A DNA stretch of 58,704 nt, counting the filler, from Catajapyx aquilonaris (taxonomy: Eukaryota), in NCBI GenBank assembly GCA_000934665.2. It is 3 parts of 3 records of this genome, joined end to end, with 100 filler letters (N's around TTAATTAATTAA, not from the genome) between each part and the next. Parts side by side here need not be neighbours in the genome. Positions count along the whole stretch, not along the records: positions 19,636 to 39,098 come from JYFJ02006458.1; 2 more parts are not named here. The stretch is one strand, 5' to 3'. Made by a program: the position numbers and the translations under genes. A model generated the notes under the pieces. The model worked only from the letters and a program-made list of their open reading frames with translations. It was not told the origin of the DNA and did no database searches. Positions 1 through 58,704 of the stretch are shown here, piece by piece (the stretch's first letter is position 1; each line of letters begins with the position of its first letter).

Positions 1-414
1 CGAAAAAAGTGGGGGGAATCAAGGTAGAAGGGATTTGGAGCTGGCAGAGTGGCTCCCGGCAAATGCGCGCGGCCAAAATTCGGATGTTACTGTCGCTCAT
101 ATCTCGGAAACGGCTGGACAGTGCGAGCTAACACTTTCACCACTGTGTCTATCGCACATGAATGACCCCTCAAGCCAGTTTCAACCAAATCGGAGGTTCT
201 CGACTCTGACCGTTCCCTTGTTAGTTTGAGTTTGTAAGATTTTCTGCATCCGCATATGTGCCAGCACTCCACATCAGTCTACATAATTTTCTCTCCCAGG
301 TTTATTTAATCTACAATGTGAATATAATTCTTGGGTATTAGGATGGGGCAAGACAGATTTCTGGCCATGGCAGCCCTTATTTGGGTGTCTCAGTAAAGAT
401 ATGCAGCAAATGTT

Positions 415-561
415 GTATCAACAGTGCAAAAAGAACTGTCCCAGTCATCCTGACGTGTGGGCTGGCCGCTCGACACACACCATGTAAGTTACATGGTGTG
501 TGTCGAGCGGGCAGCACACACATCAGGATGACTGGGACAATTCTTTTTGAACTGATGATAC
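415..561. repeat. Near-perfect 147-bp palindrome (fold-back/MITE-like hairpin)
   Basis: Two ~73-bp arms (gtatcaacagtgcaaaaagaactgtcccagtcatcc...catgtaa / ttacatg...ggatgactgggacaattctttttgaactgatgatac) with a 1-nt spacer and about 6 mismatches. Confidence 0.85.
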
Positions 562-1055
562 CTTAGTTTCACTGCGATTTTAGAATGCAGCATTAGCTGA
601 ATCCCTCCTCATGCCATGTCACAGACTGCCATACTGACAATCCCCACCCTTCTTTTTCTTGTATGGATGAGTCTCCTCATTTATATTTTCCTTAACTTCC
701 TCTAATTTTAGAAGATAAGAAACCTGAGATAGTACAACTTTTAAAAACTCAATAAGTAAGTGTACTTAGTTTTCAATTATTATATTTGAATGAGAACATT
801 GCATTTTAACATTTCCTTTTAAAACACGGCATCCAAAGTCATTACGTGCATTGTTAGGTAACCTTTGCAAACATTACATCTCAAAGAGGGGCATTTCCTG
901 CATACAAATCGATTGGAGCTCTGTGTTCGTGAAAATTATACTGAAAATAGGTCAAAATGTGTTCTTATTCCTTCATTTGTAGTTGGGGAATGTTCCTTTA
1001 AATGAGCATTCAAAAATAGTAATTATTTGTAATTAGTTTTGTCTGATTACACTGA

Positions 1056-1594
1056 CAAGGGAAGTGTCTGTAGGGCCATCGGCCAATCGGCCCGAAAATG
1101 ACACTAGGGGTAAATCGCAGGCCAGAAATTCATTGGTGAAAGTAAAAAGTCGCATTAGCCAAGCGTTTTCGAGCATCGGCAGAAGAAAAAAAAAGTAATT
1201 CACTTCCCAGCAAGCTGTTTATTTATTCCTGTTGATTGCAAAAGGGAAGATATGCGGTGATAAACGGTGTTGGGGAAGAAAGAAAAAGAAACCGATGCTC
1301 CGAGACGAGAGAGGGAGGGGGGAAAAAAAGTCGCTTCCCGCGGACTTAAACGCCGAGACTTCGGATCATGACGCGGACGCGCTACCGACTGAGCCACGAA
1401 GACTTTATAATTTCTTCTGCCGAATGCGCCCCATTGTCACTGAGCAGGTTTGCCGGGCACCTATAGTCGCCCATATCTCGAAAACGCTTGGCTAATGCGA
1501 CTTTTTACTTTCACCAATGAATTTCCGGCCTGCGATTTACCCCTAGTGTCATTTTCGGGCCGATTGGCCGATGGCCCTACAGACACTTCCCTTG
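1056..1594. mobile_element. Non-autonomous DNA transposon (MITE) with ~115-bp TIRs
   Basis: Termini caagggaagtgtctgtagggcc... / ...ggccctacagacacttcccttg, arms almost identical. TGA lies on both flanks (possible 3-bp TSD). No coding capacity. Confidence 0.85.
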
Positions 1595-1705
1595 TGAGAA
1601 GTTTCAATTCAGGTCTAGTATTAACGCAACAGTGAATATTCAGCATGCAGTTCTGAATGGAATATCCCTTTTCGCACTTGCTCCTATATATCGTGGAATT
1701 AACTA

Positions 1706-2353
1706 CAGTAAAACTTCTATAAGTCGAATCTCCATGGGACCGGGAAAAAACTTCGAGTTATAGAAGATTCGAGTTAGAGAAGTTTGGCTTTTTTTTAGCA
1801 CATAACTCTGTAAGGAAGCCTACCTTTATATCCAGCAACAAAAGGTGTTCAAAACTTAAAAATAACTGTCACTATCACACTTACAATGTTCCTCATTGTT
1901 TTGTTGTGAAAAAATGTACTTTATGGACATTTTGCCTACTCTTAGATTCAAGGATTCAATTGTCACAATCGAGTGAAACACTTCTTTCGGTACATCTGGT
2001 AGACGGAGATCAGGAAATTGAGCCTTTCTGTACATGTGGCCTACTCTGTACCCTTCGGCTGGAAAATGAGAAAATTTTCCGTACTCGCCAACATGAACTT
2101 CGACTTACGGAGACTGAAAATGCATTGATATCCCATCATAAAGGGCCGTACGATGGGATATCAATGCATTTTCAGCATGTCTGGCATTTTTCAGTGCCTG
2201 CACTTCGAGTTATGGAGAAATTCGAGTTGTAGAAATTCGAGCTAGGGAAGTTTATTTCCTATTATTTTACATTGTGACCAACCAAGCTCATCATTTTCTT
2301 CGACTTATAGAGAATTTCGACTTAGGGAAGTTCGACTTATAGAAGTTTTACTG
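1706..2353. mobile_element. Tc1/mariner-pogo (Tigger-like) MITE
   Basis: TIR cagtaaaacttctataagtcgaa / ttcgacttatagaagttttactg, TA on both sides, subterminal ttcgagttatag repeats. Confidence 0.85.
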
Positions 2354-2917
2354 TAACTAACTCTAACTAGCTAAACTCTAAACACGATGGTTCCATCTTA
2401 CCCCACATTTTCATGTCTGGCAGTAAAATAACTTTGTACAATATCATACACTACAGTAGAGTAAAAACCAGAATAAATAAAATCAATTATTAGCTCTAAA
2501 AAGAGGCTGAAAGGGATCATAAAATCTGCTAATTAAGATCTTTTTCCGACCCAAAATGTATGTGATAATAAAAATTCCGGTTAAAATTTATTTATTTATT
2601 TTTGTTACTGTGTTGGGCTGTATGCCATTGTGGTTAATAACGAGACCTAAAATGGCATAAAATTTCACAGTGTTACATTTGCCACTCTTTCTAAGGTTAA
2701 AAAGTATCATCCCGTATTTAGCAAAAAAGACCAGCTAGTTTGACGCCCAGTACGATCAATTGCAATTACATATTTAACATTACAAGTAAGCGATAGAGTT
2801 TACTTTTCTGATGTGCATATGCACAGTGGTGGAATGGCATGAAGCATCATAATTCAAAGTTTGCATTTTCAACATTAATGGAGTGGAATGACTTGGAATG
2901 ATGATCCATGTGATATT

Positions 2918-3340
2918 TTATGTACAAGCTGTTTGTGAATCCTTCCTCACACTTTGCATACGAGTATGGCTTCGTGCATGAATTATCAGAGCCCTTTCAC
3001 AATTAAATCCCTTTCTGCACACATTGCAAGTGTAAGGCCGTATGCCATAATGCACAGCTCGAGTGTGCGCAGTGAGAGTACTTTTTGCGTGAATCTCTTC
3101 CTGCAGCGTTCACAAGCAAATGGCTTTTCCACATTGTGTTTTATCTGACATGCCTTGTGGTTTCGCATGTGATATTTAAGAGCCCTTCCATAAGGGAATG
3201 CACCACCACACACATTGAAATGCTGTATTCCACTATGAAGGTTTTTCAAATGTGCTGTGAGAGTACTCTTTTGGGTGAAACTTCTTGGACACAAAACGCA
3301 TCTAAACGGCTTCTCCCATGTGTGAATTAACTTATGAGCC
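2918..3340 (-). pseudogene. C2H2 zinc-finger gene relic (terminal exon, frameshifted)
   Basis: HTWEKPFRCVLCPRSFTQKSTLTAHLKNLH; the second finger lacks its first Cys; then EKPFACERCRKRFTQK. A 1-nt shift near 3080 restores STLTAHTRAVHYGIRPYTCNVCRKGFNCERALIIHARSH... to a stop at 2918-2920. Candidate AG acceptor at 3341-3342. Confidence 0.7.
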
Positions 3341-4143
3341 CTTAAAATAATGCCCTTTATTTTAAAATTTTTAGGTAGGGAGGCCATTTCCAAATCTTCA
3401 GAAAGAAGGACACAGCTGGTAGGTACAGTATATCGTATATGCTTTATAAAATACAATACATATACAGTACAATACATTATGTGACCCCTTTGACTTAACA
3501 TAACTGAAACAGGAGTCAATTTTTGGATAATTTGCCAAGGGTTCATTCATACACTATTTGTTGATACGCCAGCGACAAGGGCTTTTTTGTTGTATAATTT
3601 CTTTGTACGTGCTACCAAAAAGTTGCAATTATGTGATATTGTGTGAGAGTGTCTTTCCGATACTATGGGAAACAGCAATCGGAAATAAAGAACTTATTTA
3701 CTAACTAATATAACTGAAACACACAAATTACAACATTATTTTACTTAACACACTAATAAGGCTAAAAATGTAACCTAAATCAAACAGTCCTATAAGTTGG
3801 ATATTTGGGCAGTAAATGACATAATGTCATTTATGCTCCAAGGAGAGTTGCCTACCCCTTATTGGAGCAATCCTGGTGTAAGTCCCATACCAGGTGTGAA
3901 AGATGCTGGCCGACGAAGATCCTAGCAATATTTCTGGGGGCACCTCTATGGACAAAATAATATTGTGTATGACAAATAATAAGTGTGTGGCTGTCAGTTT
4001 TGACATGTTAATAATTTTGTTGTGAATTTGCGAATTTTAAATATTTGCTGAAAATTTCCTTCTCAAATTTTTTATTGAAATTAATTTTTACTAAAACCAT
4101 TTTTGTTAAAATTGAGGAATGATCAAAGGAAATTTTATAAATA

Positions 4144-4292
4144 CAGTTGAGACCAGATATAACAGCCTCGAAAGGACGGTCCCGGCATAATTCCATATAA
4201 TTATGGTTTGTGTATTTGGCTGTTGCAGACCTTGGTTATAACAAGACTGATTTTCGCGGTCCCTTGAAATCTATTATATCCGGATTCAATTG
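4144..4292. mobile_element. Short Tc1/pogo-like MITE, decayed
   Basis: TA-cagttgagaccagatataac ... ttatatccggattcaattg-TA imperfect TIRs. Confidence 0.55.
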
Positions 4293-4682
4293 TATTACAC
4301 CCAGTCAACAATGATGTAAGTCCATGTTGATTATGTAGGATCATTATGGTGTAAGTCACTTATGATTTTTTATCAGTAAATCATTGTTTTGTTACAGTAG
4401 CAATACATGCAAAAAAGACTGCCCTGTAATGATTGCCAATCTGACATGATTTCCCTTTTTTCTCTGACCTTCCAAACTTGCAGGTGAATTATCCCAACTT
4501 GAGCTTTTTGGACTTGGGCCACTTTTGTTCTAGGGGCCTCAATTATAGGCCTGTAATCTGCATAATCATGTTGTTGCATAAATCTGATATAAAGGAAGTG
4601 ATTGATATTAAGTCATATCAGGTTAAATAGGCAGTGAGAGTGTGATAGGGAAATGAAGTGGTAAGGGACTGCACTCAAAATA

Positions 4683-5411
4683 CAGGGTCACAAAAAATAA
4701 TGTCGCAATTTAAAAACCATATAACTCGAAAACTTGCCAACAGATCTAAATGATTTAAGTTTTGAAATGCTAAGAAATGTATATAGTTTTTGGTCTCACC
4801 AAGTTTGTTTGTCGCTCAGCAGATTTTAGAAGGCTATGATCGGTGTCGTGCCAAAACAAAACCCACTCTATCATATCTGGAGTTACTGTTGCAATTATTC
4901 TATCCCCTAGGACCTAGGTGATGGATATAACAGGTCTTTACACCACACACATTGTTCTTGATGATGCACATAAAAAGTCGCCTCATCCATGAAACAAACC
5001 TAGCCGTATGAAAATTTCATTTGTTCAGCGTCCCAGTGTGTGAAGTGTTGAATGAGAAGTTTCCCAATGCCTAGTGCCCCCAGGGTTCCTGGCCATATCC
5101 TGCCCATATCTTACCCTGATGGCCTTTTTTGTGGAGATACATGTATGGTGAAAAGATTCGGCATCTCCAGCACACATGGGATAGGATCACAGCAGTGGTG
5201 ACGCCAGACATGTCTGACCAGGTTAGTCACGACACTGATTACCATATTTAAATTTTCCGAGCGACAAATGAAGCTTATATCGAAACAAACTAAGGTGAGA
5301 CCAAAACTTTAGACATTTCTTAGCATTTCAAAACTTAAATCACTAAGATATGTCTACAAGTTTTCGAGTTATAGGGTTTTTAAAATGGGTCATTCTTTTT
5401 CGATGACCCTG
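4683..5411. mobile_element. Tc1/mariner-derived non-autonomous element with long TIRs
   Basis: TA-cagggtca... / ...tgaccctg-TA with ~130-bp imperfect inverted arms. The interior keeps traces resembling a Tc1/mariner transposase C-terminus (FLW.Y, RATNEAYIE). Confidence 0.75.
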
Positions 5412-8400
5412 TATTTTAACTTACTCTCCTGTAAAGTTAGGTTGGATTGAGATTCATCTGACATTCTCAATGCTGAGAAACCTCATTTTCCATAATATTT
5501 GTTAGTTTTAAGCTTAGGGTGAGAGAGAGTGGAGATAACAACTTTGCATCTCATTTCAGAATGAGCCAGAAGTGGATTGATGAGCAAGAAATGATTTTTA
5601 GTTCTGACTGAAGCTCTCTTTTTTACGACCCTGTATAATGCTGTGATGATTGAGAGATGCCAGAATACAACTTTCGCAAAATGTGACAGAATTCTTTGAA
5701 TTGCTTTCATTATTATTGCTGCTGCATCCACCTGAAGATCGAAAAAAAAAATCTCGAAATTTAAAAAAAATCATCTGTTCATGGTGGGATGGTGGAGTGA
5801 CACAATGTGAATGGCCTGTAATATCTCAAATCATATCCAATAAATCTGGCAAGGATCAGTAATAAAGCACATAAAATGATTGTGACAAATAGTAATTATT
5901 GCTATATGTGAGCGCATTTCATAATAACTTTGTCCAAGAATTACAACCTAAAACAGTGCTCAAGAACAATATATGTGACAAATGCCAAAAAACAACAACA
6001 CATCAATCATATTAATAATGAGTATTTTTTGCCCATAGCTAAATCAAAAAATATTAACCACTCATTTCCCAGAGAAAAATTTGCACAAATTACACAATTG
6101 CACAGAAAAGACTAATTCTTAAGATGTACGGTGTAATCCATTTGGCATTATATTTACAATCCGTATTCTGCCAAAGATTATAATTACACAAAATCCATGA
6201 CACCAATATGGTCTTACACCTTGACATGCACTTGCACTATATATCGAGACAGGTTAAGATTTGAGCAATATACCATACATATCTTTTTTAAATGTATATC
6301 ACCTGCCTAAAGACATCTTGCAACTCAAAACTTCACTATTGGCACTGAGTTTGAAGAAGGCAGGCTTTACACCTTTTCTTGCCGACATCTGCCTACCAGC
6401 TAAGGCTCGTTTATTACAACCGTCATAAGAATCACGATATAAGCACTGTACAAATTATGTACAAGTCTCACTTCCATTTTCTTTTCTTTTTACACTGATG
6501 CAAGTATACATAATTAGTGCACTATCACATAACACAATTTGAAAATAAAAATAGAGAGTAACTGAGTACAAAATGTTGGGATACTTGATCTGTCCATTCT
6601 GAATGACAATGCACACATTTGGATGACAATACCCATTTAAAATGGTGATTGATAGATTTAAATCTCGCCAATTTTCAAATGGATCTGTTCACATGGAGCA
6701 AGTTTGGTTCCAAAATTGTTCATAATGATAATGTGAGGTGTAGTACATGCAGAAAACTTGATGATCTGTTTTCCCTTAGTTTCAGCAGTAGGCATGTATG
6801 ATAAATTCCCATCCTTGACATAATTAGTGATTTTCACATGCAGTAACTAACCATTGAACTATCAACAAATGAAGGCCAAATGACGCATCAAGTTCTCTGA
6901 ACAAAAAGGCGGGGTCAAAGGCAATTTGTTTATTCGCAATTCTCACAATAACACTTTATATACCAACCTGCTACACCAGAGGCATGCACGGTAAGTGACA
7001 AATCTTAAGCCCATGCAACACAACGTGACTTGCAATTTTTAACAGTCACAAGCACCTGGTCTTGAACTTTTGACTATCTGACTGAGGAAATGCAAGGCCA
7101 GCCATGCTTGTGAGACTGAAAATTGTGGAAAGCAAAGCAATACAGATTGCAATTGGTGTAGTGGGACCAGGATATTAAAAGAACTAAATAAGATTGGATA
7201 AGGACATGCCTTGGATGTACAATTTTACATTGAACATTTTCTGACTCGCCCAACACACCCACACATAGAGCAGCTATTCCATTCGGTCATAAAAGTTGAT
7301 GAGCGAAATGTAAGTTGACCCCAACTTGAACTGATCAACTTCTTAAAGTTGGCCAGTGCAAGGCAACTTTAGGAGCCAACCTGGTATGAGAACCTTCCAC
7401 ATGAACACCCAGATTCAAATAGTATATGAACCAAACAAGTTATTTTATGCCATGCAAATGGTCCTACTTGTTCATTAATTTTTGGGTTATGAGAATCAAC
7501 TATCACACATACAACAAACCATTTACATTTTCAAAACTGAACTGCCCAAATGGCAACTTTTAAAAAAGGTCAAGTGATTCAATTCAATTAGTCCATACAG
7601 AACCAGATTGTCAGTTCAATAACCAATCAACCATAATTAAATTCAACAGATCATTCTGTATGGAAGTAAATTAAGATCATTTTCAAATTATTCTGGAATT
7701 TGGAAGGTGCAGATTTCTTGTTTGCAATTTTTACAGCAATGACAGATTATGTCAAATTTTTAGAGTTACATATTGCAGGCTAAAAAAGTGTCATTAAATT
7801 AATGTGTGGACTGTCATGCTGGTCCATTACAAATCCCACTTGACAGTTTCTACCTTTTGCAACCAGCATTGCTTGAAATACAAATTCTTAAACCTTCCAT
7901 TTTTTCCTGCTAGGGCCATTTTAAAGTTGAAAAATTGCAATTTGGTCAATTTAATGCCTGATTTTCACATTTTTTCAGAATACAAGCAAAAACTGTGTTT
8001 CACTTTTGTTTCTGATATTATTAGTTCCAATGTCAACTAAAAATCATTGCCACAGCAACAAAATTTGATGCTGGGACTCATCCTCTTTGCATCATAACCC
8101 ACAGGTTGACACAGTATTATTCTTTTCCCAAAAACTAAATATTTCATCACAAAGTGTCATATTTACATGAAAAATACTGCCCTCCCAAGGTGAAACACCC
8201 TATGTCCAAAACCAGTAAGGACGTACAGTGTTTCACCTTAGAAAGACAGAATAGCACAAATCCTACCTACCACCTTATACATGAAAGGTATGGCTTCAGG
8301 TGGACACAAGAGTCACAATTCTATCACATGATCATTTAATAATTACATATTAGCCCTTTTCCCCATCTGCAGTTTCAGGAACAATCCAGAGTCACAGCAA

Positions 8401-10834
8401 GAGTTCTAAAAACAATTAAAAACACTGATTCCAGGAGTAAAGTGAAATTCTTTTTAAAATTTAATTTCAAATGTAAAATGGCATGCACAGGTTGACCAGC
8501 GAGATAGCCAGATGTTAGAACTGCAGCCCAAGCCATACAGCATGTCAAAGTGGAACAAGTCCAATGTACACACACACACACAGCCTACACTCTCTATCAC
8601 AAATATTTTGGACAACTTGGGAGTCATATTCTAACTTTCTCAGTTGAACAACCCAACCAAACATGACAAACTAATTTGGAGGCAGAGAGGGATGTAGAAA
8701 CTGATCACACAAATTAAAATACCTTTTACCATCAGTAGCTCTACAAAGTTCAAAATAAAATTCTTTTTATGTAATAATGTGTAATGTAATAAAATTTATT
8801 TCTATGTGTTCCTAATGAAGAGACCATATACAAGGGCAGATTAAATGAGAGCAAATCATCATACATAAGCATGACTGCAAATAAATATAAAAACATGAAT
8901 TCTTAGTCTAGGCCTCTAGGGTTTCAGACCATATGAAACCGCAGAATACATGTTCCTGTATTTTGTTTCTTACCATGTCCATGTACAGCTGACTGATTAA
9001 TTTTCATTTGATGAACCCTTTTGCAATGTCTATTCCTCAATCTATTCATGTATACTGTGTGTTTCAGAATTCAGCTCACATCCATATTGATTGGAATGTT
9101 GCAGACTCTCCTGCGTCACTGGGGCGGTATTCCTGTGCCCTCCATTTTAGTCAGTCAAATGAAATGAAAGGGCAGTCCCCCTGCACAACTCCCCCCACCC
9201 CCCAGGGTACAAACAGGTCTTGTGGGAGTAGCAATATTTCTTCCGATTAAGTTCACATCCTTATCAGCAGAAACGTCAATACAGATGTGAGCTAAATTTT
9301 AAGACCTGGTAAAGTCTGCACTTGGTATCTCTCTCTCACCCTCTCTGCATCTCTCTGAAAGTCATGCCATCGTCTAACTGGGCTGTCAATTACAAATTAT
9401 AGATTACCAGATTATGTGCCAAACATTTTTTCATTAACAGTGCAAATTATTACGTATCATTTGACAGTAATTAGTCAATTGCCAGAAGAGGCTTTGGAAG
9501 TTGTGGTTTTTGAAGGATATAATTATATTGAAAATGGATGTACCCTGAATGGGTGAACAATAATCAGGGTTCTAGTCTTTGTTCTAAACACTTTACTCGG
9601 CCCATATGAGTAACTGGTCAAACCAAGCATTGCTGAGGGAAGAATTATGGTACAATAAGCACTTCTTAATCTGCTCATTAGAACTACACTTGATCCAACT
9701 CTGAAGAGTCCAGCTCTTTGCATAGGACAGAAATACAGATAAAGTGTGTTCCAATTAAAGTGTTTACGAGAGTTAGCAATTTTTTATTATTAAGCACTTA
9801 CTACAAGACAATTACTTTTAGAGGGGCTATCAAAAAATTTGCTGCCGATATTAAGTCGAATAAAAAGCACGTCTGAGTCACAGATCAGTGCCTTTGCACC
9901 AGTAGCAGTAGTGGCTGGATTTTGTCATTAGCCAAGATCTTACTAAGGATTTGTACACAATGCAGTCTTGAAAAATATGGTAGATATTGCAGACATGTAC
10001 ATAGCAAATATTTGGATGAAAAAAAGTACCAGAGATTTGCATGCCACTGTGAGTCTAGCTGAAAGCTTATCTGAGACCAAGGCATCTTAATCCATTAACC
10101 TGTTGCAATGGTATCCAAACAACACTGGCTGGGAGTGTGCAGTGTCACACCAATACTGCTACCAGCCTGTGGCCCAAACTATGCCATGCCTCTTCAGTGG
10201 CTTCCCCTTTCACTACCATCAGACTGTGAATCCTGCCAATTGTAATAGCCTGGGATGTATGTCCCATCCTAACCTAATATTAGCAGGTAATATTTTGCCA
10301 GTCCATAAAATGATTGTTCAAAAGTAACTGCCAAATAATATGCAACATAAGAACAAAAATTACCAACCACTCTGGGACCTCAACTGGAACACAGTATAGA
10401 AGCACATGAACAGATGCACGTCACATCGGGTGCATGACAAATAACATTTTGTATTGGCATGGTAAAAAATTAATCAACTCACAAATCAAGTGTAATGGAC
10501 TACATTCAAACTGATAATACTTATAGTACAGAATCACTATACATCAATGAGGTAAATGTAGTTAATGTCACCAAAGTTCCAAATCAATGGTGTTTGGAAT
10601 TCTCACAGTCATCGAGATATGATGTAGTTATCATGAAAACCAAGATATTGGTTTGTATAATACGAAATACAGTCTGTTTGATTCACAACATAATGACAAG
10701 ACAGAAAACGTAATTTTATTCTGGCTTGCAACTTCTTTGGTGAGCAAACTGCCCAACAATGAGCAGCAAACATTAGCTGCCATTTAATTTATGAAAGCTC
10801 TCATCGTTTGGCTGAACCTAAACCCACCTAAGCT

Positions 10835-11167
10835 TCACCCTCCTTGACTCTTCTTCCCTGCTTCAGGATAACTGGGGAAATCAGCCACATCAATCTTGTC
10901 CTGCACTTTGTATGAGGGGTATAGCCCCACTTTCTTAGTTCTGAGGTTCTTCCCCTTAGAAAATCCATCCCAGTGGTTTCCAGCCACTCCCAAAACATCA
11001 CCTGGTTCCATCTGCAACTCTCCTCCCTTTCGAGGAGTGTGATGATACAAGGCCACCTGGTTGTGAGCGTTCTGTCCACCATAATAGTAGATATCATCCA
11101 GAGATCGGAAGCGCTCCGAGGCATCCGGGTGGAGAGTCTGCATTATCTCATAGGCAATTCTGCACAC
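10835..11167 (-). CDS. FUT8: Alpha-(1,6)-fucosyltransferase, last coding exon (SH3 domain)
   Basis: [32 protein letters not shown]...[13 protein letters not shown]...GLYPSYKV matches the FUT8 C-terminus. cag acceptor at 11168-11170, phase 0. Confidence 0.95.
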
Positions 11168-11452
11168 CTGGAAGAGGCGAAAAAAGGAGAGACTTGGTTA
11201 GGAGTAACTTAGTATGTTGCACAAGTGCAAGTAGAGCAAAAACCTATGCAGATGGAGTATATTGGGCAGTGATAAGCTTGGGAATAACTTCATCTACAGT
11301 ATCTTAAATAAACATTTTAAAGTTGGTCTAGCATCAGTTTGAGGATGTGCTTCTCTACATAATTATGCAATTGACTCCTAGCAGTCACAGGTAGTGGCTA
11401 GTTCCAGGCAGTCCCAGAAATAATGGTCAAGTACACCCAAATATACTGTCTT

Positions 11453-11453
<1 letters not shown>

Positions 11454-11524
<71 letters not shown>

Positions 11525-11534
11525 TCTCTCTCTC
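11454..11534. repeat. (CT)n microsatellite
   Basis: About 40 CT units in the FUT8 intron. Confidence 0.95.
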
Positions 11535-12351
11535 ACTCCCTCTTTTATGCCATTTACATTTTAGAAGACATCCCTAAACATGTTGTATTATTTGCTTACA
11601 TTTGAGGAAGGGGGAAAACTGGGTAGGTCATTTAGTATTCTGATGCATGACTTGTTATCAGTTTACTTCAACTTGATGATTTTAAGACTCTCTGAGCAAT
11701 TACACAATTAAATTTCTTTTAGCGACAGAGAAGAAAACAATATTAATAAGCTTTTACTTGTGACTAACAACGAATATTAGCAGAGCTATTAGAACATTCC
11801 TAGTTGCTACTAATTTTACTGACATACCATATGTATTGCAATTGAGCTCACATTCATATTGGTGGAAACACTGTACACTCATTAGTCCCATTGGTCCCCC
11901 TGACTCCATGAGAGGGGAGGTGCATGTGGAGAGTGTGCCTTTAGTTCTCGGGCCAGGCTCATTCTCAGAGAGTACCATCAAGTACAGAACTACCACCTTC
12001 ATGCCTCAGAGTCTGCCCAATATTCACTGATACAGCTGTGAGCTCAATTCCGATCAACACAATTGACAAAATCTATGGATCTCAATTCCAGCACAAATGC
12101 AAGAACCTTACCAAGCACAGGGCAATACTACAATAAGGATCTCATTACATGTAGTGTTTTGGCAAGTAGATTCCATGAAATAGCTCAATGTGGGAAGGAA
12201 TATCCCTCACTTTCCTCCACATATTTCAAAATTTGACATTTTCCACTAAATATGAATGTAAACAGAGTTAATGCAATATGGCACCTCAGGAGAAAGTACA
12301 CCTGTGCAGTTGTAAAGTACAAAAAAGGTTTAATATCATCGATATCATCAA

Positions 12352-13450
12352 CCCCTTCACTACCAGTTAGGCTGAAAACGCCTAGATATTCGCTTACGCC
12401 TACTCTGAAGATAAAGACAGAATATTTTACAAATAATAACAGCTATATTTACCCATTCATGGAAAGCACAATTTTACTCCTCTAGAAGTCCCTAAATTAA
12501 TTTCCAAAAAGACCACATTAAAAACTGGAAATTAGAGTACTAGCAGCCAACTGTCAGGCTGATTTAATTATGAAATACGCTAAAATATATGGAACAACAA
12601 CCTTGAGAAGGGTGCCAGACAAATTTGCTGAAATTGTCGTACTTTGCGAGAAATAAATGAATACTTCTTTGCAGCTTTTTGACACTTAGGAAAACTCCCA
12701 AATTGAATTGAAGTTTTCCAAAGTGCCAGCAAGCTGCAAATAAGCGGGTCACTTTGTGCTAACTAATAACTCCTTCCAGGAGATACTGGTTAGCACAAAG
12801 TGACCTGCGAATTTGGAACACCCTGTATATATACAGGTCTGTCAACTTCCCTCTTATCACATAGATCTTTAGTCTCTCTCTGTCTTNNNNNNNNNNCCCC
12901 CCCAATTCCCTCATCTACTAAATCGAGGACCAACACCCCTGCACTGAAGCAAAAATTATTTCTACTATATTATTAGAAAGGATGGTGAGAACGTGGCTTT
13001 GAACAGGCCCCAGTGATTGAAAAGGAACGAACGGACCATGCCTACTAATGTACGGAAAATGAGAGAAAGATCTGACGTCATCAAGGTTTCCATGGAAATA
13101 CCCTCACAGAACAATTCGAGTGAACAGTGTCAACAAAAAGCATCAATGGAAGAAATGATGACGTCAGATCGTTGTCTCGTTTTCCGTACATTAGATTTGA
13201 ATTAGCGGTTTGGGAGTCTTGACCCGCCTTGTTCCACCACCAGATTCGCTGTATGCCGACGATGAGTTAAAGTAACTAAAGGAACGGGACAAGCGCCGAA
13301 ACTAAAGTGAAGCGGCAACCCACCTAAAACTGATATGCCGCGGTCACGGGGATCTGACAAGGAAACCTATATGAAAAAAACGGAGTTGCAGGGGGGTGAT
13401 AGGCGTAAGCGAAAACCTAGGCGTTTTCGACCTAGCTGGTAGCGAAGGGG
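12352..13450. mobile_element. piggyBac-like non-autonomous element
   Basis: TIRs ccccttcactaccagttagg...cttacgccta / taggcgtaag...ctggtagcgaagggg. Flanks are tcaa (left) and ttaa (right), i.e. a decayed TTAA TSD. Confidence 0.7.
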
Positions 13451-13553
13451 TTAATAGCAATTTATAATTGTTTATCCTATGTTAGGTCTGTGACCTTTAT
13501 TTTAGGGGAGCCTTTTTTCAACATCTGACATGAATTGCTGCACTGCTGATATA

Positions 13554-14153
13554 CAGGGTGTTCCAAGTATATTAGTCCTTTTAGTTATACGAAATTTCAC
13601 TCGAAACTGTTATACACTGTACTCCCGATTATCCGGGCTAATGGCTGCATGGGTGTTGCCGGATAATTGGAAAATGGTCCTAGATACCGTCAAATGAGCT
13701 ATTCACAGGTTTTAAATGAATGACTGTACTGCTTTAAATAAGGTTTAATCAAAATTTTAAAAATTTCAGTAAATTTTTAGTTGGTCTTATGAAAAAAGTC
13801 TGTTATATTTCTATGTTTGCGAGAAAATTGATGTTTTTCCGGACTTTTCTTCATTTTAGCCATGCACAGATAATCCGGAACACGGATAATTCACACCCGG
13901 ATAATCGGGAGTAGGCCTACAGTGTATTTTTGTAGCTTGTTGAGCTCCAACCCAGGTTCCAATTTTAGTATATGCACTGCCGACGCACGTACAAGCCCCA
14001 ATCCAGGTGGCCTATTCTATCGCAATTGCTATCGTATATTCGACCACCTAGGAGTAACGGGACACCTGGATTGGGGCACAAGCTAAACAAAAATAGCTAC
14101 TTCAGTCGATATTAGTGATAACTAAAAATCACCCACGAACTTGGAACACCCTG
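13554..14153. mobile_element. Tc1/mariner MITE with a nested second MITE (13615-13924)
   Basis: Outer TA-cagggtgttccaagt / acttggaacaccctg-TA. Inner TA-cactgtactcccgattatccggg / cccggataatcgggagta(ggccta)cagtg-TA. Confidence 0.8.
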
Positions 14154-14159
14154 TATTTT

Positions 14160-14315
14160 GATTGTGGGAGGAATCCGGGGGAGAACCCTGAGAAAAACGT
14201 ACATGAACCCAGAGTGAACAGACAGAAACTCTTTACACAAGAGAATCTTCTTCCCAACCCTGGGATTGAATGCAGCATCTCAGAGGCTGTGGTGATGCCA
14301 CTATGTCACCAGGCT
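14160..14315 (-). mobile_element. tRNA-derived SINE fragment
   Basis: tgtgggaggaatccgggggagaaccctgagaaaaac followed by ccctgggattgaa resembles the reverse of a common SINE body plus a B-box. Confidence 0.45.
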
Positions 14316-14780
14316 TCCTTCACAATATTAATATACAGGGTATTACAACTTATGTCCATTTAGATAGCAGTTTTTCACCACTTAACAACTTTTAAAGCAG
14401 TTACTTGATGATTATAAAAATTACAAGTTGGTCATATTCGGTTGTATAGACTAGTCCTTTTTTCTGACTGCAGGGGAGTCTAGACTGCAAAAGAAGGGTT
14501 GTCATTGACGTTTGTTGCCAATCATTTCCACAGGCCACATGCATTCATAAATTCATATTAATTCAGAGCTTGGACAGATGATTCAGTTTGCCTTATATTA
14601 GCAGTTAATACTTTTCATAACAACTGAAAGTATATATATTCCAAAGTAATTGTTTAAAAATAAGTAGGCTAGGCCCAAAAAATCAGACATTTCAACTGGA
14701 ACACCCTCTATGCTGGAATCAGCTGGAAGATGGTGCTGTGAAGTTCAAAGTAACACTCAAGAAAATCGAATAGCATTTAC

Positions 14781-14931
14781 CTGTGATGAGAAAGTGCAGA
14801 CAAGATAATCACAGAGAGACAGGAAGTGTATGTCAGATATGATCCCCTGCAGGGAACTGGTTGAATACCGTGTGGAGACTGCTGCTGACCTGGCAACACG
14901 AGTATCTCCCAGGATCTTGTACTGAGGATAT
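14781..14931 (-). CDS. FUT8: Alpha-(1,6)-fucosyltransferase, internal exon
   Basis: YPQYKILGD...SLQGIISDIHFLSLCDYLVCTFSSQ (GT23 motif). ttttag acceptor and gtaaat donor, in phase with both neighbours. Confidence 0.95.
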
Positions 14932-16520
14932 CTAAAATAATACACACACAGTAAAGTTTATGAACTCACTTATGACAGTAAACTAACAGAATTTAAGATT
15001 TGCACAAGTGTCCAAGTACCACTTTAGTTAAGGCCTGAAAATATATTTGGGGAGAAAGTGCATCTTCATGCAAGGAAATAAGGCCCAAATCAATCTCTCC
15101 ACCATTTTGAAAAAATTTCATGGAATATTTTATTACTCTTTTTTTCTCTCTTCACGTTACCTTGTGATAGGGCTCTTGGGGGTGGAATACTACTATTTTC
15201 CATCAATTTTCTGTAATTGTCTTCAACTCTGGTGCAACTGTACAAGGATGAAAGGACATGGGGTAAGGATGGAAATTTCTGGGGAGGAGACACAGGTGCA
15301 AGTGCAATGTCTTAAAAAGGGTCATGTGCTGCCTCCCTGGAGGTTAGGTTGCCAGATGCCTCCAAGGCGTGGGTCAGAGACCCTCCTTATGCAGGTGAAA
15401 GGGAACTCCCGGGCGCGATTCGAACCGGGACTCTACTACTGTTAGAAATCATATACAGTAGGCCTACAATATATTACAGCACGTACACACATTTCGCGAC
15501 TCCAGCAACAATAATTTATTGCTCATGCCCCTCAGGTTGAAATATGTGGGAAAAGGTAGCCAGAGCTTAACACAACATTGGGCAACCCGTATTTGCAACA
15601 TAAATGAGTCTAAATGTCCCGGAAGTTGAAAGGAATCCTTTTGAAACGTCAATTTCCTATGCCACTCCATGAAAGTGCGGGGAATAACGCCCCTGCTGCA
15701 CCAGTGCAGTGGCGCCGCCAGTGGATGGACCCACTTCGGCATTCTACCGCATCGAGTAAGTGAGGCCACTATACTATGTTTATCCATCTTGCCCCTGGTG
15801 ATGTAACCAAAGTTGGCAGCCATCTTGTAGTTCACAAGCATATTGAGTACATTGCTCAACTCAGGGGCTGCCGCATCAGCAGCACGCAAGTTGTTCCTAA
15901 ACTCATTCCTGAGAAAGCCGCTGCTGCAGCTGCTGCCATAGTGATGGCATTGGTATTTGGGACTGCTGAGCTCTGCTGAGTATGGGTGGTCAGATGAGGA
16001 GTTCTGTTATTAAACAAGGGTTGCCGAAAAAACACCTTTAGCCTGGTGCTACTTGTTCAACTCAAGCCGAGGCTAAGTGCATAAAGCTTGGAAAATAGGA
16101 ACTAGGCAGTGAAAGCATTGTTAAACGCAGCAGTGATTGACCAATAGGTGAGCTCAGTAATGATCACAACCACTGATTCCATCACTGAGTTTAGAAATGT
16201 ACTCATGGTTTGATTTCTGTGAAAAAAACCTTGTAAATGGTTCAAGGTGATGAGCATTTCTTTTGAGCCTGAGATATGCATGCATATGGTAAGTGGGTGC
16301 TTTTAACCTTAAACTATTTACAAAACAAATTCAAATGAATCGAACTACAATATGCAACTGCACTAAAATATTACCACCAACATTTGTTAACATTTCCAGG
16401 AGTAACTCATTCATCAACTCTCACCCTGTCTCCCCTCTTAGATTGTTCACTTGGGCAGAGTAACACTCTGCAGAATTGGGCTCTTGTGCAAATCATGGAT
16501 TAAATTTTGAGGTGCCTTAC

Positions 16521-16697
16521 TTGAGCTGTGCCTCCTGGATAACCTTGGGGTCATCTGAAGCCAGGTAAACATGCCTCTGTTCCACAGGCTCTCTCATTTC
16601 TAGAGCCTGAAAGAATTCCTCCACATGCTCCATATATTCATCCAGGGCATGAAAGGCTGCTTCAGTTCCAACTTTGTCAGTCCGACGTATGTGAATT
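16521..16697 (-). CDS. FUT8: Alpha-(1,6)-fucosyltransferase, catalytic exon (upstream exons not seen on this contig)
   Basis: [16 protein letters not shown]...VYLASDDP contains the GDP-fucose-binding RRTDK motif. cag acceptor and gtaagg donor; split codon AA|A joins the next exon. Confidence 0.95.
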
Positions 16698-16807
16698 CTG
16701 AAATAAACAACATATGGAGGTGTAATGATCCTGATATTGTTAATGCTTTGGCATGTTAGAGTCCCTCTCTCCAAGCCAATAACCACTGATGATTAAATCT
16801 CACAATA

Positions 16808-17526
16808 CGAGGGCTAGTCGGAAAATAAGTTTTGCAATGCTACAGTTCGATGCCATACAACAGACAGGGTAAAGACAAGTATAGGCAGGTACGTTGATCC
16901 TTCCTTTACTTTGCAGGATGGGTAGGCGCCTTATGGCAACTTGTGCGCAGGCACAGCAGCCGTTGGATGAGACCGAGTGGCTAGCCGAGCGTGCCTGCCC
17001 ACATTCCATCAGGAAATGTCATGCCAGACAGAGAGTGTTGGTCACATGGACCAAGGCAAAAGTTAGGACACTGTCGGTAATTGCCGTGGCCAGTAGTCCA
17101 GGTCTCTGGTTGTCCTTCACACTCGCGAGCTTATTCCGAAATTGCTGGCACCATATCGCTGAACCATTTGCTCAGACATGACATCTCCGGACCGTACACT
17201 CTACCAGCAAGCGATGATTGTCGTATGCCATACGTCAATTGTCGACCATTGGTAGCAAACATCTGTCCTCACGTCTGCCTTAGTCCATGTGACCAACACT
17301 CTCTGTCTGGCATGACTTTCCCTGGCAAAATGTGGGCGGGCAGGCTCGGATTGCCACTCAATCTCGTCCAATGGCTGCTGCGCCTGCGCATAAGCTGCAA
17401 GAATGTGCGACCCATCCTATAAAGTACTGAAAGGATAGGCGTATCTGCACATGCTCTTTTTTACCCTCTCTGTTGCATGGCATCGAAACTGTAGCATCGT
17501 GAAACTTATTTTCCGACTAGCCCTCG
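16808..17526. mobile_element. Mariner-like MITE with ~260-bp inverted arms
   Basis: TA-cgagggctagtcggaaaataagttt / aaacttattttccgactagccctcg-TA. The arms remain alignable for about 260 bp. Confidence 0.85.
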
Positions 17527-18241
17527 TACATCTCTATAAATTCAAGAACCTTTGGAGTCCTTTTCCAGAAGACAATCATAAGCTTAATTCATATCCTTAA
17601 TTTGATACTTTTCAAGCATTAGTTGCAGTGATTTGTGGTAAACTATTCCTTTCATCATGGAACATAATTGTATGCCCCCTGCACTATGTTGAGACATCAG
17701 AGTGACAGAAATTCATCCAATTACACATTCATAATGAATAATGGTGTCCTAGCTTTGGTCTGAGATTTGGGTAATTTGTACACAAATAGCTCAACCATTC
17801 ATATAAGCATCTAATTCCACCACTTTTCGGCAGCAAAATGTCACCACTCGATAAATTATCGGGGGTTTAAAATCCAATCTGAAATTGGTGGGAAAAAAAG
17901 GGGGCATGGTCCAATAAGCGCATTCCCACTCCTGTTTAACAACAGTGACGTCAGCAGACTGTTGCCTGGCAGTCGTTCGATTCCATTGTTAGGCAACAAA
18001 CAAAGAAACAAAGCAGTTCGGGAGCATTCCTGCCTCTGCACCGATCTGTTTAGCAACAGTAACATCAGAGGGCAATATGATTCCATATAATTATTATGAT
18101 CTTGGATTGATCATAGACTCTCGAAAACTAATCTGTATTCATTCAAACAAAAAAAACACAAATACATTTAAAAATAAGGACGAATTTTTACATGGGTTTG
18201 CAAAATGGAGGCTAGGACCTCATTTATTACTACAGTGGTGC

Positions 18242-19241
18242 CAGGGAGCATATACTACATAAGAGGCGCAAACATTCGATTTTTGCGTCTCTCTGTTTAT
18301 AGGGCGTTGCCAAGGCTGGTGGCCATTTTGAAGTGTGTGGTGCGCCAACGAAGTATAAATAAGGTACAGGCAGGCCGTCAAGGTCCGCGGAGGTCCGCCA
18401 TCTTTGATGGTTTTGGCTGCCATGGCAATACACGGCAACAACAATTGACCAACGGCGGCGGAACGTATTTCTATTTGGGGGGGGGGGGGGGGGGGGGTGT
18501 NCCCCCCCCCCCCCCAGCTCGTTTTCAAAGCGTACATAGCGTTTTTGACTTAACAAAAATGCCGAAATGCGAATGGTTCAGAAAATGCCCATAAGACGTT
18601 GTGGCTGATTCTGGTTTTCTACTCCGCGATGTGGGCTAATAATAACCTTATTGTTGTTTGGCGAATTGGTGAAAGGAAAGGCAGAAATGATTTTTTGAGC
18701 TCCTGAACGGTCCCTGGGCAGAAAGATGTGATGGTTAGGCGTTATAGGGGGTGATAGATGGAGACCTTTGAGTTGGTGTTCCCCCTCTCGATGAGTGTTT
18801 CCGATCAGTATAGCGTCTGGGACAGTTCCAAAGACTACGTGTGTTACATGATGGTGTGAGTTTTGTATGAAACAAGGCCGCGCGACAGCGCGGCCGTTAG
18901 AAAAAATCACGGTTAGAATGAAATCGGAAGTGATTACTGAGGTGATCTGAGGTGATACACTTGGTGCTGCCACCTGCCTGCCCCCCTCTGCCCCCCCCNC
19001 CGTTCCGCCGGGCCTGCAATTGACTTACCCATTCCAATATCGAATTCAAATTCGCGCGTGTTATTGCCGTGTATTGCCATGGCAGCCAAAACCATCAAAG
19101 ATGGCGGACCCTATTTTTGCCTGTACCCTATTTATACCTCGTTGGCGCACCACACGCTTCAAAATGGCCGCCAGCCTTGGCAACGCCCTATAAACAGAGA
19201 GACGCGAACATCAAAGGCGCCGACAGAAGTTTGCGCCTCTT
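18242..19241. mobile_element. P/Galileo-like MITE (CAGGGAGCATA terminus), right end interrupted by a Helitron
   Basis: Same arms as the complete copy at 30101-30458. The left arm (18242-~18440) is inverted relative to 19060-19241, and the interior contains unrelated sequence. Confidence 0.7.
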
Positions 19242-19535
19242 CTATCTAATATATATAAAGCCCCAATCCGAGGAGGAGGAGGAGGAGGATATAGGATGGA
19301 AAAGATCTCCCACTTCCCGAGGTCGTACAGACCTCGGACTTACACCGTTGGATTCCTTGCCCCCGGTTTCCTATTTTCAAAAATCCTCATAATCGCAAAA
19401 TTCCCAGCCGTTTTCGAGATCGCCAAATTAAATGTAGACGCAAACCCGAGATCGCGAAATTAATGTATATCCGCCAACTGCCTCGGATCGACTTGCGACC
19501 TTGCAGACAGATGGTCGTAAAGAAGGAGAACAATG
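19242..19535 (+). mobile_element. Helitron-like element, 5' end
   Basis: Starts tctatctaatatatataaag (typical TC + AT-rich Helitron 5' end). A homologous copy lies at ~43095-43270 (tatataaagccccaatccgagg...ggatggaaaagat...cttcccgaggtcgta). Confidence 0.6.
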
Positions 19536-19635
19536 NNNNNNNNNNNNNNNNNNNNNNNNNNNNNNNNNNNNNNNNNNNNTTAATTAATTAANNNNNNNNN
19601 NNNNNNNNNNNNNNNNNNNNNNNNNNNNNNNNNNN
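19536..19635. other. Artificial contig-joining spacer
   Basis: 44 N + TTAATTAATTAA (stops in all six frames) + 44 N = exactly 100 bp. Genes and elements on both sides are cut off at it. Confidence 0.97.
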
Positions 19636-22280
19636 GGATGGCAGCCCCCAGAACCACCTCAGTCTCGTGGGTGGCCTGGAACATGCGGGGAATCTGCTCC
19701 ATCAGAGCATCCAACACCTGCCCGGACTCCTCCGGATCGCAGAGAAAACCGTCCAGTAGAGGCATGAACACATCCGCAATGTCGCTCACAACAAGCATCT
19801 GCGGCTGGCTCAAACATTCTAGAAATTACATAAAACTTTTAGTTGATAAAATTCCATCGAGTGATGCTTACCGAGGCAAATGTACAGACCTTTCACATTG
19901 TAGAAATGTACTGAAGAGCCGTAGGTTATGAAGCCAACTTTAACTGCCGATTTGTCCTGGCCATGCTCCTTGGGCAGGTCTCGGAGAACCTCTCGCATGC
20001 GGGCACACAACAACTGAACCAATCCAGACTTCAGGTTTGTGTAGGACACGTCGATGACAAAGATAAATGCAGGTGGCTTCGGAGGCGTGTTGTCCTGTGG
20101 AGAAATCATCCAGCATGTATTGCAAGTTACTGATGATATTATATAGTCTACACTATTCTTCAGGATTCAGTCTTCTCTTAAAATGTACCGTAATTGATGG
20201 CAGCAAATCATATTCAGGAAAAACTGTTTGCGCATGTATTTAAGACGCGGGGCAAATTTTTTAAAGCCATTCTTGATGGAAAAAAGTGGGTCGTATATGC
20301 CGACAAATGCTGCAATTCTCTACATTAACTCTTCGATCTGAGTGCACCACTAACGGTAGGTGTAACAAATTAATTGTTGCGAGGATGCCATCACACATTA
20401 TGATCTGGGTAGCGAGTTAAGTATTTTAAAACAATCGGAATGAAAACCGAACGTACTTGGCTCGTTCCTCTCTTATTTGGAAAATCAAAATAAAATTCTT
20501 CGTAACTGACTGAAGAAATTGCTTTTTTGTTCTTAAAAAAACAAGCACAGCATTAACTCACCCTGCAATAATCTTTTGTGGCAACATATTCGTACGTCCC
20601 CAGACACAGCTCAGGCCGCTCGTACTTGTCCATTCGTTGTCCCGTGTGATCGAGATGCTGGAAGTACTCCGGCGGCACTTCTGCAGTAGCTTTGCAAAAC
20701 ACACACTGGAAACGCCTCCCCCCATCGATAAACTGCATGAAAGGACACATGTACGCTTTGCACCTCACACAACGCACGGGTCCCATCTCCCCCAAATTCA
20801 CCACTGGCGGTACATTTCCATCATTGGGAATAGCCAACGGGCTTATGACCAGGCCGAAAGGTACCGACGTCTGCTTCATCATCTCTGGAGTGGACGGCAC
20901 GCTGTACATGGTTGCACGAATGAAGTCAGGCCCAGACATCCCGTTGTCACGAGTTACAAAATTGGTCGTGACCAACGGTGGAAGCTGGCCCTTGGTGCCG
21001 GTTACGAACTCGCCGGATCGTGACCGCTGATCATCTTGCATTACTTGTATCGGCGAGGGCATTTGGTCTGGGTCTAAGCGGCGCTGTCCCTGTGGCTGGC
21101 CCATTGGAGCCTGTCCTGACGGCTGCTGGCTCGGGTACGGGGATACTGGAGGCAGCTGCTGAGCACGAAGGTCGCCTCCAGGATAGCCTTGGTATGCCTA
21201 CCAGAACAAGAAGGTTAATGCCTGACACTTCCACAAGACGAACCGATGTATTACCTGAAAACCTGGCTGCTGTGGGAGTGGCTGCTGCGGATATCCTGGT
21301 TGTGGCGGTGCTCCCATCTTCGGGCCGTTCATGTAGTTGTTAGCGACACTGGTAGGCGGCATGTTAGGTGGCATCTGCTGCGGTTGGTTATGCGGAAATC
21401 CTGGTGGGAAACCCATCCGTGGCTGGTTGCCCATCGGCGACTGGGTGGTCATCGTGTTGCTTATCGTCTGAGTCGGGTATGATCCTCTGGGGTGTCCATT
21501 CATGGAGGTCACTGTGTTGTTCGCAGAGCTGACTGGGTACGGAGTTGGGCCGGCGTTCTGCGGAGGTCCAGGTGGAAATCCAGGTGCAGGTGGAGCTCCT
21601 CCAGGAGGCGGCCCATTCATGGCCGAGTGGGGCGGAACCTGGTTCATTCCAGGCTTTGACATTGGCGCCTGCTGGTATGCCTGTAAATATAATCACCCAA
21701 TGACACATCAAATACGCCTGCAAAACAACCAATATCTTACCGAAACTGGAATATTCCTGTTCATGTTCATCCCTGCCATATCGTTAGTCAGCTGCCCAAC
21801 ACCTTGGTTGTTCATTGGCGGTTGTACCATTTGTGGCGGCTGCTGTTGCGGTGGCATCTGCATCGGCTGGCTGTTCATCGGAGGAAGTCCTGCAGGTTGG
21901 CTGTTCATCGGTGGAAGCCCTGCAGGTTGGCTAGTCATCGGCGGATGTCCCGGGTGACTGCCCATTGGCGGTAGACCAGGTTGGCTTCCCATCGGCTGCT
22001 GTCCCATTGGCGTAAACTTCATAGGTGCAGGTGGCGGCCCGTTTTGTTGCGGCATTCCTTGAAAAAATGGTTGCGCCTGTGGCCCATTTTGGACAGGTCC
22101 CTGAGGTCCACCCATCGGCCTAACAGGAGCCTGGCTTGGGTTAGTTGGAGGCGGCCCCATCTGCGGCTGACTCGGGGGTGGGTAACCTCTAGGCTGCTGT
22201 GGCTGAGGCTGTGGAGGTGGGGGTCCACCATACGGAGGGGGTACATACTGGGACTGACTCGGATAGTACTGGGGATTCAT
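19636..22280 (-). CDS. Sec24CD: COPII coat protein Sec24C/D-like, 3'-truncated by contig end
   Basis: Exons 22280-21741, 21680-21255, 21197-20562, 20094-19890 and 19818-19636 have GT-AG boundaries and join in frame. Pro/Gln-rich N-terminus, RLDPDQMPSPIQV, zinc finger RCVRCKAYMCPF...FQCVFC, RPELCLGTYEYVAT, trunk PAFIFVIDVSY. Confidence 0.95.
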
Positions 22281-22365
22281 CCTGGAGCTAGAGAGAAACA
22301 GGTATCAATCAAAAGAATCGCAGCCGTGCCTGGGATTTATTTGCACGTAATCAAGTTTAGATTAA

Positions 22366-22531
22366 AGCCACGTTTACATGTGAGCGACTTGATCAGTGAT
22401 GTGCAGCAATGTACATCGCTGAGTGAAAGTAGGACTAACAATCCACTATTGCCCCAAACAATTGGTCTCATCGCTCAGCAATGTTATCGCTGCAAGATCG
22501 CTGATCAAATCGCTCACATGTAAACGCAGCT
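22366..22531. mobile_element. PIF/Harbinger (Tourist-like) MITE
   Basis: TAA-agccacgtttacatgtgagcga / tcgctcacatgtaaacgcagct-TAA, 3-bp TAA TSD. Confidence 0.75.
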
Positions 22532-24872
22532 TAAAGTCGAGTGGTCAGAAAATCAGGTAAAAAGACAGTTCAAGGTCGAATTCTTGAAAGAGCAAATGCG
22601 GCACACATGATTTGTGATTATTTTGCTGTTTAATACACTGCAGTTAAGTGACTCCAAAATTGAGAATGTGTTACAAATACGCACGCTTTCAGTGCAACAG
22701 CAGTTGCTTTACAGTCAACAGGATCAAAATCATTCATAGTTTGTTATTGTCCAACGCAATGTCTTATCACTTGCACTGCACATGGTGCATCCAAAGGTCA
22801 GTGTTTACTCAGCACACTTGTCAAGTGGGTGTCCTCCAAGTTCATCACTCGCTGTACAGTCACCATGCAAAGTCAGCACAACGATGTTCATATTAGCTTA
22901 GTTCCTCATAACTGTAAGCGACTTTTTCTCGAATGAAAACATTTAGTTATCGGCAAAACTGGCCCAATTCGACTGTTTATATTATTCGCTCAGGGCACAG
23001 AACTTGATATTTACATGTCTGGCAATCTGGCTTATGACGGGAAAAACACGTTGGGGTAAAAAGGCAACAAAGCAAGCCAGCAGGTGAAAAAACAATAGTT
23101 CCACATTCCTCATACAACCCCGACCGAAATGAGCGTCCAGAAAATGTTTGCTCCCATTGCACCTGCCGCATTGAAGTGAACAATGAACACTACTATTTCA
23201 TGGAGAGTGAAAACTCAAAATGGTGGTGCTTATGCATATACTTGCACTATAAAAGAACTGGCAGCTTCAAAGGCAGATGTTGCTCCAACTGATCGAAACG
23301 TTAATCAACGGACGACAGGCCTTGGAAACGCATTAACACATGCTAATGCATGCATTTTGATGAGATAAACTGCTCCAAGTACTACCATATGGTTTGCAGC
23401 CTATTTTTAAAAATGACATCGCACACTGCAAGTAATAAAACTAATTACAGGTAATCTTCAATAATATTTCAAACCCGATAATGTTTGTCGCTGCGCCGAT
23501 ATTTTACGAGCTCAAAAGGGAGATGCAATATTTAAAAAATATTGCATTAGACGTCCCTTACAGCTAATTACACCAAGGCGATGCAACCTTGACATCCGAT
23601 CAGCTCTGGACGCAACTCATCAGTTGCGAACAGTACCGTGCAAATAGCGTACCAGCATGTAGCGTTCTAACCGCACGGTGCGCGCTTGACCAGTCCTGCT
23701 TGCTCCTGCCCATTAAAGTGTTCCAACCTGGTTCCAACTCACATTAGGCCACGTCCCCCCATAGAACGATCCCATTTTTTTTTTACTTTCCCCCTCAGAA
23801 GAACCCATAGATTGACCCTTTTCTTTTTCCCCCCCACCCATGTTCCCCCCTTCCATACTCACCAACCCCTGCTGGACAACAATCCTTCTGGAGATGTCCT
23901 CCTCTCCAGCAGGTCCTCCTCCTTCCGACAATGAAGAGAGATTAGATGGCGGGGGACAAGTAGAAGCCCCAGCTGGTCCTTTCCAGCAGCAGACTAGTCA
24001 GCCCACTGCCACGTAACGACCATTTACCAGGAGGAGCGAAAAGGATTGGAAAAGAAGAGGAGGGGGGGGGGGGGGNACGTTGGAAAAGGGAAGGTTCACA
24101 CCTGACAGTTACGAATGGAAAGGACCAATCAGAGTGTGGCAGCGAGTCCGTACTGCCAATCGGATCAGGCCATACTTGATAGTGTAGCTGACACACATGG
24201 GATGTACGCATGCGCACTGGCCGGGCCACGTCACCCGCCACTAGAACTAACAGTTAGTTATTAACCAGGATTAATTAGCCGACAGTTAAATATTAATTAA
24301 CGAATGGTAGCAGTAATTAGAGCGACAATTGTCCACTAAATTGAAATATGGAACAGTATTGGTAACGGAAAAACATATGCGATGAAAAGAGACGGAAATC
24401 GTGCGATGTATGGAAAATCGATTCGGATTGGATGCGATATATCGATATGTGAGGGAATCGCTGAGCGAATAGCTGAGCGAGCCCCCACCAAAAATAATCG
24501 CTCACATTTTTATTTATTTATTTTATTTTTATTGTTTATCCCGTGATTAGACCGGTGCTCTCTAGTGGCCGGGGAATAATCGCTCACATGTACAAAGTGA
24601 CTTATATCGATAATTAAGGATATCACGTTCCGTTTGTATATATATATATTTTTTTAAACGATGCTATTGGATGTAAAACGCCTATTATTTAATTATATAC
24701 GGGATTATATTTTAATTATATTAATATAATTAGTCTGTAAAACAAACCGTGTTCATTTAAGCAGCCTGATTAGTTTGATGTGACGTCACTTTTCAAGATG
24801 GCTGCTGTTTAGAACGATCAGGTTTGCTCATTTTTGCGAGCAGAAGAAGAACAATATAACGGCGAAGGAGCA

Positions 24873-26476
24873 ATGAAGGGCTCGGTGTCTACGACTGAGG
24901 AAAAGACATCGGCTCAGATGCTGGCCTGCGTCACTAGTAAGTAATGTCGAGGAAGACTGCCTCAAAAGTATGGGTTCAAATTAATAAGAATCATTACAGT
25001 GACAAAACTGCCAACAGAAATGTTGACATGCAGGTTGGAAACACTGTTCGAATAATTACATTGTAATACATATTAGAACACATAAGTATAGAACATACTG
25101 TACATATGTAGAACATGTGTGTGTACCGTCGAGCAGGATTAACCGAGCGACCTTCGTTGCTTCCAGTCTTCCTGGGGTCGTTCTGTGTCGGGACGGCCCT
25201 GTCCTGGAGCGTCCCCTGCGTCATCCAGCTTACGGGATCGCCACGCTTCTTCACCCTGACCCACGAGACCTACTCATGGGTGGTGTCGCTGATGCCGCTT
25301 GGTGCGCTGCTGGCCACCCCGATGGCAGCGTACGTAGGGAATCATATGGGACCTAAGCGCACCATGCTGATGGGGGCCGGATTGTCCACACTAGGATGGC
25401 TGGTCATCTGCGTTGCGCATGCCATTGAGATGATCTATCTTGGTGAGACTACTGAGGGTGAAGATTCATTATGTTGACTGATATCGTATGTTTCAGGGCG
25501 CATCCTGACTGGTATGGGTGTGGCTACACTTTGCCTGATTGCCCCCACGTATGCGCAGGGTACTGGCGTTGAGCGTATCCGGCATGCCATGTCTAAGTGC
25601 TCCCAGGTCATGCTGTCAGCCGGCATCCTCTTCACTTATTCTGTTGGAACAGTAGCTCGCTGGGATTGGCTCTCGTTGGTGTGCTGTGCCGTTTGTTGCT
25701 TGCTCATGTTATGCATAGCCCGCCTGCCGGAGTCGCCAGCCTACCTCATCCAACGTGGGATGGGAGCAGCAGCTAGGGAGGCAATGAGCCGACTCAAGAG
25801 TTCATCCGACCAAGACTGGCAAGCTGACCTGGCAGATCTGTACCAAAGTTTCTACGTCGGGATACTCCCACCATTTAGAGCAACATTTGTGCCAATGTTA
25901 ATGCTAGTTCTGCAGCAGCTGAGTGGCGTTATGGTTGTGGTCATGAACATTGGTTCCATGCTGGAGTCCGTCCCAGCCGTCCCACTGGACCGAAAGATGG
26001 CTGCTCTGGCGTTGTCTGCTGCCATGACAGTGACGTCAATACTGGCAACCTTCCGATGCCGCTTCCAGAAATTCAAGACTGCCGCGTCATGCGGGATTAT
26101 GGCTGCTAGCATGATGGCTCTGGCGATGTGGAATTACGGCTATGAGATGCCATCGTGGTCATCACAGTTGGCGCTGCTGACTTACGTGATGGCGTCCAGC
26201 TCGGGATTCCTGGCCATCCCCTGGCAGGAATTGTCCAGCTTAACTTACGGTGACAACGCAGCAAGAAAGCACCTTCTAGCCATTGCCTCGGCCGTCTTCT
26301 GGGGATTTGGATTTGCATGGTGCAAATCGCAGGTTACCCTTGCTGATGTTACCAGCCCAGAAATGGTGCTGTGGTTGCAGAGTGTGTTCGGTGTGTTGGG
26401 AGTCATTGTTGCCATCACCTGCTTTGAAACACCTGAATCCAGGTTGGATGACAGTCAGGTTTTTGAAGGTAACTGA
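24873..26476 (+). CDS. MFS sugar porter, facilitated trehalose transporter Tret1/SLC2A8-like (divergent), 439 aa
   Basis: Exons 24873-24936, 25167-25442 and 25497-26476 splice in frame (1320 nt). Motifs GTALSWS.P, SWVVSLMPLGA, GRILTG, GILFTYSVG, LPESPAYL and QQLSG; multiple TM helices. Confidence 0.88.
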
Positions 26477-27526
26477 AGGTTGGGGTGAGCGTAATTGCCA
26501 AAGTATATGCGGAGCTGGTTCATCAGTATTTGACATGAAGCTTTTCTAGTAAACCATTACCAAAGCAAATGAGGTGACAAAATGAAGAAGGTGCAATAAT
26601 CATGTGTTCCTATTATGTTGCCAATGTAAAGCCAGTATTTTAGAGTCAACATTACCAGTAGTATTATGAGCGTTGAATAAAGTGCCTTGGAAGGTGAGGA
26701 GTGTAGGGTAATCTTTATGCTTGTTTTTGTGATAACAAAATGTAAGATGAGATTAATAATAGTATTTTTGCCACGTTTGTTAATTTCCTAAGTTAAACGT
26801 TAAGTCCCGTACGCAACTGATTTTTGAAACGTAGTCATTTCCTATTTCGTAACTGGGACCAAATACATTTGATTTGTTACCTTCGTTGAGCTCTCTGATC
26901 TTCATAAACAATTTATCGAGTTACTGGCATGTTGCAGCAATTTTTAGCGTAAGCTCAAGGTGCTCGATTGTATTAAGTAAATTGGTATTTGATGTGTAAG
27001 GTTGGGTTGTGAACATAAGTCGTGGATATAACATGTTTTCCATATTAAAAAGCAAATTTGAATATTGCATTTTGTAATGTTTGTTACTCAAGTTCATTAT
27101 TTTCACTATTTTGTCAGTGCACTTTTTTTTTTTTTTGAAAATAAAAAGGATTCAAAGAGAAACTTCATGTATGATTTATTAATTATTATATACGTCGATG
27201 TGATATTTTGGGCATCATGGATGGGTCCCAATAAAAAACTTCTGTAGACACTGACAGTTATGCAAATCAAATCTTTCGCATAAAAGATAGGAATTTACTT
27301 GATGTCCCTTAGAGAAGCCTTGTGTCAGTCCCAGCAGACACGTTTCCCCCACCGTCACTTACATGTCATCATTTTTGTAGGTAAGCACAGTGCAAGGTGT
27401 ATGATCAAGATGAAGTTTTCGGTGATGCATTTTTTTGCGAAATCCACAAAATTGTATGACCTTGGCATGGTTATGTCCATATCGTATGCCCACGTGCTTC
27501 ATTCCATTAGGAGTAGCCGACAAGTG

Positions 27527-29872
27527 ATGAAGGCAAACCGAAGTAACGTCTTATTGTATCTGGCTGCCATACTTCCACTGACGTTACCTTCAGTACTTCC
27601 AGTTAATCAACGGAATGAACAATCAGAGGAAATGGTGACCCAATTTGCAAAGAGCGTGTCCGAGACGCGTCCGGAGTGCGGCTTGGTCCTGGCCCACGAT
27701 TACCTCGTCCTGCCTCAAGCCATGCACGACCTTTTGACCTCATCTGGACGTCATTGGATAATAACTCGAGTGACCAACCAAACCATGCCGCTACCGAGTG
27801 ACAACCTGGAGTACTGGTTCTCCTGGATGCATCGCCGTACAGCCGCGCGTCAACCACGCTGCGTTTTATACGCGGCGTTCTTTCTGTCAGAGAATTTTCA
27901 AAACCTGATGGAGCACATGGCCGCCATGACATTCATGCAAACTTCGGTGGACCGGTACCTCTTCTGGAACAGACACGACTCGAACGACACCAGTTACTTG
28001 TCACATCCGCACAGCCAGAACCTGCTCTACAAAATCGGTGTGTCCGTTGAATCCGGATCTGACATCCGGATATTCACTGTTTGCTTCTTCTGCGACAGAG
28101 GCGAACCTCAAGTACTGACGCTGAATCCGGATTCGACCGATTTGTACCCGGATTTCACCAGGAACATGCATGGAAAGCACATGAAATGTCCGTTTTACTA
28201 CAAGTCTAATCCGGCATGGGTCAGACAAATGCAGGCTGAGTACAACACTGCGTTGTTTTTTCCTGATATCATCTTCGTTGACATGGCCGAGAAAGTTAAT
28301 TTCGACTACAATGTGTATGCCTTCACCATACCTGAGGGAGAACACTATGAGACCAGAGGAACCGATGGAATTTGGTGCGTACGAGAGTATTTTTAGCATA
28401 TTATTTGGATGGGGAATTGATCACTCTTGAAACATTTACTCTGAGAGAAACATGGGTTAAACTTGTGCGAATTATTTTAACATTAAGGTGAAGTGGGGTA
28501 AGTGCATACACGGGGTAAGTGCATACACGGGGTAAGTGCATATATTGTGCCGCCATATTGGAATGAAAATGGCTGACGACACCAAAACTCTGGGGATGTT
28601 ATGAAGAATGCCTGACGCGTTTTGGTGTCGTCAGCCATTTTCATTCCAATATGGCGGCACAATATATGCACTTACCCCGTGTATGCACTTACCCCACTTC
28701 ACCTTATTTTATTTTTTAACGTTTGTTTGCACTTCAGGTACGGAGCAGTCGGAGAAGTGCTGTACGGCCGAGCATACCTGGCTCACAGCACTATTTTTAA
28801 CGGAGATGCAGTGGAAGTAATTGAATATCCGAACCTGCATTTCCCTAGCTATGCAGCTTTTGTGACCCGCAAACCGAACCCTTTGTACCATTGGTACTCT
28901 GTGCTTCAACCTTATTCCTCTGGGATGTGGGTCCTGATCCTTCTCTCGTGCTGTCTGGCGACCATCTTCTTCTGGGTCATCATTGTCATTCCAAGAAGTT
29001 ACCACAACCCTTTCGCTCCATCCAAACCTCCTGTACACACTCTTAGCTACTCCATTTGGTACATGTTCATGTCCATGATCGAGGAAAACCCGAATCTTAT
29101 TCCATCTTCAAATGCGTCCAGGGTGTTCCTCGCATTTTGGTGGATCTTTGCGGACGTCATAATTTGCGGGTACGACACTAAGCTGATATCGTTTCTGATG
29201 CTTCCGGAGTTGGAGGTCCTGCCGACAACATTTGAAGAGATGGTGTTCTGGGAGAAGGAATGGCAGTGGGTCATGTTTGACCTGCACATTCCCTACTTCG
29301 ACTCAATTTTCAACGGAATTGAGAAAGAATATGTTGCACCTCTGCGTGAGAAGCTACAAGGTGTACCGACACTTGGAGAGTGCGTGGAAAAAGCAGGTCG
29401 GGAATCAAGAATGGGTTGCATTGTAACCGAGGTCTTCTTGTATGCATCGGTTTACCCAAACATTGATTTGTACAACCAAATTCCGGTGGTCATTACCGAT
29501 GAGCAGACCGGCACATTTTTCACTGGCTCTTTGTTGCCGAAGCACAGCATACTGGCTCCTCTCTTCAGAAGATTCACACAATGGCAACAGGACGCGGGGT
29601 TGGTTCACTTTTATCGCAACAACTTCAATTATGCTTTTTTGCTGGAAGGTCGAAGGATTGCGAGGGCAACGGGAAGGATTTATGAGGTCAGCATGGACCT
29701 CAAGGTTGAGCAGATGCTGGGATCCCTCATTTTCTTGGGGGTTGGATTGCTTCTTGCCACAGTGTTGTTTGTTGCTGAAATTTTGCGACATCGTTCACTT
29801 ACGAAGAGAATACGAAAGAATGGGCCTTTGGCAAATGAAGAAAAAGGTTTGCCGTCGCTGGGTCATAAATAG
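27527..29872 (+). CDS. Divergent ionotropic receptor (variant iGluR chemoreceptor), 660 aa, two exons
   Basis: Exons 27527-28374 and 28738-29872 (TG|G rebuilds DGIWYGAVGEV). Signal peptide, LQPYSSGMWV TM1, RVFLAFWW...GYDTKLISFL TM2, S2 lobe, and TM3 LKVEQMLGSL...FVAEI. Confidence 0.9.
28486..28704. mobile_element. Young hairpin MITE in IR intron
   Basis: TA-aggtgaagtggggtaagtgc / gcacttaccccacttcacct-TA. The arms are perfect except for 3 versus 2 copies of the 17-bp unit ggggtaagtgcatacac. Confidence 0.85.
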
Positions 29873-30100
29873 CACAAATATTAACAATAAAATATTATTG
29901 GCTGGGACCTAGCTGTAGTAGCACCCATCACACATGAAGGCCAGTTTAGTCTCGTGGCATAATTTTCCTCGCCTTCTGCAGTATACAGGGTGCCCACAGT
30001 GAACTTCTCTTCAAGCCTGCAAACAGTATTGTTGCATGAGATAGAAAAGCTGTAGAAAGTGTAGATAATAATTAATAAACAGTGTCTTTATGTACAGTAC

Positions 30101-30458
30101 CAGGGAGCATACACTACATAAGAGGCGCAAACTTCTGTCGGCGCCTTGGATGTTCGCGTCTCTCTGTTTGGGGCCGTTGCCACGGCTGGCGGCCATTTTG
30201 AAGTGTGGGCAACGCCAACGAGGTATAAATAGGGTACAGGCTAAAAATAGGGTCCGCCATTTTTGATGGTTTTGGCGGCCATGGAAACTACATGGCAAGA
30301 ACACGCGCGAATCAAAGATGGAGGACCATATTTTTGCCTGTATTTATACCTCGTTGGCGTTGCCCCCACTTCAAAATGGCCGCCAACCTTGGCAACGTCC
30401 CAAACAGAGAGACGCGGAAATCGAATGTTTGCGCCTCTTATGAATTGTATGCTCCCTG
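30101..30458. mobile_element. P/Galileo-like MITE, complete, 7-bp TSD
   Basis: cagggagcataca / tgtatgctccctg termini, long imperfect arms, ACAGTAC duplicated at 30094-30100 and 30459-30465. Confidence 0.8.
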
Positions 30459-31167
30459 ACAGTACCTTCATGTCAATAAAACCCTAGTTATATATCTGGA
30501 AAAAAAGGGATGTCGGATTTGTTGATGTTTCTATTTTTGGTCACCTCACTCAAGGATGAATGTCAGTTGGAGTTCCAAGTCAATATTTGCCAAAATGCGT
30601 ACTTTTTTGCTGAAGGTCATGTCGCAAAAAAGTACGATGCATGTCAAGACTATAAGTATATATCCGAATCGTATATAAAGTTTAACCAACCTTTGAGAGC
30701 TCCTTATGTTACTGTGTACCATTGGTATAACATTCATTTCATATTTACACACGCTGGTTATGCCGCTCCTTAGCCCTGATGCAACAGTAATGTTGTTGTG
30801 TTACATGACAGGTCGGGATGAGGGTGGAGGTGACCACAATCAAGAGTTATTCATTCTATCATGGCTATGGATTTTCTGTCAATATATGAGCGTGCCCCAA
30901 GGGGCTCGCTCATAAGCAATTCAATGAGTTACCTGGAAAGTTGCAATGAATTTTTCGCTTACACTCAAGGTGCTCGATTAGATTAAGCAAATGGTGTGTA
31001 AGTTGAGTTGTGATCATGAGTCGTGCGGGATATAATAGAAATGGTTTCCCATATTAAAAACAAAAACAAACCCTGAATATTGTTGCATTTATGATTATTG
31101 TTGCTGATGAAGGCACGATATTTACCTACATTATATTGCTAGTAGGCTAGCCTATACTGTACTGTAC

Positions 31168-31547
31168 CAGGGTGTATGGTTGTAGGCTGTAATTTGGGAC
31201 AGACTTCTAGGGTGAGTAGGAGATGCCTAGAGAAGCAATTTTCGATAGGACACCCATGGTCGCAAACACATCCCAACGGAGCTACCAAGGCCCATTAGTG
31301 TAACAATATTTCAATTGTTGGATGAAACTGTTTATAACAACTAAACAATGAGCACAATGGAAAACACAACAACATAATATATTGTTACAACAATGGGATG
31401 ACAATGGGCATTGGAGGCCCCGTAGCTCCGTTGGGATGGGTTTCAGAATACCATGGGTGTCCTATCTCAAATATTGCTTCTCTTAGGCATCCCCTACACA
31501 CCCTATAGAAGTGAAGTCTGTCCCGAATATTACAGCCTAGATACCTG
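31168..31547. mobile_element. Tc1/mariner-like MITE, decayed
   Basis: Inverted arms taggctgtaatttgggacagacttc...cccaacggagctac / gtagctccgttggg...gaagtctgtcccgaatattacagccta. Confidence 0.65.
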
Positions 31548-32316
31548 TAAATATTACATGAGCTTTTCTGCATTTTATAGTCGCCGATATTGCAGTAAAA
31601 TTACCGAAAATTACAGTTTTACATCGAAACCAACATTATTATTGAAATAAATTACATGTTAGGGTCAAATTCTTTTAAGATATTTGTCATCCTGACTCTT
31701 CAGAGCTTCCCTCACGACCCTTCTGTGCCGCATGTCACCGACAAATAAGGATAAATGTCTACTTCACCAGGACGCGGACGGCCTCATTAACACAGCCCGG
31801 TCACACCGTTGAACTTGAACTGAACCAGTAATGTCACACTGTTATAATTTTCACCTTGCAATTACTGTACTATACTGTATTGTACCTTACGCATACGAAG
31901 CACCCACACGCATCTATTGTCTCCCTTAGTTCGTAGTAAAAGATGGGTTCCTAATGAATTATAGGCCTATGACACATACTGTGCCAGTTTCATGCACATA
32001 TGCGAGTCAGCTTCTCCAACACTTCCTGCCAGCACGATTATTACCCGCCAAAATTTATGGCATATTATTTTCCACACATTCATAACAATTCATTGATTAG
32101 ATATTTTGTGGCAAAACAGCAGCAGACAACGCCACAAATTGAGTCAATAAAAAATAAGTGTCGGGTGTCCCCTATGGATAGGGTGCGAATTGTTTTGGAC
32201 CATTCGACAACTTACTTCACATGCTAAAATTGAGATGAAAAACGTTACCCTGCAATTGGAATTTATTTACTCTAGCACTTTCGGCTCCTTTTGCACTCTC
32301 ACGTGAATAAAGTGGT

Positions 32317-32332
32317 AGCCCTGAAAAGGGCT
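32317..32332 (-). terminator. Histone 3' stem-loop (H2A copy 1)
   Basis: AGCCCTTTTCAGGGCT followed by ACCAC and a downstream GTGAGAG purine-rich element. Confidence 0.9.
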
Positions 32333-32374
32333 GTTTTGTTTAAAGGGTGCGGTCGAGATGTGTGGAGGGCGAAT

Positions 32375-32749
32375 CTAAGCCTTCCTCTCGGTCTTCTTCG
32401 GGAGGAGGACGGCCTGGATGTTTGGCAGCACGCCGCCTTGGGCGATGGTCACCCCCGAGAAGACCTTGCTCAGCTCCTCGTCGTTCCTGACGGCCAGCTG
32501 GAGATGGCGGGGGTTGATCCTCGACTTCTTGTTGTCACGGGCCGCGTTGCCTGCCAGTTCGAGCACCTCGGCGGCCAGGTACTCCAGCACGGCAGCCAGG
32601 TAGATGGGGGCGCCAGACCCGACTCGAGAGGCGTAGTTGCCCTTCCGCAGAAGGCGATGGACACGGCCCACGGGGAATATCAGGCCGGCCCGGCTGGAGC
32701 GGGTCTGCGCTTTGGCCTTCGTCTTGCCTCCCTTGCCACGGCCAGTCAT
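32375..32749 (-). CDS. H2A: Histone H2A, divergent replication-dependent type (copy 1)
   Basis: Intronless 124-aa ORF with RAGL.FPVGR...NDEEL...LLPKKTE, followed by a histone stem-loop. Confidence 0.97.
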
Positions 32750-33028
32750 CTCGGTACGGTGTGAAGAGATCGGTGAGGAACAACTAGACGGCTAGAAATC
32801 TCAGCAGTGAATGACGGCGGGCGGGGCTTGGGTGCCCCTTAAATAGAGGAAAAAGTTCTAAACAAGGGCGCGCTCTGATTGGCCCGAGTGGAGCCAATGA
32901 GAGCGCGCGGCTGTAGGCGCTTGCGTACCCACTGCCAGCTATAAAAAGGCCACCAGAGACGCGCGAATCCTCATTCCACGCCTGGTACTCGTCGAATTCA
33001 CTTCGTGTCCAGACTGCTCCGTCTCAAG
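32750..33028. promoter_or_regulatory. Divergent H2A/H2B promoter
   Basis: TATTTAA (minus, ~32839-32845), two CCAAT boxes (gattgg, gccaat) and TATAAAA (32940-32946). The arrangement is conserved in inverted form at 36713-36998. Confidence 0.8.
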
Positions 33029-33391
33029 ATGCCACCCAAGACTAGTGGAAAGGCCGCCAAGAAGGTGGAGAAGACCACGGGCGACAAGAAGAGGAGGAGG
33101 AAGGGCAAGAGGAAGGAGAGCTATGCCTTGTACATCTACAAGGTGCTGAAGCAGGTCCACCCGGACACGCGCGTCTCCTCGAAGGCCATGTCAATCATGA
33201 ACAGCTTCGTCAACGACATCTTCGAGCGCATAGCGGCAGAGTCCTCCCGCCTGGCCAACTCCAACAAGAGGTCCACCATCACCTCCCGGGAGATCCAGAC
33301 CGCCGTCCGACTCCTGCTGCCTGGAGAGCTGGCCAAGCATGCCGTGTCAGAGGGGACAAAGGCCGTCACCAAGTACACCTCCTCCAAGTAG
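33029..33391 (+). CDS. H2B: Histone H2B, divergent (copy 1), 120 aa
   Basis: [12 protein letters not shown]...RKESY...KQVHPDT...[16 protein letters not shown]. Confidence 0.97.
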
Positions 33392-33424
33392 ATCCATCCT
33401 CTTCATCCAGACAACTAAACAAAC

Positions 33425-33440
33425 GGCCCTTTTCAGGGCC
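33425..33440 (+). terminator. Histone 3' stem-loop (H2B copy 1)
   Basis: GGCCCTTTTCAGGGCC preceded by AAAC; downstream AGTAGAGATG. Confidence 0.92.
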
Positions 33441-33950
33441 CAACACTTTTCTCAAGTAGAGATGAGCATTGTTGTTGCAACATGTGCTGCATTTTTTGGA
33501 CCAAATAAATGTATACCTGTAGTAAATAGCTCTTTCACACACGGTACATAAGCCCGCAGAACGGACGGTTCGAAGGACATGCAGTTGGTCAATGCGACGA
33601 TGTAAATTCCATGCGAAGAGAGGCCTGCAGTTGTAAGCAATCAAAATGGTGACTGTAAGTGTTATACCACGTTAATCATTATGCAGCAGCTACGTTCAGC
33701 ACTGCACAGCGTCGTCGACACTAGCGCTCCTTCAAAGCTACCATTACAACAATTAAAATCAATAATCACACGTAATTATTTGTACCACAAGGTCACGCCT
33801 ACCGGATGTGACGTATGTCGTTTTATCTTACGGCATGGGCGATGCCAATTACACTCTGTGCCAGACAGGAAATGGGGACTGGATATCATTTATTTTTATT
33901 GCAGGGTTTGGTCTCATGTGGTCTGCATCTCTCTCTCTGAAATATTTGGT

Positions 33951-33966
33951 GGCCCTGAAAAGAGCC
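33951..33966 (-). terminator. Histone 3' stem-loop (H3 variant)
   Basis: GGCTCTTTTCAGGGCC-ACCA followed by CAGAGAGAGAG (HDE-like). Confidence 0.92.
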
Positions 33967-34024
33967 ATTTTTAAAAAGCTTCCGCCCGGCCTCGCGGCTT
34001 CAACTTCGACATTCCTCCAATAAA

Positions 34025-34435
34025 TTAGGGGCGCTCTCCCTTGATGCGACGGGCGAGCTGGATGTCCTTGGGCATGATGGTGACCCTCTTGGCGTGGATG
34101 GCGCAGATGTTGCTGTCCTCAAAAAGACTCACAAGATAGGCCTCTGCCGCCTCCTGCAGGGCCATCACTGCAGAGCTCTGGAAGCGCAGCCCGAGCCTGA
34201 ACTCCTGTGCGATCTCCCTGACCAGGCGTTGGAAGGGCAGCTTACGGATCAGCAAGTCGGTGCTCTTCTGGTAGCGACGGACCTCACGAAGAGCCACGGT
34301 GCCAGGCCGGTACCGATGGGCCTTCTTCACTCCTCCGGTGGCTGCGGCGCTCGTCCGCGATGTCTTGGTCGCCACCAACTTGCGGGGAGCCTTGCCGGAA
34401 TTGCGCTTGGGTGCTGTCTGCTTGGTGCGGGCCAT
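34025..34435 (-). CDS. H3: Highly divergent histone H3 variant (K27T, S10R, R8P, K79R)
   Basis: Intact 136-codon ORF with a full H3 fold and about 23 substitutions versus canonical H3. Upstream TATAAAA (~34519-34525), CCAAT boxes and a TCATTC cap motif; downstream stem-loop. Confidence 0.93.
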
Positions 34436-34935
34436 TCTTCAGACTTCACGGGAGAGCAGAACCTTCTCTTGCGACAGTCTGAAGCAGCAGAATGATTCCT
34501 GCCCACGAATCATGGCCTTTTTATAGCTTCTGTAACCGGGCTGCTCCCAAAGGCTGCTCCAGGATTGGTCAAAATAAGCAGCCTGCTTATTGGTTAGATT
34601 TTGGCTCCAAACGACCCGGTTCCGTAGATGGAAATGCGCACTGTTAATTGCAGTACATGCAAATTGCCATTTATTTGCATACAAGAACTACTGTATGTTG
34701 ATCATATACTGTACGTTAGTACTACACAACACCTTGAGGCTCGGGCAATTTTCTTTGTCATTCAATGTAGCAGTAAATACTAATTGCTCGGTGTAACACG
34801 GCTGTTTAAGCACTATTCACTGCAACTAATATTAATTTGCTGCTGTTGTGCCATAGTAGCTATAATCAATTAATCAATCGTTGTTGCAAATGACTGAAAA
34901 CTAACAAGTTGCCATGGAATTGATTGTCTGGAGGT

Positions 34936-35732
34936 CCTCAGAGGTACACTGGACACTGGTGGGTCTTGCTGTACATGAAATAAGAATTATTCTGAAATAC
35001 TGGATCCATCACACCCCCACCTGACTTGGTAGGGATGAGAGTAATGACAACGTGGTAGAGTATGAGGAGTCATCATTCTTTATGATGAACAAAAATATTG
35101 CTTCTTACCTGACAAAGAGTTGTAGCCACAAAATAATACCATGCTTTGAAAAAATGAGGTACCATGCAATTTTGGTATTTTAAAAATTTGTTCCTGACAG
35201 TGTTAGAGAATTATTTTAAAGGTCAACATTTTGAAAGTTCATCATAGGAAGCTGTTTAGAATTATGAAACCAATTAAATAAATTGTACTGCATGGCTGAG
35301 GTAATGACAAATTTATTTGCATGTCTAAATAGCCTTCTGTTTAAAGCTGTTTCTGTCCCAGTGATTGATATTTGAATTAAGACCAAAGTTATGATGTGGC
35401 CAAGGAATAAATTGACACTTTCTTTTGGAAGCAGGCATGACTGATACTCACATTAATAATATTACCATGACTCATTGCAGTCATGTACTACTGTACCAAT
35501 ATGAATTGATTGTGCGGTGTTATGTGATCATATCCTGCAGCCTGAAAGATCAATCAGCACATCGTTCATGTCATCCCCTTTATTAACTAAAACACTTGAG
35601 AATATCGGGAACAATGTGCTAGCCTTGAAAAATGTTATTTTAGTTCTACCGGCACCTAAAGTCTGGGGGACCGGAGTTGAAGCCGGGCCAAAACCATCAG
35701 TCGGCTTTTTTCAAAAGACCCTTGTCAGGGCC
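34936..35732 (+). pseudogene. Putative heavily decayed histone (H3-like) gene
   Basis: Degenerate stem-loop GACCCTTGTCAGGGCC-ACCA at 35717-35732. Upstream traces: PQRY...GLAVHEIR (cf. PHRY...VALREIR) and GDRS-stop at ~35666-35680 (cf. GERA-stop). Confidence 0.4.
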
Positions 35733-36289
35733 ACCAAATGGCCAGTAAAGTGTGCAAAGCCAATTAAAACAAACCCTGCAATTAAATCCAATCCCACTCC
35801 AACCCTTTTTTTCTGGATATATTCAGCATGCCCATGCTGTAAGCCTTCAATTCTCAGGCACATCTGGCGAATGTGGCCTTAATGGGTTACCAATATCATT
35901 ACAGCCATCATTATTGATCTTAATTGTTACATACAGCTTTGAAGATTGGCCACTAGGAGCGCCAGTCTTGAAAATTTGCAAGGGAGCTGAACCTATCTGC
36001 GATAATACTACTAGTATCTACTTTTGCAAAATGTAGCTGCATAATAATTAACCTGTTACGGCAAGTGTTACGGGTTATAGGTACCGTAACTGTCAGCGGT
36101 TATCAAAAGTATTAGTTGCCATAAAAGATCTGGCAAGAAGCAGGCGTAAATTGGGCCTGGCAGTGCCCAGGCTTCTTCAACTTTTCAGCCTCTTTTTACG
36201 GGCAAATCTGTTCGTTGCCTTGACCAATTGGAATCTACTAAAACATGTTGCAATACCAAGTGGATATGTCTCATACAGATAAAAGTGGT

Positions 36290-36305
36290 GGCCCTGAAAA
36301 GGGCC
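36290..36305 (-). terminator. Histone 3' stem-loop (H2B copy 2)
   Basis: GGCCCTTTTCAGGGCC-ACCAC. Confidence 0.92.
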
Positions 36306-36340
36306 GTTTGTTTCGTTGTCTGGTGGCGATGAGGATGGAT

Positions 36341-36712
36341 CTACTTGGAGGAGGTGTACTTGGTGACGGCCTTTGTCCCCTCTGACACGGCATGCTTGGC
36401 CAGCTCCCCTGGCAGGATGAGGCGGACGGCGGTCTGGACCTCCCGGGAAGTGATGGTGGACCTCTTGCTGTAGTGGGCCAGGCGGAAGGACTCTGACGCT
36501 ATGCGATCGAAGACGTCGTTGACGAAGCTGTTCATGATGGACATGGCCTTGGAGGACACCCCGGTGTCCGGGTGGACCTGCTTCAGAATCTTGTAGATGT
36601 ATATGGCGTAGCTCTCCTTCCTTTTGTGCTGCTTCTTCTTGTCCGTCTTGGAGATGGTCTTCTTCGCCTTCCCTACCTTCTCGGCGGCCTTTCCACTCAT
36701 CTTCGGCGACAT
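36341..36712 (-). CDS. H2B: Histone H2B, divergent (copy 2), 123 aa
   Basis: [12 protein letters not shown]...[21 protein letters not shown]...TKYTSSK. Confidence 0.97.
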
Positions 36713-36998
36713 CTTCACACGGAGCAACTGAGCTGATCGGGATACGAAACGATCGTAACGAGATCCGGATACTGAATGAGGGTTGCCGGGAATATGTGGC
36801 CGTTTTATAGCATGCAGAGGGTCCGCAACCGCGTCTGGCCGGGTGCTCCCATTGGCTCCACGAGGGCCAATCCGAGCGCGCCCTTGCTTAGAACCTTTTC
36901 CTCTATTTAAGGGGCACCCAAGCCCTGCCCACCTTTATTAGCTGCTGAGCGCCTGAGACTTCTAGACGTGTGGTTGTTCTGCACCGATCTTTTCAAAG

Positions 36999-37373
36999 AT
37001 GACTGGCCGTGGCAAGGGAGGCAAGACGAAGGCGAAGCCGCAGACCCGCTCCAGCCGAGCCGGCCTGACATTCCCTGTTGGCCGTGTCCATCGTCTCCTA
37101 CGCAAGGGCAACTACGCCTCTCGAGTCGGGTCTGGCGCCCCCATCTACCTGGCTGCCGTGCTGGAGTACCTGGCCGCCGAGGTGCTCGAACTGGCAGGCA
37201 ACGCGGCCCGTGACAACAAGAAGTCGAGGATCAACCCCCGCCATCTCCAGCTGGCCGTCAGGAACGACGAGGAGCTGAGCAAGGTCTTCTCGGGGGTGAC
37301 CATCGCCCAAGGCGGCGTGCTGCCAAACATCCAGGCCGTCCTCCTCCCGAAGAAGACCGAGAGGAAGGCTTAG
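36999..37373 (+). CDS. H2A: Histone H2A, divergent (copy 2)
   Basis: 124-aa ORF differing from copy 1 at only two residues. Stem-loop AGCCCTTTTCAGGGCT at 37416-37431. Confidence 0.97.
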
Positions 37374-38095
37374 ATTCACCCTCCACACATCTCGACCGCA
37401 CCCTTTAAACAAAACAGCCCTTTTCAGGGCTACCACTTTATTCACGTGAGAAGGCGAATAGAGCGAGTGCAAATAAAGTGCTTACATTGTATTGCTAAGG
37501 TTGTCCAATTTTAGCTAATGAAACTGCTAATCGAGATACTAAAAATTTGTGTTCCAGACTCTTCTACGGGCAAGTCGAATTTTCTGGTCACAATCAGCAT
37601 GCCTAATTGGCCATCTTTCGAGCAGAAATATATAATAAAGTTGACGTAATTCATGTCACACTGCAGAATAACAGCAGTAAATATTAGTAGACGCGCCAAC
37701 CCGATATAATTATGTAAACTACTGTATAATATAGTTTTGAAGCATCCCAAATAACTCCGAACCGATCCGAATAATGTGGATATGCACACCAATCAATATA
37801 TTTATTAGCTACTTACTGGAACAGTCCAAATGACAACGACCGACAACCCAAAAATTTCCATTCAAACCATATTATTCGCACTTCCTTGTTATAATAATTA
37901 TTATTGTAATGGGGATCGGGTGAATTGGCATTTTTATTAGCGCGCCCATTTTTTTCTGAATTGTTGCAGAGCTAATTGATGCTATTTGGTCCAAACTGTA
38001 TATCTCAACGTGATATGTGTGGTAGCCCTGAAAAGGGCTGTTTGTTTAAGGCTGGGGCTGGTGGTGGTCCTTCCCAAAAGGAAGTCTGAGGAGGA

Positions 38096-38563
<468 letters not shown>

Positions 38564-39098
38564 TCAAGGCAGGAATGATGCTCCCGCCCCGAAAGTGTGC
38601 CCCTTTTATACCAACCGGTTACCTCCCAGGAAGCAGAGCCGGCCTCTGATTGGTTGAGGTAGTTTTTGCCGCCAAAATGCAGCAACCGTCCTCAAAATCC
38701 TGATACTAAGTGCTCACATGAAATTGCTAATTATTTTGACAAAGGTTTGGTCAAATAGAAACAAATAAAAGTATGTCATTGTTGCCGTGCCAAAAGGCCT
38801 GGCATAGCAACGCATATCAAATATCAAGGCTATATGGGCAGAGACAAGGTTGTAGCCAATCGCCATCCTGCATTATACCGTAACCGTAAATATTACCAAC
38901 AATTTATTTATGCCACCTCGGTTCATATGCACCACACACTGAAATTAACCAGACGTACTGGTATTTTCATGTAACAGTACATCACTACATGTAACGGCAT
39001 TATGTAACGGCAACTATTGACCAACAAATGAACGGCAAGAAAAGGGTGGGAAACAAGAAAAGGCGGGAAACTGCAATGAAAAAATAGTGGGGGGGGGG

Positions 39099-39198
39099 NN
39101 NNNNNNNNNNNNNNNNNNNNNNNNNNNNNNNNNNNNNNNNNNTTAATTAATTAANNNNNNNNNNNNNNNNNNNNNNNNNNNNNNNNNNNNNNNNNNNN
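39099..39198. other. Artificial contig-joining spacer
   Basis: Same N44-TTAATTAATTAA-N44 structure. Confidence 0.97.
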
Positions 39199-39230
39199 AC
39201 CCATCGAAACTATATCCACATAAGCATATA

Positions 39231-39695
39231 CCGTATTTACTCGCATATAAGACGCACTTTTTTCCGATTTTTGTAGTTCAAAAAGTAGGGTGCGTTTTAT
39301 ACGCGTGTGCGTCTTATACGGCAGGGCACAACGGGTGAAACCCGTGAGAAATCGTGAAAATCGTTTATTGAAAAATTTAAAAACATCGCACATTCGAATC
39401 AGTCATCGTCGCTCTCCTCGGCCGTCCACACACGTGCACAATTCCGGTATGACCTTGCCACCTATACGTTTCAGATGCGTAGCATTGTCCCATTTTCCAC
39501 TTGTCCCCACACGCACATGCATTGCACATGCATTGCACACGAGGTTGCTGCCGGCAGCTCGAGGCCAGTTCCCAAACTACGGCAATAAATCTGGGTGCGT
39601 CTTATATGAGTCAACAACCGATTTTTCACAATTTTTCGCCTCAAAACCGGGGTGCGTCTTATACGCGTGTGCGTCTTATATGCGAGTAAATACGG
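39231..39695. mobile_element. pogo/Tigger-like MITE
   Basis: TA-ccgtatttactcgcatataagacgcac / gtgcgtcttatatgcgagtaaatacgg-TA perfect TIRs with subterminal repeats. A decayed relative lies at ~20186-20315. Confidence 0.88.
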
Positions 39696-39699
39696 TACT

Positions 39700-39778
39700 C
39701 TGTCCGATCCGGGAATCGAACTCGGGACCTTGGAGGTGAAAGGCTGCGGCGCTAACCACTCCGCCACCGTGTCGCCCA
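39700..39778 (-). mobile_element. tRNA-derived SINE head
   Basis: The minus strand reads gggcgacacggtggcggagtggttagcg...gagttcgattcccgg: pol III A and B boxes, but no proper acceptor stem. Similar heads lie near 47960-48035 and 56590-56665. Confidence 0.6.
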
Positions 39779-39925
39779 GTAACAGATGACAGTATCATAA
39801 AGCCATACAGCATTATTACCTACACAAAGGGCAACTGGCTCCATCCCTCATGTTGCCCCGTCACTCAAATATGCCCGTATCAGCTATTATCAGCTATTAT
39901 TATTAGCCTTAATCATAGCCTACTG

Positions 39926-40076
39926 GCAAGGGGGTAATCACTCGACTGAAAAGTGTACACTGGAGTACCAAATTCAAGGAGTACCACGGAGTAATAAAGA
40001 GTGAGGTGCCTGAGGAGTACCAGGGAGTACCACTCCCAGGTGTACACCGGAGTACCGAAGTGATTACCCCCTTGCC
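39926..40076. mobile_element. Small TIR element filled with GAGTAC(C) tandem motifs
   Basis: ggcaagggggtaatcact / agtgattacccccttgcc inverted ends. A second family member lies at ~55795-55960. Confidence 0.65.
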
Positions 40077-40119
40077 TGCTGGATCCAGATCCAAAAGTCT
40101 TATATATGTTCATTTACAT

Positions 40120-40567
40120 AATGTCATCCCAGCCTATGCCATGGCGATCAACAATAATTCGCCCGGCCAGATCAGCGCGTTATCATTTCCGTGGATGAAC
40201 CTGTCTTCTCCCAATCATGGCCAGCTCCATGTGGCACTGTCCCGGTCTCGCAACCCAAGTCAGGTCAAAGTGTTCACTACTCCTACTGCTCAACACGGAA
40301 CATTGCTCTCCAACAACAGAGTGTTTGCACACAATGTTGTCCATCGGGAGGTTTTATGAAAACTTCTCTCACGTCCGATTCAGGACGTGTACAGTATGTC
40401 CATTGAGTCAATGCCACTCAATTTCTCAACCCCGTCTTACGACCAGCAGCTATCCAGCTATACTCTATTTCTTAGTTGTCACGCCGCGAGCCCTCTCATT
40501 CAATTTTTTCATTACCATTGTCTTCCTCATTGCAGGTTTTGCCAAATTTTGGCTACGGGTGCGCTAG
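40120..40567 (+). mobile_element. Helitron 3' remnant (PIF1-like helicase C-terminus + CTAG end)
   Basis: PAYAMAIN..SPGQ...HGQLHVALSRSR...NVVHREVL-stop resembles the RepHel motifs AFAMTINKSQGQ/HGQLYVALSR/NVVYREVL. Ends CTAG|T at 40564-40568. Confidence 0.8.
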
Positions 40568-41015
40568 TAATAATAATAATGATAATGATAATAATAACAA
40601 CAACAACAACAACATATAATTCAGCATTAATTCTGGCAAATTGACTTATGTCTGCCACTGCCTTGATTGTATAGGATTGACTCCCAGATGATTGGCTTGA
40701 ATGAGGTCGGGCAAGGACAGGGTACTTTGAAAGTGTGACAATAAAATAATCAGGATAACGTTGGGAATTTATTTAATATTCTAACAAATTTTAGTATATA
40801 ATAATATTTTGTATAATTTAAGATATTCGCTATTATATTGTCATTTTACTGTTATTAAAGTGGACTTGAAATTCTGACATGCCTATTTGTTTCATGTACC
40901 TTGACAGGCATTCCCTTTGCCACTTCATGTAACTTATGCCAAAGAATCATTCTCTTCAACTTATCACCTCCCCATACATTCCTCAGTTATAAGTAGATTA
41001 CTGTACAATAATGTA

Positions 41016-42524
41016 GGAGACTGGGGCACAGTGGACCACGGGGCTAGATAAAAGAATTGCAGGTGTAATTAGCCAAAGAGGCCTTACCACCTGTGGGCAA
41101 CAAACCGACAATGTCCGGCTCCCAGATCCATACAGTCTGGGGCCGGGGCATACGAAACGCTCCAAGTCAATATTGTCCCAAGGAAGAACCGGAGCCGAAG
41201 CCCCAGACCCCCGGAACCAGCATTAGCCCAAGCCCCCCTGGGCCAGCGCCCAGGGGGACCAAACCTCCTACCCACGCACACCAAAATCCCAAGAAACAAC
41301 CACGAACAATATTATGAACTACTCAAAGAAAAGAGAACCCTCTCAGGCCCCACAACCCCCCCTCAACTGCAAAAGACAGACAACCCCCCGCCCCCTCCCC
41401 CCAACAACTAATGTTCCAACAAATGTCCTCAACACTCCAATACTCTCCCAACAACTCCAATCGCAGCCGACGACATCAATCATGGATCGAGGACAGGAAC
41501 TTATCAGCCGCCAAACAAAAACGGCTAAGTGACGCCCAGTAAAACTGAACCAGGTCTGCCAGTGCGCACGGCCAATCCAGCCCCCCCTTCACCATCACCT
41601 GCAACAGAAGACGGGGGCTAGTGGACCTTTCCATTTTAAAAATCGAAAAAGCCGCCAATTTTTTTCATCTGGTACCTCGTGAAAGAAGTCACTGCCACGC
41701 TCCTGCCAACGTGGCTGGCAACGGCTAGCGATCAATCGATCGATAGATATCCAGCGAAATCGATTTGAAGATATGTGAAGTAAATTACTAACCCACAGTT
41801 TAAATGCCATTTCAGGCGTAGATGTTGGTCATGAGACTGATATAAAAATGTTGTGGAATAGTGCCGCCCTTTGTCCATGAATACCGGAAGTTTGGTAAGC
41901 CTAACTTGCAATCGAAGTTACAATCATAGCATTATGTCAGTTGCTGCTGTCCGGGGCACAGTGGTCCAGTCGTTTGCGGGGCACAGTGGTCCATGTATAC
42001 CACTGTGCCCCGAAATGCACACTGTGTCCCGAAATGAACAGCTGTAAAAAATGTGAGACAAATTATTTTAAAAATGCGAATTAGGTAGAAAAAAGGGCAA
42101 AACTGTGATTTTGACAAACCACCCTCCAAATGAACAACTGTAAAAGAAAATGTGAGGCAATGATTTTTAAAATGTGAATTAGGTAGAAAAAAGGGGCAAA
42201 ACTGTGATGTTGACACAGTCCTCAAAATGAACAGCTGTAAAAAAAATGTTAGGCAATGATAATAAACTTCTTGTGTGAATTAGGGGTCCCAATCACTTCC
42301 GGACCACTGTGCCCCACCTATCGGGGTACAGTGGACCATTTGCAGGGGGTCGCTTCTAATTTTTTTTAAAGCCAAAAGGATGGCACTGCCTGTGAATATA
42401 GTAGTGACTTATATTACCAAGGAGTATCTCCACCATGCCTGAAAATATTGGGTGTGTAGGTATAACAGGTAGGTATATAAAAATTCAAAGGTACAAAAGT
42501 GGTCCACTGTGCCCCGGTCTCCCC
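41016..42524. mobile_element. TA-flanked DNA transposon with GGGGCACAGTGG subterminal repeats
   Basis: ggagactggggcacagtggaccac / gtggtccactgtgccccggtctcccc termini, internal copies of the motif and a ~100-bp internal tandem duplication. Confidence 0.7.
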
Positions 42525-42657
42525 TACTAAATATTGCACGACTAAATAATGTATTTTTCTCTTATTTGTATCATATGAAGGAGCACTGCAGATTGGAACG
42601 ATGATTCTGGCTTACATTATGAATATCAAGCAGTGCAATTCTCTACCTGCACCATTC

Positions 42658-44399
42658 GTATCATGGGGTCTTTTTTGATCCAAATCTTACGAGAATTAAC
42701 AGAGTCAAGTAACTAATTAATCGAAGGCCAAATACTGTTCGGTATTCCCCAAACACATACAGTATTTGCATACTGGTTAATTTTCTTGAAATGGGGAAAT
42801 ATTCAGGGCCCTCAAAAACAGATATAATCATTGTGGAGTGTATCTGTTGTAGGGTACGTATTAGGTGGCACCAGGTACTTTTATCTATACGTCCGAAATT
42901 ATTAATTGTACGCCATTTTATGTAGAGCTCATCATTCGAGACGTTATACTCGTACATAGTAAGCATATTTGGAAGTTCCTAGTGAATTGTAAGTTGCTGT
43001 TCTGCTATCTATAATTATTGTACACATGCCAGTGTATTTGCAGTTTTTAATACCCAATCTAAGCATCTAACATACGATATATCGAATATACGATCGTATA
43101 TAAAGCCCCAATCCGAGGATATAGGATATAGGATGGAAAAGATATTGCACTTCCCGAGGTCGTAGAGCTCTGGTCCAAATTCCGTTGGATTCCTTGCCCC
43201 CGCGATATACATTGGCCAAAAATCCTCAAAATCCCAAAATTCCCAGCCGTTTTCGAGATGGCCAAAAGTCGACTTTTGCACACGCCACCTGGACCATCTG
43301 CTTGTCGTTAAGCCGGGAAAGAACAATGGCCCATCCACCCTCATCTCCGGAGACCTCTCAGCATACATATGGTTACACCCCGTCCCCCTGGCCCCACCCC
43401 ACTTTTCCTTTTTTCACCAGCCGTCAGCTACGGGCGCATTCGTGACGTCACGGGTTCTGTAAACGTATGGATTTCTGTAACCGGATGGATTACGGCGGAA
43501 TACGGGCACCGCGCCGAAGGCGCGCAGGTGGGGCGCACGGCGCAGCCCCACGGGGGGGTCCGGAGCCCCACCGGCTCGCAAAGCGAGTAGGTAAATAGGT
43601 CTGAGGATAAGGCTTCCTTTGCTCCGGCGAGTAGAGGGGACGTCCCTGGCGGGGTCGATAAGGTGCAAGGGAGGTGCCATACACGTCGGCTTGGCCAGGG
43701 CGTGCGGAGTAGTGGCTGGTGGCGAGGGGCGGGGGGGGGGGGGGCNNNNNNNNNNNNNNNNNNNNNNNNNNNNNNNNNNNNNNNNNNNNNNNNNNNNNNN
43801 NNNNNNNNNNNNNNNNNNNNNNNNNNNNNNNNNNNNNNNNNNNNNNNNNNNNNNNNNNNNNNNNGGGGGTGGGACTGGTTGTTTTTAGGTTTATTTTCAC
43901 GAGTTTTAATTATTAGTTCATATGTTGGGTTAGCTTGCGTCTCCCTTCATCGCTGACTACTCCTCATAGGGAAATGTCGTGTTGTTGATGTTGATGTTGA
44001 TGTTGTTGTATATTTGTGTATTTGTATTTTTGTATTTTACATGTCATTCAAAATTTAATCACACGTATTGGAAATTAAAATAATATCATCATCACGACAT
44101 TGAGGGGTAGTCAGCGATCAAGGGAGACGCAAGCTAACCCAACATAATTATAAACTAATAATTAAAACTTGTGAAAATAAAACTATAAACAACTCGTCCC
44201 ACCTCCCACCTCAGACGAGGGACATTGAATATTAAATTTAAATATTACACTATGCAATACGGTACTTCGCCAAACAAGCACACCCCCCCCCCACTCTACC
44301 TATTAAAACAATATAATTATTAAATATCACCTGGGGTCAAAAAAGACTCCGTGATACTACAGTAGTTACGTTGCTCAGATTCATGATACTACTTAAGGG
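42658..44399. mobile_element. Decayed piggyBac-like element with nested insertions
   Basis: Inverted gtatcatggggtcttttttga (42658) / tcaaaaaagactccgtgatac (~44337-44357), right end aaggg-TTAA. Contains a Helitron-like piece and a ~100-bp-arm inverted repeat (43868-44203). Confidence 0.45.
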
Positions 44400-44405
44400 T
44401 TAAAA

Positions 44406-45259
44406 TCTTCTCTATATCTATAAATAAGGAAGTTTGGATGTTTGTCCCTTATAGAAATCCAGGGGAAGGCCCCTACACCGCCTTAAATTAGCATATCGGG
44501 GGTTACTTTTTCCAAGGAATCTAACGCCGCATGTTTCAGCTTCCGAAAATGTACCTAACTCCCACAACACGCATATTCCTGCCTCAACAATTAGCTTACA
44601 TCAACAAAACAACAATAAATCAATTTGCATTCCCATGGAAATGCCTCTCTCTTTTTTTAGCTATTTACCTCCCTGCATCGTACCGCAGGGAGGGAACCTT
44701 TATTTCGTCTTGATGGAACCTTTTTGACGTAGCGCCCGGGCCCACGGGCAGGGTGACTGGGAGGGGATGTGCAAGGTGCAAGTGCAATTCTCAAACGGTA
44801 TATTTTGTGAACTCCCCCGGGTAGATTAGTCTGAGGAGATTCCACCCGAAACGAAGCCAGAGACGACCCAACTCTGCACGGGATGAAGGAGGGAACCCCG
44901 GGCTGGGATCGAACCCGACGTTCCCGCAGCGCCACTTTATATTACTCCTATATTTCCCATCATACATCTGTACGTACATTTCTAAAGTTATCCAGAGCAA
45001 ACAAAGGAACGAGGTGGGGGTGTGAAGCAGGGGTTGGGGGGGAGATGGGGTCAAGGGGTCAAAAATGCAGGGAAAAAAACACATGGCTGTGCAGTCTTTT
45101 CCTTGGCCAACTCCATCCGTATTCCTCCTTTTACACATCCAATCAGAATATCCGTGTCGACTGTATGCTATAAGACAAGCAGGTAATCTATCACAGATAT
45201 GTACCCTTATCTTTACCACCACCCCCAACATACCCGGGCAACGCCGGGTAACCTGCTAG
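44406..45259 (+). mobile_element. Complete non-autonomous Helitron
   Basis: A|TC 5' start (tcttctctatatctataaat), 3' hairpin cccgggcaacgccggg then CTAG|T, no TSD. Confidence 0.85.
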
Positions 45260-45264
45260 TAAAC

Positions 45265-45431
45265 AAATTATAATTACAAATTAAAATTACAAATTATAAT
45301 TACAAATTATAATTACAAATTATAATTACAAATTATAATTACAAATTATGATTACAAATTAAAATTACAAATTAAAATTACAAATTATAATTACAAATTA
45401 TAATTACAAATTAAAATTACTAATTACAAAT
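45265..45431. repeat. 13-bp AT-rich minisatellite (aattacaaattat)n
   Basis: About 12 tandem units immediately after the Helitron end. Confidence 0.9.
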
Positions 45432-46005
45432 CTTTAAAAAACTAAATATTGTATAACAATCCGAAGTACGCGTCAAATTGCCTACTGATGAATGACACAA
45501 TGGGGCCAAAACGTGATCATAATATATTCTCAGAAACTGACGCCATTTAATTTAAATTAATGATCTCAACATTTCCCCGAACAAAGACCTGAGAGCATCA
45601 CAACCCGAGAGTTGTCAATATGTTCGTCAACAATATTTTTGCATAATTACATTCACGACATAACTGGAAATTTTAAATGCTTCTGACATAATTTGCACTT
45701 TACGTAAATGTAAATTTCACATTAATTTTTAGTATAGTGTGGAAGCATGTCAATAAGTATTTTGCAATAAATCATGCATGAATCCTTGGATATAGGTACT
45801 GTACGTGTAAACATGATTTGGAATGGGACGACAGGAAGAAGCACATTCTCTAGTATACTGCGTAAAACACTCATCGTTGCAGATAATGAGAACTCACAAA
45901 GCATATCGACATGAAAAGTTAGAATACAAATGGCCCGTTTCCACCGGCATAATTTTTGAGCACAAAAAGAAAAGCACAAAAAGAAAAGCACAAAAATGGA
46001 ACACA

Positions 46006-46900
46006 GTCTGGACACAGTCTTGATGCATCCCATCGCCCAACTCATGCTCTTTCAGGTCGGGATCGAGTTCGACCAGGACTCGAGCTCGCTCAAGGTGATG
46101 GCGAACTGTCATTATTGCAATAACGGTAGCGCAAAAGTGGTGCATGTCGCTCAATATACGAGGGGTAAAGCCATACCCGATTTGTTCCCGGATTATTCAA
46201 CTAATATGAAAGGTAGGGTAATTCATGGTGCAAGGCCGTTTGACTTGTCCAAGGAAGACTTGCAATACATGGTGGACAATTCACTGCCAATGTTTGGTCT
46301 CTTTTTGTTCCTGCTTTTGGCAAGTGATGCCCGGTGATGCCCTTAATTTCGAATGGATTCTGGAAGGAGCGGTAGTAGATGATGGTAAGGCTCCAGATAT
46401 CTTGTTGGCTGATGGTAATTATACAGGCCCAACTGGTGAAATTATTAGGGGAAGAGCAGAGATTGGGAGCACTATTATAACACTGATAAGTCCAGTTGTT
46501 CAAATAATTTTGCCTCTCTATTACGCTCAGATGACGTTTTCCACCAGGATTTCAAGACCTAGTTACTCCTGGAATTCCGTATTGATGCCTTACACTCCGG
46601 AAATGTGGGTTTTGATATTCCTGGCCACTTTGGCAGGCAGCTTTGTCCTTTTCGGCCTGCTAAGAATAGAGAGCACTTTCCGCAACCCTTTTCCAGACAA
46701 GGGTCCGTCCTATTCCCTCTTCCTCTACTCGGCCAGATACCTGTTTTCCACCCTGATCGAGGAAAACCCCAACACCATCCCCCGAGGTGACCCCTCCAGA
46801 CTCTTCATCTCCTTCTGGTGGATCTATTCCCTGGTCATCATCATCGGATACAAAGCCTTGTACTTCGGCTTCTTGGCATCTCCACTGCAGGAGGATTTGC
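46006..46900 (+). pseudogene. Ionotropic receptor pseudogene (5'- and 3'-truncated, frameshifted)
   Basis: Homology to the IR at 49449 begins abruptly at gtctggacacagtc and ends at gaggatttgc. A 10-nt duplication (gtgatgcccg gtgatgccc, ~46324-46342) shifts the frame. Confidence 0.88.
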
Positions 46901-47214
46901 GCTGGCTACAAGGTGGCTATATTGGAAAAGGATCTTTGCGCAGTGATAAGAGATTGTATGAAGCTTAGCACAATTATGGGAATTTAGCAGTTAATTAGAT
47001 GGGTTTCCAAGCAATATTTTGCGTATAATCGTTCTTTGAACCCGTAAAATTCACCGCAACGTTTTTTATGATTCCCGAGTAGCCGCACAGAAATAGTCAT
47101 AGCTGTTATGCTATGCACGGCCTAGAGTACGGGAGCTGCGCATGGATATGGCTAGAGCGGCCTTTCAATGCGGTTGGAATGATATATGAGGCATAGGGCT
47201 AACATGACATTCAA

Positions 47215-47560
47215 CATGCCAAACAAAGTGTTTCTCTCAATCTCCCACTTCTTCATCAATGTTGGAAATATGCTTGGACTTTATAAAAATGGCTCTCACT
47301 TAGATGTGGCACAGGCATTGATTCCAATAATTCATGTACTCTTCTGTAGAACTTAGGCAAACACATGCAGGTAGGGTGATGTTACCCAGAGCTGGAGAAT
47401 GTTTGCTGTCATGGAGGACTTCCTGGTCACTCTCCCATGTTAAGTTATGTCCATTTAGGCATTCCATGGTAACTCTCAGCATGCTCTTTTCTTTTCTCTC
47501 AACTGGTTGGCCACACTGGAGGCACCTGCACAGTAACTCGTCCAGTTGCTTATCGTGAAC
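47215..47560 (-). mobile_element. Transposase relic, tentatively Kolobok-type
   Basis: LDELLCRCLQCG...SMLRVTMECLNGHNLTWES...ALGNITL and, in another frame, LSESHFYKVQ...KKWE. This resembles the CxxC...CxxxH region of Kolobok-like transposases (recalled, not searched). Confidence 0.4.
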
Positions 47561-49448
47561 GATATCGTAATATGAAATTATTCAGAGCGTCACTTAACTC
47601 AGGAGTTTCATATTAATCATATGAGGTATCATCTGGCGCACATTGACTAACAATGCTAATGTCAAGACTGGACTCTGTGGGTATAACACAAGGAAAATCA
47701 TGGATTTCAGTACTTGGCCATAGCGTAATGAAATATTGTTTTAAAATTAGGACTACCTTCAATGTATTATTTGCGGTAATAGTAGTACACATAATATATT
47801 AGGTACAAGAATTTCATGGTGATATTATTTTATAGAGCCTCATACATCACGTCACGTCACCACATGCTGTCGGCATCATGTAAAGACTGTATTCGTGTAT
47901 TAGTACTCCAATATTCCTGTTGGAATATTCACGCTGACAGACAACGGTGGCACAGAAGTCACCAACCTTCAGGTTCAAACCACAACTTTGGGTCAAGAGG
48001 CGAGCGCTGTAACCACCAGACCACCAGCGCCGGCAAGTAACAGTGCTGTGGTGATATGAGCAGATTACCTGTCCAGGGTAATAGGTAGCATGTCGCCCAC
48101 GGAAACCCCCTTCGAAATTGGCGCAAACCCATGACCCGACACCAGTACGGACCAAAAACGGCGTGGACCAAAGATGACTGAAGATTATCCGAGATTATCA
48201 TAATTTCTGCCAAGTCCCGGTTGGCGGCGCGTGCGGAGGGGGCAGACTGAGTCGGGCGGGCAGCTATCTTGCGCCAGATACGAATTGTCGAACTTTGATG
48301 GCTCGCCCTGGCCTTACCGTTCGTTTCTCAGGAAACCTGCTTATACCCTCGGAATCAGACTTTTTTGCCCGATTTTTAGAGCCCAACGTGTATTTTGAGT
48401 GGAGTGTCCCTTTAAGGACGACTGATTCTTTGCTGAAGTTATAAATAATATTCATATGACGTGAAACAAAGACGAACAATTTTAAATGTAACAAAGTAAT
48501 GTTACATTAGTGATTTTAAGATACTCACTACGTTAGTATGTAGGCTACTGATAATTACTCGTATTATGAAGTAACATTTCTTATGAACTCCCCATTACTC
48601 TTTTCACACGTCATAATATGGAAATAACTCTTTCTATATACTCCTATCACCTTCCCATACAAGTATTGCCTCGTCAGATGTACGTATGTTTGCCTAATTT
48701 TCCACCGACAAAATGTTCCCCATTTTTTCTTTCACGTGGAATAGTACGCCAGATTGGTAATATTGCGGTGTACTGGTTTGTATGGCGGGAATAAATCATT
48801 GTGCATATCTATGACATTATAATAGGTTCGAAGTGTATAACTATAAAAATAATACTTAGTCTTAACCGCATTGCCAAGCAAGGCATTTGCGGGTCCTTGT
48901 GCATAAGCACAAACATTACTTGGAGGGAGAGAAAAGAGGAGAGAAAGAGACGGTAAAAACACTCCCTGTTTCGGGGTTCTAGGTTATACAAACTAGAGAG
49001 TGCGTGACAGCGAAGTAGGTTGTAGGCATTTCAACTGCACTGCTACGTAGTGCACGTATGAAAGATGTATCCTACAATAGTGAAGTGCATGTAGGTTAAG
49101 TGAGCAATTTCTTGGCATGAAAAGTCGGAAGGGAAAACATCATTATCATGTCAATGTCAGCAATTGTAACTCACAAATGGACAGATATAACAACCCCTAA
49201 TCATGCATCACATATTTTAATATTCTGCAAGCCGAAAATCCGTAACATTGCATCTTAATACGACCCTGTTAGTGGTAATTAGTTTCGGAGCACAGGAAAG
49301 GACAGGAAACGTGCCTATTTGTCCATACATAATTTCTTAATGAGTTCGATGTAGACTTCGCAAGGCTGGCAAAATATATTGACAGCTCAATATTTCGGGC
49401 AATTGATATAAAAGTTCGGGGAATCAATAGGAGAAGCTCAGTTCCAGC

Positions 49449-51404
49449 ATGGAAGCGATGGGTGTAGCAGTTGTTGTTCTCTGTGCAGTGGCTTCCCTTA
49501 CATATGGTCAAGTGCAGGTCATATCATCTTCACCCTGGTCGGAAGAGGAAGAGCTGGTGACTTCCCTGGTTCAAGATGCCCATAGATCAAGACCCGAGTG
49601 TCTCCTGGTGTTGTGCGGCGACTGGTTGGTGTTCCCCTCTTCGTTTAACCGGCTGATCAACAATGGATCGGAGGAAGTGGCGGTGGTGAGGTGGGACGGG
49701 ACACCAGTGGACGCCAGTGGACAGTACTGGTTCTCCTGGCTGCACAGACCGGAGGCCAGGAGACTGGACCCCTGCGCCACCTTCCTCTTCGCCTTCGGGA
49801 CACTGGACACCTTGTCTCCTCTGGTGGTCCACGCGGCCACTCTTCACCTCATGGACACCGGAAGGGACAGGTTCCTCTTCTGGCCCAGGGACGGAGGTCT
49901 GGACACAGTCTTGATGCATCCCATCGCCCTACTCATGCTCTTTCAGGTCGGGATCCAGTTCGACCAGGACTCTAGCTCGCTCAAGGTGATGGCGAACTGT
50001 CACTATTGCGATCAAGGTAATCCAAAAGTGGTGCACGCTGGCCAATACTCCAGAGGTAGTGACATCATCAAATTGTTCCCAGATTATTCTACTAATCTGC
50101 ATGGTAATGTAATTAACGGCACTGGCCCGATTGACATATCCAAAAAGGAGTTGCAGTACATGTTGGACAATTCATTGCCAATGTTTGGAGTACTTATTTT
50201 TCTGCTTTTGATAAGTGACGCACTGAATTTTGACTGGTATCTGGAAGAAGCGCAATTAGATGACGGTGAGATTCCTGAGATATTGTTGCCCGATGGTAAT
50301 TATACTGGTCAAACTGGTGCCATTATCCGGAGAAGGTCGGAGATAGCCCTCCTACCCTCAACCTCGGTAAATTCTGTTGTGCAAGTAATTCTCCCTGTTT
50401 ATTACATGCAGATAACCTTTTCCACCAGGGCATCGAGGCCAAGTTACTCGTGGAATTCCGTCTTGATGCCATACACTCCTGAAATGTGGGTTTTGATATT
50501 CCTGGCCACTCTTGTTGGCAGCTTTGTCCTTTTCGCCCTGCTAAGAATAGAGAGCACTTTCCGCAACCCTTTTCCAGACAAGGGTCCGTCCTATTCCCTC
50601 TTCCTCTACTCGGCCAGATACCTGTTTTCCACCCTGATCGAGGAAAACCCCAACACCATCCCCCGAGGTGACCCCTCCAGACTCTTCATCTCCTTCTGGT
50701 GGATCTATTCCCTGGTCATCATCATCGGGTACGAAGCCTTGTACTTTGGCTTCTTAGCATCTCCACTGCAGGAGGATTTGCCAGAATCGTTTCAAGAACT
50801 CAACAGTAGGCGTCAAAAATGGCAATGGGGAACTATGGAAGCGGTTAAGCCTTATTTAGCAGGTGTTTTCTCCGACAATGATTTAGAATTCTTTAAACCC
50901 ATTGCTCGGGACATGATTGATCAACCCGACTTTACCGCATGTGTTCGAAAATCAATAGCTGAATATTATGCCTGCATAGGTCCATTGGACGTACTGCTAT
51001 CAATATTTGGCCTATATGTAGACAAGGCGGGAAATATTCCATTGACGACTGCCAATGAAGCAAGTATGTTAGTGTTAGCTGGATACATTTTAGACAAACA
51101 CAGCAAGTTTGGTCCAATTATTGACAGAATGGCATTTTATTACTTAGATTCAGGACTTATGGCTTATCATGGCAAGTACTTGGAGTATACATGCCATCTA
51201 ATAGGACTCAAGGAAGCGAGGAAGTTGGATCGATCTTACCAGCACTCAATGGCTTTGAAATTTGACCAACTGAGAGGTGTGATGATTTTTCTTGCCACCT
51301 GTTGTTGGGGTTGTGGTATGCTCTTGCTCATTAGTGAAGTATTGTATGTAAGAAATATGCAAAATGTATTACAGAATAACAATAATAAGAGCGTAACCTC
51401 GTAA
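49449..51404 (+). CDS. Divergent ionotropic receptor, intronless, 651 aa
   Basis: Signal peptide, S1 lobe, LMPYTPEMWV TM1, pore region, RLFISFWW...GYEALYFGFL TM2, S2 lobe, and TM3 LKFDQLRG...ISE. Confidence 0.92.
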   Translation: MEAMGVAVVVLCAVASLTYGQVQVISSSPWSEEEELVTSLVQDAHRSRPECLLVLCGDWLVFPSSFNRLINNGSEEVAVVRWDGTPVDASGQYWFSWLHRPEARRLDPCATFLFAFGTLDTLSPLVVHAATLHLMDTGRDRFLFWPRDGGLDTVLMHPIALLMLFQVGIQFDQDSSSLKVMANCHYCDQGNPKVVHAGQYSRGSDIIKLFPDYSTNLHGNVINGTGPIDISKKELQYMLDNSLPMFGVLIFLLLISDALNFDWYLEEAQLDDGEIPEILLPDGNYTGQTGAIIRRRSEIALLPSTSVNSVVQVILPVYYMQITFSTRASRPSYSWNSVLMPYTPEMWVLIFLATLVGSFVLFALLRIESTFRNPFPDKGPSYSLFLYSARYLFSTLIEENPNTIPRGDPSRLFISFWWIYSLVIIIGYEALYFGFLASPLQEDLPESFQELNSRRQKWQWGTMEAVKPYLAGVFSDNDLEFFKPIARDMIDQPDFTACVRKSIAEYYACIGPLDVLLSIFGLYVDKAGNIPLTTANEASMLVLAGYILDKHSKFGPIIDRMAFYYLDSGLMAYHGKYLEYTCHLIGLKEARKLDRSYQHSMALKFDQLRGVMIFLATCCWGCGMLLLISEVLYVRNMQNVLQNNNNKSVTS

Positions 51405-52808
51405 AAGAGATAATCTATTACATTTATATAACTTATGTAGTAGTAGACATTGTACTGTGTGTAATGTGTATGCATTGTATTCCCATTTCATAAATACTTA
51501 CAATAGAGAATATTGTCCGAGGAATTGTTACATTATTTCTTTCGGAAATTCTACAGTATCAATTTTATACTTATCGTAGCCTACACAATAGTCATGGAGA
51601 TTCTGAGAATTTCTGTTGACTTGATGTGAAAAGGAGCTACTTCGGTTGCAATCAAAGGGTGCTGATGTCATTGTAATACTAATATCATAGATGACCTCGG
51701 AGATGACCTGGGAAGGATCGGAAAGAGTGAATTGGTTAGAAAATCCTTCACGTCATCGGAATTCAAAATGTCGCTGTGAAAAGGTTTGGAATATTCTCTA
51801 ACTCTTCCTCTCGAGGCGCAGGCAAGATCAACATGCACAAATTAGTTCAGAAAGCACGTTCTTAACCTTCAGGGTATAAATCATGAATCATTAAAAATTG
51901 CTACTGACTTTCACTTTTTCATTCATATTGTAATACAAAGCACTATTACATGTTAGATACGCAGTGAATGGAACAACAAACCTAGATTCCTGGAACTGAT
52001 CTCGTTACAGGTGATGACATTCATTAATATTAATTCATTCATTAATGATGCAAGGACGCTGGAATAATTTAGTGGTCTTATCGACGATCATCTGACAGGT
52101 GGACAGCAATCCACATTTTGAAGGCAGCACCTCACACACCTACAGTTCCGCATGACAGTCACGCTACTATTCCTCTCTAGTAAATGTCCACACCAGCATG
52201 ATGGCCACATGATGGGGCATAAAAGACCTTCAAATGGCACGGACATGACAGTACATCACTGTACAAGCCACGATATGTCTGAATAACTTTTTTGACATTT
52301 GAGAAGTAAAGAATCAAATTCTCAGCAAGTGAAATGTCATCCTTACTATTCAGAGCCACACGTGGATCACTCCTGCGCGATGGGTTGCATGACAATCAGG
52401 ATGAATGATTTCTCGTGTCAAACTGACCAAACAACCATCGAAAGCTTGGACAGACCATAAATAACAGCTGACAAGTAAGAGAGACACCTTCATGAGCATT
52501 ATTAATGTCACGTGTTTCCATAAGTAGTGCTACGTCTGAATCGGATCACGTTAGGTAGCCTAATGACCTCCCCGTCAATAGATTCGTCACCAGAATGTCA
52601 TTTATCCCCTTCACGATCCATTAGGGTACATTAAACCCATTAAACTGTGGATCAATACGTCATAATGTCCCAGCTCTGGATGTTAAACTCTTACGAACTT
52701 TGGAGGCACACGTGGCAGTTGCAGGGGATTCTCTTCTGTGTTTTTGGACGGAAGAGAAGTGTCAAATAGCGGTGACATACACGATCTGCCACTTGGATTG
52801 GGCAGGTA

Positions 52809-54349
52809 ATGTTCAGGGAAGTGTCGAATAGAGTGATTCAGATGGAGGAAGGGAAGGAGCCAGAAGAAGACAATGCATTTTGGGAAGTGTTGAGACCAGT
52901 GGCCATCTTGTCAGTGGTCGGAGGAATCGCTCCTTTTCCTTGGCCCAAGAAAGAGGAGGATTTGAAAGGGAAGTGGTACAGACGGTGGCCAACAATGGTT
53001 CACTTACTTTTACTTGTCACGTACGTAGCTGTACTCAGTGTTGATCCGTTGGATTACTGGACCAGTGCCAATGCAGATAGTCCGACGGGACATGTTACGG
53101 AACTAATTTTGAATGTCGTTACGCTAAGTGTCCCTTGGATTAATTTCATCCTTGCCCAAATGAAGGTCTCCAAGATTTGGAAACTGATCCTCCGCTTCTC
53201 AAATCAGGATGTGTCAAGTCATAAACGAAAGCTGCGGAAGTGTTCTGTGCTTTTAGTTGCATCTTGTTTTTTGTTTCCTTTGATAATTATTTCTTATCTA
53301 ATAATCAATAACGCACTTGAAGGGTTGTTACTTGAGCCGTACTCCTTGTTTTTAATATTCTTGTTTTGGCACTGTTATTTCTTACTGTTCGTCGTTCCTA
53401 CTCAGCTAATGTTCTTAGTTCTTGTTCACAGGTCTCGCCTACAGTACTTTAACCACAAAATTATACAAATATGTAATTCCCTCCTTATAAATACAACCTC
53501 CCACCAGTATAATGATGACACGGTTAGGGAAACTAGCCGTTTCTCTGACCTTTTTCATGAATTGTGCGCCATAGTTAACATTATGGACAATATTTATGGA
53601 ATATTCCTTATCAACACATTCTTAGCATTCGTCATTTGGATTACAAGTTCTCTCTTCTATTTACTTCTGTATCCAATTGGTACACCCCCCATTGTGTTGG
53701 TATTCCAATTCATTGGAATTTCCTCAATTGCATGTAGTGCTGGTGCACTCGCCAGTACTCTGGGATCCATTCACAGGCAGGTGAATATTGACGAGATCAT
53801 AATAATTATGATGTAGTACTTTCCGATGCAATATTGTTCAGCTGAGATTAACGACAATTAATTTGCATTGTGTGGTTAACACCTGTATTCCAGAGCACAA
53901 CGTCCTTACCCGACCTCATCAACGCGTATCGTCAGGTTATAAACCCTCGCATCAAAGCAAACGTAAGTTAATTAGCTTTCATGATATTTTATAGGCTACT
54001 TCTTAAGCACCAGACATTACGAGTCATTAAGAGAAACCCCATTTTCTGGAGCATCATTTCCGTTCAGATGAAGTCACTGATCAGGAGGATGATGGGTCCT
54101 CCCATGGAGATAACTGCTGCCAACTATTTCACAATCAATCGAAGTCTATTGACCTCTGTGAGTTGGGCTTCACATGTGTTTGTTGCCATCAGTGTTTCAA
54201 TATGTCATGTTTCGTTCACTTTCCAGATAACAGGTGCTGTGACCACATATCTTATAGTCCTGGCACAATTCAAAGGATCTGAACAATATGAAATATGGAA
54301 TAACGCAACAGACTTAGTGATTGCATCGACTACAACTGAGGGAACATGA
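52809..54349 (+). CDS. Gustatory receptor (7TM chemoreceptor), ~417 aa
   Basis: Exons 52809-53780, 53894-53962, 54068-54157 and 54227-54349: a long first exon plus three phase-0 C-terminal introns. ITAANYFTINRSLL and the TTYLIVLAQF (TYhhhhhQF) signature. Confidence 0.93.
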
Positions 54350-55689
54350 GTTAATTGCAAAATACTGTATACATGCTAATTTTGAGTCTCAAAAGTCTGC
54401 ATGTCATTCTCCATAACGAACTACGCCTATATTAAAAATGTCTTCACATTATTAATAATAACAATTATAGCAGTTACCGTGCTCTAGAGACCAAATCGTT
54501 CCTGGGCAAAAATTATCCTCTATAGTGCCATTCAATAGGTTATTGAACACCTCCTGTACAATATCATGATGCATCGCATCGATTCCTAAGTAGAGTTCCA
54601 CTCACATTGTCAGTTTTGACGGGTCACGCAATCATATATACAGGGTTTCATTGAACCGAGCAGTCAGACCTGTACCCGTGGCTTAATTGTCATCAGAGTA
54701 TCATTACTTTTGTTATGATGTTATGCTAATCATTGTAAATATATTGTGAAATAAATTACTGGGCTATAAAATGTGTTGTTGGCAACATGGCAGCTGTTCA
54801 TTGCAAGTTTGCAACTTATATTGCAAATGAGGGGTCTGAGATAAAAAAATTCGGTACTGCTGCATCATGGGGTACATCCAGGAAAAATTGAAGCAACACA
54901 GAAGTACTGTATTACAATAATATTGCAAATACAGTAGCATGAGCCTGACACCATGGCCTTGTGGACATAAATTAAGCATTGCAACTGACACTGAGTCTAA
55001 CATTATGCTGCAAAAATTCTTGTGAGACGTTTATGTGGCCCAATAACGCAACATATGGCCGTAAGTGTCATGGAAATATAATGCCAGTTAGGATTGCCCA
55101 ATAAGATATCTGCTGCTGATAAATAAACAAGCGTCTCATGGGACTATGGGAGCAATATGGGAGCATTCTTATCTGGCACTCCCACATGGCACTTCATTTT
55201 CATGCTGCAAAAGCATATGGCCCTTGTATGGCTCCTTGTATTTGAAAATAAACTCAGCCTATTGTTAACTTGACACTGGACAGAAATTGTGGTCGTACGC
55301 AGTACATACCTCAAAGTGAAGGACCAGGGCGGCAGCCGCAGGATCTGATTCTGGTGTGCCTTAAAAGATATGGATTGCTATAGCCCACATATATAGTTGT
55401 ACTGTCAATCCCCCCATAGAGGGTGTCTCAACTTTTTTGTCTGAACAGTTATTAGAAATATTGCACTAAGCTGCTATTTTGTAAGCAGTGTATGCCACTT
55501 CACCTGAAGATTCGCAGGTAATATTCCCCATTCCTCCAGCAAACCAGTTGCAAGTCACTGCTTACAAAGTAGCAGCTTATAGTGCAATATTTCTGATAAC
55601 TGTTCGGACAAAAAATTGAGACACCCAGTATACTTGTACTGTCAATAACTTGCACATTGGCAAATATGCTGTACATACCGACTTGTAAT

Positions 55690-56145
55690 GGGCCATCATC
55701 ATCAAATGAATTTTCCTGCGATGCCCCTGCCTGGCCTATCATGCCTAAAATCTCTGAAGAGACGGTACTCGTAGCCTTCGAGAAGGTATGCAACGAGGTG
55801 GTACTCACTCGACTGTCAAGTGTACACCAGAGTACCAAATTCAAGGAGTACCAAGAAGTACCTGGGAGTACCTAAGGAGTACCTATAAGGAGTACCGAAT
55901 AGTACCAAAGAGTACCACTGCAGGAGTACACCGGAGTACCGAAGTGAGTACCCACCAGTTAGGTACAACTCCCTCTTGTCTGCAGCGGACTGCTTCTTAC
56001 CTTTTCTTTTTTTTTTCCAGGCATTCATATGCAGACCTGCGCTGCTTCCAGGTCCTCTTGAGTTGAACTCCCCTTCTACCTTTCTCCATGTGTCTTCCTT
56101 CATTCTGTTATTAACAGCATCAGTCATCTTGTTTTCCAGCATCGA
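55690..56145 (-). mobile_element. Myb/SANT-like DNA-binding ORF relic (PIF/Harbinger ORF2-type), interrupted by a GAGTAC element
   Basis: LENKMTDAVNNRMKEDTWRKVEGEFN...KRELYLTGG, then the insertion, then EILGMIG...ENSFDDDG. Confidence 0.6.
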
Positions 56146-57354
56146 ACGGTGGTCACTTCCTTATAGAGTTCCAGGCCCTAACAAGCTGTGCGGAGTGACA
56201 GACAACCCACGTGGACAACCTGTGCCTAGCACCGAACACTGGGCAGCGCCATCTTGTTCTGACGTCACGCTTATGACGTCCTCGACTAGCGGCCAATTCG
56301 TGAACTCGTAGCATCAGCGGGAATTATGAATGTTTCCCAGCTCAACTTTTCCACTACTTTTTCGAGAGCGGGTGCAACTCAGTGGAACTCCCTGTTGTCC
56401 AGATGTCATGATTGTGTTGGCACCATAAGATGATGTCACTCATACTACTTATTTTTGTGTTTGTAAAATAAGTTCCAGATGTGACAATTTTTTATTCACC
56501 TTAATCATGATGGTAATCGTAGCCACGCCATTAGTCTACCATCTGCGCCACCACTAAGCCTGGATGACCGTGTGAGTTCACAGAAAAACCACGGTCAGCC
56601 CCGGGAATAGAACCCGCAGGACACATCCCGATTAGCAGTCGGACGCTAACCACTCCATCGACCTGCTTCGGTTGACTGTTCGGCAGATAAGGATATGAGG
56701 TAGATGTTTTCTTAATGAATATCTGCCAAAGCAAGAACAGAAGGGCTTTTCTTTGCAGCTTCTGGCTGTTTGAAGTGTTTATTTGCCTACAATGTGCAGC
56801 ACTCCCGATTATTCAGGTACGGATCCGTGCATCGTGAAAAAATTAAATTAATAATTACAGGCCAACTAAATGTCAATATATCTCGCTGAATATGACATAA
56901 TTTTCCTACAAGACAAAATAAAAATGTATGGTCAGTTTTATTATTTTAATTAACCTTAGGGAAATCAGCGTACACTACGTAGAGTTCATTAAAGACCCGT
57001 GAATAGCTGATGTACCTAGGACCATTTTCTGATTACCCTTGATTTCCGATTATCCGGCGACACTTGTGGATTCATTAGCCAGGACAATATGTATTGGGAT
57101 GGCAGTGTATTTCATTTTTGTTAATTTTCTTCTTTTCATGTCCGAGGTATCAAGCGAATAAGCAATGCAGAAATTGTTTAAAATATTGTATTTTGGAGAC
57201 TGTTTATTCTTAATGGATACATAAAAATTCAATTTTCCCAGCTTCAAAATGTGGAACTTTCAGCATTTATCATTTCCACTCTTCATATGTTTTGTGAAAT
57301 TCGTAAAGGTACATAATTTCACTGGCGTATGCTGTTAGTAATCCGCAGTGCATT

Positions 57355-58704
57355 TTAAAGATATTTCACACGTATAATTTCTCCCATGAACAAGATAATT
57401 CCACAAACCCAACAACATGTGGCCAGAAAACAGATAATTCCCTTCATTTGGTCAAAATTCAAAGCCATTGATTGCTGGTACGATATGTCCAGCTTCCTTG
57501 CATCTCTAAGGCCCAACAATAAACAGGTGTACTCCAAGTACTTGTCATATTTGTCCATCAGACCTGAGTCGATGTAATAAACTGCCATTCGGTCAATAAT
57601 TGGACCCAGCTTGCTGTGTTTGTCCAATATATATCCAACGAACAATAATAAACCAGCATGATTACGTACGACCACTGGAATATTTCCCGCTTTGTCGATG
57701 TATTGCGCCCCGATTGCGAGCAATATATCCGATGGAGCTATGCAGGCAAAATTCTCGTCTATTGATTTGCGAACACATGTACTGAAGTCGGGTTGATCGT
57801 TCATGCCCCGAGATAAGTGTTTATAATATTCCACATCGTCATCTGAGAAAACAGCGTCAATATATTGCTTACAAAGGTCAAATGTTCCCCATTCCCAGTA
57901 TCTACGCCTATTGCCGAGTTCTTGATATGAGTCTGGCAAATCCTCCTGAACTGGAGACGCCAAGAAGCCAAAGTACAAGGCTTCGTATCCGATGATGATG
58001 ACCAGGGAATAGATCCACCAGAAGGAGATGAAGAGTCTGGAGGGGTCACCTCGGGGGATGGTGTTGGGGTTTTCCTCGATCAGGGTGGAAAACAGGTATC
58101 TGGCCGAGTAGAGGAAGAGGGAATAGGACGGACCCTTGTCTGGAAAAGGGTTGCGGAAAGTGCTCTCTATTCTTAGCAGGGCGAAGAGGACAAAGCTGCA
58201 CATTAGAGTGGCCAACAATATCAAAACCCACATTTCAGGAGTGTAAGGCATCAATGCGGAATACCACGAGTAACTGGGCCTCGATGTCCTGGTAGAAAAG
58301 GTTATCTGCATATAATAAAGTGGCATAATTACGTTTACAACAGGGCTATGTAATGCTATTGCAGTGATTCCTATCTCGGCCTCTCTCCGAATGATGTCAC
58401 CTGTTGGACCAGAATAATTGCCGTCTGGCAACAAAATATCCGGTATTTCACCGTCATCTAGTTGCGTTGCTTCAAGATGCCAATCAAAATTTAGTACATC
58501 ACTTACCACAAGTAGGAAGATAAAAACCCCAAACATTGGCACTGAATTATCCACCATGAATCGCAGCTCTTCCTTGTCCAGATCAAACGGGGCCGTCGCA
58601 TTAATTGTCTTACCGTGCAGATTCGTGGAATAATCAATGAACAATTCGGGTATTTTACTACCCTGCTTGTACTGAGCGACATGCACCACTTTTGGCCCAC
58701 CGTG
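57355..58704 (-). CDS. Divergent ionotropic receptor, 5'-truncated by window end
   Basis: Open frame colinear with the 49449 IR from KVVH through TM3 to a stop at 57355; no introns in the visible part. Confidence 0.92.
   Translation of the reverse strand, partial: HGGPKVVHVAQYKQGSKIPELFIDYSTNLHGKTINATAPFDLDKEELRFMVDNSVPMFGVFIFLLVVSDVLNFDWHLEATQLDDGEIPDILLPDGNYSGPTGDIIRREAEIGITAIALHSPVVNVIMPLYYMQITFSTRTSRPSYSWYSALMPYTPEMWVLILLATLMCSFVLFALLRIESTFRNPFPDKGPSYSLFLYSARYLFSTLIEENPNTIPRGDPSRLFISFWWIYSLVIIIGYEALYFGFLASPVQEDLPDSYQELGNRRRYWEWGTFDLCKQYIDAVFSDDDVEYYKHLSRGMNDQPDFSTCVRKSIDENFACIAPSDILLAIGAQYIDKAGNIPVVVRNHAGLLLFVGYILDKHSKLGPIIDRMAVYYIDSGLMDKYDKYLEYTCLLLGLRDARKLDISYQQSMALNFDQMKGIICFLATCCWVCGIILFMGEIIRVKYL

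Follow-up and report, generated by a model that had tools for sequence, protein, structure and literature searches.

A divergent replication-type histone H3 gene without K27 in a small dispersed histone cluster of Catajapyx aquilonaris

Six core histone genes form a dispersed mini-cluster in the window, which is the whole 58,704-nucleotide stretch of C. aquilonaris DNA (filler included) along which all coordinates are counted. The genes occur in the order H2A, H2B, H3, H2B, H2A, H3, without H4, and are located among chemoreceptor genes; a 651-amino-acid ionotropic-receptor-like open reading frame (ORF) is present, for which a search gave no match at E 1e-10 or better. The first H3 gene is divergent (H3v), and the second, 4 kb away (H3n), served as its comparison partner. 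The histone genes with the bit scores of their hairpins, and the control elements of H3v, whose CCAAT and TATA boxes were located by sequence, are as follows.

32375–32749, minus strand: H2A1, in a divergent pair with H2B1; hairpin at 32292–32337 (24.1 bits)
33029–33391, plus strand: H2B1, the more diverged of the two H2B copies, in convergent orientation to H3v; hairpin at 33420–33464 (27.4 bits)
33926–33939, minus strand: purine-rich downstream element CAGAGAGAGAGAUG, candidate HDE of H3v with a putative function
33951–33966, minus strand: histone hairpin of H3v (Rfam RF00032), GGCUCU-UUUC-AGGGCC, followed by ACCA
34025–34435, minus strand: H3v coding sequence, 136 codons from ATG to TAA, with no intron, stop or frameshift
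34490–34495, minus strand: initiator-like TCATTC of H3v, about 32 nt past the TATA box; presumed transcription start, at a putative position
34518–34525, minus strand: TATA box of H3v, TATAAAAA
34564–34568, minus strand: proximal CCAAT box of the H3v promoter
34589–34593, minus strand: distal CCAAT box of H3v, about 96–100 nt before the presumed transcription start
36341–36712, minus strand: H2B2; hairpin at 36264–36310 (35.2 bits)
36999–37373, plus strand: H2A2; hairpin at 37411–37456 (24.7 bits)
38096–38506, minus strand: H3n; hairpin at 37999–38044 (30.8 bits)

Full-length matches identified H3v as a core histone H3, both to the Pfam Histone family (PF00125; E 5e-45, residues 7–132) and to H3.2/H3.1 chains in the PDB (233 bits, residues 1–135). 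Its ORF is uninterrupted and aligns without a gap to H3.2, as in intronless replication-dependent H3 genes, and identity to H3.2 is 113/136 residues (83%) overall and 80/92 (87%) in fold residues 45–136. Alignment to H3.2 also showed that H3v retains A31 and S87-A-V-M90, the signature of H3.1/H3.2-type histones, which are assigned to CAF-1-type chaperones. H3.3 proteins are recognised by S31 and A87/I89/G90 (AAIG), and their genes usually contain introns and yield polyadenylated transcripts; A31, SAVM, the absence of introns and the 3' hairpin rule out that H3v is such a replacement variant. CenH3/CENP-A proteins have an unalignable N-terminal tail, a longer loop 1 and about 50% fold identity, and this class was likewise ruled out by the length of H3v, equal to that of H3.2, its gapless alignment and its high fold identity.

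The promoter of H3v, read on the minus strand, comprises two CCAAT boxes, the TATA box and TCATTC, in agreement with the TATA, CCAAT and cap motifs named in the first-pass annotation. CCAAT boxes also occur in the promoters of H3n and of the H2A and H2B genes of the cluster, the TATA context GCTATAAAAAGGCCA is common to the H2B1 promoter, and TCATTC is found at a similar position in five of the six promoters (H2A2 has TTATTA instead). The leader of about 58 nt contains no upstream ATG. At the 3' side, the RF00032 match (33926–33971; 30.8 bits, E 1.4e-5 in 12 kb) begins 53 nt past the stop codon and its stem 58 nt past it. This score is below the Rfam gathering score of 34, which among the cluster hairpins only that of H2B2 exceeds; all six histone genes match RF00032, which argues against a chance match in H3v. 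A U immediately precedes the stem. The only departure from the local stem consensus GGCCCU is a C-to-U change at the fourth pair, where pairing is retained as a U.G wobble, and the predicted folding energy (-9.1 kcal/mol) is on a par with that of the neighbouring hairpins. The hairpin of a replication-dependent H3 gene, which had been described as canonical, is present and folds, but the wobble, the U before the stem and the score below the gathering level make it not strictly so. Likewise, the element previously called an HDE is indeed purine-rich, with a GAGA core located 13–18 nt past the hairpin in all six genes, and remains a putative HDE. About 50 nt beyond the end expected for histone-type processing (4–5 nt past the hairpin, near 33947) lies an AATAAA. 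Taken with the intronless frame, A31 and SAVM, the promoter elements and the hairpin bear out the earlier description of an intact gene of the replication type.

Relative to H3.2 from the PDB (1eqz_C and others), 23 residues of H3v are substituted. Eleven lie in the tail (R8P, S10R, T11N, G12S, Q19L, L20V, A24T, A25S, K27T, P30A, and P38A), and three fall at residues 79–81 (K79R, T80L, D81G). All of these had been listed before; nine further changes were absent from that list (I51V, E59D, D77E, S96A, G102S, T107S, L109I, R131K, and A135P). The codon for T27 is ACG, in the local context S25-R-T-S28, and K9 lies in A-P-K-R rather than the usual A-R-K-S. K4, K9, K14, K18, K23, K36, K56, A31 and SAVM are kept, as stated earlier, and so is K37. 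Among 142 retrieved H3 units, K27 occurred in 137, ARKS at residues 7–10 in 136 and T27 in none. An H3 refractory to K27 methylation is recognised by a missing K27 or an altered context, and T27 of H3v is a case of the former. It follows directly from the sequence that H3v protein, if made, would be unable to take PRC2 or Dot1 lysine methylation at T27 and R79; S10, replaced by R10, and T11 are gone. This agrees with the loss of PRC2, Dot1 and S10 sites proposed at first pass. Codons 10–12, in which eight of nine nucleotides differ, were inspected by eye for a compensated frameshift, and no convincing shift was seen.

Selection on H3v was assessed by comparison with H3n, which differs from H3.2 at four residues (S28A, T80N, L109I, and I124V). 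The two genes gave a dN of 0.11, a dS of 0.57 and a ratio of 0.19, with similar ratios in tail (0.20) and fold (0.18). Their 72 nucleotide differences, distributed 19/12/41 over the three codon positions, cause 24 amino-acid changes, as compared with 47.4 ± 3.3 under random placement; none of 20,000 simulations yielded 24 or fewer (minimum 34). The 11 replacements in the fold, mostly I/V, E/D, K/R or S/A/T/G swaps, had a mean BLOSUM62 score of +0.91, against -0.44 ± 0.48 in the null distribution, and only 16 of 5,000 null draws reached the observed value. Changes fewer than random and fold replacements more conservative than chance together indicate that the fold has been under selection. The 11 tail replacements, in contrast, resembled random non-synonymous changes (2413 of 5,000 null draws reached the observed score), and the seven of eight tail lysines that are retained are no more than chance would give (P 0.34). 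These two results lend no support to the earlier idea that modification sites had been lost selectively.

No indel occurs across the 136 codons. Because 4.5–20% of simulated neutral copies kept an open frame, the open frame by itself is weak evidence. Identity between the flanks of H3v and H3n is near random (upstream 60%, shuffles 50%; downstream 54%, shuffles 47%), despite which CCAAT, TATA, TCATTC, hairpin and GAGA element are all retained. The dN/dS of 0.19, the outcome of the 20,000 simulations and the conservative fold support the conclusion that H3v is not a long-dead pseudogene. With no stops or indels, with control elements present and with non-random fold replacements, its features are not those of a processed or decaying pseudogene. 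Random-looking replacements are themselves a mark of pseudogenes, and those of the tail do look random, so that a relaxed constraint on the tail is upheld. The third-position GC content of H3v (0.80) is the lowest of the six cluster genes (0.82 to 0.89 in the others) and its differences from H3n are skewed from GC to AT (31 against 15); both observations fit weaker codon selection on H3v.

The other histones of the cluster are mildly to clearly diverged. The H2A2-H2B2 unit is an inverted duplicate of 32284–33404, and the H2B1/H2B2 pair gave a dN/dS of 0.55; H2B1 carries changes at conserved fold residues and has lost the ACC after its hairpin. Judged by these H2B data, the whole H3v/H2B1 unit may be under relaxed constraint. 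Pfam searches of 20 ORFs in the spacers at 34440–36330, made for H4 or H1 remnants, yielded no hit, and across the whole window a search for short H4 motifs produced a single match, attributable to chance. This context of diverged H2Bs and a second H3 without H4 had been missed in the first-pass annotation. It is compatible both with a cluster of specialised variants and with orphon copies under relaxed constraint.

Searches with H3v did not identify an orthologue in the protein collections and metagenomes covered. With the whole protein, none of 120 listed proteins, a list dominated by long fused H3 models, exceeded 86% identity. With the tail only (44 candidates), none of 39 matches exceeded 76%, the level of canonical H3. 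A metagenome scan with residues 1–51 gave at least 596 pattern matches and at least 158 relatives; among the 80 loci retained, none exceeded 78% identity, again that of canonical H3. Exact look-up of the six cluster proteins in a protein collection returned none. At least half of the H3v words were contained in Logan contigs of four of 24 listed sequencing runs (0.54–0.80), all four being DNA runs of one sample, probably that of the assembly itself. The remaining 20 runs, six RNA runs among them, contained 0.05–0.07 of the words, a level that was taken to reflect H3 words conserved in other organisms, and as evidence of neither expression nor habitat. H3v was not found in the RNA runs listed, as the six recorded as RNA and those guessed to be RNA shared only this 0.05–0.07.

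The gene for mammalian H3.4/H3t is of the replication-dependent type and lies within histone clusters. H3v resembles this tissue-restricted testis histone, named in PMC8015243, in gene type. According to PMC3156773, mammalian H3ts show one tail and two fold changes, as opposed to the 23 changes of H3v with loss of K27, K79 and S10. The same source (Moosmann et al., 2011) describes H3t.1 and H3t.2 of Oikopleura dioica, divergent histones with a conserved stem-loop encoded in co-regulated, male-specific histone clusters, and states that isoforms with multiple amino-acid changes are commonly male-specific in this urochordate. Like these, H3v is divergent, keeps the 3' stem-loop and lies in a small cluster with other divergent core histones. 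H3t.1 and H3t.2 are, however, documented by expression and sperm peptides, their cluster includes H4t, whereas that of H3v has no H4, and K27 is nowhere mentioned in the paper (0 occurrences), so that its loss is not reported for them (PMC3156773).

Loss or alteration of the K27 region is known from plants. Arabidopsis H3.15 (HTR15) is without K27 and dilutes H3K27me3 (Yan et al., 2020, as summarised in PMC10199984), and a change near K27 in sperm H3.10 is one contributor to the loss of H3K27me3 in sperm (Borg et al., 2020, as summarised in PMC8015243). With T27, H3v would escape K27 methylation in the same way, if expressed. In contrast to H3.15 and H3.10, which are H3.3-like plant variants, H3v has A31, SAVM and a stem-loop and also loses K79, S10, T11 and R8; it is not related to them by descent, and any common ground is convergent at best. 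Human H3.5, a young, lineage-specific variant with high testis expression, shares with H3v the absence of a lysine at the position of K79, where H3.5 has Asn78, and is also without one of K36/K37 (PMC4714512). The same text derives H3.5, which keeps K27, from H3.3 and attributes the instability of its nucleosomes to L103, whereas H3v is without K27, keeps F104 and has R79. Variants like H3v are already known in Oikopleura, mammals and plants, and the literature searched contained no described arthropod equivalent, in line with the first-pass annotation.

The reading that we prefer, with a probability of roughly 0.55, is that H3v is a replication-type H3 variant restricted to its lineage, whose fold is constrained and whose tail is relaxed. 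Under this reading, H3v would be an H3 paralogue built like a replication-dependent gene, in a small dispersed cluster whose H2A, H2B and H3 genes have diverged. It would be transcribed from its own CCAAT/TATA/initiator promoter into an unspliced mRNA whose end is formed at the 3' hairpin by the SLBP/U7 pathway. The protein would pair with ordinary H4 encoded elsewhere and, judging from A31 and SAVM, probably be deposited like H3.1/H3.2, giving nucleosomes devoid of K27 methylation or acetylation, K79 methylation and S10/T11 phosphorylation. Selection would hold the histone fold and leave the tail nearly free to evolve. To judge from other stem-loop histone clusters that have diverged, H3v is probably expressed in a restricted manner, for instance in the germline or the early embryo. 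A working variant is supported by the intact ORF and control elements, by the single hairpin change that keeps pairing, by the dN/dS of 0.19, with changes far below random, a conservative fold, no indels and A31/SAVM retained, and by the precedent of Oikopleura H3t.1/H3t.2 (PMC3156773). It is weakened by the lack of an H3v-containing run among the RNA runs listed and of an orthologue in the searches, by tail replacements indistinguishable from neutral drift (2413/5000), by low GC3 with a GC-to-AT skew, and by a hairpin score below the gathering level; synonymous divergence of H3v may, moreover, predate a recent neutral phase.

Several of these points also favour a decaying gene copy. Histone orphons, single copies of tandemly arrayed histone genes at scattered sites, as in sea urchin and Drosophila, are defined by location and not by function. 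H3v is like them in its position among ordinary genes rather than in a tandem array, and in a sequence diverged from that of the array; its open frame, control elements and constrained fold go beyond a definition by location. H3v could have moved out of the main array, no longer be subject to concerted evolution and, being redundant, be drifting towards a pseudogene that is open only through recency and whose product has no selected role. We regard this as a serious but rather unlikely explanation. The random-looking tail, the lowest GC3 of the six genes and the GC-to-AT skew, the absence of an orthologue in the protein and metagenome searches and of the gene in the RNA runs, and the 4.5–20% of neutral simulations with open frames are all in its favour, as are the H2B pair (dN/dS 0.55), the conserved fold residues and ACC lost by H2B1, and a cluster without H4 among fast-evolving chemoreceptor genes. 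If the synonymous differences stem from an earlier constrained phase, about 31 non-synonymous differences would remain to be assigned to neutral evolution at a later stage. Neutral evolution alone would not, however, yield fold replacements so much more conservative than random (16/5000), and the fold dN/dS of 0.18, the 411 nt without indel or stop despite 72 differences, and the retention of every short control element, with pairing preserved at the only hairpin change, also oppose it.

Two further explanations are highly improbable. That H3v is the ordinary bulk replicative H3 of a species with simply unusual histones would agree with its replication-type build and with the deviations of other histones in the window, but H3n, with no more than four substitutions relative to H3.2, is located 4 kb from H3v, bulk H3 is unlikely to come from one copy that is not part of a tandem array, and the 142 retrieved H3 units almost always carry K27 and ARKS and never T27. 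An assembly or sequencing artefact, such as a collapsed or chimeric histone copy, is hardly credible either. The H3v stretch was found only in runs of one sample, with 0.54–0.80 of its words covered; yet most of these words are present in the Logan contigs of four runs, the flanks are unique and carry a promoter of its own, and errors would not produce an intact frame with differences following a 19/12/41 codon pattern.

Going beyond the preferred reading of a variant with constrained fold and relaxed tail, H3v, probably with H2B1, might form a replication-coupled set of nucleosomes specific to one stage (germline or early embryo), refractory to H3K27me3, H3K79me and H3S10/T11 phosphorylation and a poor substrate for H3K9me/HP1, that wipes or blocks Polycomb and heterochromatin memory over one replication round. 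We consider this proposal speculative and doubtful; if true, animals would possess a stem-loop-type equivalent of the H3.10/H3.15 histones of plants.

Few proteins are as conserved as histone H3, whose residues K27, K9/S10 and K79 bear the marks associated with Polycomb silencing, heterochromatin, mitosis and Dot1 signalling. The evidence favours a working gene over a dead copy, and the value of H3v would be that of a well-defined candidate. If merely a drifting copy, it illustrates the extent to which the tail of an H3 can drift under a constrained fold. If deposited at replication, an H3 without these sites would provide a built-in genetic test of mark function in an animal and, if this holds, an arthropod counterpart to the H3K27me3-erasing variants of plants.

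The divergent histone H3 gene H3v consists of an uninterrupted open reading frame of 136 codons (34025-34435, minus strand), whose product matched the Pfam Histone family (PF00125; E 5e-45) and gave a gap-free alignment (233 bits) to H3.2 and H3.1 chains of known structure. Relative to H3.2 (PDB chain 1eqz_C), 23 differences were found. Eleven lie on the tail side (R8P, S10R, T11N, G12S, Q19L, L20V, A24T, A25S, K27T, P30A, P38A) and the others from residue 51 on (I51V, E59D, D77E, K79R, T80L, D81G, S96A, G102S, T107S, L109I, R131K, A135P). K4, K9, K14, K18, K23, K36, K37, K56, A31 and the SAVM motif were unchanged. The observation made in the first-pass annotation is confirmed: the frame is intact, the retained residues it named (all of these except K37) are retained, and its 14 substitutions were all correct, although it omitted nine others, all in the fold or C-terminus. 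Among 142 in-register H3 units from 157 retrieved proteins, residue 27 was K in 137, R in four, A in one and never T, and ARKS at 7-10 was present in 136.

H3v is one of six genes of a histone mini-cluster, all with a match to the Rfam histone 3' stem-loop (RF00032; 24.1 to 35.2 bits).

Histone genes of the mini-cluster
32375-32749, minus strand, H2A1
33029-33391, plus strand, H2B1 (hairpin at 33420-33464)
34025-34435, minus strand, H3v
36341-36712, minus strand, H2B2
36999-37373, plus strand, H2A2
38096-38506, minus strand, H3n, the neighbouring H3 gene

H4 and H1 were absent from the cluster. None of 48 open reading frames of at least 90 amino acids encoded H4, the 20 spacer frames between 34440 and 36330 gave no Pfam hits, and a short H4 motif search of the whole window returned one match, judged to be chance. 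The spacer also holds a weak, gene-less RF00032 match (35712-35757, plus strand; 17.5 bits, E 1.3), probably a chance hit. The divergent H2A-H2B pairs at 32284-33404 and 36328-37464 form an inverted duplication with very unequal arms (complementarity 96% in the H2A arm, its 3' end included, 87% in the H2B arm and 84% across the shared promoter). Since the cluster is surrounded by a Sec24 exon, a sugar transporter, several ionotropic-receptor-like genes (Lig_chan) and one 7tm_7 chemoreceptor (open reading frame at 52809-53816), it is not the main tandem histone array. The Lig_chan genes are a single-exon tandem family (27302-29872, 45996-46968, 49449-51404, 57355-58557), some members apparently partial copies; a search of a large protein collection with the 651-aa member, at a cut-off of E 1e-10, found no relative.

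Reading of the H3v flanks bore out the TATA, CCAAT and cap motifs reported earlier, and the leader of about 58 nt contains no upstream ATG.

Control elements of H3v (all minus strand)
34589-34593, distal CCAAT box, sequence reading
34564-34568, proximal CCAAT box, sequence reading
34518-34525, TATA box TATAAAAA, sequence reading
34490-34495, TCATTC, about 32 nt past the TATA box
33951-33966, hairpin GGCUCU-UUUC-AGGGCC plus ACCA, RF00032 30.8 bits
33926-33939, downstream element CAGAGAGAGAGAUG after the hairpin, candidate histone downstream element (HDE), sequence reading

The RF00032 match starts 53 nt, and the hairpin stem 58 nt, from the stop codon. "Canonical" was a slightly generous term for this hairpin: it is present and folds (-9.1 kcal/mol, treated as equal to the -9.0 of the H3n and H2A hairpins), but one C-to-U change from the local consensus stem GGCCCU/AGGGCC creates a U.G wobble, and its score (E 1.4e-5 in a 12-kb search) is under the gathering score of 34. 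In H3n and both H2A genes the first hairpin pair is A-U (AGCCCU/AGGGCU), a two-sided change relative to the H2B stem GGCCCU/AGGGCC. A GAGA core lies 13-18 nt past the hairpin in all six genes, and from this common position we infer that the H3v element, earlier called an HDE outright, is one. AATAAA-like signals occur 40-110 nt past the hairpins of several genes (33890-33915, minus strand, in H3v; equivalents in H3n, H2B1, H2A1 and H2A2). Past the downstream element, H3n and H2B1 share a GGACCAAAT-like motif, with GAGACCAAAC at that place in H3v. Such signals and motifs may serve as fall-back polyadenylation sites or as a common terminator element.

The neighbouring genes also diverge. H3n differs from H3.2 at S28A, T80N, L109I and I124V, and thus lacks the S28 phospho-site adjoining K27. 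The match to the H2B chain 6pwe_D, which we take to be from Drosophila, scored 197 bits for H2B1 and 217 bits for H2B2. In H2B1 the G of HPDTG is replaced by R and the H-Y of the conserved AHYNKR by N-S; its tail, besides being shorter, is reshuffled, and the hairpin is followed by CAAC rather than ACCA. In both H2As the Q of the conserved AGLQFPVGR is replaced by I or T, with several further departures from chain 5z23_C (human type 1-B/E). The dN/dS ratio was 0.55 for the H2B pair (fold 0.39) and 0.076 for the H2A pair of the same duplicated unit.

Between H3v and H3n, dN was 0.11 and dS 0.57 (ratio 0.19; tail 0.20, fold 0.18), with 72 nucleotide differences distributed 19/12/41 over the codon positions. 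Placing 72 random changes on H3n yielded 47.4 ± 3.3 amino-acid differences (20000 simulations, minimum 34), and 24 or fewer in none. The frame stayed open in 4.5, 10.7 and 19.9% of simulations with 72, 50 and 36 changes, respectively, so that an intact frame counts for little by itself. To address a history in which long constraint gave way to recent neutrality, replacements were scored with BLOSUM62 against random non-synonymous changes. The 11 H3v-specific fold replacements averaged +0.91 (null -0.44 ± 0.48; reached in 16 of 5000 draws), and the 11 tail replacements -0.55 (null -0.60; 2413 of 5000). These results indicated that fold replacements were filtered by selection and tail replacements not detectably so. 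Nor was the proposed selective sparing of lysines upheld, since retention of seven of eight tail lysines was not significant (P 0.34). Sixteen consecutive codons (residues 108-123; 34061-34111 and 38132-38182) are nucleotide-identical in H3v and H3n, against a dS of about 0.4-0.9 elsewhere, and may reflect a gene conversion patch or mosaic history.

The main rival explanation is that H3v is a drifting orphon copy. Consistent with drift are the neutral-looking tail, the relaxed H2B neighbours and a GC3 of 0.80, the lowest of the six genes (others 0.82-0.89), which together with a GC-to-AT lean of the differences from H3n (31 versus 15) suggests weaker codon selection. The lack of an orthologue and of RNA matches also fits drift. 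Orthologue searches found none of 120 listed proteins above 86% identity, none of 39 tail-only hits above 76% and, among the metagenome matches listed, none of 80 retained loci above 78%. This may reflect poor lineage sampling, because exact look-up recovered none of six cluster proteins from the protein collection. Among the sequencing runs searched, H3v occurred in four, all DNA from one sample, and in no RNA run. Against drift, replacements in the fold are conservative, no indel is present and the control elements are intact. These elements are all retained despite flanks whose identity to those of H3n is near random (upstream 60% versus 50% in shuffles, downstream 54% versus 47%), a comparison less informative if H3v was recently copied from an unseen gene elsewhere. 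On this sequence evidence H3v is most likely a lineage-restricted replication-type H3 variant, and we put the probability that it is a working gene at roughly 0.55.

Partial parallels are known. In Oikopleura dioica the stem-loop of H3t.1 and H3t.2 is fully conserved, both genes lie in co-regulated male-specific clusters, and isoforms with multiple changes are commonly male-specific (PMC3156773); Arabidopsis H3.15 lacks K27 and dilutes H3K27me3 (PMC10199984); the sperm variant H3.10 is altered near K27 (PMC8015243); and in human testis H3.5 the K79 position is occupied by Asn (PMC4714512). In agreement with the earlier statement that no described arthropod equivalent was known to its author, the open-access text found contained neither a naturally occurring H3 with K27T from an arthropod or another animal nor a replication-type H3 without K27, and the available text of a mollusc survey (PMC12210499) no arthropod case.

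A working H3v would be transcribed from its own promoter, its mRNA processed at the hairpin by SLBP/U7, and its protein paired with H4 made elsewhere and, given A31 and SAVM, deposited like H3.1/H3.2. R8 and S10 are part of the context of K9 writers, HP1 and Aurora B, and P38A, adjoining K36, may also matter. The original interpretation is supported in part. The replication-type build stands; the loss of marks may or may not have been selected, because the tail pattern is indistinguishable from drift, and a germline H3 refractory to Polycomb and heterochromatin appears unlikely. The most suitable label for H3v is a stem-loop H3 paralogue, specific to its lineage, whose modification sites are altered. 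If the predicted protein is made, T27 would be barred from lysine methylation or acetylation, R79 would offer Dot1 no lysine substrate, and K9 would lie in an A-P-K-R context with S10 and T11 gone.

Follow-up and report, generated by a model that had tools for sequence, protein, structure and literature searches.

Near-identical amino-terminal and pore intervals in divergent ionotropic receptor paralogues of Catajapyx aquilonaris and the probable role of gene conversion

How can three chemoreceptor paralogues with diverged ligand-binding lobes share a pore-encoding segment without a single nucleotide difference, and is the pore the part of these genes that is held constant? The question is raised by three gene copies (A, B and C) in a 58,704-nt stretch of Catajapyx aquilonaris DNA, referred to here as the window, in which stretches of N link three separate contigs. 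Copies A, B and C are all located on contig C3989 (KZ539541.1; window positions 39199–58704). A sequence-only reading of the window had reported an identical block of ~190 bp, and this was recovered with 0 differences over 191 nt and with the peptide given for it encoded; the full three-way identical run is 192 nt (50537–50728, 46656–46847 and 57989–58180). As also reported, the S1 and S2 flanks of the three copies carry many silent and coding differences, and the block is richer in C/G than the lobes (block GC 0.53; GC3 0.75 in the pore of subfamily G1 against 0.44 in S1 and S2). A second, N-terminal patch noted in the same reading does match between 46006–46111 and 49897–50002, with 3 differences in 106 nt; it is the tail of a 411-nt block at 49599–50009, termed the N-block below, which far more copies share than the pore block.

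Three receptor copies on one contig

The features of the three copies are as follows, G1 being the largest subfamily by pore type.

49407–49443, +: putative TATA-like box (49407–49413) and TCAGTT initiator-like motif (49438–49443), directly before the copy B ATG (from sequence positions)
49449–51404, +: copy B, intact, intronless divergent ionotropic receptor (IR) gene, 651 aa (ORF; PF00060; AlphaFold2 model)
49449–49598, +: variable signal-peptide and first-helix region, with the graded, mosaic 5′ edge of the N-block (pS 0.59–0.14 over codons 1–60; mosaic haplotypes)
49599–50009, +: N-block, 411 nt homogenised family-wide, core of the small amino-terminal domain (consensus distances; GC3 0.81; model secondary structure)
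49614–49943, +: near-invariant core of the N-block, copy B
50097–50453, +: S1 lobe of the ligand-binding domain (LBD), diverged between paralogues (LBD start near residue 217–220 by structural alignment)
50454–50536, +: region of the M1 helix, a partly homogenised halo on the 5′ side of the pore block (dS 0.27 in G1; model helix 344–371)
50537–50728, +: pore block of copy B, covering the M1 end, cytoplasmic loop, re-entrant M2 helix, pore loop and most of M3 (three-way identity; kainate receptor alignment; model helices 384–396 and 408–437)
50729–50792, +: end of M3, with a degenerate gate motif, and linker from M3 to S2, a 3′ halo that is partly homogenised (dS 0.27 in G1; GYEALYFGF against SYTANLAAF)
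50796–51209, +: S2 lobe of the LBD, diverged (dS 0.83 and dN/dS 0.25 over codons 450–600 in G1; LBD end near residue 587)
51267–51344, +: M4 helix, not homogenised (dS 0.68 over codons 601–630 in G1)
46006–46900, +: copy A, truncated, frameshifted gene fragment (B-like only across this interval; 10-nt insertion near 46324)
46006–46111, +: N-block 3′ tail kept in copy A (3 differences in 106 nt against B)
46656–46847, +: pore block of copy A (0 differences)
57355–58704, −: copy C, open frame of 449 aa, its 5′ part including the N-block removed by the contig end (ORF; PF00060)
57989–58180, −: pore block of copy C (0 differences)

Copy A is cut at both ends. The two motifs 5′ of the copy B ATG are what we presume to be TATA-like and initiator-like elements of predicted function; the TATA-like box is aligned upstream in all 29 full-length copies of the family.

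Copies B, C and A match PF00060 above the cut-off (37.6 bits against 30.8 for copy B). A profile built from 26 family members retrieved 238 PDB sequences at E up to 0.01, and all 60 of those displayed are iGluRs. An AlphaFold2 model of copy B from a 130-sequence alignment reached pLDDT 91.8 and matches iGluR chains; a model from the alignment of the 26 family members alone was unusable (pLDDT 36). Residues 220–587 of the former superpose on the GluR2 LBD as the best match (Z 18.0, rmsd 3.3, 232 residues aligned), and copy B is accordingly modelled with the S1-M1-M2(pore)-M3-S2-M4 fold and a clamshell LBD. An alpha/beta domain of ~175 residues precedes the LBD in the model, and the alignment of full-length iGluR chains begins at model residue 28. 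This short amino-terminal domain (ATD), compared within the full-length model rather than as a separately folded domain, would correspond to a single R2-type lobe. When the family profile is aligned to kainate receptors, the S1 arginine position, which we take to be the glutamate-binding one, is without arginine in the family, and the SYTANLAAF gate motif aligns to GYEALYFGF. Clusters of look-alike sequences are mostly arthropod, and the closest named proteins, IRs from springtail and crab, are distant. A word-indexed homologue search with copy B scored 8000 candidates of 358–1140 residues and gave no match at E up to 0.001. On sequence and predicted structure, A, B and C are classed as divergent, tuning-type IRs.

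Extent of homogenisation in the family

A first 26-mer from the pore block has 44 exact matches in the genome and its reversed control 0, so the match is not one of chance. A second pore 26-mer gave 66 matches at up to 3 mismatches (39 exact) and an N-terminal 26-mer gave 46 at up to 1 mismatch, each with 0 for the reversed control. In total 89 loci were examined (L001–L088 and copy A). A long uninterrupted frame is present in 59, which were codon-aligned (29 full length and 30 partial, nearly all of the latter cut by contig ends); the 30 broken or fragmentary loci were kept out of the codon alignment and checked separately. The 59 loci form 57 clusters at 5 % distance over S1 and S2 and are thus paralogues, not alleles. 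Several contigs carry 2–4 copies, most contigs being only 2–40 kb.

The main feature of the family is an N-block that is near-invariant over all subfamilies. The proposal that the pore is the constant module therefore holds within one subfamily (31 of the 59 loci), but across the family as a whole it is the amino-terminal domain that stays constant. Among the full genes, 27 of 29 are 0–6 nt from the 411-nt consensus, with L042 differing by 16 and L088 by 37. Family-wide pS is 0.000–0.013 over codons 76–165 against 0.57–0.76 in S1/S2 windows; dS in the N core is 0.000 in G1 (29 genes), and silent sites are invariant across the 330 nt of this core. Subfamilies lie 0.6–1.5 % apart in the N-block, yet 15–35 % in the pore and 37–43 % in S1. 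Rare variants in the N core comprise 1 synonymous to 12 non-synonymous changes, a ratio near the 3:10 that neutrality predicts. At the block edges diversity climbs from 0.01–0.04 to >0.2 within ~10–30 codons.

By pore type, the 59 loci comprise G1 (31 genes), G2 (12), two more types of 5 and 3 genes, and 8 genes outside these groups. For G1, dS and dN were computed by counting methods on 29 of the 31 genes, two escaped copies being left out. The test proposed with the sequence-only reading, dS and GC3 per domain, returned values that are far from uniform: dS is 0.032 in the G1 pore against 1.03 in S1 (codons 200–335; dN/dS 0.21) and 0.83 in S2 (dN/dS 0.25), with 0.27 in M1 and 0.68 in M4, which is not homogenised, and GC3 reaches 0.81 (N-block) and 0.75 (G1 pore), whereas the lobes have 0.43–0.45. 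Homogenisation is weaker in the G2–G4 pores, where GC3 (0.46–0.48) shows no rise relative to the lobes. The G2 lobes have dN/dS of 0.50–0.57, and one short, hand-picked G2 window with few sites gives 1.83. In an AU test, a single LBD clade made up of the G1-pore carriers was not rejected (p 0.34; 58 rows, with L016 omitted as too short), thus transfer of the pore between subfamilies is unsupported.

A second IR family in this genome contains an intron and has ~38 % amino-acid identity to the first in the amino-terminal domain. It carries an N-block of its own sequence at the same place, with third-position differences of 0–0.01 over ~90 codons against 0.11–0.31 in S1, and mostly 0.8–0.9 GC3. 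These values are from the exon-1 frames of 13 of 21 loci, four more-diverged loci having been excluded by choice and another four dropped by the frame filter. A 27-mer of this block has 24 genome matches (20 exact). In the pore exon of this family (exon 2), no identical block was seen among the 7 frames compared. The N-blocks of the two families have ~20 nt in common, which encode the conserved YWFSWL in codons that end in G/C. A trio out of 39 other intact IRs, L152/L154/L158, has the same N pattern (L152 and L158 differ by 0.05 in N and 0.32 in S1). Deeper pairs of unrelated IRs of the same genome are as diverged in the N region as in S1, ~0.4 each, therefore the amino-terminal domain is not intrinsically ultra-conserved. 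In a gustatory receptor control of the 12 best loci, third-position differences are 0.15–0.17 over the first 40 codons against 0.31–0.44 elsewhere, with identical runs of 70–84 nt between several pairs; this is a weak patch, unlike the IR blocks.

Gene conversion and competing explanations

At the N-block edges, 276 of 903 shared-site pairs have all four gametes (27 genes) and haplotypes are unrelated to LBD group; signal-peptide regions are visibly mosaic. Both escaped copies, L042 and L088, are intact, and most of the departures of their pores from the consensus are silent (10 and 12 silent codon changes, respectively), with changes toward A/T outnumbering the reverse by 13:1 and 13:5. This can be read as decay of the escaped copies or as a gain of G/C in the converting pool, and either links high GC to homogenisation. 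Of the broken loci, which are undated, 6 of 30 match the entire 330-nt N core and 4 of 30 an entire 186-nt pore with zero differences, and most others that cover a block differ from it by 1–3 nt. Distances in S1 and S2 agree with each other (Mantel r 0.81, n=29). Promoter and signal types correlate poorly with LBD groups (Mantel r 0.14 against S1). L055, L082, L029 and L052/L086 combine a promoter type with a distant LBD, pairings in which assembly joins across the N-block may be gap-filled and mis-joins could mimic swaps. Mosaic edges, AT-ward decay and the N-block of the second family support repeated, GC-biased non-allelic gene conversion. The recurrent, region-restricted and GC-biased conversion put forward from the three copies finds good support in the dS contrast, GC3, the decay of escaped copies, four-gamete mosaics, read depth and the second family.

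We consider it likely that conversion acts in two intervals whose limits are set by divergence and purifying selection. A family of single-exon tuning IRs, old and expanded, would have undergone repeated non-allelic conversion limited to these intervals, the ATD core being exchanged family-wide and the M2-pore-M3 interval inside one subfamily. Such events, which we infer from the observed pattern, would erase new mutations and favour G/C, leaving both blocks uniform and GC3-rich, and tract ends that vary would give graded, mosaic edges. S1 and S2 may be too diverged for easy recombination, and under purifying selection on the LBD any tracts entering it would probably be rare and removed. The converted intervals, ATD and pore, may be the parts in which paralogues are functionally interchangeable, a reading that draws on part of the account of insect IR complexes (10.64898/2026.09.30.755715). 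As a counterpoint, selection setting the boundaries has left no direct sign (dN/dS 0.21–0.57, with M4 escaped).

An artefact of assembly, with similar yet distinct segments collapsed or gap-filled with a consensus, has some points in its favour: contigs are short, a contig end in the N-block or shortly behind it is where many assembled copies start, and gap-filled N-block joins could overstate identity and mispair promoter with LBD. Contig breaks at the N-block are, however, also expected of a true repeat. Contigs from public reads were mapped to gene B (3 of 4 same-sample runs and one run from another study). Exact read-derived pore contigs of 142–172 nt have a depth of 1022–1498 (~30x unique pieces, which have 16–72) and an exact 148-nt N-block contig has 1733 (~50x), read depth not being equal to copy number. 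Read contigs drop rare variants and the runs are probably from the assembly's own sample, thus not an independent sampling. Both blocks nevertheless occur in read-derived contigs at ~30–50x unique depth, so assembler collapse does not explain them; additionally, the copies carry private and shared variants, and a single other-study contig (depth 2.4) connects the N-block with the beginning of S1 in paralogue L041. We regard the artefact as extremely improbable. Purifying selection at the nucleotide level, through RNA structure or a regulatory element within the coding blocks, would account for silent sites invariant over 330 nt, but is very unlikely given that folding shows no excess over codon-preserving shuffles (z −1.3 and −1.2; −1.7 for the S2 control) and that pairing between N-block and pore was looked for and none found. 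The silent pore codon changes are tolerated in the intact L042 and L088, the second family holds a different sequence invariant at the same place, and blocks are kept in broken copies. Similarly unlikely is a recent expansion of young duplicates that imported S1/S2 cassettes from an older reservoir. Some close pairs do differ more in one lobe (L031/L032: S1 0.16, S2 0.04), however promoters, signal peptides, M4 and tails are deeply diverged as well, and the agreement of S1 and S2 distances is expected of old lineages overwritten only in the blocks.

A neutral variant, which shares the probability of the conversion reading, is a more serious matter: conversion takes place within limits set by history, in that the slowest-evolving intervals remained similar and kept recombining and the rest drifted away, with no selection for uniformity or for pocket diversity. 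Among 34 other IRs of the genome, median identity is highest in M2-M3 (0.57–0.59), followed by parts of the ATD (0.41–0.43), S1 (0.29–0.40) and S2 (0.30–0.34); as M2-M3 is thus the most and the ATD a moderately constrained region, this variant can explain where conversion persists. The lobes have dN/dS <1, M4, isolated behind S2, escaped, and broken copies are homogenised too, all of which speak for it. Set against these points, constraint on the N region is no more than moderate, yet at least three separate lineages have homogenised this very interval, and its homogenisation persists across subfamilies whose pores have already escaped. We give this variant somewhat less than an even chance. 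The adaptive interpretation offered in the sequence-only reading, a constant assembly module with diversifying specificity, is conjectural: LBD dN/dS is 0.21–0.25, M4 is not homogenised (dS 0.68), and the neutral variant fits equally. Selection may keep the assembly module constant, or diversify ligand specificity, and if conversion is accepted the chances that selection positively favours a constant module are about evenly balanced.

Comparison with known systems and implications

The closest parallels are found in protocadherins. Fugu protocadherin exons are described as having >99 % identity over part of the exon, with a boundary, elevated GC3 and converted sequence that is specific to subgroups (PMC1852091), and regional conversion in zebrafish and mammal protocadherins was reported by Noonan et al., as summarised in PMC3966226. 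Likewise, near-identity here includes silent sites, is confined to one region of otherwise diverged paralogues with defined boundaries, and is accompanied by raised GC3 (not in the G2–G4 pores); the converted sequence also varies by paralogue group, pore types being up to 35 % apart and the N-block of the second family sharing ~38 % identity. Unlike protocadherins, the genes encode a chemoreceptor channel rather than an adhesion protein and are without shared constant exons. Two intervals of different reach are involved (the ATD family-wide, the pore subfamily-wide), copies occur in both orientations, and the silent contrast is extreme (dS 0.000 against ~1). A balance of conversion and selection has been proposed for the RH genes (RHCE/RHD, Innan model) as well as for protocadherins, according to the relevant part of the review by Ohta (PMC3966226). 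As in that account of RHCE/RHD, divergence lasts where selection or distance blocks conversion, and polymorphisms are shared where conversion goes on. RHCE and RHD are, however, two genes, and here at least 57 distinct genes are involved, with selection on the diverged part being presumed.

Expansions of divergent or tuning IRs in arthropods are described as mostly intronless, lineage-specific and clustered, with many pseudogenes (PMC6938034, PMC5850775, as far as consulted), and the first family is similarly intronless with broken copies. The usual model for IRs in the same sources is birth-and-death turnover. The word 'conversion' is absent from the main text of PMC6938034, and in Drosophila conversion affected few IR orthologue groups with minimal effect, in the portion of PMC4122928 that deals with it. 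Domain-restricted conversion in IRs was not found in literature searched by titles and abstract openings, with subscription journals little covered and supplements outside the search. The family is best explained as a known mechanism in a gene family for which we found no report of it, and as an unusually large and clean case.

In cryo-EM structures of insect IR complexes, the tuning subunit has a single-lobe ATD, a clamshell LBD, M1-M2-M3-M4 and a degenerate SYTANLAAF (bioRxiv preprint 10.64898/2026.09.30.755715, in part). The tuning ATD touches the co-receptor ATD and varies by co-receptor class, further specificity contacts lie on the LBD, and ATD and pore face the co-receptor and the channel axis, according to the same part of that source. 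By analogy, these ATD contacts make it plausible that the N-block encodes a co-receptor interface. The LBD, which is described as carrying specificity contacts in those complexes, is not homogenised here.

If the conversion reading is right, at least 57 distinct genes would undergo concerted evolution of two protein modules while their ligand-binding lobes evolve independently, in contrast to the birth-and-death turnover with little conversion by which arthropod chemoreceptors are usually modelled (PMC5850775, PMC4122928, for the portions consulted). Module-wise conversion would bias trees built from whole genes, gene counts, the mapping of reads and the assembly, in which many contigs break at the N-block. 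The intervals may also serve as a natural map of the IR parts that are interchangeable between paralogues, one which points to the poorly understood ATD of tuning IRs, and could provide a clean within-gene test bed for GC-biased conversion.

A broader proposal can be made for arthropod IR expansions, in which conversion would act as a genetic 'constant region', selection would lock the family to one co-receptor-facing ATD surface, and the N-block would form a hub of recombination through which LBDs exchange promoters and signal peptides, reshuffling where a given specificity is expressed. The low promoter–S1 correlation (Mantel r 0.14), the three homogenised lineages and a stretch of the ATD in porcelain crab are compatible with this proposal, which we nonetheless hold to be doubtful. 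Tandem IRs of the porcelain crab have a near-invariant ATD stretch, with 0–7 % differences over ~60 residues against 15–64 % further along (10 sequences, at the protein level only), and this may be a lead to the same process. In C. aquilonaris, family copies are found in both orientations, and several are on contigs that also carry gustatory receptor genes.

Drift, fragments and patchwork among the IR copies

The copies with the most-drifted N-block, the homogenised stretch in the amino-terminal domain (ATD), include loci L088 (on contig C694, 76 kb) and L067 (on C589, 82 kb), each of which is a single pattern match on a long contig. These drifted, lone copies hint that the proposed conversion needs proximity; L068, on a 58-kb contig, still has 99.7% identity. 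At the protein level, the tandem IRs of the crab Petrolisthes (P0011, P0164 and P0155-P0161) have a near-invariant stretch in common in the final part of the ATD.

At L083:957-1093 and L036:2224-2360, and also near C5039:4080-4259, 137 nt of the N-block stand alone in non-coding DNA. This piece has 3 differences from the consensus and has been duplicated together with its flanks; it is possibly a templated insertion. The S1 lobe has been deleted in L034 (C2784) and in the second copy at L070 (C1817:30500-33100), and in both the pore or M3 region adjoins the N-block almost directly.

L021 (C3394), a broken copy with 92% identity to the intact gene B, differs from it in a patchwork pattern, with 0-4 differences per 50 nt in most windows and islands of 8-18 differences per 50 nt located in S1 and S2. 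It looks like a recent duplicate carrying lobe-internal conversion tracts.

A distant IR and inverted repeats

A more distant IR, intron-containing and with ~33% identity across the N-block region, is found on a separate contig (C3988), and the element in its intron is bounded by terminal inverted repeats of 42 nt, exact. This element is MITE-like, and the other inverted-repeat pairs in the window are probably non-autonomous transposons.

27284-29872 (+), intron-containing IR
28484-28706, 223-nt element in the intron of this IR, its terminal inverted repeats long and perfect
1052-1598, 4677-5417 and 16806-17528, inverted-repeat pairs, 120-270 nt, 82-98% alike

Gustatory receptor and other genes

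52776-54350 (+), gustatory-receptor gene (PF08395), with copy B of the IR on one side and copy C on the other
32375-38506, histone genes H2A, H2B and H3 in two sets, H2B and H3 proteins diverged
20553-22304 (-), gene rich in proline/glutamine
25478-26476 (+), sugar-transporter gene (PF00083)

For the gustatory-receptor gene, the 508 candidates in the genome include 126 scored relatives; several relatives share contigs with IR family members, which suggests that the two kinds of gene form mixed clusters. Many N-tail residues differ between the H3 at 34025-34435 (-) and that at 38096-38506 (-). The proline/glutamine-rich gene presumably resembles Sec24.
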